A stretch of 64,000 nucleotides of DNA from Candidatus Latescibacterota bacterium (GCA_965204745.1 OZ242010.1:64001-128000); one strand, 5' to 3'. Shown: positions 1-64,000, counted from the first letter of the stretch. Numbers and translations: made by a program. Notes: generated by a model from the letters alone, not told the origin.

Positions 1-345
1 TCGGGATATTGCATTCCCAATGACGCCGCAGAGTTCAAGGGCAAGCCGGATAGGGCGTCCGAACCGGACTCGGCCTATCTCCAGCAGATCCCCCGCAAGA
101 TGCACGCGCACACAGTGAACGAGGCGTGGCGGGCCGTAGTGATGCGAGACGGGTGGAAATACGCCTGCACGCCGGGCAATGACTGGCTGCTTTTTAATAC
201 GGCTGACGATCCCTACGAACAGGCGAATTACGTGTATAACAAGGCGTTTGAAAAAGAGAAAGCGCGTTGCCACCAACGCCTCGCGCAGTGGATTGAAGAC
301 ACGGGCGACGATTTTGCGTTGCCGGATATTGGGTTGGATGAATAG
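1..345 (+). CDS. Sulfatase family protein, C-terminal fragment (runs off the window start)
   Basis: Frame open from base 1; the C-terminal pattern WRAVV.RDGWKY...LFN...DPYEQAN is typical of arylsulfatase ends. Confidence 0.7.
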   Translation, partial: SGYCIPNDAAEFKGKPDRASEPDSAYLQQIPRKMHAHTVNEAWRAVVMRDGWKYACTPGNDWLLFNTADDPYEQANYVYNKAFEKEKARCHQRLAQWIEDTGDDFALPDIGLDE

Positions 346-468
346 AAGAATCATCGGACCCGGGGGACAACTGCGTGGCAGTTCATCGTAGAGTCAGACG
401 AGGTTCCTTTGCAACCATCCGCCAAGTCGATCACGGATGGATGGCGCGGCTCCTGCACTCGCCCAGAG

Positions 469-504
469 AAAAGGCCAGTTCCCGATAGTGGAAACTGGCC
501 TTTT
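469..504 (+). terminator. Intrinsic terminator-like hairpin, possibly bidirectional
   Basis: AAAAGGCCAGTT-CCCGATAGTGGA-AACTGGCCTTTT inverted repeat downstream of the sulfatase. Confidence 0.6.
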
Positions 505-587
505 GTTCGTAAAAAAAATCCATGTGACAAATGGGGGTTTTTTGTTATTTTTTTGCGACCCTTTCCACCCAAACAGGAGATTGACAA

Positions 588-1076
588 ATGAGATACCTCA
601 TCCCGCTGTTATTCGCGTTTGCATGGCTACCTACCGCCGATGCCCAAACGGCAAAACCGAGCGGCAGTTTGGAAGGCAGAGTGGGTAGATTAGAAGGAAT
701 TGTCGAGCAGATTGACAAGCGGCTGACCAATATCGAGCAGGATCAACGCGAGATCTTAAAGCGCATGGAGGCCATGAGCAGTGAAATAAATACCATGAGA
801 GGGGAAATGAATATCATGAGCAAGGAAATAAATCTCATGAGCGGTGAAATAAATACGATAAAAAGAGATATGGTCACCATGAGAAGCGAGTTGTCGAGCG
901 AAATTAGCACCACCTTTCGGTGGCTTGTCGGGATCATCGTCACGCTTTTTCTCGGCAATGTGGGGGTGAACTGGTATTGGAACAGAAAGAACTCACCAAC
1001 CGAAGCCCCCGGTCCTGTTCCGCGTAGAGAGGAAAGTCGTCCTGCCGCCCGTCCTTCCCTTGTTGACCAACCCTAG
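588..1076 (+). CDS. Exported coiled-coil protein with a C-terminal membrane anchor
   Basis: Signal peptide MRYLIPLLFAFAWLPTADA; heptad run MSSEINT/MRGEMNI/MSKEINL/MSGEINT; TM segment WLVGIIVTLFLGNVGV; AGGAG upstream. Confidence 0.75.
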   Translation: MRYLIPLLFAFAWLPTADAQTAKPSGSLEGRVGRLEGIVEQIDKRLTNIEQDQREILKRMEAMSSEINTMRGEMNIMSKEINLMSGEINTIKRDMVTMRSELSSEISTTFRWLVGIIVTLFLGNVGVNWYWNRKNSPTEAPGPVPRREESRPAARPSLVDQP

Positions 1077-1190
1077 TGGAGACGCAAGACGGGAGACGGG
1101 AGAAGCAAGAGGGAAAGGGCAGTTCCCGCCATTCGTAAAAAAAAATAAACACATCACGAGCGGAGCCTGCAACGCATAATGTTGTGATTC

Positions 1191-2069
1191 TCATCGCGAT
1201 GTGTTGACGATAGTGATGCCGATGCCCACGAGCGCGAGGCTGAAGAGGATGCCGGGGGAGATGGGATCGCCGAGGAGGAGGTTGCTGATGATGACGCCGA
1301 CAATGGGGGTGATGAATCCGAAGACGGCGAGGCGGCTGGCTGAATGGCGTTGCAACAGGTTGGTCAACAGGATGAAGCAAAAGCCCGCGACGACAAAGCC
1401 TTGATAAAAGACCGCGCCGAGGACGCGGAGATCGAGTTGAATGAGCTGCGTTTCAAAAAGCGCGCTGAGGGCGAAAAACAGGGGCAAACTGGGTGCGGAT
1501 TGCCAGATGAGGACTTTTCCCGGGTGCATGTTTTGGGTGAGCCGCTTGAGATAGACTTGGCGTGCGCCGAGCAGAGACGCGCTGGCGAGCACGAGGACGT
1601 CGCCCAAGAGGTGTTGAAATTCGTTGAGCGCGAGGCTTTCGGCAAAGATGAGCACCACGCCGAGGAAAGACAGGATCATGCCGATCATTTTGCGCGTGCT
1701 GATTTTGTCCCCCGGGATAAAGAGGTGGGCGAACAGGGCGGTGAAGAAGGGATAGGCCGAGATGAAGATGGTGGAGCGGCTGGCCAGGGTGTACGCGGTG
1801 CCCATGTTGAGCAAGTAGATTTGCGTAAAAAAAATCACGATGAGGCCGAGGACGCCGCGCTGTTCGTCGCGTTTGAGTTTCAGGTCGAGGTCGAGGGGCC
1901 GCGTCCAAAGATAGACGACGATCCCGCCGAGCAAAAAGCGCACGCCCGCAAGGCACAGCGGCGGGATGCCTGCCAAGCCGAGTTTGATGGACGCGGAATT
2001 TCCGCCCCAGAGGATTGCCGTGAGGAGGTTGAGGAGGGTGGCGCGGGTGTCGAGGCGATCATTTTGCAC
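1191..2069 (-). CDS. DMT/EamA family transporter
   Basis: About 10 hydrophobic helices in two EamA repeats (ILWGGN, PFFTALFAH); GTG start at 2069 chosen over the ORF-track start. Confidence 0.85.
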   Translation of the reverse strand: MQNDRLDTRATLLNLLTAILWGGNSASIKLGLAGIPPLCLAGVRFLLGGIVVYLWTRPLDLDLKLKRDEQRGVLGLIVIFFTQIYLLNMGTAYTLASRSTIFISAYPFFTALFAHLFIPGDKISTRKMIGMILSFLGVVLIFAESLALNEFQHLLGDVLVLASASLLGARQVYLKRLTQNMHPGKVLIWQSAPSLPLFFALSALFETQLIQLDLRVLGAVFYQGFVVAGFCFILLTNLLQRHSASRLAVFGFITPIVGVIISNLLLGDPISPGILFSLALVGIGITIVNTSR

Positions 2070-2071
2070 GG

Positions 2072-2626
2072 TTACGCCCCGGATTTGGAATAGGCGCGGA
2101 TGAAGACGACGAGCATGGGGATGACGAGCCAGAGGGGTTGCGCGATGGCCGCGAATGTGCCGAGCACGCCGATCAGCCCGGCGAGGACGAACCCACGACA
2201 TAAGGCCCTGCGTGCGGTAGGCGCGATGCCGGGGATGAGGTCGATCAGGCGACCGGGCAGGCCGCACGGTTGCTCATCGGCGTAATATCCGACAAGGTTG
2301 ACGGCCCAAGAGATGAGGGCGACGGGCATGCTGGATTCGGAGGATAAAATGTTCAAGTCGACGCCGAAGTCGCGCAAGTGCATGTGCAAGCACACGAGAT
2401 ACGCCCCATCGCGCAGGGGCCTCAACAAGCCCACTTCGTCGAGTTGGGCACTGCGCCGCTGTTCGGCATGCGCGATGAGTTGAAAAAATGCGTAGAGCAT
2501 GACAATGGCGATGGGATACTTAAAGACCACATAAGGTATCGCGTAGTGCAGGCGGTCGTAAGCGAGCAATGCGGTGCTGCCCGTGATCAAAAAAGCGGCG
2601 AGGGGAATGGCGTTTTGTTTGAGCAT
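2072..2626 (-). CDS. Hypothetical membrane protein
   Basis: Hydrophobic ORF from MLKQNAIPL; the upstream ORF extension is only heptamer repeat translation. Confidence 0.6.
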   Translation of the reverse strand: MLKQNAIPLAAFLITGSTALLAYDRLHYAIPYVVFKYPIAIVMLYAFFQLIAHAEQRRSAQLDEVGLLRPLRDGAYLVCLHMHLRDFGVDLNILSSESSMPVALISWAVNLVGYYADEQPCGLPGRLIDLIPGIAPTARRALCRGFVLAGLIGVLGTFAAIAQPLWLVIPMLVVFIRAYSKSGA

Positions 2627-2634
2627 AGCGGAAA

Positions 2635-2792
2635 AGGTGAGGCGTAAGAGGTAAGAGGTAAGAGGTGAGAGGCGAGAGGCGAGAGGTAAGAGGCGAGAGG
2701 CGAGAGGCGAGAGGCAAGAGGTAAGAGGTAAGAGGTAAGAGGCAAGAGGGGAGAGGGGTGGTCTTCTCACGTCTTGCCTCTCACCTCTCACC
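2635..2792. repeat. G(T/C)(A/G)AGAG heptamer tandem repeat followed by a short reverse-complement arm
   Basis: GTAAGAG/GCGAGAG/GCAAGAG units at 2635-2758, then TCTCACGTCTTGCCTCTCACCTCTCACC at 2765-2792. Confidence 0.9.
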
Positions 2793-2829
2793 TTTTTGGG
2801 CGATGCCTTCGTGTTCGCCCGAAGCAATA

Positions 2830-2901
2830 GTCAGGGGTCAGTCCTCGCCTAAGCCGCTCCAAGCGGTCAGGGGTCAGTCCTCGCCCAAGCCGCCCCGAGC
2901 G
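2830..2901. repeat. 36-bp direct tandem duplication
   Basis: GTCAGGGGTCAGTCCTCGCCYAAGCCGC occurs at 2830 and 2866. Confidence 0.85.
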
Positions 2902-2926
2902 ATTTGTTTGCTGACTGCTGATTCTG

Positions 2927-2955
2927 ATTATATCGCGTTGTGTCGGTGTTGTCAA
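2927..2955 (-). promoter_or_regulatory. Consensus sigma70 promoter
   Basis: Minus strand TTGACA-N17-TATAAT, pointing toward the genes starting at 2626 and 2069. Confidence 0.7.
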
Positions 2956-2969
2956 GGATGGAGGTCGTT

Positions 2970-4472
2970 TTGAAACAGTGGATTTTGTGTTTTGCGTTGG
3001 GGATGGCGTTTGTGCAGGTCGCGGAGGCGCGGGATTTTTTGAAGGAGATCGAGGCGCGTTATGCCGAAGGCGAGGTCGAGGACGCGCTCGCGGTGGCGAA
3101 AGCCTTTGCCGAAGCGCATGCGGATAGCATTTCTGCACACGGGTTTTTGGGCACGCTGTACGCAGAGACCGGGCAGTTGGACGCGGCTGTGACCGCGTTT
3201 CAAAAGGTGATCGCGCTGAAGCCGAGTTCTGTGCGCGGGTATCGCGATCTCGCGGTGGTGTTCGCGCAGCAGGGCGAGTTTTCACAGGCGTTTGACGCGC
3301 TGGGGCAGGGCATCGAGCAGAGCGAAGAACCGGTGCTGCTCTTGGTAGAACGCGCGTCGCTCAACCGGGATTTGGGCAAGCGCGAGGAGGCGATAGCCGA
3401 TTTTGAAGCGGCGATCAACCGCCGCCCGAATTTTATCGAAGCGTATCAAACGCTGGCACTGACCCATATCGCGTTTGGCGATACGCTCGCGGCGATAGCG
3501 GTGATGGACCGCGGGCTTGGGGCGAATCCGGACAACGTGATGTTGATGGTCAATCGAGGCGGGATTTTCCACGCCTTGGGCAGGACGCGAGACGCGCTCG
3601 CGGCGTATCGACAGGCCATTGCGACCGCGCCGGAAGACCCATCGGCCCATCGCGCGCTCGGGTTTATGGCCGCAGAGGTCGATTCGTTGGCGATAGCACA
3701 GGCCGCCTGGGAAAAGGCGCGCGAGCTCTCGCCCGATGATCTCGAGGTGCGAGACGCACTCGCGCAACTCTACGCGGCCCGGGGAAATTTTGACGCGAGT
3801 ATCGGCGAGATGCTCGGCATTTTGGAACGCGCCCCAGACGCACATCCAGTGCGTTTTCGCTTGGCCGAGGTCTATGTGGCAAAACGAGAGGTGGCACAGG
3901 CCAAGGGCGTGTTGGCGGACTGCATAGCGCGTTCTCCAGCTTGGATCGCGCCCTACAAGCGGTTGGCCTTGCTGTATTTGGGCGAAAACGCGGTCGATTC
4001 TGCCGGGGCGATTTACCACAAGGCGTTGGAGATCGATCCCAAAGATGCCGAGGTTCACAACAATTTGGGATATATTTATTCGTCTCAGGGCGATTTGGAC
4101 AAGGCGCGGCAGGCGTACGAAACCGCGATGGTCGAAAGCCAAGACCCCAATACCCTGCGAGACGCACAGGGCAATTTGGATATCATCAAGTCCATCCAAG
4201 CGGGCGAGATGCGCGTGCGCCACATCTTGGTGAAGACGGAGATCGAGGCGCAGGAGATTTTGAACAAGCTCAAAGCCGGCGAGGATTTCGCCACGCTGGC
4301 CCGCACGTATTCTATCGATCCGTCCAAGAAAAACGGGGGCAGCACGGGGTTTTTCTCCCAAGGCGATTTCCACCCGGATTTTGAGGCCGTGGTGATGAAA
4401 CTCAAACCCAATGAGATCAGCGACATTGTCAAAACCCCGCTGGGCTATCATGTGATTCTGCGGGTTAACTGA
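2970..4472 (+). CDS. TPR-repeat protein with a C-terminal parvulin (PpiC) peptidyl-prolyl isomerase domain
   Basis: Signal peptide, many TPR helices, VRHILV...F..LA..YS.D..K.NGG..G.F....PDFE...VKTPLGYHVI; GGAGG before the TTG at 2970. Confidence 0.9.
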   Translation: MKQWILCFALGMAFVQVAEARDFLKEIEARYAEGEVEDALAVAKAFAEAHADSISAHGFLGTLYAETGQLDAAVTAFQKVIALKPSSVRGYRDLAVVFAQQGEFSQAFDALGQGIEQSEEPVLLLVERASLNRDLGKREEAIADFEAAINRRPNFIEAYQTLALTHIAFGDTLAAIAVMDRGLGANPDNVMLMVNRGGIFHALGRTRDALAAYRQAIATAPEDPSAHRALGFMAAEVDSLAIAQAAWEKARELSPDDLEVRDALAQLYAARGNFDASIGEMLGILERAPDAHPVRFRLAEVYVAKREVAQAKGVLADCIARSPAWIAPYKRLALLYLGENAVDSAGAIYHKALEIDPKDAEVHNNLGYIYSSQGDLDKARQAYETAMVESQDPNTLRDAQGNLDIIKSIQAGEMRVRHILVKTEIEAQEILNKLKAGEDFATLARTYSIDPSKKNGGSTGFFSQGDFHPDFEAVVMKLKPNEISDIVKTPLGYHVILRVN

Positions 4473-4500
4473 TGGAGGTCGGCTCAACGCCGATTGCCGA

Positions 4501-5328
4501 GTGCTTTTGTCCACTTACTTCCAAATATCGACTGTTCTGCGGCGGACGCGGGTCGAGCGCGTGTCCGCCCAATTGTTTGAACTGGGTTGTCGTGGTATCG
4601 CAGAGGAGGACGTGGGCGATGAGGCGGTTCGGATCATCGCCTATTTTGAGGCCGCGCGAGATCGAGACCCCGTGTTGCGGGTTCTCAAGTCCTGCGACTG
4701 CCGGGTCGAGGCGGTGCCAGATGAGGATTGGACGACCGCGTGGCGTGCGTTTTTCCAGCCCGTTTATCCGACCCCGCGCATCGCGGTTTGCCCGCCGTGG
4801 CAGCGCGTGCCCGATCCCCCGGGCGGTTTTGCCATTGCGATTGAGCCGCAGATGGCTTTTGGCACTGGGCATCACGAAACGACGCGCTTGGCCCTGGTGG
4901 GATTGGACGCCCGGATCGCGCCCCGGGACAGGGTGCTAGATGTGGGAACCGGGTCCGGGATTTTGGGTATTGCAGCCGCGAAGTTGGGCGCGGCAGAAGT
5001 TGTGGCGGTGGATGTTGACGCAACAGCGGTTGAGAATGCCCGCGCCAACTGCGTTTTGAACGATGTGGGCGCGCAGGTGAGGGTGGCGCAGCAGACGGTG
5101 GATGCGGTGAGCGGGGTGTTCGACGTGGTGGTCGCCAATATTATCAGCAGCATTTTGTTGCCGATGATACCGCGATTGGCAAAGCGACTGGATGGATGCG
5201 CGATTTTGGGCGGGATTCTGGCCCGCGAGCGCGAGCCGTTTTGCGCCGCGCTCCACGAGGCCGGCTTAGCAGTGGATGAGATGCTCGAAGAAGGCGACTG
5301 GATCTGCGCGATTGCCCGCAGAGAATAG
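4501..5328 (+). CDS. prmA: Ribosomal protein L11 methyltransferase
   Basis: IEPQMAFGTGHHETT, VLDVGTGSGIL, VVVANI motifs. Confidence 0.9.
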   Translation: MLLSTYFQISTVLRRTRVERVSAQLFELGCRGIAEEDVGDEAVRIIAYFEAARDRDPVLRVLKSCDCRVEAVPDEDWTTAWRAFFQPVYPTPRIAVCPPWQRVPDPPGGFAIAIEPQMAFGTGHHETTRLALVGLDARIAPRDRVLDVGTGSGILGIAAAKLGAAEVVAVDVDATAVENARANCVLNDVGAQVRVAQQTVDAVSGVFDVVVANIISSILLPMIPRLAKRLDGCAILGGILAREREPFCAALHEAGLAVDEMLEEGDWICAIARRE

Positions 5329-5337
5329 GGGATGGCG

Positions 5338-6726
5338 ATGAGCGAAACGGTTAAACAACGCATCCGCGATTTTTTGGCACACCACGACGCGGGCGTGCGC
5401 GCCGAGGTGCTGGCTTATGAGGCCCTGGGCTTGCGCGGCGCAGTCGGCGCCATCGCTGACCGGGTGGTGCGCGCAGCAGTCGCGGGGGATCCCGGTTTTG
5501 TGTGCGACAGCGGGGGGATGTGGTACCTAAAATCGTCCGTGCGCGAGACCGCCCTGCGGGAGATTTCTTTTGTGTGCGTTGGGCTCGTCCCATCCGCCGA
5601 TGCAGAGGTGCATGCGCTGGCCGGGCGCAAGGTGCAGGTGGATGGGCGCGAGGCCCTGTTTCCCCCGGTGCGGATTCGCCTGGGCGAGCGTGCCGAGACG
5701 TGGGTTTCTTATGCGGAATTTGCCAAGGACGCGGTGCTGGTGGGATTTCAATGGCCCAAGGTTCAGCGGGCTGTGAACGGGTTGAGCCGCGCGGCAATGG
5801 GCGAGGCAATCGCCGAGTCGGGGATTTGTCTGTTTCGGCTGGGCCGGCGGTTTTATCCGGAGGTCAACTTGCATGGGGTTGAAGACTTGGCTGTTGCGAT
5901 GGGCCTGTCTTTTGTGGCGGATCGGGGCGCCGAAGGGGAAGCGAGTTTGCAAGCCGATGTTTTGCTACACTTATTGGGGCAGTGCGCGTCTGCGGGGATT
6001 CAGACCCTCGAGGCGCTGACCGCGGTGCTGTATCCGGACCCGGTTCCCGTGCGTTTTGATGCGTATGCGTTTGACGAGGCGTTTTTGAGCGCGTTGCCCG
6101 CATCGCCCGGGGTGTACATCATGCGCGACCGCGAGGGCCGGGCGATTTACGTGGGCAAGGCGGTGAATTTGCGGACGCGCGTGGGCAGTTATTTTGCCAA
6201 CCGGGCGGAGCGCCCGGAAAAGACCCGGCGCATTTTGGACAGAATCTGGTCGATGGAAGTGGAGACGGTCGGCTCTGAACTCGAGGCCCTGTTGCTCGAA
6301 TCCAAACTGATCGCCCTGTGCCAGCCCGAGTTTAACACCCAGGTTGACGTTCACATCCGAGAGATGGATTTGGGCGCGAACAATCAAGTGTTGATTCTGC
6401 CATCGTCCGAGCCGGAATGCGTGGAGTTGTTCTGCATTGCAGATGGCACGTCATTCCAGCAGGTGCGCGCACGCAAAGACCTGCGCGATTGGGAGGCCGC
6501 ACAACGCGGCTTGTACCAACTTTATTTTGACGCACACGTCGAACCGGATCTCGAAACGGGCGCGCCTTTTGAGATTTTGAAAAGCTGGCTCGTCGCAAAA
6601 CGCGACTCGGTAAATTGGGTGGATATGGACAGCACGGGCAGTGCGGACAACGCGCTGCGGATCGTCAGCGAATACGTACAACACTGCGAAGGCGAGGCGT
6701 GGGAAAAAATTTCGTGGCGGGTGTGA
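5338..6726 (+). CDS. Degenerate DnaQ-like domain fused to a UvrC/Cho-type GIY-YIG nuclease
   Basis: LPASPGVYIM...IYVGKAVNLRTRVGSYF...ELEALLLESKLI...PEFN; the N-terminal half follows the DEDDh exonuclease layout without the acidic motifs. Confidence 0.75.
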   Translation: MSETVKQRIRDFLAHHDAGVRAEVLAYEALGLRGAVGAIADRVVRAAVAGDPGFVCDSGGMWYLKSSVRETALREISFVCVGLVPSADAEVHALAGRKVQVDGREALFPPVRIRLGERAETWVSYAEFAKDAVLVGFQWPKVQRAVNGLSRAAMGEAIAESGICLFRLGRRFYPEVNLHGVEDLAVAMGLSFVADRGAEGEASLQADVLLHLLGQCASAGIQTLEALTAVLYPDPVPVRFDAYAFDEAFLSALPASPGVYIMRDREGRAIYVGKAVNLRTRVGSYFANRAERPEKTRRILDRIWSMEVETVGSELEALLLESKLIALCQPEFNTQVDVHIREMDLGANNQVLILPSSEPECVELFCIADGTSFQQVRARKDLRDWEAAQRGLYQLYFDAHVEPDLETGAPFEILKSWLVAKRDSVNWVDMDSTGSADNALRIVSEYVQHCEGEAWEKISWRV

Positions 6727-6810
6727 AGAAAGGGCAGAGTCTCGAAACGCATGGATAGTTTTAGTGAGGCGTTTAAGTGGTTTGAAAGTCTCAAAGCCAA
6801 AGCCGCGTGA

Positions 6811-7869
6811 TTACTTTAACCCGTGGCCAGTGAGGGGGGCGACGATGATCTCGTCAGTTTGAGCTGGATATTTCATAGACGCTACAATGGCCGTGGCCGA
6901 GGTGGGTTCGATGTAAAAGCCCATCTCGGCCATCTGTTTTTGGGCGCGGCGCGTTTCATCGTCTTCGACTGTGAGGATGTGGCCCCCGGTTTCGCGGATG
7001 CACTGGCGCATCTGTGCGGCGCGGGCGGGTTCGGCAATGGCAATGCCTTCGGCGATGGTCTCGAACGGGTTGCCGGACCAGTTGGGCGTCAGCGGGGCGC
7101 AATGGGCGGATTGAACCGCGATGAGTTTGGGCAGGCGGTCGATCAGGTTTTGCCTGAGCAGATCTGCAAATCCGATGTACGCGCCGATGAGCAACGTGCC
7201 ATTGCCGGTTGGGATGATGAGGGTGTCGGGTGCGTTGAACCCGCGTTGTTCCCAAATTTCGTACGCAAGGGTTTTGGTGCCGTGAAAGAAAAAGGGATTC
7301 CAAACGTGGCTGGCGTAAAAGTGCGTTCGCGCCGCGCTTTGAACGGCCCGCGCCGTGGCTTCGCGTGAGCCGGGGATTTTGTAAAGCCGCGCCCCATAGC
7401 TCTGAATTTGCGCGAGTTTTGCCGGCGACGTGCTATCGGGAACGTAGATGTCGCAGGCAATGCCCGCCCGCGCTGCATAAGCCGCGATTGCCGCGCCCGC
7501 ATTGCCCGATGAATCTTCGACCATGTGCTGAATGCCCAACGCCTTTGCATGGCTGACCAAAACAGTCGCGCCGCGATCCTTGTAAGATCCAGACGGGAAA
7601 AGGTGATCCTGCTTGACGAGGAGGGATTTGCCCGCGATAGTGATGGGCGTCAATGGGGTGAACCCCTCGCCAAAGCTGACGATATGGGCATCGTCCGCAA
7701 TGGGCATCGCCTCTCGGTAACGCCACAGCGTAGGCGGCCGGTCAGCAAGCGCGTCGACGCGCAGTTCGCCTTCAAAGACGAGATCAAAAAAACCCCCACA
7801 AGCGCAGTGCCATTGTAAGGTGTTGGGGGCGTGGGTCGTTCCGCAGAGTTGGCAGGTTAAGTGGGGCAT
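6811..7869 (-). CDS. thrC: Threonine synthase-like PLP enzyme
   Basis: CxxC...CxCGG, LWRY, SFGEGFTPL, PSGSYKDRG, SSGNAG, TGHGLK. Confidence 0.8.
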   Translation of the reverse strand: MPHLTCQLCGTTHAPNTLQWHCACGGFFDLVFEGELRVDALADRPPTLWRYREAMPIADDAHIVSFGEGFTPLTPITIAGKSLLVKQDHLFPSGSYKDRGATVLVSHAKALGIQHMVEDSSGNAGAAIAAYAARAGIACDIYVPDSTSPAKLAQIQSYGARLYKIPGSREATARAVQSAARTHFYASHVWNPFFFHGTKTLAYEIWEQRGFNAPDTLIIPTGNGTLLIGAYIGFADLLRQNLIDRLPKLIAVQSAHCAPLTPNWSGNPFETIAEGIAIAEPARAAQMRQCIRETGGHILTVEDDETRRAQKQMAEMGFYIEPTSATAIVASMKYPAQTDEIIVAPLTGHGLK

Positions 7870-7876
7870 GGTGAAT

Positions 7877-7990
7877 AAGAGGGGAGAGGTAAGAGGTAAG
7901 AGGCAAGAGGTAAGAGGTAAGAGGCAAGAGGCAAGAGGCAAGAGGCGAGAGGCGAGAAGTAAGAGGCGAGAAGTAAGAGGTAAGAGACGA
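7877..7990. repeat. GTAAGAG/GCAAGAG heptamer tandem repeat
   Basis: Direct reading of the sequence. Confidence 0.9.
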
Positions 7991-8034
7991 GGATAGAAAT
8001 GTAGGGGCGATGCCGCCCGAAAATGCAAGATACA

Positions 8035-8149
8035 AGATGGAATTAGCCACAAAAACACAAAAGGCACGAGCGGGGTACAACTGGCGCCAGCCAGTTCAAA
8101 GGCGAGCCGTGTGTAGGGGCGATGCCCCTGTGCTCGCCCGAAGATACAA
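8035..8149. repeat. Dispersed ~110-bp repeat, copy 1 (REP/MITE-like)
   Basis: AGATGGAA..TTAGCCACAAAA..CACAAAAGGCACGAGCGGGGTACAACTGGCG..AGCC.GTTCAAAGGC...AAGATACAAG recurs at 24558-24665. Confidence 0.8.
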
Positions 8150-8243
8150 GGAAGGGGGGCTAGGGAGTAGGTCAAAATAAAAAGACAAGGCTAAACTCCC
8201 ATCTCATATCTTCGGGCAGGCCCGAGGGTTGCTCCCCTACGTT

Positions 8244-9350
8244 TCATCCGCGTTCATCGGTGGTTGCTTTTCCCGGTAGTTTAGCGATGTACTGATACCC
8301 CGGCTCCCGTGCCTGTCGCTCCAATATCTCGGCGATTTGTTTCCACGTTTCGCGCAGGCCGCGTGGGCAATCGGGCATCTCGTGTTTGATCAGCCTGTGC
8401 AGGCGACCAAGTTTATAGCACGGTACCGCGGCGTACATGTGGTGTTCGGTGTGGTAATTCATGTGCCAATAGAGAAACTGGAGCAGGGGATTGAGGTAGA
8501 TCGTGCGGCAACAGAGGCGAAAGTCCGGTACCCTGTCTTGCAAGCCGACGTGTTGCGAGGAATTGCAGAGAAAGTGCAACCAGGACCCGAACACCTTGGG
8601 AAATGTGATGACCAGCGGGACGATCCAATACCCAAACGCCACAGCTGCGCCCGCGATTGACACATGCCCGATCAGCAAGACGCGCTCCCACCGCGTGTAC
8701 GCGCGCCGCCGTTCTGGATCGCTTTCCGGAAAGAGCATCCCGATCCAGGAATTTTTCGCGTTGATATACCCCGTAAAGTTCCGAACCTTCTCCTTGAGCA
8801 GGGTATAGGGATACTTGTAATTCACAATGCCCCGCTTCCAAAGTCCCTTGAGGTCGATCTTTTGTGGCAAGACCACTTCCCGATCATCGGGCGCGTGCAA
8901 GGTGTATTTGTGATGCTCGGTGTGGCTCGCCCAAAACAGATGGTGATTGTGCCAGCCCAAAAAGGACAGAATCCGCAGGAAAAAGCGATTGAGCCACCGG
9001 GTTTTGAAGACCGAATCGTGTACCAATTCGTGAAAGCCATTGACCGAAAAATGCCAGAAGTGACCGTTGACAAAGACCAGCAACGCGGTGACGTACCACG
9101 GCCAATGGCGCGATGCGTATATGGTCGCGCCCGCACCAGCCGCCAACACCCCCAAGAACCCGAGTGTCTGCGCGAAGCCCAAGAAATCGCTGCGCTTGTT
9201 GAGTTCGCGCAAGGTCTCGCGGGTGACGCGGCAGCGATACCACCTGATTCGCGTCTTCTTCTGCGGCGCGTTGTACTTCGGCCACTCGGTCAACACATCC
9301 CGATCCGAAAGCGCGCCCTGCTCAACCACATGGTCTGTTTGTGCGTTCAT
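8244..9350 (-). CDS. Fatty acid desaturase family protein
   Basis: His boxes HELVH, HTEHH, YHTEHH; TM segments. Confidence 0.85.
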   Translation of the reverse strand: MNAQTDHVVEQGALSDRDVLTEWPKYNAPQKKTRIRWYRCRVTRETLRELNKRSDFLGFAQTLGFLGVLAAGAGATIYASRHWPWYVTALLVFVNGHFWHFSVNGFHELVHDSVFKTRWLNRFFLRILSFLGWHNHHLFWASHTEHHKYTLHAPDDREVVLPQKIDLKGLWKRGIVNYKYPYTLLKEKVRNFTGYINAKNSWIGMLFPESDPERRRAYTRWERVLLIGHVSIAGAAVAFGYWIVPLVITFPKVFGSWLHFLCNSSQHVGLQDRVPDFRLCCRTIYLNPLLQFLYWHMNYHTEHHMYAAVPCYKLGRLHRLIKHEMPDCPRGLRETWKQIAEILERQAREPGYQYIAKLPGKATTDERG

Positions 9351-9441
9351 CTCGTTGCTCCATATACTCCCCGAAACGGCCGGGGAGAGGTTCTGCCGCC
9401 TTGCCTCTTTGGGCGAGCACGGGGACATCGCCACTCGCATC

Positions 9442-10623
9442 TCACGCCTTATACCGATCCTGTTCTCGCTTGGCCCAGTCGGCGTTGACGAACATGTTGA
9501 GGCCGGGATCGGCGTAGATGCCGTTTATTTTTTTGCCATCGTGTTCGCGCAGGAAATCGATGTCGATTTCCACGCCCCAGCCTGGGCCCGTGGGCAATGC
9601 AAAATGACCCTCTACAACTTCGGGATACGGCGTTCCCGCGCGTTTGACGTGTTCGTCGGCAAAATCGTTGAAATGCTCGAGGACTTTGCCATTGCGTAGG
9701 GTTGCCATCAGGTGTAGGGTCGCGGCGGTGGTGATGATCCCCCCCACATTGTGCGGCGCGACCATCACGTTGTAGGTCTCGGCGGTTGAGGCGATTTTCT
9801 TGGTCTCCAACAACCCGCCACACTGGTTCAAATCCGGTTGGATGATATCCACCACGCGCATGGGAAACAGGTCGCGAAATTCCGCGGCCTTGTAGAGCCG
9901 TTCCCCGGTCGCAATGGGAATGGACGTGTGGTTGGCGACTTTGGTCAACGCGCCCAAATCCTCGGGGCGGGTCGGTTCTTCGATCCACCCCGGGCGCAGG
10001 TGTTCGATGGCGCGGGCGATCTCGATGGCCTGATGCGGCGCGAATCGCCCGTGCATTTCCACGAAAATCTGCACTCGGTCGCCCACCACCGAATGCACGG
10101 CCTCGATCAAGTCTATGGACCTGAAAAACTCGTCTCGCGTCAGTTCCAAATTGCCATTGCCAAACGGGTCGAACTTCAAGCCGATGTAGCCGCGGTCCAC
10201 CACCTTGCGCGTTGCACGGGCAAATGCCTCGGGCGTGCGCTCCACAGTGTACCAGCCATTGGCGTACGCGGGCACGCGGGATACGGTCTTGCCGCCGATC
10301 AGATTGTACACGGGCTGAGAGGTCAATTTGCCGATGCAATCCCAGCACGCCATTTCCACGAGCGCGAGGCCCGTCATTACGACTTCGCCCGGCACGCCGA
10401 AATCGAGGAGCGTGAAGCGGCGATACAGGTCCTCGATGTCGTACACATTGTGCCCGATGAAGTGATGTTGCGTGTCCTTCAAAAATTCCAGCACCGTATG
10501 CGTTTTGCCCAAGACGCGCGCTTCGCCAACCCCGCGCGTGCCGTCTGCCAGTTCGATGAACAAATACGTCAAATTGCGCCAGGGCGTCCCCAGCACGTAC
10601 GTTTCGCAGCGTTTGATTTTCAA
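9442..10623 (-). CDS. Mandelate racemase/galactonate dehydratase-like enolase superfamily enzyme
   Basis: CWDCIGK, YANGW, KFDPFG, EMHGRF, WIEEP, TGE, IIQPD, APHN; TTG start after AGGAG. Confidence 0.85.
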   Translation of the reverse strand: MKIKRCETYVLGTPWRNLTYLFIELADGTRGVGEARVLGKTHTVLEFLKDTQHHFIGHNVYDIEDLYRRFTLLDFGVPGEVVMTGLALVEMACWDCIGKLTSQPVYNLIGGKTVSRVPAYANGWYTVERTPEAFARATRKVVDRGYIGLKFDPFGNGNLELTRDEFFRSIDLIEAVHSVVGDRVQIFVEMHGRFAPHQAIEIARAIEHLRPGWIEEPTRPEDLGALTKVANHTSIPIATGERLYKAAEFRDLFPMRVVDIIQPDLNQCGGLLETKKIASTAETYNVMVAPHNVGGIITTAATLHLMATLRNGKVLEHFNDFADEHVKRAGTPYPEVVEGHFALPTGPGWGVEIDIDFLREHDGKKINGIYADPGLNMFVNADWAKREQDRYKA

Positions 10624-10653
10624 GGTGATTCTCCTTTGAAAGGCGAAAAGCGG

Positions 10654-10712
10654 GAGGTGAGAGGCGAGAGGCAAGAGGTGAGAGGCAAGAGGTGAGAGGC
10701 AAGAGGTGAGAC
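10654..10712. repeat. GTGAGAG/GCAAGAG heptamer tandem repeat
   Basis: Direct reading of the sequence. Confidence 0.85.
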
Positions 10713-10756
10713 GTAAAACTAAGGAGGCTCGGCCATCTTACATCTGGTCTTTCGTT

Positions 10757-11794
10757 TTACACCACCAACATCGCGTCGCCGTAGCTGTAAAACCGATACG
10801 CTTCGCGCACGGCGTCGCGGTATGCACGCATCGCGAGATCGCGGCCCATGAAGGCGGCGACGAGCATGAGCAATGTCGATTCTGGTAGGTGAAAGTTGGT
10901 GATCAGGCCATCCACCATGCGAAAGTCGTAGGGCGGATAGATGAATAGGCGCGTCCAACCCGAACCGGGTTTCAGGTGCCGATGCGATTCGATTTTTACA
11001 GCCGCGGATTCGAGCGTCCTCACAGACGTCGTGCCCACGGCGATGACGCGCCCGCCGCGTGCCCGGCAGTGGTTGACGGTGGTTGCGGCGCGTTCATCCA
11101 CCTGCCAAAATTCAGCGTCCATTTTGTGATCGCGCACATCATCTGCTTTCACGGGTCGAAACGTGCCCGGCCCGACGTGGAGCAAGACTCGCGCAATGTC
11201 CACGCCCAAGGCTTTGATTCGCGCGAGCAGGTCGGGGGTGAAATGAAGCCCGGCAGTGGGGGCCGCAACCGAGCCGCGTACGCGTGCGTAAACCGTCTGG
11301 TACCGCGCTTTGTCCACTACATTATTCGGGCGACGAATATAGGGAGGCAAAGGCACCTGCCCCTGGGTTTGTATCAGATCATCCAGCGTGCCAGTGCCCT
11401 CAAAGCGCACGCGGCGGTTGCCCGAGTCCAAGATGTCTTCGACAACAGCGATCAGGTCGGATCCCTCAAATGCAACTCGTGCCCCAATTCGCAATCGCCG
11501 TGCGGGACGCGCCATCACTTCCCAACAATCGCCGTCTGGACGGAGGAGCAAAACCTCGATTGCGCCGCCCGTGCCCGGGCGATAGCCCTTGAGCCGTGCG
11601 GGAAATACCCGGGTTTCGTTCAACACCAAGCAATCGCCGGGGCGCAAAAGTTTGGGCAGGTCGCAAAATATGCGATGGGCAATCGTCTTTTGAGCGCGAT
11701 CCACCACCATGAAACGCGACCCATCGCGCTCGGGCGATGGGTGTTGGGCGATCAGGTGTTCGGGTAGGGGATAGTAAAAATCAGAACGCTTCAT
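10757..11794 (-). CDS. queA: S-adenosylmethionine:tRNA ribosyltransferase-isomerase
   Basis: IAQHP, PLPPYI, YQTVYA, SVAAPTAGLHFT, LHVGPGTF, TNFHLPESTL, YSYGDAM. Confidence 0.97.
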   Translation of the reverse strand: MKRSDFYYPLPEHLIAQHPSPERDGSRFMVVDRAQKTIAHRIFCDLPKLLRPGDCLVLNETRVFPARLKGYRPGTGGAIEVLLLRPDGDCWEVMARPARRLRIGARVAFEGSDLIAVVEDILDSGNRRVRFEGTGTLDDLIQTQGQVPLPPYIRRPNNVVDKARYQTVYARVRGSVAAPTAGLHFTPDLLARIKALGVDIARVLLHVGPGTFRPVKADDVRDHKMDAEFWQVDERAATTVNHCRARGGRVIAVGTTSVRTLESAAVKIESHRHLKPGSGWTRLFIYPPYDFRMVDGLITNFHLPESTLLMLVAAFMGRDLAMRAYRDAVREAYRFYSYGDAMLVV

Positions 11795-11838
11795 CTGCGA
11801 ATCAATGGAACGGGGCCAACTGACCGGTGAACGGGCTA

Positions 11839-12292
11839 AGAAGCTGTCTTAAAATTATCGGGACCTATCTCCCTGGCCCCGTTATTCGCTTCTCTCATTG
11901 TAGGCTACGCCTGTGCCTATACCGAATTGTCCTTAGAACTTGTCCTAAAACAAACGATGGATGCCCCCTCCTCCGGCTCCTCTCCGCAATGGCGAGGGGT
12001 TCTTCCCCTTCCTCGTAGGACCTATCCCCCCGGCCCCCTTTCCTACAAGGAAAGGGGGAGCGCGTGGCTTTTTGGAGGTTTGTCTCCCTGGCTGTTCTGA
12101 TGGCTTTGAGCGAATAGATCACGCTCTGGAAACCCAAACCCCTCGCACAACCTCTCGCCATTCCCCCCTTCCTCACAGGCACAGGCGTAGCCTACAACGA
12201 AGCGAAGCGAGTAACGGGGGCCAGGGGGGTAGGTCCCAATAAATGGATTCAACTGCTTTATTCGCATTGTCAGAAATTTTAAGATGGCTTCT
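11839..12292. mobile_element. Composite MITE with 18-bp terminal inverted repeats and nested internal inverted repeats
   Basis: AGAAGCTGTCTTAAAATT (11839-11856) and AATTTTAAGATGGCTTCT (12275-12292) match at 16/18; inner IR 11857-11918 vs 12177-12240; no transposase ORF. Confidence 0.75.
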
Positions 12293-12362
12293 AATGAACC
12301 TAGAGTGTTGGGCGAGTGGGGTAGCAAGGGCAGGCTCTACGAGTGATGGGGCCGGGTGGGGG

Positions 12363-12391
12363 CTGACCACTGACCACTGACCACTGACTAC
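12363..12391 (+). repeat. ACTGAC(C/T) heptamer array
   Basis: About 4 units after a G-rich anchor. Confidence 0.85.
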
Positions 12392-12396
12392 TCCAT

Positions 12397-13182
12397 CTAT
12401 TCGCCTTCAAAAAGCGACGGGAAGTGGCGATGGGGTTCGGCTGGCTCTCGGAAGAGGATTTGCTGGCGCGGCGTCAGTGCGGTGTTGGTCGGCGGTTGCA
12501 CGCGATTGGGCCTCCACGCGGTTTGCGCCACGCAGTATTTGTAGAGCAAGGACCGGCGTTGGTGCGCGGCAGTCCACGAGGAGGTGCCGTGCGTCAGGGA
12601 CTCGGTGAACAGAATCGCAGACCCCGCGGGCGCGTGGGGGATGATCACGTAGGGCGATTCCTCGGGCGAGTCAAATATCTTTTGGGGCAGTCTGTAATGG
12701 CTTTTGTGGCTGCCGGGAATACAGCAGAACCCCCCGTGATCCGGCCCCGCGTCTGTGAGGCTCCACGCGACGACCATGAACCCGTCGGTGATTTCGTGCT
12801 TGGGAAAGTGATAGTACTCGCCCGGCGCGGAGTTGGCGATGGGCGACATCGCGCCGTAGTCCGCGTGCAGGCGCCCCCTGTTCATGCCCGCTTTCATGTA
12901 CATGCCGTAGATGCGGTCGAGGCGAAAGCAATCGCCCAATCTGAAGCGCAGAATGGGCATGATTTTCGAGTGGTCGAGGAGGTCGCAAAAGGGCTTGCCC
13001 CACTGCAAAAACCCCGGCCCATCAGGCGCGCTGCCAAACCGCTGGCCCTTTCCCGGCGGGGGCAACTGTCGCTGGTCAAACAGGGCGTTGAGCGTTGCGA
13101 CTTCGTCCGCGCTCAACACGTTCTCAACTACGAGATAGCCCTGCAAGTCGAGCAAGTACTGTTGTGTTTCGAGGTCTTCCAT
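12397..13182 (-). CDS. Phytanoyl-CoA dioxygenase family (Fe/2OG) protein
   Basis: GYLVVENVL, HAD, GGFCCIPGSHK, FTESLTHG, RRSLLYKY. Confidence 0.85.
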   Translation of the reverse strand: MEDLETQQYLLDLQGYLVVENVLSADEVATLNALFDQRQLPPPGKGQRFGSAPDGPGFLQWGKPFCDLLDHSKIMPILRFRLGDCFRLDRIYGMYMKAGMNRGRLHADYGAMSPIANSAPGEYYHFPKHEITDGFMVVAWSLTDAGPDHGGFCCIPGSHKSHYRLPQKIFDSPEESPYVIIPHAPAGSAILFTESLTHGTSSWTAAHQRRSLLYKYCVAQTAWRPNRVQPPTNTALTPRQQILFREPAEPHRHFPSLFEGE

Positions 13183-13410
13183 GACATCCTCCTGTGTGTG
13201 AATCAGCGGAATGGAGTGATGAGCTTGCGCTATCTTTGGGTAGCACGTCCCTTAATAGAACGCTGTGTTTAGAATTGCACCAATGAAACAAAATAAGACG
13301 CGAGACGCAAGAAACAAAACGCAATCACATAAGAACATGGATAAGCTCGGGTTGGTCACTGAAACGAGCTATTAGCCCCGGCCTCAAAGAGAAGAGGAGC
13401 GTCCGTCAAT

Positions 13411-14205
13411 ATGAATTTTCTGTCAAAACTAAAGCACGACCAAGCCAAAGAGCCAACCCATCAGAATTGGGGGATTTTGTTTCCCCTGATTCTGCTGATT
13501 GGCGGGGGTACTGTTGCTGGCATATTATTGGAGTATCCCGATTTTCTGATCTATTTGACCAAAGTCTCACCATTTTTTGAAGCGCGATTAACGAAAATTT
13601 CACCAAAATATATTTTGCAGGTAGGAAATGATCTCATTTATCTCATTGTCGATATATCTAGTGTTATGCTCATCGGGTACATTTTGAGGGTTAGATACGA
13701 TACATCATTCGGTCAAATCGGGTTGTCCTGTTTTCAGGTAAAAAAATACTTACTCTATGGAAGTCTGATAGGTGTAGTAGAATCAACAGTGACCATCATT
13801 CCCATTCTTATGATTTGGCCGGAATATGCAGAAAGTTTTTTACATAAGAGAATTGAGTTATTCCAAGGTTTAAGTGTATTGCAGGGCTTGAGTATTTTTC
13901 TTTATTGTTTTTTGAGGTTTATCGCAGGCCCTCTCTACGAAGAAATTCTGTTTCGCAGTCTCTTTTTTTTCGCTCTTAGAAAGTACGTCAATTTGTTCTG
14001 GGCTATCCTGATTTCTGCGTGTCTATTTTCTATTCTTCATTTCGACTTTTTTCCCGCCATGATTTCTGCTTTTATATTCGCAGGATTAGTGTGTTTTCTT
14101 TATGAAAAGACCAGGTCATTGGTGTTATGTACAACCATCCATGCAGTCGGCAATGTTTTTAATAATCTATATTTTATTTTGTTCTCATTGATCATGGAAA
14201 GATAG
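13411..14205 (+). CDS. CPBP/Abi (CAAX-like) intramembrane metalloprotease
   Basis: PLYEEILFR, FSILH, IHAVGN motifs; visibly AT-rich relative to the flanks. Confidence 0.85.
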   Translation: MNFLSKLKHDQAKEPTHQNWGILFPLILLIGGGTVAGILLEYPDFLIYLTKVSPFFEARLTKISPKYILQVGNDLIYLIVDISSVMLIGYILRVRYDTSFGQIGLSCFQVKKYLLYGSLIGVVESTVTIIPILMIWPEYAESFLHKRIELFQGLSVLQGLSIFLYCFLRFIAGPLYEEILFRSLFFFALRKYVNLFWAILISACLFSILHFDFFPAMISAFIFAGLVCFLYEKTRSLVLCTTIHAVGNVFNNLYFILFSLIMER

Positions 14206-14296
14206 AGGTATCTCGATTTGGTGGGACGACCAGCCAATCTCTGCCGAATTTCGATGCCTCAATTTTTCCTCGACGTATCAGGATAGCGAATCGGTG

Positions 14297-15337
14297 TCAC
14301 CACCGAACGCCTCCCGCGAACGCCACGCTTTTGGCGCCTTTGACGATGTGTCCGATGGGGTATGCGCGGCAACCCGCGTTGTTCAGGTGTGCGAGGATCC
14401 GTGCGACAGCATCCTGCGCACAGACGAGGGTCATGCCCACGCCGAGGTTGAATGTTCGCAACATGTCGGTTTCTGCAACCGCCCCCTCTGCGCGAATCGC
14501 TTTGAACACCGGGAGAACTTGGATGGCAGACAGGTCGATCACGGCGTTGAGATTCTCGGGGAGAATGCGGGATAAGTTGTCCCGAATACCGCCGCCGGTG
14601 ATATGGGCCATGCCTTTCAAGCCCGCGTCCCGAAACAACCCCTTGACAACTTGGTAATAGCACAGGTGCGGACGCATAATCGCGTCGAGAAATGAGACGC
14701 CCCGCATCTCTCGATCTTTCAATTCCGGCGTGCGCTCCAACAGGGCACGGACGAGCGTGTACCCATTGGTATGAAGCCCGTTGGACGCGAGCGCGAGAAC
14801 TGCGTCTCCGGCTTCAATCGCGGCGCCGTCGATAATGCGATCCTTATCGACAACCCCTATCGCAGACGCGCTGAGAATGTACACCCCGTCTTCGACGACC
14901 CCGGGCTGAACAGATGTTTCCCCGCCGGTCAACGCACATCCCTGCGCGGCGCAGGCATCGGCAATACCGCGCACGAGTGTTTGGACAACAGCGGGTTCGA
15001 GTTTGCCGCAGACGATGCAATTTTGCAAATAGAACGGGTCCGCGCCCATGACGATGATGTCGTTGATCAGGTGGTTGACCAAGTCATGGGCAATCGACCA
15101 GACGCGCCCGTGTTCAAACGCCAACTTTTGCTTTGACCCTGGCTCCTCGGTTTTGAGCACGAGCACGGGGTGGTCATACCCCTCAAACCGACCATCGACC
15201 AAACTGCCGAACGCCCCGAGTGGGTTCAATACCCGTGAGTCGTTGCGCCCCACATCGGACGCCATCCGTTTTTTGACGGCATCTGTCTCGTCGATGTTGA
15301 CGCCGGTTTTCGCGTAGGATAGAGGGTTGTTCGACAC
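14297..15337 (-). CDS. purM: Phosphoribosylformylglycinamidine cyclo-ligase
   Basis: YAKTGVNID, GGETS, SNGLHTNGY, MAHITGGG, RTFNLGVG. Confidence 0.93.
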   Translation of the reverse strand: MSNNPLSYAKTGVNIDETDAVKKRMASDVGRNDSRVLNPLGAFGSLVDGRFEGYDHPVLVLKTEEPGSKQKLAFEHGRVWSIAHDLVNHLINDIIVMGADPFYLQNCIVCGKLEPAVVQTLVRGIADACAAQGCALTGGETSVQPGVVEDGVYILSASAIGVVDKDRIIDGAAIEAGDAVLALASNGLHTNGYTLVRALLERTPELKDREMRGVSFLDAIMRPHLCYYQVVKGLFRDAGLKGMAHITGGGIRDNLSRILPENLNAVIDLSAIQVLPVFKAIRAEGAVAETDMLRTFNLGVGMTLVCAQDAVARILAHLNNAGCRAYPIGHIVKGAKSVAFAGGVRW

Positions 15338-15352
15338 GCTGTTTCTCCTGCG

Positions 15353-16054
15353 TTATGGTTTTGTTCCCGAAGCGCACGGGTGTTTGTGTTGCGCGAAGTC
15401 CAATGGATTGGGGGGGTGAATGTCTATTTTGAGGACCCGATCCGCCCGGCGGCGGGATGATGCCGTTGTGTCGGATTGGGAGAAGTGACCCTGGTCGCGT
15501 CCGATCCGCAGTTCGTTTTTGCTGATGCTGAGTTGACCCGACCACCTGTCGCCGAGGACGATCTCGCCCAACTTTTTGATCAACAGGCGTTTTCTGTCCG
15601 GCCGTATCGCGGTTTGCGCGTCCCAGTCGCAACAGTCGATTCCGTAGTCGAACGCGATGGCGAGCAACATGAGGTGGGTGAACGCGGCCGAACCACCGCC
15701 CGAGTACGACGTGTAGAGCACATGAACGCCGGATTCGGTCATGCCGATGTACCGATACCCGAATCGCTGGCTTTTCTCATCGGTGTACACAAAGGGACAT
15801 CGCCCATCCATGACGCCCACATCGCCGAAGTAGCGGTTGCTCCCTTGGGCATCGCGGAGGTTGATCGCCACGACTTGGTCGCCGCGGTCACTCAGCCACG
15901 TCGAGAGATCCTGGATGATCTTTGGATGGACAAAGGGGGCGCGCACAAAGGAATATGCGTAATCGACCACCTGCACCTGCGACTCCTGCCCATTGACCGC
16001 GCAGCACAGAACAAAAAACGCACCCACAGCGCCCGCGATTCGACTCAGTGACAT
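15353..16054 (-). CDS. Hypothetical exported protein
   Basis: Signal-like N-terminus, GGAGG upstream, in line with the cinA-purM direction. Confidence 0.6.
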   Translation of the reverse strand: MSLSRIAGAVGAFFVLCCAVNGQESQVQVVDYAYSFVRAPFVHPKIIQDLSTWLSDRGDQVVAINLRDAQGSNRYFGDVGVMDGRCPFVYTDEKSQRFGYRYIGMTESGVHVLYTSYSGGGSAAFTHLMLLAIAFDYGIDCCDWDAQTAIRPDRKRLLIKKLGEIVLGDRWSGQLSISKNELRIGRDQGHFSQSDTTASSRRRADRVLKIDIHPPNPLDFAQHKHPCASGTKP

Positions 16055-16121
16055 TCGAGTACCTCCATCTCTTGGGGAAGAGACTTGCCAAGAAGCGCGT
16101 TTAGCGGTTCATTCGTTTGAC

Positions 16122-17306
16122 TCAATCCGCGGGGGAGGCCAAGTCGCCGAGTATGGCGCGGCGCACGAGGTCCATGGCTTGAATGACCAACCAGCGGCGG
16201 ATGTGATCTGAATCCTGAAACCGGCGGCTTTCGACGCAGGTTGGCGCAGTTGAGCCGGGGCCATAAACCGCCATAAATGTCGTTTGATCTTCGTACGGGC
16301 CGAGCATTGCCAGGCCCATCCCGCCTTTGGGCGCAACGGCTTTTGCCAGTGTTGAAGCCCGGGCGCGGGGATCGGTCGGCGCGTCGTCCCCCTGCATTTG
16401 CGCTGTGATCACCACTTGGCCCGCGCCACTTTCCTCAAACTCCCGCACCACTTGACCGCCTGTTAGGGTATCCACCACCCCAAGGGTCACTCCTTTTTCC
16501 CTCAACAAATTGCCCACCACCTCGGCCACAGTCTCCCTGCCAGTGCCGTAGATCGCGACGCCCAATCGCTTTCTGATCTCGGCTTCTATCGGCGCGATCA
16601 GCGCGTCGGCGTCGGCCTCTGTATCGGCTTTCGCGGTCACGCGCACGTCGGTTTGCCCGGCGTGTGCGGCCAATCCCACCGTCGGATTGCGCTCGGTCAT
16701 CAAATCGCCAATCGCGCGGTCGATGTTGCTCTCGCCCACCGCGCAGGTACGCAACACGCGCACTTTTGTCACTTTGCACCCGCCCATGCGTTGGACCAAA
16801 ATTGGGATGGCGACCTCGTACAACATGTGGTCCAATTCCCTGGGCACGCCCGGAAGCGAGATCACACAGCCGCGCCCGCGGGCGTCTTCGCTCAAAAAAC
16901 AGGGCGCCGTGCCCACGGGATTTTCCAGTGCCATCGCGCCTTCGGGAATGTACGCCTGTCGCTTGTTGTTATCGGCCATCGGTCGCCCAAAATTGCGGAA
17001 ACGAGACGCGATTTGTCGCTCCAATTCCTCGCTGTAAATCAACTTGTGCCCGGTTGCACGCGCCACGCATTGCCGCGTCATGTCATCGACTGTCGGCCCG
17101 ATGCCCCCGGAGGTCAAGATCACATCTGACCGATCCAACGCGATGTTCAAGACCTCGACGATGCGCTCCTCATTGTCGCCCACCGTGGTTTTGTACAACA
17201 AGTCCATGCCAATATCGCGCAGTGCTTTGGCAAACATCGCGGCATTGGTATCGACGATCTCGCCGAGCAACAACTCGGTGCCGATCATCACGATCTCGGC
17301 TCGCAT
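16122..17306 (-). CDS. cinA: CinA-like competence/damage-inducible protein
   Basis: IGTELLLGEIVDTN, VGDN, GGIGPTVDD, GTAP, LPGVPRE, GES. Confidence 0.9.
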   Translation of the reverse strand: MRAEIVMIGTELLLGEIVDTNAAMFAKALRDIGMDLLYKTTVGDNEERIVEVLNIALDRSDVILTSGGIGPTVDDMTRQCVARATGHKLIYSEELERQIASRFRNFGRPMADNNKRQAYIPEGAMALENPVGTAPCFLSEDARGRGCVISLPGVPRELDHMLYEVAIPILVQRMGGCKVTKVRVLRTCAVGESNIDRAIGDLMTERNPTVGLAAHAGQTDVRVTAKADTEADADALIAPIEAEIRKRLGVAIYGTGRETVAEVVGNLLREKGVTLGVVDTLTGGQVVREFEESGAGQVVITAQMQGDDAPTDPRARASTLAKAVAPKGGMGLAMLGPYEDQTTFMAVYGPGSTAPTCVESRRFQDSDHIRRWLVIQAMDLVRRAILGDLASPAD

Positions 17307-17596
17307 GAAAACCCTCCTCAATCCGTTTGGACGAAATGAAATTCTGTGTTATGTTCAGCGTTCTAAATCAAATGAAATAGAAGGTAAGACGCAAGACGTA
17401 AAAGGCAACCGCATAAAAACGCGGATAACCACGGATAAAAGGCAAAAAATAAAAGTCACTGGATGCTGACTTTCTTCAGAATGACGTTGGACGCATGTCT
17501 TGCGTCTGCCATCTCGTATCTTTCACGGGGGCATCGCCCCTCCATCTGCGCCCTCTGCATGATCTGCGAACTGCCTTTGGGCGGCGATGGGCGGGG

Positions 17597-17630
17597 ACTG
17601 ACCACTGACCACTGACTACTGACCACTGAC
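17597..17630 (+). repeat. ACTGAC(C/T) heptamer array
   Basis: About 5 units after GGGCGGGG. Confidence 0.85.
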
Positions 17631-17636
17631 GACGTT

Positions 17637-20600
17637 ATGACACTTCGAGATCAACAGGCACGCGATGCGATAGCCCGAGTGTTGGATCAGAACATGATGG
17701 TCCTCGCGGGCGCGGGCGCCGGGAAAACATACGCATTGGTGCAACGGATGGTCAATGCCGTGCAAACAGGTGTAGTCGCGGTTGATCAACTGGCGGCAAT
17801 CACCTTTACGCGCAAAGCCGCGGGGGAAATGCGCGGGCGATTTTTCAGCGCGTTGAAAGCGCGGGCCGAAGAGGCAGAGGGCGAAGCATTGGGCCGCGTT
17901 CAACGGGCACTCGAAAAAATCGATCACTGTTTTATCGGCACCATTCACGCATTTTGCGGTCAGTTGTTGCGCGAACGCCCGGTCGAAGCGGGCTTGCCAC
18001 CCGATTTTTCAGAAGTTGAACAACGCGAAGAGGCGGTCATGCGCCGCGAGGCTTGGGATCGATTTGTGCAGCGTTGTTTCTTAGCAGAAGATGCACGCCT
18101 CACGCGACTTGAAGAACTCGGCCTGCGCCCGGAAGATTTGTATGGCTTTTTTCATCGACGCTGTCAATTCAGCGACGTACCGCTCGCGGCAGGGGCCATG
18201 GACAAGCCCGACCTATCGACCGCAGTTTCAAAATTTGAGACCTTCTTGGCACATGCTGGCGCGCATATCCCGAACCCATTGCCCGGCAAACGCGACCGTC
18301 TCCAAACTGCACTGACCCGCGCACGGCTGTTTTTAGCCAACCAGGGGATAAGGTCCAATGCGGACCGCATCACCCTGTTGCAAATGCTCGGCGGCAACCT
18401 CGGCGTCACGGTCAAAAGTTGGGCGCCCCATGGGGATTTTGCAAAGGTATTGCGCGATGAATTGCTACCCGAGTTCCAAACCGAAGTGCTCAACCCCACC
18501 CTCGCGCACTGGCGGCAATACGTCTATCCATTCGCCTCTGCATTCGTCGATGAAGCCGTTGGGGAATACGCCAAAACGCGCCGCGAATCCGGTCGCCTCA
18601 CCTTTCAAGACCTGCTCGAATTGGCTGCGCGATTGTTGCGCGACCACTCCGAAGTGCGCCGCCATTTTCAAGATCGCTACCGCTGTTTGTTCGTCGATGA
18701 GTTTCAAGACACGGACCCTATCCAAGCCGAAATGTTATTGTATCTCACCGGCGAGGACTTGGAAGAAACCGATTGGCGCGAACTCGCGCCTCGTCCGGGC
18801 GGTTTGTTTTTGGTCGGCGATGGCAAACAATCGATCTACCGCTTTCGCCGCGCCGATGTCGAGACCTTCGACCTCGTCCGCACGCGCATTGTCGAGACCG
18901 GTGGTCGCGTTGTCGATCTCAACACGAGTTTTCGCTCGTTCGGCAACCTCTGCGACTGGATCAACGCGGCATTTGAACCCCTGTTCGCCGCGCATGAAAA
19001 TCGCTATCAAGCCGAATTTGCTCCGCTCTTCAAATTCAAACCCGATGGTCGAGATGATTTTGCCGTGCGCCGCATTTCAATCGACAAAGTCTATCGCAAC
19101 CACCGCGGCCAAATCGCATCCCAAGATGCGGATCGGATCGCCAATTTCATCGCGGCGGCCCTCAAAGGCGAAACGGAATTTAATGGCGCGGGAGAAGACG
19201 CCGCGCTTTGCCCCAAAGCATCGCCGGGCGATTTTCTCATCTTAACGCGCACCTCGGGCTACTTGTCTGCTTACGCCCAAGCACTGGAGGAACGCGGCAT
19301 TCCCTTCGACATCACCGGGGGCAATCGCCTGGGCGAAGCCGATGTGTTGCACGCGCTCACAGACTTCTTGGAAGCGATTTACATGCCCGACAATCCGCTG
19401 CCATTGCTCGCCTATTTGCGGGGCGACCTGGTGGGCGCAGGTGACGATGCGCTGTATGCGTTCAACCGCGCCGGGGGCACGTTTAATTGGACCTGCGATT
19501 TGCCCAAAGACCTGGATGCGGCGTGGCAACCCATGTTCGAACAGGCGTTTGACCACCTCAACAAAGCGTCAAAGTGGTTGCAATCCCTGTCGCCCGGCGC
19601 AGCTGTCGCCCGGTGTGTTGACATGCTCGGCCTGTTGCCCTTTGTGCGCGCCCTGCCCATGGGGGCCACGCATGCCGGCAATCTCGTTCGCGCCATGTCT
19701 CTCATCAACGAGTGGAGCGCGGCCGGACTGCACTGGGGACAAGTGATGACAGAATTGCGCGCCCTCATCCACGATAGCGATTACAAGGTCGAGCAGATGA
19801 CATTGACCTTTGGACGAGAAGGGGCTGTGCGCCTGATGAATTTGCATCAGGCAAAGGGATTGCAGGGCAAAATCGTCTTCCTCGCGGACCCCTACGACAC
19901 GAGTTACACGCGCCATGCCCCCGAGTTTCACGTATCGCGCACAACCGAAGACCCCTTTTTGGCCCTGCCCATTACAAAACCCCGCGGCCCGTATGCACGC
20001 GAAGTCGTTGCCGAACCCGTGGATTGGGAAACCGCCGAAGCCGAAGAGGCGCGATTTTTAGCGGGCGAAGAGTTGCGATTGCTCTACGTGGCGGCAACGC
20101 GCGCAGAAAATTTGCTCATCGTCTCCACCTACGGCGAAAAGCCCGACGCCGGGCCGTGGTCCCCACTGTATCCCCATCTCAACCCTGTGCCCGAATTGAC
20201 GCGGTATCCCAAAGCAGAAGCCCCGCCGCTCAAAACGCGGTCTATCGCCATCCAACAGGACCGCGAGGCCTGGGGGCGCGCCGCGCAACGAGAATCCTTT
20301 GAGGTGGTGCAGGTAACGGATGATCGCGCAGATGTCGTGGTTACAGATTTGGATGGGGTACGCGGAAGCGCGGGCGGTGGGATTGCTTATGGCACGGCGA
20401 TTCACCGGATCTTTGACGACGCCATCAACGACCGCTTGCCCGCTGATCCGACGTCTTATGTGAAACACCGCTTGGATGAGGCGGGGGCAGGCGCCGAGTT
20501 TTTGCCGCGAGCACTGGACGCATTGCAGCATTTTTGCAACTCGGAGCTATGGGCAGAAGTGCGGAGGTCAGAAAGGGTCTATACCGAAGTGCCCTTTGCG

Positions 20601-20843
20601 ATCTCGCAACCGAAAAAAATTATTCGCGGCGTGATCGATCTGGTCTATGAGTCGCCCGAAGGATGGAAACTCGTGGATTACAAAACCCACGCGGTGAAAA
20701 CCGATCGGGACGTGCGAGCACTGTGCGAACGAGCATCCGATCAGGTGAACGCCTATGCCGAACACTGGGCGCGGTTCACCGGTGAACCGGTCGCGGCAAA
20801 GGGCTTGTGGCTGACGGAACGCCGCGAATTTCGAGGCGTTTGA
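17637..20843 (+). CDS. AddA-like UvrD helicase with a C-terminal PD-(D/E)xK nuclease
   Basis: AGAGAGKT, ITFTRKAA, VDEFQDT, VGDGKQSIYRFR, HQAKGL, LLYVAATRA, then G.IDLV...LVDYKT. Confidence 0.9.
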   Translation: MTLRDQQARDAIARVLDQNMMVLAGAGAGKTYALVQRMVNAVQTGVVAVDQLAAITFTRKAAGEMRGRFFSALKARAEEAEGEALGRVQRALEKIDHCFIGTIHAFCGQLLRERPVEAGLPPDFSEVEQREEAVMRREAWDRFVQRCFLAEDARLTRLEELGLRPEDLYGFFHRRCQFSDVPLAAGAMDKPDLSTAVSKFETFLAHAGAHIPNPLPGKRDRLQTALTRARLFLANQGIRSNADRITLLQMLGGNLGVTVKSWAPHGDFAKVLRDELLPEFQTEVLNPTLAHWRQYVYPFASAFVDEAVGEYAKTRRESGRLTFQDLLELAARLLRDHSEVRRHFQDRYRCLFVDEFQDTDPIQAEMLLYLTGEDLEETDWRELAPRPGGLFLVGDGKQSIYRFRRADVETFDLVRTRIVETGGRVVDLNTSFRSFGNLCDWINAAFEPLFAAHENRYQAEFAPLFKFKPDGRDDFAVRRISIDKVYRNHRGQIASQDADRIANFIAAALKGETEFNGAGEDAALCPKASPGDFLILTRTSGYLSAYAQALEERGIPFDITGGNRLGEADVLHALTDFLEAIYMPDNPLPLLAYLRGDLVGAGDDALYAFNRAGGTFNWTCDLPKDLDAAWQPMFEQAFDHLNKASKWLQSLSPGAAVARCVDMLGLLPFVRALPMGATHAGNLVRAMSLINEWSAAGLHWGQVMTELRALIHDSDYKVEQMTLTFGREGAVRLMNLHQAKGLQGKIVFLADPYDTSYTRHAPEFHVSRTTEDPFLALPITKPRGPYAREVVAEPVDWETAEAEEARFLAGEELRLLYVAATRAENLLIVSTYGEKPDAGPWSPLYPHLNPVPELTRYPKAEAPPLKTRSIAIQQDREAWGRAAQRESFEVVQVTDDRADVVVTDLDGVRGSAGGGIAYGTAIHRIFDDAINDRLPADPTSYVKHRLDEAGAGAEFLPRALDALQHFCNSELWAEVRRSERVYTEVPFAISQPKKIIRGVIDLVYESPEGWKLVDYKTHAVKTDRDVRALCERASDQVNAYAEHWARFTGEPVAAKGLWLTERREFRGV

Positions 20844-20876
20844 GGTTGTCATCGCATTTTTGGATGTCCCGTTTTT

Positions 20877-21167
20877 TTAACGAGGGATCAGCCGAATGTC
20901 CAGACGACAACCGACCGCGTCTGCATATTTTTGAAGCGTGGCGAGAGAAGGGGAATGTTTTTTGTGGCGTCCAGATGCTTCAAGGCGTGCGATAGCTGGC
21001 GTTTTGGTGCCCATCTTTTTGGCGATGTCAGCTTGAGTTAAACCAGCGTTTTTTCTCGCTTTGAGCATTTCATCAAAGAGCGCGAACTCATCTGCAAGCG
21101 CGTCGTATTCCGCGACAAATTCCGGTTCTTTCATCCACTCATCGATCATTTCTCGGTGTGTTTTCAC
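20877..21167 (-). CDS. XRE-family HTH protein (HigA-like antitoxin)
   Basis: EYDALADEF, GLTQADIAKKMGTKTPAIARLE, PSLATLQKYA; GGAGG RBS. Confidence 0.8.
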   Translation of the reverse strand: MKTHREMIDEWMKEPEFVAEYDALADEFALFDEMLKARKNAGLTQADIAKKMGTKTPAIARLEASGRHKKHSPSLATLQKYADAVGCRLDIRLIPR

Positions 21168-21310
21168 GTTTGACCTCCTCTAAAAATAAACGATTTTCCA
21201 ATCCATAACAGATATTAACAAATTTGATAAAAAAGTCAACCCGCTGAGAGAGATATTTATCCTCAATTTGCGGGCGATATTGGACTGGTTGGATCCCCAA
21301 AAAACAGGAG

Positions 21311-21942
21311 ATGATCCAAGTGTTGACTTACGATCCTCGAGAAGCCATGCGTACCTTGTGCAAAAGCGATGGCATCCTCGGTCGCCTAATCCAACGGGCA
21401 GGGCCGATAACCATCGATCTGCCCAAAAGGTTAAATCCCTTTGACGCGCTCTTGCGATCCATCATCTACCAACAACTCTCGGGCAAAGCCGCCGCCGCCA
21501 TTCACACCCGGGTGCGCGCCTTGTTTTCTGGGCAACCATCACCCCCGAGCAGATGCTCGCAATGGATGATCAGCGGCTCCGCAACGCGGGCATGTCCCGG
21601 GCAAAAGTGGTTGCGGCAAATGATCTGGCGCGAAAAACCATCGACGGCCTGATTCCCTCGGCTTCACGCCTGCGCGACCTGTCGGACGCCGATATCGTCG
21701 CCCACCTCACGCGAGTGCGCGGCATTGGGGAATGGACCGTCCACATGTTCCTGATGTTTCAACTCGGCAGGCCCGACGTGCTCCCCACAAAAGACTTGGG
21801 CGTGCGAAAGGGATTTATGCTGACTTATGGATGGGACGCGCTACCCATAGAAAGGGAATTGGCGACCTACTGCGAACGGTGGAAACCCTATCGCTCCGTG
21901 GGCAGTTGGTACATGTGGCGGGCAGTCGAGCTTTGGGGTTAG
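21311..21942 (+). pseudogene. alkA: AlkA-like DNA-3-methyladenine glycosylase, frameshifted near 21530-21550
   Basis: N-half (SIIYQQLSGKAA) and C-half (RGIGEWT, DVLPTKDLGVRKG, WKPYRS) lie in different frames. Confidence 0.75.
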
Positions 21943-21950
21943 GCCGGGCG

Positions 21951-21981
21951 GACTGACTACTGACTACTGACTACTGACTAC
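21951..21981 (+). repeat. ACTGACT heptamer array
   Basis: 4 units after GGGCGG. Confidence 0.85.
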
Positions 21982-22006
21982 TTGTAGCACTGATCGGAGG
22001 CCAAAC

Positions 22007-22651
22007 TTGAGAAAGCGCGTGACCAAAGCCGAAAAGGCCGAGGGGATCGTCCAAATTTTGAACGAATTGTATCCCCATCCCAAAGGGCCGCTACAACACG
22101 ATAGTGCTTATACCCTGCTGATCGCCGTGCTGTTGTCCGCGCAGTGTACGGATGTGCGGGTCAATCAGGTGACGCCGATGCTGTTTGCAAGGGCGGATAC
22201 GCCGCAGAAAATGGTCGCGTTGGCGGTGGAAGAAATCGAGGACGTGATCCGCTCCTGCGGGTTGGCCCCTCGGAAGTCGCGGGCGATTTGGGATTTGTCC
22301 CGCATGTTGTTGGACGAGCACTGCGGCGAGGTGCCCCAGTCTTATGAAGCCCTCGAAGCCCTGCCCGGCGTGGGGCACAAGACCGCGGCTGTGGTGATGT
22401 CCCAAGCCTTTGGGGTGCCGGCCTTTCCCGTGGATACGCATATCCACCGCCTCGCGTACCGCTGGGGCTTGTCCAGTGGCAAGAATGTGGTGCAGACCGA
22501 GCGCGATTTGAAGCGCGTTTTTCCAATGGAAATTTGGAATGACCTGCATTTGCAAATCATCTTTTTTGGGCGCGAGTTTTGCCCGGCAAGAGGGCACGAC
22601 CCGCATCGATGCCCGATTTGCAACATCTATGGGCGCAGGAGTTTGTTTTGA
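22007..22651 (+). CDS. nth: Endonuclease III
   Basis: LLSAQCTD, HhH LPGVGHKTA, VDTH, C-terminal Cys-rich Fe-S segment. Confidence 0.92.
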   Translation: MRKRVTKAEKAEGIVQILNELYPHPKGPLQHDSAYTLLIAVLLSAQCTDVRVNQVTPMLFARADTPQKMVALAVEEIEDVIRSCGLAPRKSRAIWDLSRMLLDEHCGEVPQSYEALEALPGVGHKTAAVVMSQAFGVPAFPVDTHIHRLAYRWGLSSGKNVVQTERDLKRVFPMEIWNDLHLQIIFFGREFCPARGHDPHRCPICNIYGRRSLF

Positions 22652-22666
22652 AAACAGGAGCGCGTT

Positions 22667-23806
22667 GTGAAAATTCGAGCGATTGAGGTGTCGGTTTTTG
22701 AGTTGCCCGCCAATACCGGGCGGTTTCAAATGGAACAAGCTGGGCTGGGCGCGCTCAAGCGATGGGTGCGCCAGGGCACCGGGCCTTCTACTGAACACAT
22801 CCACGTTTTGCACGTGAAGACCGACGAGGACATAGCGGGCATTTGCACGGTGGGCGATGCGCGTTATACGACGATGCGGGCCGAAGACTTGGCACAACTG
22901 CGGTTGCTAACGATTGGCGAAGACCCGTTTGATAGGGAACGCCTCGTTCAAAAATTGCACCGGGCAACGCGCGGCATGTTCACGCGCCCGGGTTGGTTTG
23001 GCGCGTTTGACAACTGCTTGTGGGATATCGCCGGCAAGGTCGCGGGATTGCCGGTGTGCGCCCTCATCGGCCGGGCGCGGCGCGATTGCCCTGCGTATTA
23101 CAATTTCAAGAGTGGGTCAAAAGAAGACGCCGTAGCCGATGCGACAACAGCGGTGGCACGCGGGTTTGTCGCGGTCAAGGATCACTTCGGCGGCACGGCA
23201 GACGAGAATATCGCGTGTTTCCGCGCGGTGCGCGACGCGGTGGGCGACGCGGTCGATATTTTGCACGACGCGGCCGGGTGCGATTATGGGTTGCGCGACG
23301 CGATTCGGGTGGGCAAGGTGCTGGAAGAGTTGCGCTTTGGCTGGTTTGAAGAGCCGTTGCCGGATCGGGATCAAAAGCATTTGCAGCGGTTGTGCGCCGC
23401 GCTGGACATTCCCATTTTGGCCCCCGAGACCCTGATGCACGATGTGGATCTCAGCGCGCAATGGCTGATTTCCGGCGCGACAGACGCGCTGCGCGCCAAT
23501 GCCCGGGTGGGAACGACTGGGCTTTTGAAACTCGCGCATTTGGCAGAGATGCACGGCGCGATGATCGAACTCAATGGCCCGGGCGGGTTGTTTGGGCTGG
23601 TGCATGCCCATCTGGTTTGCGCCCTGTCGAACACGAGTTATTACGAGTTTTTCCCCGGCGGCTCTCGGGATATGCGCGGTCGGGAAATTGGCCTGCAAAA
23701 TCCCCCCATGCCCGAAGATGGCTGTATCGCGCCGCCCGATCTGCCCGGATGGGGTGCTGAATGGGATTGGGCGTTTTTTGAAAAACAACGGATTGGCACA
23801 TTGTGA
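22667..23806 (+). CDS. Mandelate racemase/muconate lactonizing enzyme family protein
   Basis: DNCLWDIAGK, WFEEP and enolase-superfamily layout. Confidence 0.8.
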   Translation: MKIRAIEVSVFELPANTGRFQMEQAGLGALKRWVRQGTGPSTEHIHVLHVKTDEDIAGICTVGDARYTTMRAEDLAQLRLLTIGEDPFDRERLVQKLHRATRGMFTRPGWFGAFDNCLWDIAGKVAGLPVCALIGRARRDCPAYYNFKSGSKEDAVADATTAVARGFVAVKDHFGGTADENIACFRAVRDAVGDAVDILHDAAGCDYGLRDAIRVGKVLEELRFGWFEEPLPDRDQKHLQRLCAALDIPILAPETLMHDVDLSAQWLISGATDALRANARVGTTGLLKLAHLAEMHGAMIELNGPGGLFGLVHAHLVCALSNTSYYEFFPGGSRDMRGREIGLQNPPMPEDGCIAPPDLPGWGAEWDWAFFEKQRIGTL

Positions 23807-23816
23807 GGAGAACGAT

Positions 23817-24554
23817 ATGTTGGCGAACAAAGTCGCGGTGATTACCGGCGGCGGCACCGGTATTGGCCGGGCGTGCGCGCTCCGGCTGGCGCGAGAAGGC
23901 GCCCAAGTGGCGATCAATTACTCGCGGTCAAAAGCCGAGGCCGAGGCCACGCAACAGGATATCGAAGCCTTGGGCCGAGACGCCATGGTTTATTGCGCGA
24001 GCGTGACAGACGATGATGCGGTGCGGGCGATGATGCAGGCGACTGCGGATCGTTTCGGACGCATTGACGTGTTGATCAACAACGCGGGGATGACGCATTT
24101 TGTGGATCTCGAGGATTTGGAGGGCCTGAAAGACGCGTACTGGTTCGAGATTATGGACGTGAATGTGGTGGGGTTGTTTCGATGCGCCCGCGCCGCGGCC
24201 CCGGCATTGAAGGCCAGCGAGGGGTGCATTGTGAATATCGCGTCTGTGGCAGGTATGACGGGCATGGGCAGTTCAATCGCCTACGCCGCATCCAAAGCCG
24301 CAGCCATCAGCGTGACCAAGTCCCTAGCCCGCGTGCTCGCGCCCGAGGTGCGCGTCAATGGCATCGCCCCCGGCGTCGTGCTCACGCGCTGGGTGGATGA
24401 CCACTTGGATCACGTTCAAAAATACGGCGACGCAACCCCCTTGGGCCGCGTGGCAACCCCCGAAGACGTCGCAGAAGTCGCCTATTCGTTCATCGCCAAC
24501 GCAGGCTTAGTCACCGGCCAAACCCTCATGGTCGACGGCGGGATGTTTATGTAG
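23817..24554 (+). CDS. SDR family oxidoreductase
   Basis: TGGGTGIG, NNAG, YAASK; GAGGAG RBS. Confidence 0.92.
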   Translation: MLANKVAVITGGGTGIGRACALRLAREGAQVAINYSRSKAEAEATQQDIEALGRDAMVYCASVTDDDAVRAMMQATADRFGRIDVLINNAGMTHFVDLEDLEGLKDAYWFEIMDVNVVGLFRCARAAAPALKASEGCIVNIASVAGMTGMGSSIAYAASKAAAISVTKSLARVLAPEVRVNGIAPGVVLTRWVDDHLDHVQKYGDATPLGRVATPEDVAEVAYSFIANAGLVTGQTLMVDGGMFM

Positions 24555-24557
24555 GTG

Positions 24558-24665
24558 AGATGGAAGTTTAGCCACAAAAGGCACAAAAGGCACGAGCGGG
24601 GTACAACTGGCGATAGCCCGTTCAAAGGCAGTCAGTGTGTAGCGTACTCACCCAAAGATACAAGA
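24558..24665. repeat. Dispersed ~110-bp repeat, copy 2
   Basis: Matches 8035-8149. Confidence 0.8.
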
Positions 24666-24931
24666 TGCGAGGCATGAGGCGTGAGAAGAGAAAGGTAGGA
24701 GCGATGCCCCCGTGCCAGTGGCAACAACTTGGACAAGGCTGGCTTAACGGCTATGACGATTGGGTAGATGCTTGCTTGGAATGCCTTTACCGAAGTCAGC
24801 AAAGCAGATGCTGAAGGCATGGGTTGACGTGTTTTTAGGTCAGTAGGTTTTATTTTTAGCAAGCGATCAGAGGCGGATAGGCGGGGGCGGTCGCGTGGGG
24901 TGACTCTGCGCTTCAAACTGGGCGATCAACT

Positions 24932-25939
24932 ATGGCGATCACAACGGAAAGTGAATTGATGGATCAAATGACAACGCCATCTCCCGAAGTCATGGAGGCG
25001 GTGTCAAAATTGGATGGCCCCGTGATGATTTTGGGCGTCGCGGGAAAGATGGGGCCGAGTCTGGGAGAGTTGCTACTGCGCGCGGGTGCGGGCCGCGTGA
25101 TCGGCGTGTCCCGGTTTTCCAATCCCGCGGACCGAGACGCGATAGAAGCGCGGGGCATTGCGACCATCCAATGCGATTTGCTGGACGATGAAGCCTTGGC
25201 GCGCTTGCCGCAAGTGCCCTATCTCTATTTGCTGGCCGGGCACAAGTTTGGAGCAACGGGCAACGAGCCGTTGACCTGGGCGATGAATGCGGCCTTGCCC
25301 GCAAAAGTCATGCAACGGTTCCCCAATTCGCGCGTTATTTATGTATCTTCTGGCAATGTCTATGCCTTTGCGGCCGCGACGGGCACCGGGGCAACGGAGA
25401 AAGACGCGGTCAATCCGATAGGCGAATACGCCATGTCCCGCTTGGGCGGCGAGCGGCTCGCCGAATTTTATTGCAGAGAGAATGGAACGCCGCTGGCAAT
25501 TGTGCGTTTGTTTTACGCGACCGAGTTGCGCTATGGCATCATCTTGGACATCGCCCAAAAAATCGTAGCCGAGACGCCCATCGACCTGGCGATGGGATAT
25601 GTCAACCAAATTTGGCAAGGCGATGCCAATGCGTATTTGGCGCAGATGGTTCCGCTGTGTACCTCGCCCGCACGGGTGATCAACATGACCGGTAGCGAGG
25701 TGTTGTCCGTGCGCGAGTTGGCGTTGCAACTCGGCGAGCATCTCGGCATCGCCCCCATCTTTGAAGGCGAAGAGCGCGAAACGGCCCTGTTGGGCGACGC
25801 AAGCGCGCTGTTCAAAGAACTGGGCGCGCCGCGCATTCCCATCCAAAAAATCGTCACTTGGGTTGCACACTGGGTCATAAACGCCGGGCGCACACTGGGC
25901 AAACCGACAAAATACGAGTCGAGAACCGGGGCGTTTTAA
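24932..25939 (+). CDS. NAD-dependent epimerase/dehydratase family protein
   Basis: GVAGKMG, SSGNVY, YAMSR. Confidence 0.8.
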   Translation: MAITTESELMDQMTTPSPEVMEAVSKLDGPVMILGVAGKMGPSLGELLLRAGAGRVIGVSRFSNPADRDAIEARGIATIQCDLLDDEALARLPQVPYLYLLAGHKFGATGNEPLTWAMNAALPAKVMQRFPNSRVIYVSSGNVYAFAAATGTGATEKDAVNPIGEYAMSRLGGERLAEFYCRENGTPLAIVRLFYATELRYGIILDIAQKIVAETPIDLAMGYVNQIWQGDANAYLAQMVPLCTSPARVINMTGSEVLSVRELALQLGEHLGIAPIFEGEERETALLGDASALFKELGAPRIPIQKIVTWVAHWVINAGRTLGKPTKYESRTGAF

Positions 25940-26093
25940 GGGATGATCCTCACAGGACACGGACAGAGCACGACACGCAGATGGGAACTGGATTGGGCGG
26001 TGGCGGGGTTGCCTCACCTCTCACCTCTCCCGTCTCCCCTCTCACCGAAGGGGGTCGGGCGGGGTGGAAACCGACTACTGCTGGAGGAACGCC

Positions 26094-27389
26094 ATGAAAG
26101 CAGCAATCACCGAAGTGAACATCACCCCGCCCGTGGGGATTTCCATGTGTGGATTTGCCGCGCGCAAGGGGCCATCGGAGGCGATCAATGACGAATTGTT
26201 CGCCCGCGCACTGGTGCTGGACAACGGCGAAACGCAGGTCGCCATTGTCGGGGCCGATGTGATCAGTTTCGCGCCGGATCTGGTCAATCGGATTCGGGAT
26301 TTGGTCGAACAGGCTGTTGGGATTTCCGGAGATTGCGTTTTGCTCAATGGATCGCATTCCCATTCTGGCCCCACGGTGATGGCGTTTCGGAGCATGGGCG
26401 ACCGCGATGCCGCGTATGAAGATATCTTGTGCCGCAAGGTGGCCGGGGCCATTGCAATGGTCGCGAAGAACGCGGTGCCCGCATCGCTCTCGCACGGACG
26501 CGCGCCTGTGCGTATTGGGCACAACCGCCGCGAAATGCGAGCCGGACGCATTGTGCTAGGCCATCATCCCACGGGCCCGGAGGCGCCGTGGGTCGATGTG
26601 TTGCGCGTGGATGCCGCAAGCGGTGAACCGATGGCGGTCGTCTTTGCAACTGCGGCGCATCCCGTGAATTTGAACGCGCTATCGATCAGCGCGGAGTTTC
26701 CCGGGTACGCCGCTGAATTTGTGCGTCGCAATTTGGCGATGCCCTTGTTTTTGCAGGGGTGTTGCGGAGACATCAATTGTTCGCCCAAGGACGGGACTTT
26801 TGAAGGAAGCGCGTTGTTGGGCACGCGCTTGGGCGCGGCAACCCTGACCGCTGCGTTGGATGCCGAAGCCGTGGAGGGCGATGTGTTGACCGTGAACAAT
26901 CGGGTCGTGAAATTGCCCTTGATGTTGCCCGATATCGATGAAGCCGAGCACGCGCTCGCAGAGGCCGAGGCGAGTTTGCAACGCGCACGCGAGGATCAAA
27001 ATATCACGCCCTATCAGTTGCGCCAACAATACGAAGGCCGAGTCGGATGGGCAAAAGACTACGTGCAGGCCGCGCGAACAGGCGGCAACCCAACCGAGCC
27101 GTTTGCCATTCAAACCGTGCGGATTGGCAATTTGGCACTGGTGAGCTATCCTGGCGAGATGTTTGTCGATTATCAGTTGTCCATGGAAGACACTTCACCT
27201 TGCGATAAAACCATCGCACTCGCCTACACCAATGGGTGCATTGGCTACGTGCCAACCGCTGACGCGTACCCGGTTGGCGGGTACGAAATCGATCAAGCGT
27301 TTAAGTATTACGGCACCTTGATGATCGGGCCGGCGTGCGAAGACATCATCAAAACGACGACGATAGACATGCTCAACGAAATCGCATAA
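26094..27389 (+). CDS. Neutral/alkaline ceramidase-like hydrolase
   Basis: ITPPVG, SHSHSGP, AHP, QGCCGD, PGEMF, GYVPT, GGYE. Confidence 0.75.
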   Translation: MKAAITEVNITPPVGISMCGFAARKGPSEAINDELFARALVLDNGETQVAIVGADVISFAPDLVNRIRDLVEQAVGISGDCVLLNGSHSHSGPTVMAFRSMGDRDAAYEDILCRKVAGAIAMVAKNAVPASLSHGRAPVRIGHNRREMRAGRIVLGHHPTGPEAPWVDVLRVDAASGEPMAVVFATAAHPVNLNALSISAEFPGYAAEFVRRNLAMPLFLQGCCGDINCSPKDGTFEGSALLGTRLGAATLTAALDAEAVEGDVLTVNNRVVKLPLMLPDIDEAEHALAEAEASLQRAREDQNITPYQLRQQYEGRVGWAKDYVQAARTGGNPTEPFAIQTVRIGNLALVSYPGEMFVDYQLSMEDTSPCDKTIALAYTNGCIGYVPTADAYPVGGYEIDQAFKYYGTLMIGPACEDIIKTTTIDMLNEIA

Positions 27390-27719
27390 CCCGAAACCGT
27401 CCATCTATGATTATGTCCCCGTGCAACATACGACACATCGACCCCATCCCGCGCTGAACACGCGCAAAAAATGTTTGACAGGTAGCCGATATGTTTTTAC
27501 CTAAACAGCCCGTAAAGCCCCCATGCTTCAGCAGGAGGATATAGTGTGGCTCTGCCGCAGGCTTTAGCCCTACAAACTTTTTTTTAACAAAATGCTATCC
27601 GCAGTCGTCAAAGTAGTGTCCTCTAAAGCAAAAGCCCTTTTTTATCTGACCTACGCCCGTTTGCGGACAAGGCTTTTGCTTTGAGGACAACCGCAAGCGG
27701 GCTTTGTTTTGGTAAAAAA

Positions 27720-28862
27720 ATGGGCTATCAAACCTACAAATTCAAGTTGTACGACAACAAGCGACGCAATGCGTTTTTGCAGGAGCGTATCTCCGCTTTT
27801 GCGCCCGTGTATAACCACATGCTTGCTTTGCGTAGCCGGTACTATCGCAGATACGGTAAAGGGCTTTCTAAAAGCCAAATGCAAGCGCACCTGACCAAGT
27901 TAAAAAAGACACAACGATTTGCATGGTGAAATACGCTCCCCAGCCAAGCATTGCAAAATGTCGTTGAACGTATTTGCTTTGGCTACGACAAGTTTTTTGC
28001 AGGACAGAACAAGCGGTTGCCGAAGTTTCGTAGTTGGTTCAAGTACAAATCGTACACGCTCAAACAAACGGGCTACGAATTTCTTGACGGCAATCGTATT
28101 GAACTTGCGTTTGGCGTGCGTGGGCGTGTTAAGCGTGTGGTCAAGTATTTCAAGCATCGAGAATTTGATGCTAAAAGTGTCAAGACGGTCACGGTCATGC
28201 GTGACCGTGCAGGCGATATTTGGTTGTGCATCACGGCATTGTTTGATCGTGAGCCAAAAGTTGTATTTAAGACGGGCAAAACCGCAGGATTTGACTTTGG
28301 GCTCAAGCAATATCTCACTGTGTCCGACGGTACAACGCATGATTCGCCTTTGTTTTTTAAGCGCGGTATTCGCAAGGTCAAAAACGCCAACCGTGACTTG
28401 TCTCGCAAGCAAAAGCACAGCAATAATTGCGGGCGGGCCCGTCTCAACTTGGCGCGTGTCCATCGCAAAGTTGCAAACGCAAGAGAGAACCACCACTGGC
28501 AACTTGCAAATGAACTGTGCAAAAAGTATGACGTGCTTTGCTTTGAGATGTTGAACCTTCAAGGGATGAAAAAACTTTGGGGGCGAAAAGTCTCGGATTT
28601 GGGCTTTGCAGACTTTTTGCAAAAGTTGCAATGGGTTGCACAAAAGCACGGCAAAGTTGTTCAGTTCATCGACAAGTGGTATCCGTCAAGCAAGATGTGT
28701 AACGCTTGCGGGACGGTCAATAAGACCTTGCACCTGCGAGACCGTGTGTTCAACTGCAAATGCGGTTGGACATGTGACCGAGACTATAACGCCGCGCTTA
28801 ATATCCACAAGGTTGGGGAGACAACCTTTGCAGGAGAGACCGTAAGACGCTTGTCTGCATGA
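27720..28862 (+). pseudogene. tnpB: TnpB RNA-guided nuclease with an in-frame TGA at 27927-27929
   Basis: YKFKLY HTH start, GFDFGLK (RuvC I), FEMLNL (RuvC II), CNACG/CKCG Zn finger, DRDYNAALNI (RuvC III); the two ORFs share a frame across one stop. Confidence 0.88.
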
Positions 28863-28939
28863 AGGCGCAGTCTTGTCGATAGCACAACCTACGCTGAAGT
28901 GGGGCTGATGCCCTGATGCTTCAGCGCGGGGTTCTTCAC
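28863..28939 (+). ncRNA. Putative omega/reRNA scaffold at the IS right end (probably also overlaps the tnpB 3' end)
   Basis: Position between the tnpB stop and the right-end TCAC; established for TnpB, structure not computed. Confidence 0.5.
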
Positions 28940-29020
28940 CTACCAGAGAGTTAGAAGCTGTCTTAAAACGAAATCGGATCCCTCCCCTAGCCTTATTCCC
29001 CCTTCTACCCGGAGAACGCA

Positions 29021-30208
29021 ATGCGTAGAAAAATGATCCTCCCCGTCTTGACCGCGCTGATGCCCATTTTGGCATACGCGCAATCCAATGTCGATATCGA
29101 CTTCGACGACAATGGCGTCGTTGACTTCCGCGATTTTTTGGCCTTAGTGCAAGCCTTTGGCTCGGACCAAGAACCGTATGACCTGCACCCGGATGGCGTG
29201 GTTGATTTCAAAGATTTCCTCATTTTCGCAGAGGCTTATGGTCAGCGAGACACGTCTGCGGCCGGCCCGGTTACCGAGCGGGTCGATGAGCGAGAAGCCT
29301 CTGCTCAGGTCGAGTTCTTTGAACTGTCGACGAACAGCCGCCCAAACGATTTGGCGGTTGACCCGCGAGGATATGTATGGTTCACAGAAATGGGCACGAA
29401 TGCGATTGGTCGCTTAGAGTCGAGCACGGGAGAGATTGACCGATTTCCTCTGACCACGCCCGGAGCGCAACCGCACAGCATCGTTTTGGGCAACCGAGGG
29501 CGCGTGTGGTTCACGGAAGTTGTCGCCAATCGCATCGGTCGCCTGGATTCCTTCTCTGACGAGATCCAGACCTTCACGATCCCAACCCCGGGCAGCCGGC
29601 CCACGAGTTTGCGTTTTGACGATCAAGACATGCTCTGGTTTATCGCGAGTGCCGCGGATCACATTGGCCGGTTGAATCCCACCACCGGGGCGATTGACGA
29701 ATTTCCGATCAGTGATCGAGATGTCGAGCTTTCGCAACTTCAGATCGGTCAAAATGGGCAACTCTGGTTCGCGGATCAGGTGCGAGATCAGTTGGGGATG
29801 CTCAACCCCACCAACGGACAAGTGATGACCTTCGAGCTTCCAAACGGCGGTCTCGACCTTGGGCAAATGGCATTGGCTTCAGATGGTCGGGTGTGGTTTG
29901 TAGATACGCATTTGCGAAGGCTGGGCATGTTTGATCCCGCCAATAGCCAGACGCGCTTTTTTCAGTTGCCCACAAAAATGAGATCCCCTTCTGCTTTGCA
30001 CGTCGATATGAATGACCGCGTCTGGATCGGTGGGCGGTTGTCGAAATGGTTGGTCAATTTTGATTGGCAAGATCAAAAGTTCACGGTTTACGAACTTCCC
30101 GATTCGAGAATTGCAGTCGAAAATTTGCGCGTTGACCGCACGGGGGTTGTCTGGCTCGTCGATTCAGTCGGAAATCGGATTGTACGCATTGAAACGCCGC
30201 ATTTTTGA
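29021..30208 (+). CDS. Secreted protein with an EF-hand/dockerin-like N-domain and a Vgb-lyase-like beta-propeller
   Basis: Signal peptide, DFDDNGVVDFRDF and DLHPDGVVDFKDF, repeated ~42-aa G.VWFTE...IGRL blades. Confidence 0.85.
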   Translation: MRRKMILPVLTALMPILAYAQSNVDIDFDDNGVVDFRDFLALVQAFGSDQEPYDLHPDGVVDFKDFLIFAEAYGQRDTSAAGPVTERVDEREASAQVEFFELSTNSRPNDLAVDPRGYVWFTEMGTNAIGRLESSTGEIDRFPLTTPGAQPHSIVLGNRGRVWFTEVVANRIGRLDSFSDEIQTFTIPTPGSRPTSLRFDDQDMLWFIASAADHIGRLNPTTGAIDEFPISDRDVELSQLQIGQNGQLWFADQVRDQLGMLNPTNGQVMTFELPNGGLDLGQMALASDGRVWFVDTHLRRLGMFDPANSQTRFFQLPTKMRSPSALHVDMNDRVWIGGRLSKWLVNFDWQDQKFTVYELPDSRIAVENLRVDRTGVVWLVDSVGNRIVRIETPHF

Positions 30209-30239
30209 CATTTACCCTTTATCGCTAAACGGAGGGTTT

Positions 30240-30485
30240 ATGGCTACTCTGACGTTTGATACCCATGCCTTTGTCAAGGAACTGACGCAGGCCGGGATGC
30301 CTGAAGAACAAGCCGAAGTGCTGGCGCGGTCTCAAGCCGCATTGATTGATGAAAAGCTGGCGACCAAGCGGGATTTGAAAGAACTGGAATTGCGGTTGAA
30401 GCACGACCTGACATTGCGGCTCGGCTCGATGATGGTCGTCGCTATCGGCGTGGTTGTTGCTTTGGTGAAACTTCTGTCAGGGTGA
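30240..30485 (+). CDS. DUF1640/CCDC90-like coiled-coil membrane-anchored protein, copy 1 (81 aa)
   Basis: FDTHAFVKEL..AGMPEEQAE head, LATK.D neck, stalk, TM LGSMMVVAIGVVVALV; GGAGG RBS. Confidence 0.85.
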   Translation: MATLTFDTHAFVKELTQAGMPEEQAEVLARSQAALIDEKLATKRDLKELELRLKHDLTLRLGSMMVVAIGVVVALVKLLSG

Positions 30486-30551
30486 TTCTATCTAAACTGC
30501 TGAGTTCGGTCGTACTGTGCTGATGTTCATTTTTTTCAACTGGAGGATTTT

Positions 30552-30830
30552 ATGGCTACTCTGACGTTTGATACCCATGCTTTTGTCAAAGAACTGACGC
30601 GGGCCGGGATGCCGGAAGAACAAGCCGAAGTGCTGGCGCGGTCTCAAGCGACGTTGATTGATGAAAAGCTGGCAACCAAACAGGACTTGAAGGAACTGGA
30701 ATTGCGGTTGAAACGCGATATACAGGAGATGGAATTGCGGCTGAAGCACGATATGACCGTACGTCTCGGCTCGATGATGGTGGTTGCTATCGGCGTGGTT
30801 GCCGCTTTGGTGAAACTTCTGTCAGGGTGA
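30552..30830 (+). CDS. DUF1640-like protein, copy 2 (92 aa)
   Basis: Same head and anchor, plus one 11-aa module. Confidence 0.85.
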   Translation: MATLTFDTHAFVKELTRAGMPEEQAEVLARSQATLIDEKLATKQDLKELELRLKRDIQEMELRLKHDMTVRLGSMMVVAIGVVAALVKLLSG

Positions 30831-30894
30831 TTCTATCTAAACTGCTGGGTTTGGTCGTATTGTGCTGATGTTCATTTCTCACCTGGAGGATTTT

Positions 30895-31227
30895 ATGGCT
30901 ACTCTGACGTTTGATACCCATGCTTTTGTCAAGGAACTGACGCAGGCCGGGATGCCGGAAGAACAGGCCGAGGTGCTGGCGCGGTCTCAAGCGACGTTGA
31001 TTGACGAAAAACTGGCGACGAAACAGGACTTGAAGGAACTGGAATTGCGGTTGAAACGCGATATACAGGAATTGAAGCGCGATATGAAAGAACTGGAGAC
31101 GCGATTGACCCGCGACATGCAGGAGATGGAATTGCGGCTGAAGCACGACTTGACCGTGCGACTCGGCTCGATGATGGTGGTTGCTATCGGCGTGGTTGCT
31201 GCTTTGGTGAAACTTCTGTCAGGGTGA
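30895..31227 (+). CDS. DUF1640-like protein, copy 3 (110 aa)
   Basis: Extra modules 7+11+11. Confidence 0.85.
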   Translation: MATLTFDTHAFVKELTQAGMPEEQAEVLARSQATLIDEKLATKQDLKELELRLKRDIQELKRDMKELETRLTRDMQEMELRLKHDLTVRLGSMMVVAIGVVAALVKLLSG

Positions 31228-31293
31228 TCCTATCTAAACTGCTGGGTTTGGTCGTATTGTGCTGATGTTCACTTTTCTCGACTGGAGGATTTT

Positions 31294-31692
31294 ATGGCTA
31301 CTCTGACGTTTGATACCCACGCCTTTGTCAAGGAACTGACGCAGGCCGGGATGCCGGAAGAACAAGCCGAAGTGCTGGCGCGATCTCAAGCGACGTTGAT
31401 TGACGAAAAGCTGGCGACGAAACAGGACTTGAAGGAACTGGAATTGCGGTTGAAACGCGATATACAGGAATTGAAACGTGATATGAAAGAACTGGAGACG
31501 CGATTGGTACGCGACATGCAGGAAATGGAAGCCAATCTCAAACGCGATATGAAAGAATTGGAAATGCGTTTGACCCGCGACATGCAAGAGATGGAATTGC
31601 GGTTGAAGCACGACTTGACCGTGCGTCTCGGCTCGATGATGGTGGTTGCTATCGGCGTGGTTGCCGCTTTGGTGAAACTTCTGTCAGGGTGA
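31294..31692 (+). CDS. DUF1640-like protein, copy 4 (132 aa)
   Basis: Extra modules 7+11+11+11+11. Confidence 0.85.
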   Translation: MATLTFDTHAFVKELTQAGMPEEQAEVLARSQATLIDEKLATKQDLKELELRLKRDIQELKRDMKELETRLVRDMQEMEANLKRDMKELEMRLTRDMQEMELRLKHDLTVRLGSMMVVAIGVVAALVKLLSG

Positions 31693-31756
31693 TCCTATCT
31701 AAACTGCTGAGTTTGGTCGTATTGTGCTGATGTTCATTTTTCGACTGGAGGATTTT

Positions 31757-32089
31757 ATGGCTACTCTGACGTTTGATACCCATGCCTTTGTCAAGGAACT
31801 GACGCAGGCCGGGATGCCGGAAGAACAAGCCGAGGTGCTGGCGCGATCTCAAGCGATGTTGATTGACGAAAAACTGGCGACGAAACAGGACTTGAAGGAA
31901 CTGGAATTGCGTCTGAAACGCGATATACAGGAATTGAAGCGCGATATGAAAGAATTGGAAATGCGATTGACACGCGACATGCAAGAAATGGAATTGCGGT
32001 TGAAGCACGACTTGACCGTGCGACTCGGCTCGATGATGGTCGTCGCGGTTGGCGTGATCGCTGCTTTGGTGAAACTTCTGTCAGGGTGA
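31757..32089 (+). CDS. DUF1640-like protein, copy 5 (110 aa)
   Basis: Extra modules 7+11+11. Confidence 0.85.
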   Translation: MATLTFDTHAFVKELTQAGMPEEQAEVLARSQAMLIDEKLATKQDLKELELRLKRDIQELKRDMKELEMRLTRDMQEMELRLKHDLTVRLGSMMVVAVGVIAALVKLLSG

Positions 32090-32155
32090 TCCTATCTAAA
32101 CTGCTGGGTTTGGTCGTATTGTGCTGATGTTCATTTTTCTCGACTGGAGGATTTT

Positions 32156-32488
32156 ATGGCTACCCTGACGTTTGATACCCACGCCTTTGTCAAGGAACTG
32201 ACGCAGGCCGGGATGCCGGAAGAACAAGCCGAAGTGCTGGCGCGATCTCAAGCGACATTGATTGACGAAAAACTGGCGACGAAACAGGACTTGAAGGAAC
32301 TGGAATTGCGTCTGAAACGCGATATGAAAGAACTGGAGATGCGTCTGAAGCGCGATATACAAGAATTGAAACGCGATATGCAAGAGATGGAATTGCGGTT
32401 GAAGCACGACTTGACCGTGCGACTCGGCTCGATGATGGTGGTTGCTATCGGCGTGATCGCTGCTTTGGTGAAACTTCTGTCAGGGTGA
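32156..32488 (+). CDS. DUF1640-like protein, copy 6 (110 aa)
   Basis: Extra modules 11+7+11. Confidence 0.85.
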   Translation: MATLTFDTHAFVKELTQAGMPEEQAEVLARSQATLIDEKLATKQDLKELELRLKRDMKELEMRLKRDIQELKRDMQEMELRLKHDLTVRLGSMMVVAIGVIAALVKLLSG

Positions 32489-32554
32489 TCCTATCTAAAC
32501 TGCTGGGTTTGGTCGTATTGTGCTGATGTTCACTTTTCTCGATTGGAGGATTTT

Positions 32555-32986
32555 ATGGCTACTCTGACGTTTGATACCCATGCCTTTGTCAAAGAACTGA
32601 CGCAGGCCGGGATGCCGGAAGAACAAGCCGAAGTGCTGGCGCGGTCTCAAGCGACGTTGATTGACGAAAAGCTGGCAACCAAACAGGACTTGAAGGAACT
32701 GGAATTGCGGCTGAAACGCGATATACAGGAATTGAAGCGCGATATGAAAGAACTGGAGACGCGATTGGTACGCGACATGCAGGAAATGGAAGCCAATCTC
32801 AAACGCGATATGAAAGAACAGGAAGCCAATCTCAAACGCGATATGAAAGAACTGGAGACGCGATTGGTACGCGACATGCAAGAGATGGAATTGCGATTGA
32901 AGCACGACTTGACCGTGCGACTCGGCTCGATGATGGTGGTTGCTATCGGCGTGGTTGCCGCTTTGGTGAAACTTCTGTCAGGGTGA
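32555..32986 (+). CDS. DUF1640-like protein, copy 7 (143 aa)
   Basis: Extra modules 7+5x11. Confidence 0.85.
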   Translation: MATLTFDTHAFVKELTQAGMPEEQAEVLARSQATLIDEKLATKQDLKELELRLKRDIQELKRDMKELETRLVRDMQEMEANLKRDMKEQEANLKRDMKELETRLVRDMQEMELRLKHDLTVRLGSMMVVAIGVVAALVKLLSG

Positions 32987-33052
32987 TCCTATCTAAACTG
33001 CTGGGTTTGGTCGTATTGTGCTGATGTTCACTTTTCTCGATTGGAGGATTTT

Positions 33053-33418
33053 ATGGCTACTCTGACGTTTGATACCCATGCCTTTGTCAAAGAACTGACG
33101 CAGGCCGGGATGCCGGAAGAACAAGCCGAAGTGCTGGCGCGGTCTCAAGCAACGTTGATTGACGAAAAGCTGGCAACCAAACAGGACTTGAAGGAACTGG
33201 AATTGCGTCTGAAACGCGATATGAAAGAACTGGAGATGCGTCTGAAGCGCGATATACAGGAATTGAAACGCGACATGCAGGAAATGGAAGCCAATCTCAA
33301 ACGCGACATGCAAGAGATGGAATTGCGGTTGAAGCACGATATGACCGTGCGTCTCGGCTCGATGATGGTGGTTGCTATCGGCGTGGTTGCCGCTTTGGTG
33401 AAACTTCTGTCAGGGTGA
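33053..33418 (+). CDS. DUF1640-like protein, copy 8 (121 aa)
   Basis: Extra modules 11+7+11+11. Confidence 0.85.
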   Translation: MATLTFDTHAFVKELTQAGMPEEQAEVLARSQATLIDEKLATKQDLKELELRLKRDMKELEMRLKRDIQELKRDMQEMEANLKRDMQEMELRLKHDMTVRLGSMMVVAIGVVAALVKLLSG

Positions 33419-33448
33419 TCAATGCCATACCCGCATTGAGTTTTGAAC

Positions 33449-33478
33449 AAAGCATCCCAATATCGGGATGCTTTTTTT
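33449..33478 (+). terminator. Intrinsic terminator closing the array
   Basis: AAAGCATCCC-AATATC-GGGATGCTTT followed by a T run. Confidence 0.8.
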
Positions 33479-33491
33479 GTTTGAAAAAGCG

Positions 33492-33520
33492 TTGACACGC
33501 CGGAAAGGCAATGCTACTAT
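33492..33520 (+). promoter_or_regulatory. Sigma70 promoter of the ABC operon
   Basis: TTGACA-N17-TACTAT with an extended -10 TG. Confidence 0.65.
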
Positions 33521-33566
33521 ACGCTTGATACGGGGCGCGGTGTATGCAACTGTTCGGAGCAGTTCT

Positions 33567-34970
33567 ATGAAATTTTGCAACATCATTTTTTGTTTTCTGC
33601 TTATCGGATCGCTGAGTTTTCCCTGTGATGCGGATCAGTTGGTGCTGATGTCGCCGCATTCCGATGAGATCCAAAACGAGTTTGAATCGGCGTTTGCCGC
33701 CTTTTATCAAAAAGCCACCGGGCGCGATGTGCAAGTCGAATGGCTCGATATCGGCGGGGGCACGAGCTCGATTTTGCGCTATATCAAATCGGAGTTCGGG
33801 CGGTCAGCCGAGGGCATTGGCATCGACATTTTCTTCGGCGGAGGCATCGATCCTTTTGTCGATTTGGCCGAGCGCGGATTGTGTCACCCCTATCGGTTGC
33901 CCGCTGCCGCGCTCCAGCGGTTGCCCGCCCAAATCGGCGGGGTTCCGCTCTACGATTCGGCCTATAAATGGTATGGCGCGACCCTGTCTGGATTTGGCAT
34001 TGTGTACAACCGGCGCGTGCTCGAAATTTTGAATTTGCCCGTCCCGCAAACATGGGCAGACTTGGGCGCGCCGGAATTGTTTTCGTGGGTCGGTTCGGGC
34101 GATCCCCGCAAAAGCGGTAGCGTTCACATGGCTTATGAGTTGATTTTGCAAGCGTATGGCTGGGAAAAGGGCTGGGAGGTGATGACCGCGCTGGGGGCGA
34201 ATGTGCGAAATTTTGGACAGGGCGGCTCTTACGCGCCCAAGGAAGTGGCGGTGGGCGAAGTCGCTTACGGCCTGTCCATTGATTTTTACGCATGGGCGCA
34301 AGTCGAAGAAGTGGGCGATGAATACATCGGCTTTGTGATGCCGGACAATTTGACCATTGTCAATCCCGATGGCATTGCCATCTTAAAGGGCGCGCCCAAT
34401 TTGGAAGTGGCGCAAGCGTTTTTGGAATTTGTCATGTCCGATGCCGGGCAAAAGCTCTGGTTTTTGAAAAAGGGCTCCCCGGGCGGTCCCGTCCATAAAC
34501 AACTCAATCGCTTTACCGTATTGCCCGATCTGTACACGCGCTATCGGGACGAGGCCGCCGTAACGCTCAATCCCTTTGAATGGCATTCCGACTTGATATA
34601 CGACGCGGAACGGGGCAGCGGAAGGTGGCGCGTATTAAACGATCTGATCGGCGTGATGATCATCGACTCGCACCGGGCATTGCAAGCCGCGTGGAAAGAA
34701 GCGATGAAAGATGGCGTATCGGCAGAAGAACGCAGGGCACTGGCCGCGGTCCCGGTATCAGAAGGCGAAGCCCTAATATTGGCGCAGACATGGGGCGACG
34801 CCGAAGTACGCAATCGCACGATAGCCGCGTGGACGGACTTTGCCCGCGACAAATACGGCACGCATGACGCCCCCTTGCTCGCCCGCCTCATCAACGCGAT
34901 AACCCTGATTTTTCCCCTGGGAATCGCCGCGTGTGTGATGGCCTATTTGTGGCGTTTGCAAGTGCGATGA
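33567..34970 (+). CDS. ABC transporter substrate-binding protein (Fe3+/thiamine-like) with a C-terminal TM helix
   Basis: Signal peptide, DIFFGGG, GIVYN, DPRKSGS, PDGIAILKGA; first gene of the ABC operon. Confidence 0.85.
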   Translation: MKFCNIIFCFLLIGSLSFPCDADQLVLMSPHSDEIQNEFESAFAAFYQKATGRDVQVEWLDIGGGTSSILRYIKSEFGRSAEGIGIDIFFGGGIDPFVDLAERGLCHPYRLPAAALQRLPAQIGGVPLYDSAYKWYGATLSGFGIVYNRRVLEILNLPVPQTWADLGAPELFSWVGSGDPRKSGSVHMAYELILQAYGWEKGWEVMTALGANVRNFGQGGSYAPKEVAVGEVAYGLSIDFYAWAQVEEVGDEYIGFVMPDNLTIVNPDGIAILKGAPNLEVAQAFLEFVMSDAGQKLWFLKKGSPGGPVHKQLNRFTVLPDLYTRYRDEAAVTLNPFEWHSDLIYDAERGSGRWRVLNDLIGVMIIDSHRALQAAWKEAMKDGVSAEERRALAAVPVSEGEALILAQTWGDAEVRNRTIAAWTDFARDKYGTHDAPLLARLINAITLIFPLGIAACVMAYLWRLQVR

Positions 34971-34994
34971 AAACGACTTTTCAAAGAGCAAACC

Positions 34995-36080
34995 ATGTTT
35001 GGGATCGAACTAAAAAATGTGACGCGGCGGTTTGACGATGTTCTGGCATTGGATCGCGTCGACCTAAAGATCGACGCGGGGGAGTTCTTTGTTTTGTTGG
35101 GCCCCTCTGGGTGCGGCAAGACCACCCTGTTACGCATTTTGGCCGGGTTTGATCAGCCCGAAACCGGCCGGGTGGTTTTCGGCGACCGCGATGTGACCGC
35201 AGTGCCCCCGCACGAGCGCGACACGGGTATGGTATTTCAAAACTACGCGCTGTGGCCGCACATGACGGTTTGGAAAAATGTGGAATACGGCCTCACCATG
35301 CGGAACATGGCGCGACACGAGCGCGACCAAAAAGTGAAACGCGCCCTGGAAATGGTGCAGATGAGCAGCTATGCGGAGCGGTCGCCCAATCAGCTTTCGG
35401 GCGGGCAACAACAGCGCGTGGCACTCGCACGGGCGCTGGTCATCGAACCGGGGGTCGTGCTCTTGGACGAGCCTTTGTCCAACTTGGATGCGCGCTTGCG
35501 ATTGGAGATGCGCGAGCAGTTGCAGGACTTGCAACGCGCTTTGGGCGTGACGATGATCTACGTGACACACGATCAAAAAGAAGCCCTGGCAATGGGGGAT
35601 CGCATTGCGGTGATGCAAATGGCCGAGGTGGCGCAAGTCGGCACGCCGCGGTCAATTTACATGCGACCGGCCACGCGCTTTGTCGCGGATTTCATCGGCG
35701 AGATCAATTTGATTTCCGGCGAGATAACAGCCGTGGATCCCGAGGTGGTCGCAACAGATGTGGGAGACATTCGCGGGCGGGCGGGATACGAGAACGCGCA
35801 GGTGGGGGATCGCGTCCTGTGTGCGGTTCGTCCCGAAGCAGTGGATTTTCTGTCGGGTGAACCCGATGCGACGGACAATGTCATCTCCGGGCGCGTGCGG
35901 CGGGCCATTTATTTGGGCGAGGTCGAGCAATTTTTTGTCGAATTGGCAACGGGCGATCAGATCAAACTGATGAAATACGGCGCGACCACCCGGCGCGGGC
36001 AACCCGGCGATGCGGTGCGATTGCGGTTTTCGCAACAGCGGGTCATCGCGTTGCGCGATGCCGAGGAGGATCGCCGATGA
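34995..36080 (+). CDS. ABC transporter ATP-binding protein (FbpC/PotA-like, TOBE domain)
   Basis: GPSGCGKT, LSGGQQQR, LLDEPLSNLD, YVTHDQ. Confidence 0.95.
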   Translation: MFGIELKNVTRRFDDVLALDRVDLKIDAGEFFVLLGPSGCGKTTLLRILAGFDQPETGRVVFGDRDVTAVPPHERDTGMVFQNYALWPHMTVWKNVEYGLTMRNMARHERDQKVKRALEMVQMSSYAERSPNQLSGGQQQRVALARALVIEPGVVLLDEPLSNLDARLRLEMREQLQDLQRALGVTMIYVTHDQKEALAMGDRIAVMQMAEVAQVGTPRSIYMRPATRFVADFIGEINLISGEITAVDPEVVATDVGDIRGRAGYENAQVGDRVLCAVRPEAVDFLSGEPDATDNVISGRVRRAIYLGEVEQFFVELATGDQIKLMKYGATTRRGQPGDAVRLRFSQQRVIALRDAEEDRR

Positions 36081-37762
36081 AGCGGTTCGATCTCACTTGG
36101 CCCACCCTCATTTTTCTGCTGGGCCTGATCGCGTTTTTTGCCCTGTTCTTGTTTTATCCCCTGTGGTATGCCATTGTGCAATCGCTGGTGGTCGATGGCA
36201 GGCTCACGGTTGCGTTTTACGAATTGATGGTCACGAGTCCGGTTTATCAGGAGGCCATTCTCAATAGTTTTCGCTTGGGCATGATCACGACCATTGCGAC
36301 CACCTTGCTCAGCTTGCCCCTGGCGTTTTTGCTGGTGCGATACGACTTTGTCGGCAAGGGATTTGTCAGTGGCCTCATCTTGGTGCCGATGGTCTTGCCC
36401 CCATTTGTCGGGGCCATCGGCATGAAGCAGATGTTTGCGCGGTTTGGGTCGATCAATTTGCTGCTTTTGGATTTGGGCCTCATCGATCAACCCATAGATT
36501 GGTTCGGCGGTGGCGGGTTTGTGGGCGTGGTGATTTTGGAAGTCCTGCATCTCTATCCCATTATGTATCTCAATGTGGCCGCTGCATTGGCCAATGTCGA
36601 TCCGAGTTTGGAAGACGCGGCGCGCAACATGGGTAGTAGCGGGTTTCGCCTGTTTCGCACTGTGACCTTTCCGCTGATGTTGCCGGGCTATTTTGCCGGG
36701 GCCATCATCGTTTTTATTTGGGCGTTCACCGACTTGGGCACGCCGCTCATTTTCAATTACCGGCAAGTGGTGGCGGTCGAGATTTTCAATTCCATCGAAG
36801 ATATCAACGAAAATCCCATGGCGTACGCGCTCGTGGTCTTCGTGTTGTTGCTGACGGTCTTTTTCTTCTATCTGTCCAAAGCCACTTTGGGCAATCGCCG
36901 CTACGAGATGATCGCGCGCGGGTATAGTAGTTCCGGGTCGAGGCGTGCGTCTCGGGGGATGACCGCGTTGATCTACGCCGCGATGCTGTCCCTGACCGGC
37001 CTTGCGATGATCCCGCATGCGAGCGTGTTTTTGACGTCTGTTGCCGAGCGGTGGTTTATGACCGTGCTGCCCCAAGAAACGACTGGGCGATTTTACGCCA
37101 TGGTATTTGAACACCCGATGTCCCTGTCGAGCATCGAGATGAGCCTGATGTTGAGCGTGTTGAGCACGGCGTTGGATATCGGGCTGGGCATTGGCATCGC
37201 CTATTTGCTCACGCGCACCCGCATCCCGTACAAAGGGGTTTTGGATGCGATGGCGATGTTGCCCTTGGCCCTGCCCGGGCTGGTGCTGGCGTTCGGGTAT
37301 CTGGCCGGGTATTCGGGCACGTTTTTGGATGCGCGGCATTATCCCGTCCCACTGCTGGTCATCGCCTACGCGGTGCGGCGGTTGCCCTATATGGTGCGCG
37401 CGGCGTACGCGGGATTTCAGCAGACGAGCATCACGCTGGAAGAAGCCGCGCGAAATTTGGGCGCGTCCCGGCTCCGCACCCTGTTTCAAATTACGTTCCC
37501 GCTGATTTTAGCCAATCTGGTGGCCGGCGGCATTTTGTGTTTTGCCTTTGCCATGCTCGAAGTGAGCGACAGTTTGATTTTGGCCCTCAAAGACGAGTAC
37601 TACCCGATTACCAAAGCGATTTACGCGCTGATGGGCCGCATTGCAGATGGCGCGTTTTTAGCCAGCGCGATGGGCGTTTTCGGCATGGTGTTGTTGATCG
37701 TGGGCTTGTTCTTGGCCGGGCGATTCCTGGGCCGGCGCATGGGCGAATTGTTCCGCGCGTGA
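36077..37762 (+). CDS. ABC transporter permease (FbpB-like, duplicated)
   Basis: Two EAA loops (LEDAARNMG, LEEAARNLGA); ATGA overlap with the ATPase. Confidence 0.92.
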   Translation: MKRFDLTWPTLIFLLGLIAFFALFLFYPLWYAIVQSLVVDGRLTVAFYELMVTSPVYQEAILNSFRLGMITTIATTLLSLPLAFLLVRYDFVGKGFVSGLILVPMVLPPFVGAIGMKQMFARFGSINLLLLDLGLIDQPIDWFGGGGFVGVVILEVLHLYPIMYLNVAAALANVDPSLEDAARNMGSSGFRLFRTVTFPLMLPGYFAGAIIVFIWAFTDLGTPLIFNYRQVVAVEIFNSIEDINENPMAYALVVFVLLLTVFFFYLSKATLGNRRYEMIARGYSSSGSRRASRGMTALIYAAMLSLTGLAMIPHASVFLTSVAERWFMTVLPQETTGRFYAMVFEHPMSLSSIEMSLMLSVLSTALDIGLGIGIAYLLTRTRIPYKGVLDAMAMLPLALPGLVLAFGYLAGYSGTFLDARHYPVPLLVIAYAVRRLPYMVRAAYAGFQQTSITLEEAARNLGASRLRTLFQITFPLILANLVAGGILCFAFAMLEVSDSLILALKDEYYPITKAIYALMGRIADGAFLASAMGVFGMVLLIVGLFLAGRFLGRRMGELFRA

Positions 37763-37797
37763 AAAGGGCGGATGAACGCGGATGAAAGGCGAGAGAC

Positions 37798-37921
37798 AAG
37801 TGGTTAGTGGTCAGTGGTCAGTGGTCAGTGGTCAGTAGTCAGTGGTCAGTAGTCAGTGGTCAGTAGTCAGTGGTCAGTAGTCAGTGGTCAGTAGTCAGTA
37901 GTCAGTGGTCAGTAGTCAGTC
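37798..37921 (-). repeat. Long ACTGAC(C/T) heptamer array (about 17 units)
   Basis: AGTGGTC/AGTAGTC units on the plus strand. Confidence 0.95.
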
Positions 37922-38050
37922 CCCGCCGCACCCCAAAAGGCAACAGACGCAAGATGGAAGGCATCCGCCTGTCGTCACGCTAGCACGAGCACAGGCGTAG
38001 CCAACTCCGGAGTCCAGTGACTTTTTTGTTCCATTTTTGAGACAAAAAAC

Positions 38051-38081
38051 AAAAAGCCGCCACGTAATGTGACGGCTTTTT
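38051..38081. terminator. Bidirectional terminator-like hairpin
   Basis: AAAAAGCCG-CCAC...GTGA-CGGCTTTTT between convergent genes. Confidence 0.7.
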
Positions 38082-38098
38082 CATTGTCTGCTCCATCT

Positions 38099-38374
38099 CT
38101 ATTTGGAATGTGACTTCTCCCAGATGGGTTTCATTTTTTCGATGACCTCAGCATCGGTCGGGCTGGACGCGACAATGGCTGTAAATTCTTCGGCTTCAAT
38201 TCCGAGTTCCTCCAGGAATTTTCTGTCGGCCGGGCACGGATAGACATAGTCGCCGATGCAACCCCGCAACTTGGCGCGGGCCTTATCCGTGATGCGCGGA
38301 AGCCAGGGCATGTCGCCCATGTAAAGCTGGCGGCTGCGCGGTCTAAAATCGACAGCAGAACTGAGTTTGTCCAT
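38099..38374 (-). CDS. Small DUF5069-like protein
   Basis: PRS...WLPRITDKARA...GDY.YPCPAD..FL pattern; GAGGAGG RBS. Confidence 0.6.
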   Translation of the reverse strand: MDKLSSAVDFRPRSRQLYMGDMPWLPRITDKARAKLRGCIGDYVYPCPADRKFLEELGIEAEEFTAIVASSPTDAEVIEKMKPIWEKSHSK

Positions 38375-38405
38375 TGCTCATTCCTCCTCTCTCGTGGTGT
38401 GGGAT

Positions 38406-39023
38406 TCAACGGGTACCAGAACTTAGCGATTTTGCCGGCGAATGGCAAGTTAGAAAGCTGTACGTGCTCAACATGGTATCGCCGTATTTTTTTTGACGGG
38501 AAAGGGTGAGGTTTGGGAAGGATTCGGGAAGGGGTGTTCGAGCGGCGTGTTGGATGAGGATGCGCGCATTGGGCGCGAGGATGGGGGTTGTTGCGACTCG
38601 GCCGAGCACGGCGCGAGCCATGGGCTGACCGTCTAATTGTGCATGGTACGGAGGATCGAGGTAGAGGATGTCAAAGCGGGACTGCGACCGGGCGAGTTGG
38701 GGCAAAAGGGCTTGGGCAGAACGCGCGAAAAGCGCGACGCGGTCGCCTAAGTGCCACTGGTCGATAAGTTGCGCGATGAAGCGGTTGCAACGGCGATTCG
38801 GTTCATTGATGACCACCCGCGCGCCGCGGCTACAGGCTTCGAGGCCGATTTGCCCGGAGCAAGCAAAGAGGTCGAGGAAATAGTTGCCAGACAGGGTTTC
38901 GCCAAGCGAAGAGAACGCGGCTTTTTTGACAACCTCAGAAGTGACGCGGGCATTGCCGTACTTCTCATTGCGAAAGGCCATGCGGCGGCCCTTAAGTTCG
39001 CCGGCGATGATACGCATAACCAT
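38406..39023 (-). CDS. rsmD: RsmD-family rRNA methyltransferase
   Basis: MRIIAGELKGR, LDLFACSG, YLDPPY, KKYGDT. Confidence 0.85.
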   Translation of the reverse strand: MVMRIIAGELKGRRMAFRNEKYGNARVTSEVVKKAAFSSLGETLSGNYFLDLFACSGQIGLEACSRGARVVINEPNRRCNRFIAQLIDQWHLGDRVALFARSAQALLPQLARSQSRFDILYLDPPYHAQLDGQPMARAVLGRVATTPILAPNARILIQHAARTPLPESFPNLTLSRQKKYGDTMLSTYSFLTCHSPAKSLSSGTR

Positions 39024-39106
39024 CCCTCAAGTACAAAGAACAGGGCCTGCGATGCGACAGGCCCTAAACGCCTTAGAGTGCAACACCACCCCAAGCCCCT
39101 GCCTTT

Positions 39107-41575
39107 TCAATTTCCATAACGGAAACGCACCTCGCGCTCCACGCTCTTGCCGCTGACCAGATCGGTCACGATAATCTCGAGTGCGTTGACCCCGGACTTG
39201 ACCTTGTTGAGCACGATTTCCACGTATTCGCGCTCGTCCGCGTCGCGCCCAGAGAGTTCGTTGGTAATCGCCACTTGGGGTTTGCTCGTTCTGAAAATGG
39301 CGCGCAACCCGGTCGCCACTGCGCCGAACACGCCAACCGAGGGCATGGCACTCGAGCGAATGCGGTATTCGGTTTTGTACCGGGTTTGTCCAAATGCGTC
39401 TTTGGTCAGGTTGTAGATTTCAAAGTACGCATAGACATTTTGCGTTTCGGCATAGCTGCGCGTGGGAATGGGGATGATCCACACGTCTTCTTTTTGAAAT
39501 TTCGCCGCGCCTTCATCTGAGATATTGGAGGCCAGTTGGATTTCGCTGACTTGGAGTTCGGGGATTTGATAGTCTCGGACTTCGAGTTCTTGCCGATAGA
39601 GGCCAGTGCGCCCGGAAATGAGGTCTTTCATCTGCACTTGCAATTCGTATTTGCCGGGGGGCACTTGTGTTTTGACGATTTCCGGGACAAATGCGCCCTG
39701 TTCTGCCGCGACTTGCGCGCCGCGATACAAGAACGCATCGGACGTGCGATAGATGGAGGTGTGGCCTTCATTTGCCAGCGCGACCGCCAGTTGGACGTGG
39801 ATAAAACTCGAATCCGCTTCTTGCTCTATTTCGACCTGTTCGGGCGGAATGCCGTAGTAAATCTCGAGATTGGTTTGCCCATCTGCGCCGCGGAAGTGCG
39901 CCAAGTCGTAGTAAAAATTGAGCACGTCGCCGGGCAGGCCGGGGCGATAAAAGTCAGGGGAAGTCGATACGGCTTGTTGATAGATGACCTCGGGCGTGTG
40001 TTCGGTCATGCGGGCGATGTAGGAAATGGCTTCGGCGTCTTCGACCGTGGCTTCGGGCAACGGAGCAAAATCGTAGCGGCCATTGCCCCATTCGTCGGTA
40101 AATGTGATCTCGATGCCGCCGTTGAGTTGAATATAAGTCCAGGTTTCCCACGGCACCGTGTCGATTTCATTGCCAATGGTGATCGGGGAGTACCGGCCGA
40201 ATTGCAAGCGGGTGTTGAGTTGGCCCGTTTGCTCGTCCAAGACGCCCGCGACGCTGCCATCGCGGTCAAATGGATTGCGCTCGAATCCGAGTCTGAAGCT
40301 CTCATCTATACCGCCTTCGGCCTCGGACGGAAGTTCGGCCACAACTTCACCGGCCCCGGCTTCTTCGGCCACTGTAACGTCATTTTCCATATCATCCGGA
40401 CTGCCAGCTTCGAAGAGCGATCCCATTTCGCGGTTGGCGCGAACGGGAAAGACCGGGCCCGTGAACGTAAAAAAAGCCGCTTCCGGGCCGTAGATGTCCA
40501 CGGCCATCCGCGTTCGCACGCGCTCGACTTCGGCGGTTTGGACGAAGTTGCGATCATTGGAGCGCGAGCGGTAATCGGGCTCGCCATAGCGAATATAAAC
40601 CGTGCCGCGCTGATCCCACGGATAGACATTGGACGAGAAATAGGTGCGCGCATACCATGTGCGCCGATAGTGTTCGATAACGCGCTCGTTGATTTTGGTC
40701 AGAATATCGGGGTCGCGCCGCGCCCAGAATTGCTCGCGGTACGCCTGTTGCTCTGCGCCCGGCGCAGTGGCGCGGTACGCTTCGAGTTCTGCGCCCGAGG
40801 CGACGTACGCGATATTGGTGTAGTGCGCACGTTCACTGCCTTCGCTGTTGGCGAGATAACGCTCGAAGTATTCCAAGGCTTTTTGCGCGTCGTCATTGTA
40901 AAAATGACCCTGTGCGACAATGGGCAAGAGTTGAACCACAGCGGAATGCGTGGAGAGATAGGGCGCGATGTGTTCGAGAATTTTGTCAAAATTTTTCGCT
41001 TGCACGCAGGCCAAGCCAAAGTAGTACAATCCCTCGGGATTGTCGGGTTCGAGTTTCACGTATTTTTCGTAGTACTGCATGGCCTTGTCGTGGTCTTCTT
41101 GAAACCGCTCATAGACCTCGCCGAGCAGGCGATAGGCCGGGCCGTAGTCGGGATCGATTTTGGTGGCGCGCTTGGCTTCGGCAATGGCCCTGCGAAAATT
41201 GTAATAGGATTGCAACCCGCGCGTGGGCGATTCGGCATACGTCAGGCCCAGCCCCACGTAGGCTTCAACGAGTTTTTTGTCGAATTTTTTCGCGGCCCGA
41301 AACGCCTCTTCCGCCGCCTTAAATTCCTTCCGGTTGAGATAGAGATACCCCAGTTGCGAATGCACATGGGCGTCTTCGGGAAAAACTTCCAAAACGCGCT
41401 GAAGACTCGTCATGGCCTCGTTGATCTCCCCGGCATCGATCTGGCGTTGGCTTAGGGCAAACATCGTATTGCGAAAAATTTTGTCTTGTTCAGACGGTTC
41501 ACTTTCTTCGGCAAAAGCCGGCAACGCGACGCAACAAGCCAAGGCGACCCTCCAGAACCGCAATGCAATTTTCAT
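39107..41575 (-). CDS. TPR + GWxTD-domain exported protein
   Basis: Signal peptide, TPRs, FWARRDP...NER..EHYRR...WDQRGTVYIRYGEPD. Confidence 0.8.
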   Translation of the reverse strand: MKIALRFWRVALACCVALPAFAEESEPSEQDKIFRNTMFALSQRQIDAGEINEAMTSLQRVLEVFPEDAHVHSQLGYLYLNRKEFKAAEEAFRAAKKFDKKLVEAYVGLGLTYAESPTRGLQSYYNFRRAIAEAKRATKIDPDYGPAYRLLGEVYERFQEDHDKAMQYYEKYVKLEPDNPEGLYYFGLACVQAKNFDKILEHIAPYLSTHSAVVQLLPIVAQGHFYNDDAQKALEYFERYLANSEGSERAHYTNIAYVASGAELEAYRATAPGAEQQAYREQFWARRDPDILTKINERVIEHYRRTWYARTYFSSNVYPWDQRGTVYIRYGEPDYRSRSNDRNFVQTAEVERVRTRMAVDIYGPEAAFFTFTGPVFPVRANREMGSLFEAGSPDDMENDVTVAEEAGAGEVVAELPSEAEGGIDESFRLGFERNPFDRDGSVAGVLDEQTGQLNTRLQFGRYSPITIGNEIDTVPWETWTYIQLNGGIEITFTDEWGNGRYDFAPLPEATVEDAEAISYIARMTEHTPEVIYQQAVSTSPDFYRPGLPGDVLNFYYDLAHFRGADGQTNLEIYYGIPPEQVEIEQEADSSFIHVQLAVALANEGHTSIYRTSDAFLYRGAQVAAEQGAFVPEIVKTQVPPGKYELQVQMKDLISGRTGLYRQELEVRDYQIPELQVSEIQLASNISDEGAAKFQKEDVWIIPIPTRSYAETQNVYAYFEIYNLTKDAFGQTRYKTEYRIRSSAMPSVGVFGAVATGLRAIFRTSKPQVAITNELSGRDADEREYVEIVLNKVKSGVNALEIIVTDLVSGKSVEREVRFRYGN

Positions 41576-41628
41576 GACATTCTCCTCATGGGCAAACAGC
41601 AGGAAAAGACCTCTCGGACATCCATCCA

Positions 41629-41657
41629 ATTATATCGTCTCCCGCCCTCTTTGTCAA
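41629..41657 (-). promoter_or_regulatory. Consensus sigma70 promoter of the GWxTD gene
   Basis: Minus strand TTGACA-N17-TATAAT, about 55 bp upstream of the ATG. Confidence 0.8.
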
Positions 41658-41775
41658 TAAGCTATGATGGTGACGCCCAAATAAAAAGGGAAGTTCCGGT
41701 TTTTGCGGTTCTGGTCTTGACCATAAGAGAGAAAGAGTCTTATGTTGAAGCAGTGGTCAGGTTGCCCCGCACAGC

Positions 41776-41907
41776 CGGTAAGAGGTAAGACGTAAGAGGT
41801 AAGAGGTAAGACGGGAGAGGCAAGAGGTAAGACGGGAGAGGCAAGAGGGGAGAAGGTAGCGTGCTATCCCTCTCAAGTGGTCAGTAGTCAGTAGTCAGTG
41901 GTCAGTC
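41776..41907. repeat. Adjacent GTAAGAG-type and ACTGAC-type heptamer arrays
   Basis: 41776-41855 GTAAGAG/GGGAGAG units; 41876-41907 AGTRGTC units. Confidence 0.85.
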
Positions 41908-41957
41908 CCCGCACGACAGCCCCAAAACCCGACGCACTTCGATGACCAGTTATTATA

Positions 41958-42454
41958 GGTTGTGTTGACATTTACGAGCCATGCAACTGAATTGAGCGGT
42001 TTATCGGGAAAATCAAGCCCTATCGCAGGATATGCTCTCGGTTTGAGAAACTGGAACAGTCGCTCCTTCAGCATTCTCGCTTTTGTTGCATCGTATTCAC
42101 TGCCGTTCCGCAGTTCAAAGAAGGCATCCCAACAATGCCATCGCAAAACACCCTCAGATCAAGCCATCACGCACAGCGCGCAAGGCCGTCTCGCAACCAA
42201 CATCCATGTTGCAACCCCCTTTGCAGGCTGGCGCATATTGTGCTGTTACAAAAGCGCTTTGCGCTGTGCAAGCCTCTCGGCGTTTGAGAGCGGCATTTTT
42301 TGCTTACTTTTTTTTGCTGTTGAAAAAAAGTAAGTCGCCGAAGGCATCGGAGGCAACCCACGAGGCTGTAGGACCAAACGCATTAAATCAGCAAGCAACA
42401 CATTTGCTAATCTGTACGTAACGTCAGGTCAAAAAATAAAATGTCAACACGACC
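41958..42454. mobile_element. IS5-family-derived MITE, copy A
   Basis: TIRs GGTTGTGTTGACATTT / AAATGTCAACACGACC flanked by TA; internal remnant translates to IERFIGKIKPYRRICSRFEKL, like IS5/IS427 transposase C-termini. Confidence 0.8.
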
Positions 42455-42568
42455 TAGTTGCCCTCGTTCCGTTGATTCGGGCGAGCACAGGGGTGATGGG
42501 ATTCTTCTATTCGCCGATGAACTGGCCTGAACAACGGCCAGCCGCCGATTCCATTTTGGAGGTGCTAT

Positions 42569-43888
42569 ATGCCGTGTCGATTGTGTTGGGTTGTCGCGTT
42601 TTGGGGGTTGCTTTTTCAAGGGCTTTTCGCCGATGCACGGGCCGAATGGGACCTGGCTGGGCTGATGGGCACGATCACGGTCGGGCAAGAGCAGTGGCAA
42701 CGCCTTGACGTGCAACCCGGCATCCGTCTGGGCGAACTGGAAGTCGTTTTTGATCTGGAGTTTTTTTTAGATACCGAGGGGCGCGTGCGGAACAGCGGAT
42801 GGGATTTTTCGACCCGGCAAAAGGGCATTGAGAGCGCGTTGCGAAAAATTTATTACGTACGCTATGGCCGTCCCAATGATCGCAGTCGGCGGTTGTACTT
42901 GCAGGCGGGCGCGATAGAAGGGGTCACGTTGGGATCTGGGCTGTTGATGCGAAATTACCGCAACACGCACGGCGCGCCGGGTCTCAAACGCATGGGGTTG
43001 GACGTGCAAATTCGCAATTTGTTGGGCGACAAGATGACCGTGCGAACCCTGATTGGCGATGTGGGCGAGGTGTTGGATTTGGAAGACGCCGGGCCCCTCG
43101 TGGGCGGGCGCGTGGAATTTTACCCGCTACCACGCTTGGATGTGGGCGTCACAGCGGTTGTCGATACGGATCAACTGCGCGGCCTGCCCGATTCGATTCG
43201 CGCAAATCACCCGCGCGATGCGTTTGCCACTGCAAGTGTCGATGTGGCCTATCCCTTTATCGACAAGCAACATATCAGAGCAGAGGTCTATGCGGGCATT
43301 GGGCGCGTTTTGGATGGGGAAACCGGCACGGGCATCAGTTTGCCCGGGATGATGTTCGAAGCGGGGCCCTTGCGCTTGCGGGCCGAATACCAATGGACGC
43401 GCGGGCACTTTCAGCACGGGCATTTTGACGCGCTCTACGATGTCAACCGCGCACTCGTCGATCCGAACACGGGCAATATCACCACGCGCGAATCCACTTT
43501 GCAAGATGCGTCCAGGCGCGGGGTCTTTGGCGAGGTGTTCTTGAACATCTACCGCACCTTGTTGGCGAGCGGGTCGTATCAGTATTTGACCGGGGAGGTC
43601 AGCAACGCGCAAATCGTGGAAGGCCGCGTGGGATTCGCGCCCGAATTTTTGACGCGCCTCCACAAGGTCGCTCGCGCCGAGGGGTATTTTGAAAAGCGCG
43701 TGCGAGGCAGCGATTTGGGCAAATTGTTCAATCCCACGCCGGATACGCGCTTTGGGTATCTCGTGGTTTTAGAACCGGTTGCCAATGTGGGGATGGTGTG
43801 GGATGTCGAATTTACATACCGCCCAGATGGCGCAGGCGGGTATGAGCGTCAGCGGACATTGAATATCCAGATCAAAATGGATCTGTGA
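42569..43888 (+). CDS. Hypothetical exported or outer-membrane protein
   Basis: Signal peptide, amphipathic beta-strand pattern, GGAGG RBS. Confidence 0.65.
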   Translation: MPCRLCWVVAFWGLLFQGLFADARAEWDLAGLMGTITVGQEQWQRLDVQPGIRLGELEVVFDLEFFLDTEGRVRNSGWDFSTRQKGIESALRKIYYVRYGRPNDRSRRLYLQAGAIEGVTLGSGLLMRNYRNTHGAPGLKRMGLDVQIRNLLGDKMTVRTLIGDVGEVLDLEDAGPLVGGRVEFYPLPRLDVGVTAVVDTDQLRGLPDSIRANHPRDAFATASVDVAYPFIDKQHIRAEVYAGIGRVLDGETGTGISLPGMMFEAGPLRLRAEYQWTRGHFQHGHFDALYDVNRALVDPNTGNITTRESTLQDASRRGVFGEVFLNIYRTLLASGSYQYLTGEVSNAQIVEGRVGFAPEFLTRLHKVARAEGYFEKRVRGSDLGKLFNPTPDTRFGYLVVLEPVANVGMVWDVEFTYRPDGAGGYERQRTLNIQIKMDL

Positions 43889-43942
43889 CACGCCCCGAAA
43901 CAGTTGCGGTCAAGGTGGTTGAGGTGGTGTTTTGGTTGCAGG

Positions 43943-44911
43943 TCATGTGATCGTCACCCGCGCGACCCGAGGCCGCCGCAATTTCCAGATCATGCCGTCG
44001 TAAATAAAGTGCATGAATGACGTGCCATAAGTGAACACGAGAAATGCCGTGAGGGAAAGCGATTTGAGTCCGAACAACAAACCGCTGACCACGGCGATAA
44101 AGCCCGCGGTGTACGGAACGATGTGCTCGCCCGCCCGCGTCAGAGCAGGCGATGCAAAGGCGTCTCGTCTCGCTTTGTTGCGAACCGTGAGCGCGACCAA
44201 GGCGATGTATTCTGCGGCGTGGCTAAAGCTGGTGGCGATGAACAGCGCGTCTGTGGAGAGGAGGGGGACGATGCCATACATGAAGGCGACCGAGGCCAAA
44301 AAGAGAAGTTTGGGATGGTTGAATTGCGGGCCGCGCCATTCCCAGACCAACCAAGCGATAGTGACGAGGATGGCCGCGGCGTAGATCGCATGCGACGCCA
44401 TGTGGGGAAGCGGCGTGCCCACGAGCGTGTGCAAGTAGTGCATGACCCGACCTTCGACATCGGCCTGAAACGCAAACATATACCCAAAGCCGGCCATGCC
44501 CCACAAGTAGGATGTCCACGCGTCGAGGCGTTTGTTGCCCCATTGCCCCTTGCCGGAATAAATCCGCAAAATGCCGTATTTTTGACGCACGAAGTGGAAA
44601 TAATTAAACAAGTACCAAAAGGCGAACATTTCGGGTTCGTCGATTCGAAAATAATAACACAGGCCGACGAACCCCAAGCACAGCACCGGGGTAATGACGT
44701 AGATCAGGCGACGCCGTGCAAATTCGATGCGGTCGAGATAGACCAAGGGGAAGGTGAAATACCGGTGGGCCACAAAGGACGTCACCGCAATGAGGCGGAA
44801 GGTTTCGCTGTGGTGGGGAAACAGAGAAGGGGCCGCGAACAACGCCAACCATCCGACGGAGATGCAGGACAAATCCACGGATGGGGAAATGATCCAATGA
44901 GATTTTTTCAT
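43943..44911 (-). CDS. Hypothetical polytopic membrane protein with His motifs
   Basis: AHRYFT, FHFVRQKYG, HAAEY, HFIYDG.IW. Confidence 0.7.
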   Translation of the reverse strand: MKKSHWIISPSVDLSCISVGWLALFAAPSLFPHHSETFRLIAVTSFVAHRYFTFPLVYLDRIEFARRRLIYVITPVLCLGFVGLCYYFRIDEPEMFAFWYLFNYFHFVRQKYGILRIYSGKGQWGNKRLDAWTSYLWGMAGFGYMFAFQADVEGRVMHYLHTLVGTPLPHMASHAIYAAAILVTIAWLVWEWRGPQFNHPKLLFLASVAFMYGIVPLLSTDALFIATSFSHAAEYIALVALTVRNKARRDAFASPALTRAGEHIVPYTAGFIAVVSGLLFGLKSLSLTAFLVFTYGTSFMHFIYDGMIWKLRRPRVARVTIT

Positions 44912-44917
44912 CGCACA

Positions 44918-45892
44918 CTACGCGCGGGTCGCGCCGAGGGTTTGGAGAACGCGCTTGGGAATTTTGCACACAAACGTATAGGCCGGGTCAAACATATTGC
45001 CCATGTCGTATTCCACGGCTTCGCCGAGCAACACATGCACAGTGCGCTCGTCTAGCCCAAAGTCCGTGGTGAGCCAACGGATCATTTCCGTGGTGGCGTG
45101 TTCCACGCACTGATCCAGGGGCCGGGCATTGCCCACGGTGAGGATGTGCGTGTCGTTTTCGCCCCGAGGCCAAGCAATGGTTTTGCCCTTGTGGAGGTGG
45201 ATGGTGAACGTGACGTCAAACGAGATTTCAATGCCCGTGCCCACGATTTCCCCATCGCCTTGCAAGGCGTGCCCATCGCCAATGTGAAAAAGCGCGCCTT
45301 GGGCAAATACCGGCAAATAGACGGTGGTGCCCTGGTTGAAGCGTTTGTAGTCCATGTTGCCGCCGTGCGTGGATGAGGTCGCAGTCGAGATGGCCTGACC
45401 CCGCGGGGGCGCGACCCCAAAGCAACCGGGGTGCGGATTGAGGGGCAAAACCAAGTCTTTTAATGGGCTGCTGGCGGGCGTGCCCTGACCGAGCGAGGTA
45501 TGGTCGCGGTCGCCCGAGACTTCCGCGGGATGTGCGGTGCGGTTTTCAAAGTCGATAGCCCATATCACGCGAGCGATGTCGTCGTCAAATTTGGGCACAT
45601 AGCCCGGGTCGAGCACATTGGGCGCGATGCGCGCCGAGGTGTACCCGTGAGGCCGATTGGGCATCAAATAATCGAATGTCACCGCGATGCTATCCCCGGG
45701 TTGCGCGCCTTCCACGTAAAAAGGGCCGGTCTGCGGATTGCCGCCCTCGGTCACTTGCGCGCCGGTCTCGTCCTTCCCCCCCGCACAAACCGTCGTGGTC
45801 GAAACCGAATCCCCACTCGCTATCGCAAGAACCGGCTCGTGCCACCCAATCGTCGTGTGATAATGCGTGGGGATAAATTCATGATGTGCCAT
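44918..45892 (-). CDS. Acetamidase/formamidase family protein
   Basis: NPQTGPFYVEGAQPGD, HGGNMD, GDGHALQGDGE. Confidence 0.9.
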   Translation of the reverse strand: MAHHEFIPTHYHTTIGWHEPVLAIASGDSVSTTTVCAGGKDETGAQVTEGGNPQTGPFYVEGAQPGDSIAVTFDYLMPNRPHGYTSARIAPNVLDPGYVPKFDDDIARVIWAIDFENRTAHPAEVSGDRDHTSLGQGTPASSPLKDLVLPLNPHPGCFGVAPPRGQAISTATSSTHGGNMDYKRFNQGTTVYLPVFAQGALFHIGDGHALQGDGEIVGTGIEISFDVTFTIHLHKGKTIAWPRGENDTHILTVGNARPLDQCVEHATTEMIRWLTTDFGLDERTVHVLLGEAVEYDMGNMFDPAYTFVCKIPKRVLQTLGATRA

Positions 45893-45940
45893 ATCTTCTC
45901 CAAAAAATAACGGACTGGCCCCAAGGGAGTGTCGCAGTCG

Positions 45941-46219
45941 CTACGACTGAATCAACTTATCGTATTCGGCGTGTGTTCCAATCCAAAACCAGATCAAACC
46001 CTCCGCAACTTCAACTGCCAGAGTTCGATATTTAATGCCAACTCTCGCCGACCAATACCGATTGACCGTTCCCTGCTTTACGAGGACGTGTTTCAAGTGC
46101 AGAGAAGGGTGTCTCGAATCCCGTTTCAGCAGTTTGAAATTTTCGTCTGCGAGTTCTTGAATCTCACGCGGAAGTTTTTGATAACAATCCTAAAAAGAAG
46201 GGTTCGCAAAATATTTCAT
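45941..46219 (-). pseudogene. RelE/ParE-like toxin with a nonsense codon at codon 10
   Basis: Manual translation MKYFANPSF*DCYQKLPREIQELADENFKLLKRDSRHPSLHLK...YWSARVG..YR.LA....LIWFWIGTHAEYDKL; TAG at 46190-46192. Confidence 0.8.
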
Positions 46220-46416
46220 AATTCCTTGCACTTCCCCGCGTGAAAATCGGCGATAGCTTGGTTCGCCAGGTGATCCAGTTTCCCAGATTCGACATCTTCC
46301 TCAAACCGATCATCCCATACTTCTGCATCAAACTCCTCAAACCACGCCCTGAAACGCGCCAATTCATCCGCTGAGAGTTGGGCAACATCTGCTTGAAGTT
46401 CCCGAACCGCTTGCAT
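46216..46416 (-). CDS. Putative antitoxin
   Basis: 66-aa acidic ORF (FRAWF...WDDRFEEDVESGKLD) overlapping the toxin start; AGGAG RBS. Confidence 0.75.
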   Translation of the reverse strand: MQAVRELQADVAQLSADELARFRAWFEEFDAEVWDDRFEEDVESGKLDHLANQAIADFHAGKCKEL

Positions 46417-46457
46417 GGTTGTCTTTCTCCTTGTTGTGATCTGGTTGCTTTGTTCCC

Positions 46458-47369
46458 TCACGCGATCATCCGAATTTTGGCCGGGGCGTGCCACGCGCTT
46501 TCCCAGGAGTTTCCGCGGTCATGGCTGGTGTAAAGGGCTTTATCGACAGCGGCCCAGGCGCGACCGCATGGCGAGAACCCGAGGTGGAAGGTGTCGATGT
46601 TGTGCGAGACCGCGTCGGGAAAGCCCGCGGTGACGTGTTCCCAAGTCCTGCCCGCGTCGTCCGAGCGGTAGAGTTGACCGGCCACGTCTCCGTGTGGCCC
46701 CTTGCTGACCGTCGCCAGCAGGCAGTCTGGATCATCGGGATGCACGGCGATGGCCCGACCGTAAAGATAGGGAAAGCCCTCGGCGCGGTGCGACCATGAC
46801 CTGCCGCGGTCGTCGCTGACATAGACCGCCCGCGCTGTGTTGGCATAGACGCGGTCAGGGGCCTGGGGCGACGTGGCGACTTGGTGGACATCGTCGTGCA
46901 AATCCGGCGTCACGGGTTCCCAGGTTTCCCCCTTGTCTGGCGAGCGCATGATGCTGCCGACGTGAATATCCGCATACACCCAGCCATCGGTTGTTTTGGC
47001 AAAGCTGCGAACATCCGGCGGGCCGCCCCAAGGCGTGTACCACTTGTCGCGCACCGCGAGGCGGTCGAAGGAATCTACGCGCTCGGTCTTGCCATCTTTA
47101 CACGCGTAAACCCGGGAATCGCCCGTGCCGATGAGCAAGTGCAACGGGTCTTCTTCGAGAACGATCAGGCATTCGATATCCCGTTCAATACCCGTGGCAA
47201 CGGTTTGGGCACGCGCTTGCGTGCGAATGTACAAGTCGCCATTTTTCAGGGCGATAACACGCAGGTCCCCGCCCTTCGCAATGGCGGCGACATCGCCTTC
47301 AAAAATTTGCGCGGGCGCGAAATGCCCTTCGGAAAGAGCATGCGCGGTTCGTGATGTGGCAATCAACAT
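46458..47369 (-). CDS. BNR/Asp-box repeat beta-propeller protein
   Basis: SPDKGETW, SDDRGRSW, SDDAGRTW, SHDRGNSW. Confidence 0.8.
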   Translation of the reverse strand: MLIATSRTAHALSEGHFAPAQIFEGDVAAIAKGGDLRVIALKNGDLYIRTQARAQTVATGIERDIECLIVLEEDPLHLLIGTGDSRVYACKDGKTERVDSFDRLAVRDKWYTPWGGPPDVRSFAKTTDGWVYADIHVGSIMRSPDKGETWEPVTPDLHDDVHQVATSPQAPDRVYANTARAVYVSDDRGRSWSHRAEGFPYLYGRAIAVHPDDPDCLLATVSKGPHGDVAGQLYRSDDAGRTWEHVTAGFPDAVSHNIDTFHLGFSPCGRAWAAVDKALYTSHDRGNSWESAWHAPAKIRMIA

Positions 47370-47664
47370 AGCGGCCTCCGCGTTGTGGAGATAGATGCAA
47401 AATGATAGACAACCGTGCCAAAATTCACCAGTCCTTATTGCCTCATAATTTTTAGACAACAAAAATATTCTCTGTCGAGAAATTCTCATTATATTTTATA
47501 GGTCAAGCGTTTTTGCAGACCGAATATGTCGGGTGGCCTACCCAATACAAAAGCCAACTCGGTTGATGGGTAACTCCCTGATACCTGGCGAATAAGTAGG
47601 AACATTCTCGCATCTCTCTGCGAAACGTTTGACACCGCCCGACACCCTTAAAAGGGTGATCATA

Positions 47665-48255
47665 ATGTCCAGTTCGCATTTAAGGCTAAGGGAAAACTGG
47701 CAAAGACTCAGTGGACATCGCGCCCTCATAGCTGAACGAGATTTTGCCGGCTTGTTTCGTGAACTTCTGGTAGATACAGATTACATCATTATCTCTAACC
47801 CTAACGACTTTGCCAATATCTATTACGCCTATCCATTGTTAGACAGAGACAAAGAACAGATATACCGTCCTGAAAGAAAGTACCGACACGGATTTGTCCC
47901 TGATTTCTCCATTGCGAACACAATAACAGGTAAGTGCATTTATGTCGAATTGAAAAGACAAGATGGATGGGTTGAAGGCAAACCGAGAAGTGCAGGGAGA
48001 GGCAATGCACATGAAAGATTATGTAAATACTTCACCCCGGGGTTAATGAAAATTTTACGGCAAAAAAGTGGCATACAAAGCATACTTCCATTTTGGGTCG
48101 TGTTCAGAGGAGACATAACGAGAGACCCTTGTCGAGTCAGAGAAATAACTTGCTGGTTCGATGAATACACCAATAACTTCTTTTTTTGGCGCGACCATGA
48201 TCCCAACTTATTAGGGCTACATTTCATCGAGCATATTGCTCCTCATCTCGATTAA
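47665..48255 (+). CDS. MunI-like type II restriction endonuclease
   Basis: PDFSI...ELKRQDGWVEGK..SAGRGNAHER.CK.FTPG...PFWVVF.GDITRDP.RVREIT matches R.MunI as recalled; AT-rich. Confidence 0.88.
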   Translation: MSSSHLRLRENWQRLSGHRALIAERDFAGLFRELLVDTDYIIISNPNDFANIYYAYPLLDRDKEQIYRPERKYRHGFVPDFSIANTITGKCIYVELKRQDGWVEGKPRSAGRGNAHERLCKYFTPGLMKILRQKSGIQSILPFWVVFRGDITRDPCRVREITCWFDEYTNNFFFWRDHDPNLLGLHFIEHIAPHLD

Positions 48256-49033
48256 CCACATCGAGCCCACGAGAATCAAGCCCTTCCTTTTTATTTTTGA
48301 ACAACTCTAATTGTCCCTCATCTCGATTGACAACATCGAGCCCCCAAGAATCAAACCCTTCTTTTTTTGTTCTCGCAAACAGCTCTATACGAGATTGATA
48401 GGGAAACATACGTATGATACTTTGTGCAACTTCAACGGGCTTTTCACTGTGATCCTTTCGAGGAATTTCGATCAACTGTTTGACATTTCTCGCACCTCTT
48501 GGCGTAGGTATTCGACCTCGCTTGAACAAAAGGCATAACTCACAATAAGACAGTGTATAGTGTCCAGGATTATGATTCATTTTGTTCCACACAAAAGCGA
48601 CGGTTTTGTATTCAAATCCCCAAGCGATACCCAGTTCAATCGCTTGTGCCAAATGTGGATTCGTAGTCCATAAAAACAACAACGAGTCGTCTTTTGCAAT
48701 TTGTTGTACGGGTAACTTCTTTAACTCATCCGTGGGAACAGTGGGATACTTGAATGACGCAGAACTGATAAAAATTCTTTTTGTCCAATTGTGATTTTTC
48801 TCTGCTGTTCCACTCTTGTCAAATTGTAACTTTCCATTGTAGTACCAAGGCGGGTCAGCGTAGAGAATATCGTATCGCCTATTCGGCAACGGTGGAAACA
48901 GACTGTCCATCCAGTTAATTTGTGTTCTAACTTTCACTTCCTCGTTGTAAACCGAATAGCTCGTTGTAGCGTCAGATACAGACGTACCTGTTGCACAGTC
49001 TCTCAGGTGTTCACGGCCGATTTCAACACTCAT
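48224..49033 (-). CDS. MT-A70-family adenine methyltransferase (M.MunI-like)
   Basis: ILYADPPW, LFLWTT, WGFEYKT, HSEKP, IELFAR; start uncertain (49033 has a GGAG RBS, 48910 is an alternative). Confidence 0.85.
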   Translation of the reverse strand: MSVEIGREHLRDCATGTSVSDATTSYSVYNEEVKVRTQINWMDSLFPPLPNRRYDILYADPPWYYNGKLQFDKSGTAEKNHNWTKRIFISSASFKYPTVPTDELKKLPVQQIAKDDSLLFLWTTNPHLAQAIELGIAWGFEYKTVAFVWNKMNHNPGHYTLSYCELCLLFKRGRIPTPRGARNVKQLIEIPRKDHSEKPVEVAQSIIRMFPYQSRIELFARTKKEGFDSWGLDVVNRDEGQLELFKNKKEGLDSRGLDVVNRDEEQYAR

Positions 49034-49269
49034 TTCCGCGCTCCCTTCTATACTCCCATTCACCATCCTTTTGGGCTGTTTTGCTAAGAATTGCCCATCG
49101 ACATTTTTAGGTCTATCGGGGATTTGCTCAGGCCATCTATTTATACCATTTATAGTGCCAGAATGCGTTTTGTCAAGCATTTTTTGGCACCCAAGCAGAG
49201 TTGATCGTGCGTTTGCAAGAAGCGAGAATTTTGTATCGCACGGTTTAGCTAATAAAAAAACGATATAAT

Positions 49270-49483
49270 ATGACAGGCAGACAATTCATAACCCGCGTGC
49301 GTGCAATAGGCAAAAGGCGCGGTATCGCTGTTCGCGTGGATGAGAAGCACGGAAAAGGTAGCATGCATGCTATATTACGGCACGCGGGCAACCACAGTAA
49401 AAGATCGCCGCAAGGAACTCGGCCCCGGTCTTTTGTCTGCGATGATTCGCCAATTGGGTCTTAGCCGCAACGATTTTCAGTAA
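49270..49483 (+). pseudogene. HicA-like toxin, frameshifted at the GKGSH motif (~49360-49372)
   Basis: Frame 1 ends ...KHGKGS; another frame continues YYGTRATTVKDRRKELGPGLLSAMIRQLGL. Confidence 0.75.
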
Positions 49484-49507
49484 GTCCACAAACACGAGGT
49501 GATCGTT

Positions 49508-49822
49508 ATGACGTTTGAATATCCCGCACATTTTCAGCCCGATTGCACGGGCGAGCTCGTCGTTTCGTTCCGCGATCTGCCCGAATGCCTGACTTCGGGT
49601 GCAAATGAGGAAGAGGCGTTTCTCGAAGCCCAAGACGCGCTGAAAGTGGTGCTTGTTGCTCGTCTTGACAATGGCGAGAAAATCCCGTCTCCAAGCCCAC
49701 AACTTCCCGGTGAACATGCGATTCCCACATTCATTGAAAAGCGCGTTGTGGCGAATCAGATGGCGTGTTCGCGGAGTAAGATGGCGGGCGAGGTGCAAAC
49801 TGCGCGCTTGACCAATACGTAG
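49508..49822 (+). CDS. HicB-like antitoxin
   Basis: YPA....GELVVSFRDLPECLTSG...EEA...AQDAL...IPSPS. Confidence 0.8.
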   Translation: MTFEYPAHFQPDCTGELVVSFRDLPECLTSGANEEEAFLEAQDALKVVLVARLDNGEKIPSPSPQLPGEHAIPTFIEKRVVANQMACSRSKMAGEVQTARLTNT

Positions 49823-49840
49823 ATTAGGAGATGGAAGATG

Positions 49841-49860
49841 CAGTGGTCAGTGGTCAGTCC
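49841..49860 (-). repeat. Short ACTGACC array
   Basis: 2-3 units after a G-rich anchor on the minus strand. Confidence 0.6.
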
Positions 49861-49973
49861 CTACCCTTCCACCCCAAGGCAATGGATGTGCTGACCGCTT
49901 GTTTTGCCGACTGATAAAAAACATGGCGTTTGGTGCCGTGCTCGTTCAAAACATTGAAAGGAGGTGAATCGAG

Positions 49974-50189
49974 ATGACAGATGAAAAGTTCATCGACCAT
50001 GAAGCGCGGGAACGGATTTCGAGATTCGAGGGCATCATCGAGGAAATTCGGGCGCGGTTGGCGCGGATTGAGTCTGATCAGCGTGCGATGAATGACCGGC
50101 TTCACCGTCTCGATGTAAAGGTTTCATCGCTGTGGGTTGGGGTTATGATCATCATCGGCCTACTGGTCAAGATCGCATTTTTTAACTGA
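49974..50189 (+). CDS. Small coiled-coil protein with a C-terminal TM anchor, copy 1
   Basis: AAGGAGG RBS, heptad pattern, TM LWVGVMIIIGLLV. Confidence 0.75.
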   Translation: MTDEKFIDHEARERISRFEGIIEEIRARLARIESDQRAMNDRLHRLDVKVSSLWVGVMIIIGLLVKIAFFN

Positions 50190-50250
50190 AAGAGAAGACG
50201 CGGTGTTCGGTGCCGTGCTCGTTCAAAACACTGAAAGGAGGTGAATCGAG

Positions 50251-50436
50251 ATGACAGATGAAAAGTTCATCGATCATGAAGCGCGGGAACGGATTTCGAG
50301 ATTCGAGGGCATCATCGAGGAAATTCGCACGCGACTGACTTCGGTAGAAATCGAACTGCGGAGCCTGAAGCATACGATTTGGGCGGGCATGGTGTTCATC
50401 AGCGGCCCACTGGTCAAGATCGCATTTTTTAACTGA
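50251..50436 (+). CDS. Small coiled-coil protein with a C-terminal TM anchor, copy 2
   Basis: Tandem paralog at 277-bp period: same first 26 aa and last 8 aa, different middle. Confidence 0.75.
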   Translation: MTDEKFIDHEARERISRFEGIIEEIRTRLTSVEIELRSLKHTIWAGMVFISGPLVKIAFFN

Positions 50437-50458
50437 TCCCACTGGAAGGAAATAGGGC

Positions 50459-51304
50459 ATGAAAAACTGGCAACCGACGGATGAGCAAAAACGGGATTGG
50501 CGGGAAAAGGGATTTTTCGTCGAGCGCGGGGTCGTGCCGGAAGGCGTTGCGTTTGACCTGCGCGGGGTAATTAAAAACGAATTGCTCAAACCCGAGCCGA
50601 GTGGTCGTCCCGATATCGACCCGATGGACCCGATGGGCGATACCCCAGAGGCGCGGGCCATGCGATTTCGGAAATTGGGCAATTTCTGTTTGGAATCCCC
50701 CCTGATCTGGCACACCTTCCACACGGGCGAGGAAATGCTGGGCATCGCGCGATATTTTTTAGGCGAGGACGTCATCGTCAAGTTCAACAGCGTGTTTGTC
50801 AAGCCGGCAAAAACCGGTAGCGCGACGCCGTGGCATCAGGACAACGGGCTTTGGCGCGATGGGGAAACCGATCCGTTCAATGCGTGGATGGCACTGGATC
50901 CAGCGACGCGCGAAAACGGGTGTATGCAGTTCGTTCCCGGCAGCCACAAGGGCGCAATCGTCCCGCATGTGATGTACGAAGACAGCATTCACGGCGAGTT
51001 GCCTCGCGACCTCGTCAAAGCGCGGATCGCGCAATGCGGCACAGAACACATCGAACTTGACCCGGGCGACGTCGTGTGTTGGCACAGCAGTTTGTGGCAT
51101 TACAGCCCGCCGAATCCGAGTCCGAACAGCCGCATCGCCATTGCGGCCGTGTGGACAAATCCGACCATCAATGCCGGGCGCGTGCGTCCCATGCATCGCT
51201 GGGGCGTGAAAAACGGGGTGCGCTGCACGGCATTTCCCCCGGAAATCGTCGAAATCGAAAACGGTGAAATGCACCGGCCAAAACCCCATCCCAAAGCCGA
51301 CTAA
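50459..51304 (+). CDS. Phytanoyl-CoA dioxygenase family protein
   Basis: TPWHQD, NGCMQFVPGSHK, LWHYS, RIA. Confidence 0.88.
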   Translation: MKNWQPTDEQKRDWREKGFFVERGVVPEGVAFDLRGVIKNELLKPEPSGRPDIDPMDPMGDTPEARAMRFRKLGNFCLESPLIWHTFHTGEEMLGIARYFLGEDVIVKFNSVFVKPAKTGSATPWHQDNGLWRDGETDPFNAWMALDPATRENGCMQFVPGSHKGAIVPHVMYEDSIHGELPRDLVKARIAQCGTEHIELDPGDVVCWHSSLWHYSPPNPSPNSRIAIAAVWTNPTINAGRVRPMHRWGVKNGVRCTAFPPEIVEIENGEMHRPKPHPKAD

Positions 51305-51307
51305 AAA

Positions 51308-53524
51308 ATGAACCAAAAAACGACCATAGCGCGTTCGATGGGCCTGCTCGGCGCGACCGGCGTGGGCATTGGCGCGATTGTCGGCGGCGGCATTCTCGCG
51401 CTTGCGGGCGTGGCATTTGCGACCACGGGGCCGGCCGCACTCGCGGTCTTTGCGGCCAATGGGATGATCGCCGTACTGACCGCGTTGAGTTTTGCCGAAA
51501 TGTCGAGCGCGTTTCCCGAATCCGGCGGCACTTATACGTACGCGAAAAAAGTCTTGTCCGTGCGGTCGGCATTTGCATTTGGGTGGGTGGGCTGGTTCGC
51601 GTCCATTGTCGCAGGCGTGCTCTACGCCCTCGGGTTCGCGTCTTATGCCGCGATTGCACTGCGAGAATGCGCCCATCTCCTTTGGGACACAGCTCCCGAA
51701 TGGCTCGGCGGCAATGCACTGGTAACGGCCTTAGCCGTAGGCGCGACCGCGTGTTACGCGTTCGGCCTGATTCGCAAAACCGCGGGCGGGGGCAACTGGA
51801 TCAATTTTGGGAAAATGGCGGTTTTTGCCGTGCTGATCATCGGGGGCGCGTGGGCACTCGTCGGAAGCAGTTTGGGCGAGATGCACGCGGGCCTGACCCC
51901 GTTTTTTACGCATGGCGCCGCGGGATTTTTTAAGGCGATGGGCTACACGTTCATCGCCTTGCAGGGCTTTGATCTCATCGCCGCGGTCGCTGGCGAGGTT
52001 CGCGCGCCCGAGCGCACATTGCCCCGCGCGATGTTGCTGTCTCTGGCCGCTGCATTGTGCGTTTATTTGCCCCTGCTGTTCGTGATAGCGACCGCGGGCG
52101 TGCCGCCGGGCCAAACCATCGGCGGCTTGAGCGCCGAGCATCCCGAGGTCGTGGTCGCATTGGCCGCGCGCCATTTCTTGGGCGAAACCGGCTTTTGGCT
52201 CGTGCTGATCGCCGCGATCTTGTCCATGCTGTCCGCGTTGCAAGCCAATTTGCTGGCGGCTTCCCGCGTGGCCCTCGCCATGGCGCGAGACCGCACCCTG
52301 CCCGCGCCCATCGGTGAAGTGCATATCCGCTACCGCACGCCCATCACCGCAATAGGCGTCAGCGCGCTGACCATGGTCATTTTGCTGTTGGTCGTACCGG
52401 ATGTGGCCGCGGCGGGCGCGGCAGCGAGTTTGATCTTTCTCATCTCTTTCGCGCTCACGCATTGGACGAGCATTTTAGCCCGCACGCGCAGGCAAACGCC
52501 CGCGCCATTTCAAACGCCGTTTTTCCCGCTCATCCCGGTGGTCGGCGGCGCGTGTTGCGCGGGGCTGGCCCTTTTTCAAGCCGTGTCCGTGCCCACCGCG
52601 GGCCTGATCTCCACGGTGTGGTTGGGCTTGGGCGGGTTGTTGTACTGGGCATTGCTGGCGCGCCGCGCGCGGGTTGTCGACGCGTCTGCCGAGGCACTGG
52701 ATCCGCAGTTGTTGCAAATGCGCGGTCGCAGCCCGCTGGTGCTCGTGCCCGTGGCCAATCCCCAAAATGCCGCTGCGATGGTGGCGGTGGCCCACGCCTT
52801 GGCGCCGCCCGGGGTGGGCCGCGTGTTGTTGCTGTCTGTCGTCGCCGCGCCGGACGACGGATGGCAGGCAGGCGATTCCCCGCGTTCCCTGCGCGATACC
52901 CAAGCCGTGTTGCGCGAAGCCGTGACCGCGTCATTTGCAGCGGGCCTGTCCCCCGAGGCATTGATGACCATCGCGCCGCAGCCCTGGCCCGAGATCGTAC
53001 GCGTGTCCCGGTTGCACCGTTGCGAGAGTTTGTTGCTCGGCTTGAGCGATGTCAACAGCGCGTATTTGGAAGAGCTCATCAGTTCCGTGGCCTGCGACGT
53101 GGTGGTGTTGCACGCGCCCTCGGGCTGGCACGCGGCGGGCGTTCATCGCGTGCTGGTGCCCACGCGCGGCCTGGGCGCGCACGACAAATTTCGCGCGCGA
53201 TTGCTCGGCAGCCTGTGCCGCACGGGCGAGCGCGAGGTCACGTTCTTGCAGGTGTTGCCCGAGCGCGAAAGCGCGTTGCAATGCGAACGCGCCCAGCGCA
53301 GACTGGCGCAATTTGCCGATGAGGAAGTTCCCAACCGCGCATCGGCTTTGGTGGTGCGCCACGACAAACCCATCGAAGAAATCGCCCGCCGCGCCGAGCA
53401 TTTCGATTTGGTGGTTTTAGGCTTGGAGCGCATCGGCAAAAATCGCCGGCGATTCGGTCAACTGGCACCCGTGCTCGCGCAGCGAATCGATTGCGCTACG
53501 GTGATGATCAGCAGGAGAGACTAG
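51308..53524 (+). CDS. APC amino acid permease fused to universal stress protein domains
   Basis: GAIVGGGI, FPESGGTY, 12 TM segments, then VLVPVANP and VLVPTRG USP-like domains. Confidence 0.88.
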   Translation: MNQKTTIARSMGLLGATGVGIGAIVGGGILALAGVAFATTGPAALAVFAANGMIAVLTALSFAEMSSAFPESGGTYTYAKKVLSVRSAFAFGWVGWFASIVAGVLYALGFASYAAIALRECAHLLWDTAPEWLGGNALVTALAVGATACYAFGLIRKTAGGGNWINFGKMAVFAVLIIGGAWALVGSSLGEMHAGLTPFFTHGAAGFFKAMGYTFIALQGFDLIAAVAGEVRAPERTLPRAMLLSLAAALCVYLPLLFVIATAGVPPGQTIGGLSAEHPEVVVALAARHFLGETGFWLVLIAAILSMLSALQANLLAASRVALAMARDRTLPAPIGEVHIRYRTPITAIGVSALTMVILLLVVPDVAAAGAAASLIFLISFALTHWTSILARTRRQTPAPFQTPFFPLIPVVGGACCAGLALFQAVSVPTAGLISTVWLGLGGLLYWALLARRARVVDASAEALDPQLLQMRGRSPLVLVPVANPQNAAAMVAVAHALAPPGVGRVLLLSVVAAPDDGWQAGDSPRSLRDTQAVLREAVTASFAAGLSPEALMTIAPQPWPEIVRVSRLHRCESLLLGLSDVNSAYLEELISSVACDVVVLHAPSGWHAAGVHRVLVPTRGLGAHDKFRARLLGSLCRTGEREVTFLQVLPERESALQCERAQRRLAQFADEEVPNRASALVVRHDKPIEEIARRAEHFDLVVLGLERIGKNRRRFGQLAPVLAQRIDCATVMISRRD

Positions 53525-53899
53525 GTTGTGTTGACATTTGCGAGCCATGCAACGGAATGGGGGCTTATCGAGAAGATCAAGCCCTATCGCAGGATATGCT
53601 CTCGATTTGAGAAACTCGGACAATCGCTCCTTATCGGGACCTACCCCCCTAACCCCCCTTCCTGCGAGGAAGGGGGGAACGGTGAGCGGTTTTGCGAGGG
53701 TATTGATGAGGGATTTTTAGTCGCTTTATGCCCTCGATCAATGCCATCAGAGCAACCAGAGTGAGAAGCCATCAAAGGAGCTTTACTCCCCCTTTCCTCG
53801 TAGGAAAGGGGGCCGGGGGGATAGGTCCCCTCGCGCAACGCCATCAGAGCAATTTGCTAATCTGTGCGGAACGTCAAAAAATAAAATGTCAACACGACC
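53524..53899. mobile_element. IS5-family-derived MITE, copy B, carrying a nested element at 53634-53828
   Basis: Same TIRs as 41958-42454, TA at 53522-53523 and 53900-53901; the internal part matches the reverse complement of 12018-12240. Confidence 0.8.
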
Positions 53900-53914
53900 T
53901 AAAAGGAGAACGTC

Positions 53915-54757
53915 ATGGACGCGAAAAATTGGTTGCAATACTGCGCCACAGAAGCGCAACTCCGGCAGTTCAATGACGAGGGCTATTTGATCGTCGAAGA
54001 TGCGTTGTCGCCCGAGATGCTGGCGCGGTTGAACGAGGCCGTGGATCGGGTGGAGGCCAAAAAGCGCGCCGAGCAAGGGCTGAAGCCGGATGGTCTGTTG
54101 AGCGCGTTTCGCACGGTGGTGGAAGACGATGCGTTTTTGGATCTGCTGGACAATCCCAAGACGTTTCCGCTGTTGTGGGATATTCTGGGCTGGAATATCC
54201 AACTCTACATTTCCCACCTGATCGCGTATCCCCCCGAGCAACGGGTCCGCGCGATTCGCAAGGGCGGCTGGCACCAAGATGGCGGCCGGCCCGTGCCCGA
54301 GATGGAGCGACCCCACCCGCGCTTGTCCCTGAAGATCAGCTACTGGTTGAGCGATGTAGATACGGCCGAACACGGCGCGATGGAGATCGTGCCGCAAAGC
54401 CACAAGTTGGACGCAAAACCCGCGGGGTGCGATTCCGGCGACGGGGTGTTGCCCGTGTGCGTCAAGGCGGGCACCGCGGTGTTGTTCGACCGCCGGATGT
54501 GGCACAGGCGCGGGGTGAACACGTCCGATGTGACGCGCCGCGTGCTGTTTTTTGGGTACAGTTACCGCTGGTTGCGCGGCCTGGATTACAATGTGATGCC
54601 CGCAGAGTTGCTGGACAAATGCGATCCCATCCGGCGGCAGTTGCTCGGCGATGGCGTGGATATCAAAGGCTGGTGGCAACCCACAGAAGCCGACGTGCCG
54701 CTCAAGAGATGGTTGCGCGAACACCGAGGCGAAGAATACCTCGCAACACTGGGGTAG
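53915..54757 (+). CDS. Phytanoyl-CoA dioxygenase family protein
   Basis: GYLIVEDAL, WHQD, VPQSHK, FDRRMWH. Confidence 0.88.
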   Translation: MDAKNWLQYCATEAQLRQFNDEGYLIVEDALSPEMLARLNEAVDRVEAKKRAEQGLKPDGLLSAFRTVVEDDAFLDLLDNPKTFPLLWDILGWNIQLYISHLIAYPPEQRVRAIRKGGWHQDGGRPVPEMERPHPRLSLKISYWLSDVDTAEHGAMEIVPQSHKLDAKPAGCDSGDGVLPVCVKAGTAVLFDRRMWHRRGVNTSDVTRRVLFFGYSYRWLRGLDYNVMPAELLDKCDPIRRQLLGDGVDIKGWWQPTEADVPLKRWLREHRGEEYLATLG

Positions 54758-54836
54758 TTCTCGCAGGAGGAATTGATCTTCCCGCGCTGGTCGGAACGAC
54801 GAGATGGGAAGGGAATCAAATTGAGGAGCGATAGCG

Positions 54837-55916
54837 ATGTTGAAGCGTCTTGAGATACGAAATTTTCGCGTTTTCAAATCGTTGGAAATCGACCGGTTGA
54901 GTTGCCTGAACCTCATCGCCGGCAGAAACAACGCCGGTAAGACCAGTTTGCTCGAGGCCATTTTTCTGCTGTCTGGCGCGGGGAATGCACAGATGGCGAT
55001 CAATGCCGCTGTGATTCGCGGACTCGACCCCGTCATTCGAGGCGTGTCCGCGGAGGGTGAAATCGCTTGGCAACAGACGGTCGATGAGACCTCTTGGAAG
55101 CAACTGTTCTCGGGGCTGGACATGAGCAAGCCTATCGAGATTGAGGGGTGTCATACATCTCATGGTCGATTGGCCCTTGAAATCACGTCAAAGCGGTCAC
55201 ACATCACTGACCTGCCTCTTGATCGCGCGGGGGGACTTTCGATGACGAATCTCCTCGACGAACGCTCGCTTACCTTTCGATATCGAGGCCCCAAAGACGA
55301 AAAAATTAAAAACCATATCCGCGTGAAGGAACATGGGGTTGAGATCGAGCAATCTACGACACATGTCCCGTTTTCCGCGACGATTCTCTTGTCTCGAGTC
55401 AGAAATATCCAAGAAGATGCCAGGCGCCTGGGGATGTTGAGAAAACAGAAACGCGGCGATATGCTCTTGAAAGCACTTAAGGTCGTCGAGCCGAAGTTGC
55501 AAAGCATCGAGGATAATTCTGCCAGCGGTGTACCGATGATTTGGGGCGATATCGGGTTGTCCGAGTTGGTGCCCCTGCCGGTGATGGGCGAAGGTATGAC
55601 CCAAATGGCCCGGCTCATTTTAGCCATATCCTCTGTGCCGGATGGCGTGGTTTTGATAGATGAAATCGAAAATGGGCTTCACCACTCCGCATTGTCCGAT
55701 GTTTGGCGCGTCATCGATGAAGCGGCCGGGCAATTCCGCACGCAGGTCTTTGCGACCACGCATAGTTTTGAGTGTATAGAAGCGGCGCATCACGCGCTCG
55801 GTCCCGACGGCTTTCTCCTCCACCGGCTCGAAGTTAGCGACTCGGAAAATCGCTGTGTCACCCTTAAGCCGAATGGCCTCCATGCAGCGATCCGACACCA
55901 GCTTGAGATTCGTTAG
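54837..55916 (+). CDS. ABC/AAA_15-type ATPase (OLD/AriA-like)
   Basis: LEIRNFRVF, GRNNAGKT, MGEG, VLIDEIENGLH, ATTHS. Confidence 0.88.
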   Translation: MLKRLEIRNFRVFKSLEIDRLSCLNLIAGRNNAGKTSLLEAIFLLSGAGNAQMAINAAVIRGLDPVIRGVSAEGEIAWQQTVDETSWKQLFSGLDMSKPIEIEGCHTSHGRLALEITSKRSHITDLPLDRAGGLSMTNLLDERSLTFRYRGPKDEKIKNHIRVKEHGVEIEQSTTHVPFSATILLSRVRNIQEDARRLGMLRKQKRGDMLLKALKVVEPKLQSIEDNSASGVPMIWGDIGLSELVPLPVMGEGMTQMARLILAISSVPDGVVLIDEIENGLHHSALSDVWRVIDEAAGQFRTQVFATTHSFECIEAAHHALGPDGFLLHRLEVSDSENRCVTLKPNGLHAAIRHQLEIR

Positions 55917-55918
55917 AT

Positions 55919-56515
55919 ATGACGCGACTCAAATCGAAAATTCTTCTCGTTGAGGGCAATGATCCGCGCAATTTCTTTGAGGCATTCCTTCGTCACCTAT
56001 CACTTTCGAATATCCAGATTCAGAACTTTGGCGGCATTACCCAACTGCGCGATTTTCTGGAAGGGCTTGTGGGCGCGACCGGATTTCGTGTCGTTGAGAG
56101 TATCGGCATTGTTCGGGATGCGGAAACATCCGCGGCAGGGGCGTTTCAAAGCGTTCAGTCTTCCCTAAAAAATGCCGCACTGCCCGTGCCGAACAGGCCC
56201 GAAAGACGCACGGATGCCAGCCCAGCGGTGACCGTGCTGATGCTGCCGGGCAATAACCAACAGGGCATGCTCGAGACGTTGCTGTGCGAGAGCTTTGCAG
56301 GTACGCCCGAGAACGATTGTATCGATGCCTTCTTTGCGTGCGTGGACGCTTTGCCGAATGCGTCCATCAAAAGGCCGGAAAAGGCTCGCGCCCATGCCTA
56401 CTTGACGACCAAGTCCGATCCGCATCTTTCCGTAGGCGTCGCGGCAAAGCGGAATTACTGGGATTTGGATCACCCTATTTTTGACCGCGTTCGAGATTTT
56501 CTAAAAACGCTTTGA
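55919..56515 (+). CDS. DUF3226-like TOPRIM-fold protein
   Basis: LLVEGND, IGIVRDAE, GMLETLL, KARAHAYL, WDLDHP. Confidence 0.7.
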   Translation: MTRLKSKILLVEGNDPRNFFEAFLRHLSLSNIQIQNFGGITQLRDFLEGLVGATGFRVVESIGIVRDAETSAAGAFQSVQSSLKNAALPVPNRPERRTDASPAVTVLMLPGNNQQGMLETLLCESFAGTPENDCIDAFFACVDALPNASIKRPEKARAHAYLTTKSDPHLSVGVAAKRNYWDLDHPIFDRVRDFLKTL

Positions 56516-56575
56516 AGCATCTCTTTTTTTTCCCTGTGCTGAAAGTCAGCAATTTAACCACGAGGAGGTTTTCCG

Positions 56576-57679
56576 ATGGCTGATTTGATCGTCAGATCCC
56601 AAGCGATAACCGCGCTGCGTTCGCATCCCAATGCCGATAGGTTGGAAATTGCAGAGGTGGGCGGCTGGCAGTGCGTGGTGGTCAAAGACACGTATCGGGA
56701 AGGCGATGTGGTCGTCCATGTGCCTCCCGAGACCCTCGTGCCCAAGGCGTTGGCCGTGCGATTGGGCATCGATGGCTATTTGTCCTTTTCCCACGGCAAG
56801 CCCGATTTTGGTCGCGTGCGTGCGGCGAGGTTGCGCGGCGAAGTCTCGCATGGCTTTGTCTTTGCGGATGATCGATTCACAGTCGCGGACCAAGACGCAG
56901 TCGCCGCGTTTGGATTCCAAAAGTACGAACCGCCGCCCAATTTGTTCGCCGGCAACCGCATGCCCGAATACCCGGGCTTTGACAAATACACGAGCATTGA
57001 AAACATCAAAAATTTTCTCGATGTTTTTCAAGAGGGCGAGGAAGTGGTTTTCACGGAGAAAATCCACGGCACAAACAGCCGCGTCGGGCATATTATGGTG
57101 CGTGACCGGGAACGCGGCGAGTGCGTTCCACACATTGCCGTCGGCACGCACAGAACGCAAATCAGAACCTCGGGCAAAGACGCGGAAGGCACCCTGTATG
57201 CCTATCCACTGACCCTTGAGGGCGTGCGCCGCGCCCTGTGGTTGCCCCCTGCGGAAAAGGGGCATGAGGTGCTGGTCGGCACGAGCCCAAACACGAACCG
57301 CATTTTGTACGGCGAAATTTTTGGCCCGCGCATCAATGACTACCACTACGGTCAAACCTCGCCCGCTTATCGCGCATTCGACCTCAAAGAGGATCAAGCG
57401 TTTTTGGACTACGACGAGTTCGTCGCCCGGTGTGTGACCTTTAACATTGCCGTCGCCCCCGCCTTGTATCGCGGCCCGTTTTCTCTGGACGCAGTGGATG
57501 CGTTCACCAACCACTGGCAAGCCGGCAAATCCCAAGTGGGCACAAACCCCGACCAGTTGCGCGAAGGCATCGTCATTCGCCCGGTCAAAGAAAGAACGCA
57601 TCCCGAAATCGGGCGCGTCATCCTCAAATCCATCGCAGACAGCTACTTGACGCGGGGAAAGGGAACGGAAAATCAGTGA
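56576..57679 (+). CDS. ATP-dependent RNA ligase, DRB0094/Rnl5-like
   Basis: N-terminal HPNADRLE; ligase motifs TEKIHGTN, GEIFG, AFDL, EGIVIR, ILK. Confidence 0.88.
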   Translation: MADLIVRSQAITALRSHPNADRLEIAEVGGWQCVVVKDTYREGDVVVHVPPETLVPKALAVRLGIDGYLSFSHGKPDFGRVRAARLRGEVSHGFVFADDRFTVADQDAVAAFGFQKYEPPPNLFAGNRMPEYPGFDKYTSIENIKNFLDVFQEGEEVVFTEKIHGTNSRVGHIMVRDRERGECVPHIAVGTHRTQIRTSGKDAEGTLYAYPLTLEGVRRALWLPPAEKGHEVLVGTSPNTNRILYGEIFGPRINDYHYGQTSPAYRAFDLKEDQAFLDYDEFVARCVTFNIAVAPALYRGPFSLDAVDAFTNHWQAGKSQVGTNPDQLREGIVIRPVKERTHPEIGRVILKSIADSYLTRGKGTENQ

Positions 57680-57810
57680 GACACATCAGGCCGAACCCGC
57701 GCTGAAGCAAGCGAGGGCTTACCGGCTGTTTAACCAAGTTGTTTAAGTTGTCCGCATACCGCATCACATTAGGACAATTCAATTTGGATTAGATAAAGGA
57801 TTCCGCACAC

Positions 57811-58905
57811 ATGCTAAAGCGTGTTCACATTGACAACTACAAGTGCCTCACCAACTTTGACCTCTGTTTTGGGGATCTGACGTTGTTGCTCGGGGCAAAC
57901 GGATGCGGCAAGTCGGCCGTGTTTGAAGTCTTGGGCAAACTGCGCGATTTTATTCGGGGCGATGCACGGGTCGGTGAATTGTTTTCCCCTGCTGATTTCA
58001 CGCACTGGAGCAAAAAGCTCGAGCAACGGTTTGAATTGGAGATCGACATCTCGGGGGGGCGATGTCTTTATCGGCTCGTGGTTGAGCACGTCCCGGACAA
58101 GCGACTTATGCGGGTAATGCGCGAAGATTTGCTGTTCAATGGCAAGCCGCTCTTTGCTTTTGAAAACGGCGAGGTGCAACTCTACCGCGATGATCACAGC
58201 GAAGGGCCAAAATATTCTTTTGATTGGACACAATCGGCACTCGCGCCAGTGGTCGACCGTCCCGACAATACCCGGCTGAGTGCATTTAGAAATCGAGTCC
58301 GCCGTTTTGTAACGCTTTTTTTGCAGACGAAACGCATGAGAAGCGGTTCGGATTCCGACACTGATAAACTCAGCGATGGCGGTGAGAATTTTGCGTCGTG
58401 GTATCAGGGACGCTTACAGGAAAATCCACGCCGGGTCTTTGAGGCGATGGACCATCTACGCGATGTTTTGCCCGGCTTCACGGACTTGAGACTCGTAAAA
58501 AAAAGCAGTGATTACAGGGAACTACAGGCCGAGTTTTCCCCAAGGCGTGGGGAATCGGGCACTGTTTATCGGTTTGACCAACTTTCAGATGGTCAGCGCG
58601 CTTTGATCGTGCTTTACTTATTGCTCTTTGCCGATGATGCTGGACGCACTTTGTTTTTGGATGAACCGGATAACTATGTCACTCTTCCAGAGTTGCAACC
58701 CTGGTTCGCCGAGCTAGAGGATGGCTGTGGCGACACGCTACCACAGACCGTGTTGATTTCGCACCATCCAGAAGCGATTGATTTTTTGGAGGACAAGTCG
58801 GTTTGGTTGGAACGCGATCCAGAGCGTCATACGCGCATCATGGCGGTAAAAAACAATACGAGATTAAAAATTTCCGAACTCTATGCCCAAGGACTCGCGC
58901 CATGA
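57811..58905 (+). CDS. ABC/AAA_21-type ATPase
   Basis: IDNYKCL, GANGCGKS, LSDGQ, LFLDEPDN, ISHH. Confidence 0.88.
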   Translation: MLKRVHIDNYKCLTNFDLCFGDLTLLLGANGCGKSAVFEVLGKLRDFIRGDARVGELFSPADFTHWSKKLEQRFELEIDISGGRCLYRLVVEHVPDKRLMRVMREDLLFNGKPLFAFENGEVQLYRDDHSEGPKYSFDWTQSALAPVVDRPDNTRLSAFRNRVRRFVTLFLQTKRMRSGSDSDTDKLSDGGENFASWYQGRLQENPRRVFEAMDHLRDVLPGFTDLRLVKKSSDYRELQAEFSPRRGESGTVYRFDQLSDGQRALIVLYLLLFADDAGRTLFLDEPDNYVTLPELQPWFAELEDGCGDTLPQTVLISHHPEAIDFLEDKSVWLERDPERHTRIMAVKNNTRLKISELYAQGLAP

Positions 58906-59420
58906 CGCGCCCCAAAATTACCGTTCTCTGCGAAGACAAACAGCACGAATCGTTTATCCGCAGGTTTCTCAAAAAACGCAATCGGCAGATATACGCTGTG
59001 TGCAGGCCGAAAGCCAGTTCGGGTGCAGGCGATCAATTTGTTCGGGATCATTATCCGATCTATTTAGACGCTATTCGCAAACGCGGCGGCGTTCTCGTGG
59101 CGATGATCGATGGCGACAATTACAGCATGGCGCAACGCCTGGAACAACTAGATGAAGCTTGTCGTCAAGAGGACATTTTACCGCGTACACGTAGCGATAA
59201 AGTCGCCATCTTCATTCCCCAGCGCAACATCGAAACTTGGCTTGCCTATCTAGATGGCAAGATCGTGAACGAGACGGCCTCATATCCCCGCCTCGAACGG
59301 GAGCGAGAATGCCGGAAGCACGTTGACGTGCTCGAGCAGATGTGTGCAACGGGAAAATTGCGAACCCCCGTGCCAGCATCGTTGGAAGTAGCCTGCCGTG
59401 AATACCATAACGCCTTTTGA
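58902..59420 (+). CDS. TOPRIM-like partner protein of the ATPase
   Basis: VLCED, MIDGD, RNIETWL; ATGA overlap with the ATPase stop. Confidence 0.65.
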   Translation: MTRPKITVLCEDKQHESFIRRFLKKRNRQIYAVCRPKASSGAGDQFVRDHYPIYLDAIRKRGGVLVAMIDGDNYSMAQRLEQLDEACRQEDILPRTRSDKVAIFIPQRNIETWLAYLDGKIVNETASYPRLERERECRKHVDVLEQMCATGKLRTPVPASLEVACREYHNAF

Positions 59421-59875
59421 TTTTTTGCACGCCGCTCTGCACGCTTGATGGGGCAACACCTCATTAAACCTTTCTCCCAATATACAAGGGGAGAAGGCCG
59501 CGCCGCCTAACCGCCTAAAACCGAGACGCGAGATCGTAGGGGCGGTGCCCGCGTGCTCGTTCAAAGATACAAGAGGCAACCGCAGGCATGGCATGGCCCT
59601 GCGCGATGTAAGCGGGGATGAACGCGGATGATGAACACAGAGCAAAAAAAAATAATTTGCATGGGGTATATTTTTTTTTATATTACAGCGAATTTTTGGT
59701 AACAATTTTGAAACAAATTTTCAATTTGCAACGTCTCGATGGCCTGTTTTGAGCGGTATGTTTCAGTTGTGATAACGACACAAAAGGAGGTGAGGACATA
59801 GCGTAGCAATTTGTTTTTCGTCGTATTTCGAGGAGTTGTTCGTATTTTTCGCATCGTGCGAAAGGAGGTATCACT

Positions 59876-60649
59876 TTGAGATGGTTTAAGGTTTTAGGTT
59901 TTGTCGTCGCGTGTGTGTTGGCCTCGGCGAGCATGTCACAGGCGCAGGTGGCTGGCAAGTGGGGTTTGGGTGGTTTTGTCAGTTACACGAACCCCGTGTT
60001 TGCCTTTGGGCAACGGTTTGGTGGGGGCGTGGATAAATGGGGTGTGACTGCCAGCTATGTGAGCAGTTCTCGCATGACTGTTGAAGCCGAATATCACCAC
60101 GCTCGGATGGGCGGTGGCATCTTGGAAAGCGGTGAGTTCACTTGGTCGCCCAAGGCTTTGACCGACCATCAGTATCGAAGCAAAGATATCAACCCGAACA
60201 GTTCGTACACGAATCGGTTTAACAGTGTGCTGTTGTCCGGGTTGTGGTTTTTTAATGCGGACCGTTCGATGGATGAGGGCAGTTTTTCGCCCTATATCAT
60301 CGCGGGCGGTGGGCTTTACGACCACAAGACTGTCGCGGAAAATATCGTGTGGCCAGGGCAAAGTCCAAACGATGCTAAAGGTGTGGATGAGACCAATGTG
60401 GATGCCCAAGGCGATATCTTGCCTCAAGTTGTGCTAGATCGCCAAGAAGACACGCGCACGGCTGTGACTGCGGTTTTGGGGGTGGGGTTGGAGGCGCATT
60501 TGACGCAAACGATAGCAATGGATGTGCGTGCGCGGTATCATTTCATCCTCGGCGAACTTCGGCCCTACGATGCGTGGGAGTTGCCCAAGGCGTTTCCGCT
60601 TCAGATGTTCGATTTGAGCGCCGGGTTCAAATTTTACTTTTGGGACTAA
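59876..60649 (+). CDS. Outer membrane beta-barrel protein
   Basis: Signal peptide, SPYIIAGGG, terminal GFKFYFWD; AAGGAGG RBS. Confidence 0.8.
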   Translation: MRWFKVLGFVVACVLASASMSQAQVAGKWGLGGFVSYTNPVFAFGQRFGGGVDKWGVTASYVSSSRMTVEAEYHHARMGGGILESGEFTWSPKALTDHQYRSKDINPNSSYTNRFNSVLLSGLWFFNADRSMDEGSFSPYIIAGGGLYDHKTVAENIVWPGQSPNDAKGVDETNVDAQGDILPQVVLDRQEDTRTAVTAVLGVGLEAHLTQTIAMDVRARYHFILGELRPYDAWELPKAFPLQMFDLSAGFKFYFWD

Positions 60650-60664
60650 AGGAGGCATAAGTTG

Positions 60665-63600
60665 ATGGGCAATATTTTGAAAACGTTTTCCATGTTCGCG
60701 CTGTCCTTGCTCGTTTTTGCAGGTGTTTGTGATGCGGCGACGACGGGTAAGATGCAGGGCACAGTGCGCGATGCCCAATCGGGCGAGGCCCTGCCGGGTG
60801 CTAACGTGGTGATCGATGGCACACAGCGCGGCGCAGTCACCGATGCCAATGGGTTTTTCGTGATCTTGCTGGTGGAGCCTGGCACGTATTCGATGACCGG
60901 GTCCATGGTGGGTTATGACGCACAGCGCCAGACCGACATCAGGGTTCAGAGCGACTTGACGACGACGGTTGATTTCCAGATTCGAGAGAAGACGCTGGAA
61001 TTGGGTGAAATCACGGTGATCGCAGAGCGCCCTCCGGTCGAGCCGGATAAGACCACGAGCAAGTACATCATGAGCGCGGAGGATTTGGAGTCCGTGCCCA
61101 TCGTGCGCGATATGGGCGAGTTCATCGAGCTTCAGGCGGGCGTTTCCATTGATGCCGAAGGCGATGAGATCATGATCCGCGGCGGCGACCGCCAGGATGT
61201 GGCGTATGTGGTGGATGGCGTCCGCATTACGACGACCGACCACCGAGGCTCTCGCACGGGCATTGGGCGCAGTCTGAACAAGAGCGCGGTTCAAGAACTT
61301 CAGGTGATCACGGGCGGGTACAACGCCGAGTATGGCAATGCACAAGGCGGCGTGGTCTCGATGGTGACGCGCGATGGGGGTTCGTCCTACAATGGGATGC
61401 TGGACTATCAGTTCACACCCGCAGGCCAAAAGCACTGGGGCGCGAACGTGTACGAATCGCCCATGCATCGGGGCAACAACAACTGGAGTGATCCCGATTG
61501 GGTTTCGCAACAGGTCGAGATTCCAGCCGACTTGGATGGCGATGGCGCCAACGATATGGTTCAGGCGCACAAGCGGTTGGACTACACGGGGCAAATGGGT
61601 CATCGCGTCGACGCCAATCTCGCGGGGCCTTTGAACCGTGACATCACGTTTTTTGCCAGCACGATTTGGGAGAAGACCCCGTCTGCGCTGTTGAATTCGA
61701 ATTTGACGACGCCTCCGAATACGCGCAATACCGGGAAGTTGACGTTTGCCGCGTCTCCGAATTTGAAGTTGCGCGTTGGGGGGATTTACAATCGCCGGCA
61801 AAACACTTTTACAGGCCCAGACGAAGGCGGGCGGTTGAATTTGCGCGACAATGGTCGCAACATCTTTTTGCACATCGTGAATCCAACGGGCAATTATCGC
61901 GATACGGATGGGTTGTTTTACGGGACAGTGACGCACTCCTTGTCGCCAAAGACCTTTTACGAGGTGAACCTGTCCTACTCCACGACGACGCGCGACACGC
62001 TGGGCTTGCACGCTCATCCCGATATCGGCAATCCGAATTTGACCTCTTCGAGTGTGAGGGATGGGAGCGGTCACTTCACGATTTACCGCGAAGTGACCAA
62101 CTGGAGCCTGTATGGGTACAAGCGGATGGGCTTTAAGGCGGACCTGTCGAGTCAGGTGAATAAGCAGAACTTTGTGAAAGCCGGCATAGAAGTGATTCGC
62201 TACAACAACTGGTATCAGCAACGGTGGTCAAATGGGCCTACGAACCGCTATGTCCGCTGGTTTTCCAAGTCTTTTGATGAGTCGGCATTCTGGCCGAATC
62301 AGGAGAATGTGGGCCTCAATCCCATCGATTTTGGCGTTTATGTTCAGGACAAGATCGAGTTTGAAGGGATGATCTTGAACGCTGGTATCCGCGGCGAGGT
62401 CTTTTTCCAAAACACGATGATGAAAGATGTGGATGGGTGGTTTGGCTCTAAGGCGCCGTGGAATGGCATGACGCGCTCGGTTTGGGTTCCCGAAGTCAAG
62501 GGCAAAGCGATCAAGGCGTTTCAGCCTCGCATTGGCGTGTCGCATCCGATCACAGAGAAGAGCCTCCTGCGCTTTTTCTACGGTCGGTTTGTGCAACGTC
62601 CGCAATTCCACGAAATGTTCGAGAACGAGTACTCGTCCAATGAGGCCGTGGATAACGACCTGAATGGCAATGGCGTGATCGATCCCGCCGAACAGTACAA
62701 CGAGTACAATGATACGGGACGGCATGGCAACCGGTTCTTGCCGCCCGAGGAAACCACTTCTTTCGAGGTGGGGTTGGACTGGAACTTCGTGGGCGATTAC
62801 GTGCTCGGTTTGACGACCTATTACAAGGCGTCTGGCAATGAGACTAGGAGTGCTTCGCAACAGTGGTACGATCCGGAAACGCCTCAGTACGTGGCGACGG
62901 TTCGGGCTTACGCGCCCGGCAACTGGCGCGATGTGCGCGGTTTCGAGATCAATTTGCGGAAGAAATTCTCCAACATGTTCTCGTTCAATGTGGGGTATAA
63001 CCTGCAATGGGCAGATAGTGGGCGCAACAGCGCGCATCGCCGCGACGTGTGGCCGGATTCGCTCTTTGTCGCCAATGGCTATTACATGCTGAGGTGGACG
63101 TCGGATAATTCGGGCGCAGAGATGCCCGTGCCCTTGTCAGATGAGGAGCGCGTCACCTTAGGCGAAAGGGCGGATAATCACTTGCAGTCCCGGCACCGCA
63201 ATGTGGTGGAGTTCACGGGTACGGGCAGTGCTTGGTCGTGGATTCCGTGGTATTCGCACTATGCGAACCAGGGTGCCCGATATGTCGCAGGTCAGGAGCC
63301 GACAAACTTGGGTGAATACGACGACGCAGATCGGGAATACTGGGAGAATGCGGCCCGCCACATCAACGACTTGGCGGGGTATCAAATGGTAAGTGGCGAA
63401 GGCACATTGATGGTGGCGCACAATCAGGAATCGGGCGAACGCGCGCCGCTGACCGCCGACCGCCGCAGTTTTGGTTCTATCTCGTTCCTGTTTGCCACGC
63501 CTTCGAACTACGGGCCCTTTGGCGGCAAAGCCGTAGGCAATTTGCGGGCGAACTTGGTGTATCGCCTGTACACGGGTTCTCGGTTCACGTATAGCACGGG

Positions 63601-63937
63601 TGGGATTCAGGGCTTCCGGTATGGCCCGATCCACACGCGCGCAGACTTCAATGCCGAGAAGGTGTTTGGCAATACGTCTGGCGTGAACGTCACCTTGGCT
63701 GTCGAGGTGTACAATCTGTTCAACCAGAAGGATACGCGTTCGACACATATCAACAATGAGTCCACATTGCCAATTGATTTCGAATCGGATCGCTATCAAA
63801 AGTATGGCATCTTGGGCTTAGAACCCACCAATCCCGATATTCTGGCCCTCGATCTGGTCAATCCAGAGACGAGCGATATCACCAATTATTGGGATTCTCC
63901 GCGCGAGATGAATTTCAGCTTGCGTATCAAGTGGTAG
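60665..63937 (+). CDS. TonB-dependent receptor-like protein with a carboxypeptidase-regulatory N-domain
   Basis: G.V.DA.SGEALPGANV, plug IRGG...YVVDG...GGYNAEYGNAQGG, YVQDKIE, PRIGVSHP, terminal W. Confidence 0.9.
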   Translation: MGNILKTFSMFALSLLVFAGVCDAATTGKMQGTVRDAQSGEALPGANVVIDGTQRGAVTDANGFFVILLVEPGTYSMTGSMVGYDAQRQTDIRVQSDLTTTVDFQIREKTLELGEITVIAERPPVEPDKTTSKYIMSAEDLESVPIVRDMGEFIELQAGVSIDAEGDEIMIRGGDRQDVAYVVDGVRITTTDHRGSRTGIGRSLNKSAVQELQVITGGYNAEYGNAQGGVVSMVTRDGGSSYNGMLDYQFTPAGQKHWGANVYESPMHRGNNNWSDPDWVSQQVEIPADLDGDGANDMVQAHKRLDYTGQMGHRVDANLAGPLNRDITFFASTIWEKTPSALLNSNLTTPPNTRNTGKLTFAASPNLKLRVGGIYNRRQNTFTGPDEGGRLNLRDNGRNIFLHIVNPTGNYRDTDGLFYGTVTHSLSPKTFYEVNLSYSTTTRDTLGLHAHPDIGNPNLTSSSVRDGSGHFTIYREVTNWSLYGYKRMGFKADLSSQVNKQNFVKAGIEVIRYNNWYQQRWSNGPTNRYVRWFSKSFDESAFWPNQENVGLNPIDFGVYVQDKIEFEGMILNAGIRGEVFFQNTMMKDVDGWFGSKAPWNGMTRSVWVPEVKGKAIKAFQPRIGVSHPITEKSLLRFFYGRFVQRPQFHEMFENEYSSNEAVDNDLNGNGVIDPAEQYNEYNDTGRHGNRFLPPEETTSFEVGLDWNFVGDYVLGLTTYYKASGNETRSASQQWYDPETPQYVATVRAYAPGNWRDVRGFEINLRKKFSNMFSFNVGYNLQWADSGRNSAHRRDVWPDSLFVANGYYMLRWTSDNSGAEMPVPLSDEERVTLGERADNHLQSRHRNVVEFTGTGSAWSWIPWYSHYANQGARYVAGQEPTNLGEYDDADREYWENAARHINDLAGYQMVSGEGTLMVAHNQESGERAPLTADRRSFGSISFLFATPSNYGPFGGKAVGNLRANLVYRLYTGSRFTYSTGGIQGFRYGPIHTRADFNAEKVFGNTSGVNVTLAVEVYNLFNQKDTRSTHINNESTLPIDFESDRYQKYGILGLEPTNPDILALDLVNPETSDITNYWDSPREMNFSLRIKW

Positions 63938-63945
63938 ATTATCAC

Positions 63946-63980
63946 AGAAGGGCGCGGCACTCGTTTCGCGCCCTTCTCTT
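63946..63980 (+). terminator. Terminator-like hairpin
   Basis: AGAAGGGCGCG...CGCGCCCTTCT directly after the receptor stop. Confidence 0.6.
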
Positions 63981-64000
63981 ACAAAAAAAACGGGAACTTC

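Follow-up and report, generated by a model that had tools for sequence, protein, structure and literature searches.

Why would one chromosomal locus carry eight tandem genes that present the same head and the same membrane anchor on stalks of different lengths? The locus is from a Candidatus Latescibacterota bacterium (GCA_965204745.1, OZ242010.1:64001-128000); we call the whole 64,000-nt stretch that was analyzed the window, and positions are counted from its first nucleotide. At 30240-33418, the window contains eight intact open reading frames, arranged head-to-tail on the + strand, which encode proteins of 81-143 amino acids. Every protein sequence is distinct. A preliminary description of the window had reported eight non-identical paralogs without frameshifts, and our open reading frames and translations agree with it, including the length of each protein.

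In an alignment of the eight proteins, the head/neck and the tail are invariant or nearly so, and all of the length differences are confined to the stalk between them, much as had been described. Segmentation of the stalks shows that the copies differ only by whole modules of 11 residues (hendecads) or 7 residues (heptads), and it reproduces the earlier module strings exactly once the first, constant hendecad is added. (The strings given here count that hendecad.) Copy 1 (30240..30485; 81 amino acids) has a single hendecad, and copy 2 (30552..30830; 92 amino acids) has two (11-11). Copy 3 (30895..31227) and copy 5 (31757..32089), both of 110 amino acids, are 11-7-11-11; copy 6 (32156..32488), also of 110 amino acids, is 11-11-7-11. 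Copy 4 (31294..31692; 132 amino acids) is 11-7-11-11-11-11, copy 7 (32555..32986; 143 amino acids) is 11-7 followed by five hendecads, and copy 8 (33053..33418; 121 amino acids) is 11-11-7-11-11. Where copies 1 and 2 share columns with the other copies, they are 93-95% identical to them.

The genes are separated by seven near-identical + strand spacers of 64-66 nt (30486-30551, 30831-30894, 31228-31293, 31693-31756, 32090-32155, 32489-32554, and 32987-33052), all of which end in GGAGGATTTT ahead of the ATG. GGAGG lies 7-8 nt 5' of the ATG in all eight genes, and each gene has its own start and ribosome-binding site. A scan of the array and its spacers found no sigma-70-like promoter and no strong terminator (the phylum's own promoter type may differ), which suggests operon-like transcription. 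Among 20 runs listed as carrying the sequence there was no RNA run, which speaks neither for nor against expression. Immediately 3' of copy 8 is a terminator-like + strand hairpin with 10 pairs and a T run (33449..33484). To the left, the array is bordered by a propeller gene of the Vgb_lyase family (29021..30208, + strand; Pfam PF24684, 1.8e-55), whose stop codon is 31 nt 5' of copy 1. To the right is a gene for an ABC-transporter solute-binding protein (33468..34970, + strand), which was identified by synteny and by Pfam (SBP_bac_6/8/11/1), and a promoter-like site at 33492-33520 belongs to it. Farther upstream, a TnpB-like open reading frame (27951-28862) is the sole mobile-element gene among 10 flanking open reading frames (Pfam, 24932-41629).

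Tandem Repeats Finder reported gene-scale periods of 343-498 nt in the array, plus periods of 33 and 21 nt. Each copy is overlapped by a - strand open reading frame of 85-136 amino acids; we rejected these as genes and consider them by-products of the repeats. The variable nucleotide columns of the 43-codon head are mostly third positions of the + frame. The coding pattern of the array is not due to chance.

The gathering score of PF07798 (DUF1640/CCDC90-like) is 33.5 bits, and six of the eight copies pass it: copies 3 to 8 score 39.5, 53.2, 37.2, 33.8, 40.7, and 43.6 bits, respectively. Copies 1 and 2, which have the shortest stalks, fall below it (27.5 and 29.3 bits). Using phmmer, copy 4 matched human CCDC90B (PDB 6H9M) with E = 9.7e-4, and a profile of 45 relatives matched the same entry over the head and neck with E = 9.8e-6. 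The head motif LTFDTHA.V..L...G....QAE aligns to 6H9M, and 14 of the 25 aligned residues are those of human CCDC90B. The neck is LATKQD in seven copies and LATKRD in copy 1. All eight fit the DUF1640 beta-layer motif at the start of the stalk, [aliphatic]-A-T-K-[polar]-[DE], as it is given in excerpts of Hartmann et al. 2016 (PMC4786415). With the model of the monomer, Foldseek gave no significant match (6H9M was top-ranked, at E = 0.42), and NCBIfam had no family for copies 1 and 4. We assign the eight genes to the DUF1640/CCDC90-like family, PF07798; the earlier proposal of membership is borne out by the HMM search and by the alignment of the head to CCDC90B. This is a known family and not a new kind of system.

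Members of this family include human CCDC90B, MCUR1, yeast Put6 and Put7, and prokaryotic proteins such as PDB 6H9L (an "uncharacterized protein"). The array proteins have the head motif, the beta-layer neck, the coiled-coil stalk, and the C-terminal membrane anchor in common with them, and may share the trimer, which was modelled, but they are far smaller. Also, eukaryotic DUF1640 paralogs differ throughout their sequences, whereas the arrays contain 8-16 tandem copies with one head and whole-module changes in the stalk. The literature that we searched for DUF1640 or PF07798 did not describe such arrays, in keeping with the preliminary description, which did not recognize a described system; Adlakha et al. 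(Structure 2019), the main paper on the prokaryotic members, may mention stalk-length variation.

Each protein is predicted to have a single transmembrane anchor at its C-terminus. The lone hydrophobic segment is the last ~20 residues, with K/H/R just before it, and the tail reads LGSMMVVAIGVV(A/V)ALVKLL and then SG at the C-terminus in all eight copies. The N-terminus is not signal-peptide-like and has no hydrophobic segment. With hydrophobicity confined to the extreme C-terminus and nothing signal-peptide-like at the N-terminus, the proteins look tail-anchored, with the head in the cytoplasm. The yeast homologs Put6 and Put7 agree with this topology, as they face the mitochondrial matrix according to excerpts of PMC7519068. 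Together with the modular stalk of 7- and 11-residue units, these features support the head-neck-stalk-anchor layout that had been proposed.

The AF2 monomer model of copy 3 has a pLDDT of 93. As a homotrimer, the only stoichiometry modelled, copy 3 scored 0.76 against 0.01 for the best control, and this model may echo the solved trimer of CCDC90B (6H9M). In the calibration of the tool, the mark for this score was reached by 20 of 30 solved homo-pairs and by 1 of 23 single chains. At least 94% of the contacts agreed between trimer runs, and the partner pLDDT was at least 85. The chains are in register, with core contacts spaced 3-4-4, and the tightest contacts are at residues 40-43, which is the neck. 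Coiled coils rise by 0.15 nm per residue, at which the stalks of 11 to 73 residues would be about 1.6-11 nm long. These lengths support the earlier idea that one head is held at different distances from the membrane.

Could the assembly have inflated one or two genes into eight? Short-read contigs do break at the edges of the array: in four of four public runs, the flanking contigs end at 30265/30266 and at 33391-33393, as expected because of the repeat, and no record there spans the array. One contig joins 30719 to 33275 and skips 2555 nt (side 49), which could mean that another strain has a shorter array or that the repeat induced the join. But the substitutions that separate the copies are numerous (dS about 0.2), and in four runs, each from a different study, ten short contigs align without a mismatch to parts of the stalk that are specific to one copy; each stretch is unique in the window, and each contig matches one copy. 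Unique contigs from two runs cover almost all of the copy 6 stalk at 100%. Independent assemblies of congeners contain 3 and 16 copies. Five of the eight proteins are exact database entries, although several derive from this same genome and are not independent, and near-identical proteins are listed with other contigs. Because the copies differ at many sites and the copy-specific contigs match exactly, we consider an artefact extremely unlikely.

The 28 pairs of heads in the array differ at 6.29 synonymous and 0.78 non-synonymous sites on average (dS 0.23). With about six synonymous differences per pair, the copies are not young duplicates. The dN/dS ratio is 0.034 for the head (43 codons), 0.13 for the tail (25 codons), and 0.02-0.18 for the stalk in 11 pairs of copies with equal architectures (11-62 codons); these stretches are short, the pairs are not independent, and gene conversion blurs their history. 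A further stalk pair, at 0.28, was set aside as a misalignment due to a shifted heptad. Head, tail, and stalk are all under strong purifying selection, and with ratios far below 1, we detected no positive selection in any of them. The head and the stalk, which the preliminary description had proposed to compare, are both conserved as protein sequence. The four-gamete test was failed by 69 of 153 pairs of informative sites; heads and tails evidently exchange sequence by gene conversion.

Among congeners, the slot flanked by the propeller gene and the ABC-transporter gene holds no copies in four genomes (G002, G005, G008, and G010), one copy in G001, eight here, and 16 in G016. These counts indicate that the expansion took place within one chromosomal slot. 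In G016, all 16 copies have different architectures, and two transposase-like elements are inserted in the array. The propeller gene is the left neighbor in G016, in G001, and in the four congeners with an empty slot. We rejected it as a functional partner: it is retained beside empty slots, so it is a marker of the border. G008 and G010 have their single gene elsewhere, in a 4.7-kb island that is absent from the array genome. The best DNA match of these single genes is copy 1 (81% over 227 nt), and in the tree, copy 1 groups with the single-copy genes of congeners, outside of copies 2-8. Copy 1 looks like a minimal, ancestral-like form. In 11 of 20 congeners, there was no match to the array query.

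Comparing the locus across strains had been suggested, to look for changes in module order. In six genomes of the genus, all 34 genes of the subfamily are intact, but in G018, two of three copies have a proline-containing, non-coiled-coil insert of 14 residues, and one of these lacks two head residues. (We also asked if the odd 25-residue unit in G018 came from a frameshift and rejected this, as its two alternative frames are closed or unrelated.) Of 130 matches to the head in other genomes, nine fall below 70 amino acids and are fragments or at contig ends, and a tail fragment of 31 codons lies elsewhere in the array genome. The G018 inserts, short matches, and tail fragment suggest that decay does occur in the subfamily. 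Some architectures persist: copy 4 and copy 15 of G016 have the same module order and differ at 14 synonymous and 2 non-synonymous sites in 62 stalk codons (pS 0.40). Also, database proteins with the signature ends of this genome repeat the architectures of 143, 132, and 110 amino acids (138/143, 129/132, and 109/110 identities), and related assemblies show further lengths of 99, 103, 109, and 114 amino acids.

Outside the genus, 57 of 69 loci carry just one gene that reaches 70 amino acids, and the other 12 have 2-4. Subfamily members from Binatota, Acidobacteriota, Gammaproteobacteria, Nitrospirota, and Tectimicrobiota are 50-80% identical. We considered recent transfer across phyla, given these identities, but do not claim it: the branches of the tree largely follow phylum (16 label changes versus 66.8 in shuffles), though it is poorly resolved (79 columns; 67 of 102 inner branches unresolved). 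Within Binatota and within Acidobacteriota, the neighbors of the DUF1640 gene are conserved, which indicates vertical inheritance. Among the 15 largest clusters of nearby open reading frames from 74 loci, only the DUF1640 genes and overlapping frames span phyla, so gene context gives no clue to a partner.

We put a probability of roughly 60% on the following reading as a whole: the locus is an operon-like array of eight functional DUF1640/CCDC90-like paralogs, maintained by selection, of a scaffold type. Each protein would consist of an N-terminal head of ~40 residues, the beta-layer neck, a parallel coiled-coil stalk, and a C-terminal transmembrane helix, and would most likely form a tail-anchored homotrimer with the head toward the cytoplasm. 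The array and its stalk variants would have arisen through unequal homologous recombination, which joined whole gene units as well as modules of 33 nt (hendecad) or 21 nt (heptad), with the stalk modules deriving from the neck-proximal hendecad. Heads and tails would swap sequence through gene conversion while purifying selection keeps every part of every copy. By analogy, the proteins probably serve as scaffolds at the inner membrane, with the head holding a partner, since the eukaryotic paralogs act together in hetero-oligomeric MCUR1-CCDC90B and Put6-Put7 complexes, according to excerpts of the literature.

It is possible, though we think it rather unlikely, that the genes are selected as proteins, perhaps for dosage, and that the diversity of stalk lengths is without function. 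A coiled coil would still form from hendecads and heptads strung together in any way, and slippage and unequal crossing-over randomize lengths. Because recombination between 33- or 21-nt units automatically gives changes that are in frame and in register, such changes are not evidence of selection. The predominance of single-gene loci outside the genus suggests that arrays are dispensable; the empty slots, the congeners without any match, the transposase-like elements in the G016 array, and the additional lengths in related assemblies are consistent with drift as well. But the architecture shared by copy 4 and copy 15 of G016 has persisted across a species split, and others persist in related assemblies. 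Architectures also differ in 7 of 8 copies here, as in all those of G016, although fast slippage could give that too. On balance, our main reading tilts weakly toward maintenance of particular stalk architectures over mere tolerance of them. The preliminary description's "diversifying repertoire" is not supported if it means diversification of sequence. A repertoire exposed at the surface, for host interaction or self-recognition, is very improbable: the organism or close strains are present in runs labelled sponge metagenome, and the layout recalls trimeric autotransporter adhesins, but the head is expected inside the cell and is nearly invariant and similar to that of human CCDC90B, the reverse of what a diversifying surface antigen would show. 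As for dedicated diversity-generating systems based on retroelements, invertases, or cassettes, Pfam searches of the 10 flanking open reading frames of at least 150 amino acids found no reverse transcriptase, invertase/recombinase, or silent cassettes near the copies.

Membrane proteins derived from a phage or mobile element, for phage exclusion or defense, seem improbable too. PHROG 17872 (unknown function) matches the head with E = 1e-16, homologs are found on plasmids (14 records), and the literature, in excerpts, places DUF1640 genes in prophage regions, T5-like phage, and small plasmids; the island in G008 and G010 also fits. In contrast, the neighbors are conserved within two phyla, the tree groups mostly by phylum, and the flanking open reading frames include no phage genes. 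PADLOC-DB 2.0 gave only weak matches for copies 4 and 7 of three tested (E from 1e-4 to 9e-3), to the coiled-coil parts of LeoC, LmuB, LeoBC, and LeoA or ZorA, and none for the stalk-poor copy 1 or for the upstream gene. Beyond these parts there is no defense-family match, and there is no sign of an arms race or other positive selection, so the earlier suggestions of host interaction, self-recognition, and phage defense are not supported.

Two other systems resemble the array. Borrelia Bdr proteins (KID-repeat family, PF02524) also have a short N-terminal part, 11-residue repeats, and a C-terminal hydrophobic segment, and in excerpts of the literature they are likewise paralogous, inner-membrane-associated, and of unknown function. 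A Bdr copy on cp32-1 of strain B31 has its repeats as 18-residue units (11+7). The preliminary description noted that repeat number varies in Bdr proteins, and it does so between Borrelia strains (about 9 versus 6 in bdrT, in the same excerpts). However, Bdr copies are spread across cp32 and linear plasmids, whereas the array genes are in one chromosomal array. The tested Bdr copy had no match to PF07798 at E up to 0.1. The eight array proteins had no match to PF02524 at E up to 1, and the B31 cp32-1 Bdr matches it at 8.6e-21. Aligning our 45-sequence profile to one Bdr with hhalign gave a probability of 3% over 15 columns. We regard Bdr as an analog, not a demonstrated homolog. Trimeric autotransporter adhesins also have modular trimeric coiled-coil stalks, beta-layers, and variable repeat numbers, and excerpts of PMC4786415 indicate that their nomenclature and that of DUF1640 come from the same laboratory. 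But those adhesins undergo export and are exposed on the cell surface, where an outer-membrane beta-barrel anchors them; the array proteins lack an export signal, and their one anchor is an alpha helix at the C-terminus.

The scaffold reading leaves room for a more specific and more doubtful proposal: that selection has shaped the array into a "length series" of molecular rulers, which together form a layered or graded scaffold and place one head, conserved between bacteria and human CCDC90B, at quantized heights beneath the inner membrane, with the position of the heptad as a register code for homotrimers. If so, the steps would be 7 or 11 residues (about 1.0 or 1.6 nm), and the greatest height, about 11 nm here, would be about 17 nm in the congener with 16 genes. 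The heptad's place among the hendecads would keep the paralogs homotrimeric despite their identical heads and anchors, and the arrays would be a ready-made experiment on stalk length in the MCUR1 family. According to excerpts of the literature, the DUF1640/MCUR1 family extends from bacteria to human mitochondria, and its molecular role is still under debate. With the head and anchor constant and the stalk varied in 8 and 16 steps, the question of head-membrane distance is directly testable, and the array is a natural set of constructs for pull-downs, topology mapping, and tests of oligomer specificity. The locus is, in addition, a clear case of a small gene growing into a large array at one slot, with gene conversion.

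The array comprises eight intact genes on the + strand, within 30240-33418, which encode proteins of 81, 92, 110, 132, 110, 110, 143, and 121 residues (copies 1-8, in order). When the eight copies are aligned, the head and neck are constant except for three columns and the C-terminal tail is constant except for five, and all of the length variation is confined to the stalk between them. We delimited the units of the stalk by cutting at every [Q/R]D start. All eight stalks consist of units of 11 and 7 residues only: 11; 11-11; 11-7-11-11; 11-7-11x4; 11-7-11-11; 11-11-7-11; 11-7-11x5; and 11-11-7-11-11. This segmentation reproduces the module strings of the preliminary description, with a constant first hendecad added to each.

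Each gene is preceded, at 7-8 nt, by GGAGG, and each is overlapped by a long ORF on the - strand. The + frame is the coding frame, given the Pfam matches, the ribosome-binding sites, and the variable sites of the head, which are mostly third positions of the + frame. The seven intergenic spacers are 64-66 nt long and have almost the same sequence. A single terminator-like hairpin (33449-33474) follows copy 8, a scan of the array found no sigma-70-like promoter or convincing terminator inside it, and the gap from the upstream gene to copy 1 is only 31 nt. These features suggest that the array is organized like an operon.

The upstream gene (29021-30208) encodes a Vgb_lyase-family propeller protein whose N-terminus resembles a signal peptide. 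It contains two D-x-D-x-(N/D)-G-V-V-D-F-(R/K)-D-F stretches, which by eye resemble a dockerin or an EF hand; Pfam reports no dockerin in this protein. Further upstream, a TnpB-like ORF (27951-28862, + strand; Cas12f1-like TNB domain, 1.1e-19; OrfB_IS605, 7e-16) sits in a stretch of ~1.6 kb (27390-29020) that runs from a ceramidase-like gene to the propeller gene. Since only ~160 nt separate these two genes in the congener G016, this stretch looks like an IS200/IS605-type insertion that is specific to our genome.

The family identity of the eight genes is firm. As the preliminary description had proposed, they belong to PF07798 (CCDC90-like, formerly DUF1640). In Pfam, this family ranks first for each of the eight copies, and six of them score above its gathering threshold. 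Copy 4 also matches human CCDC90B (PDB 6H9M) directly, in the head (E = 9.7e-4), and a profile of 45 relatives finds 6H9M at E = 9.8e-6 and the prokaryotic entry 6H9L at 0.006. Four of the five PF07798 features that we tested are present; the fifth, trimer formation, is seen only in a model. No NCBIfam model covers these proteins, and PHROG 17872 (function unknown) matches the head at 1e-16. 6H9L, an "uncharacterized protein," consists of repeated ATKEDIEALRK-like units of 11 residues, which align with the neck and the stalk modules of our proteins. This suggests that in some family members, every hendecad retains the neck motif.

AlphaFold2 predicts a short helix, a turn, and then one long helix (pLDDT 93). 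A three-chain model of copy 3 scored 0.76, versus 0.01 for the highest-scoring of three controls, with contact agreement between runs of at least 94% and a partner pLDDT of at least 85. In this model, the closest contacts are at residues 40-43 and the core spacing of the stalk is 3-4-4. A solved trimer exists for the family, namely 6H9M, for which the head was fused to GCN4. The three-chain model supports binding, short of proof.

The assembly is a single contig of 5.48 Mb. Both flanks of the array are present, at 99% identity or above, in contigs from four public runs from four studies, and the flank contigs of all four runs end at the edges of the array. Contigs from public runs also include ten zero-mismatch pieces that are each specific to one copy. 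No single record among the four runs crosses the whole array, so the copy number rests on the assembly. Because the copies are so divergent, it is very unlikely that the array is an assembly artefact.

The copies are not recent duplicates. Across the 28 pairs, the 43-codon head has a mean of 6.29 synonymous and 0.78 non-synonymous changes (dS 0.23). For the stalk, we compared only copies with the same architecture: copies 3 and 5 differ by 8 synonymous changes and 1 non-synonymous change, and copy 4 differs from copy 15 of G016 by 14 synonymous versus 2 non-synonymous changes over 62 codons. The preliminary description had envisaged a diversifying repertoire. At the level of sequence, dN/dS speaks against this: it is 0.034 for the head, 0.13 for the 25-codon tail, and 0.02-0.18 for the 11 stalk pairs of equal architecture, as estimated from short stretches and mutually dependent pairs. 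As judged from site patterns, which are mosaic (69 of 153 informative site pairs are incompatible), the copies show gene conversion. In a tree of head plus tail, which has only 79 columns and leaves the majority of forks unresolved, the entire genus forms one group (support 91), within which copies 2-8 group with the array of G016 (support 86) and copy 1 with the single-copy genes of congeners.

To examine the site of the array in relatives, we used copy 4 as the query and found matches in 11 of 40 relatives (9 of 20 within the genus). In G016, 16 intact genes encode proteins of 90-181 aa, every one with a distinct architecture and with stalks of up to 113 residues. These genes occupy the identical slot, with the propeller gene on one side and the gene for the solute-binding protein of an ABC transporter on the other. 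Two spacers of that array contain insertions (9332-10276 and 12396-13239 of the extracted locus L023), which are pairs of ORFs of 193 + 117 aa and 142 + 128 aa that are transposase-like by eye; the N-terminus of the first pair looks like a zinc ribbon, again by eye. G016 also has a two-gene array at another site. In G001, the slot holds a single 90-aa gene, and in G002, G005, G008, and G010, the border genes are 90-170 nt apart and the slot is empty. G008 and G010 do encode a single 79-aa protein away from the slot, in a 4.7-kb island (L028 2530-7243 in G008, and likewise L027 in G010), where the gene is flanked by those for two large paralogous exported proteins (672 and 639 aa), which share their C-terminal ~90 residues. 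The island is absent from our genome, where the empty site is at 1381983-1382131. G018 has three copies, also outside the slot. Two of these (copies 1 and 2; L025 4869-5868) have a coiled coil that is broken by a 14-residue, proline-containing insert, S-[V/A]-DRPTTFAESTFR, and copy 1 also lacks two residues of the head. A frameshift origin of the insert was ruled out. In six genomes of the genus, the subfamily has 34 genes, all of them intact. Elsewhere in our genome (2369758-2369853), a 31-codon fragment contains only the last stalk unit and the anchor, without the head, and ends in ...VKLL, as do the congeners' single-copy genes; this fragment is probably a relic.

More broadly, a database search with an E-value limit of 0.001 found 2,278 proteins. 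Among the best 120 of these, 50 have the C-terminus that is the signature of our genome, and 45 of those 50 differ from the eight copies, including lengths that are absent here (99, 103, 109, and 114 aa). Several database proteins reproduce our architectures nearly exactly (138/143, 129/132, and 109/110 identical). Other assemblies appear to contain arrays of at least 6, 6, 3, 2, and 2 genes, if an equal length of the longest contig indicates co-residence. A search of genome contigs found 77 loci with relatives (44-95% identity) in Binatota, Acidobacteriota, Gammaproteobacteria, Nitrospirota, Tectimicrobiota, and Latescibacterota. Outside the genus there are 69 loci: 57 carry just one gene of at least 70 aa, and the remaining 12 carry 2-4; 9 of 130 head matches are under 70 aa. 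The relatives' lengths follow 68 + 11n or 68 + 7 + 11n (75, 79, 86, 90, 97, 101, 108, 112, and so on), so the quantised stalk is a trait of the subfamily, with the arrays of 8 and 16 genes as extremes. When nearby ORFs were clustered, none of the 15 largest clusters revealed a neighbor common to different phyla. In comparisons of genomes titled as different phyla (loci L032-L106), identity of the small protein is 50-80% along its full length and reaches 92% in the head, which a tree this short cannot assign to strong conservation or to transfer.

This organism has a strongly expanded set of PF07798 genes: its genome has 27 matches to the family, including the eight of the array. Those outside the window include sites at 4076294-4077759, 3903603-3904399, 885445-886269, 2069473-2070234, 4251785-4252984, 5033872-5034924, 5129938-5130681, and 1117253-1118239 of the contig. 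They are tail-anchored coiled coils with other heads and long stalks of 11-residue repeats (up to ~350 aa), and they include three tandem pairs, one of which differs by a single 7-residue unit.

We consider five points established: to which family the genes belong, that their anatomy is modular, that they are under purifying selection, that the copies undergo gene conversion, and that the array expanded in place. The proteins are probably tail-anchored with a cytoplasmic head, because the N-terminus is not hydrophobic, the sole hydrophobic stretch is at the extreme C-terminus, after K/H/R, and the yeast homologues Put6 and Put7 are described as facing the matrix (PMC7519068). They would form parallel trimers, as modelled, and might act as membrane scaffolds, by analogy to the role that has been proposed for the MCUR1-CCDC90B and Put6-Put7 complexes. 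If stalks of unequal length met in one trimer, the identical heads and anchors could not both keep register, and a shifted heptad would bring the core positions out of phase. On this reasoning only, stalk length and heptad position should favor homotrimers. We found no sign of surface exposure. A role in phage defence, which had also been suggested, found no support, as the PADLOC matches are weak and to coiled coils only.

The variants probably arose by unequal recombination, both between modules of 33 and 21 nt and between whole gene units. Because the stalk modules resemble the neck-proximal hendecad (TKQDLKELELRL vs. LKRDMKELEMRL), the stalk probably grew by duplication of that hendecad. 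Pfam searches of the flanking ORFs gave no sign of a dedicated shuffling machinery. That the changes are in frame and in register does not prove selection for length, since recombination between such repeats yields just these changes. Neutral drift of stalk length is a strong rival, which we judge rather unlikely. The sole hint that lengths are maintained is that single architectures are conserved between species and between assemblies.

The closest described parallel is the Bdr proteins of Borrelia, which are also paralogues; they are described as associated with the inner membrane, of unknown function, and with a strain-dependent number of repeats. The Bdr from cp32-1 contains units of 18 residues (11+7) and, at the C-terminus, a hydrophobic segment. 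Neither of two tests supports homology between it and the array proteins, so Bdr is an analogue. In the literature that we searched on DUF1640, PF07798, and hendecads with tail-anchored proteins, we found no description of DUF1640 gene arrays or of a series of stalk lengths. The locus is genuine and well preserved, and it is an unusually large case of a recurrent arrangement in a known family.
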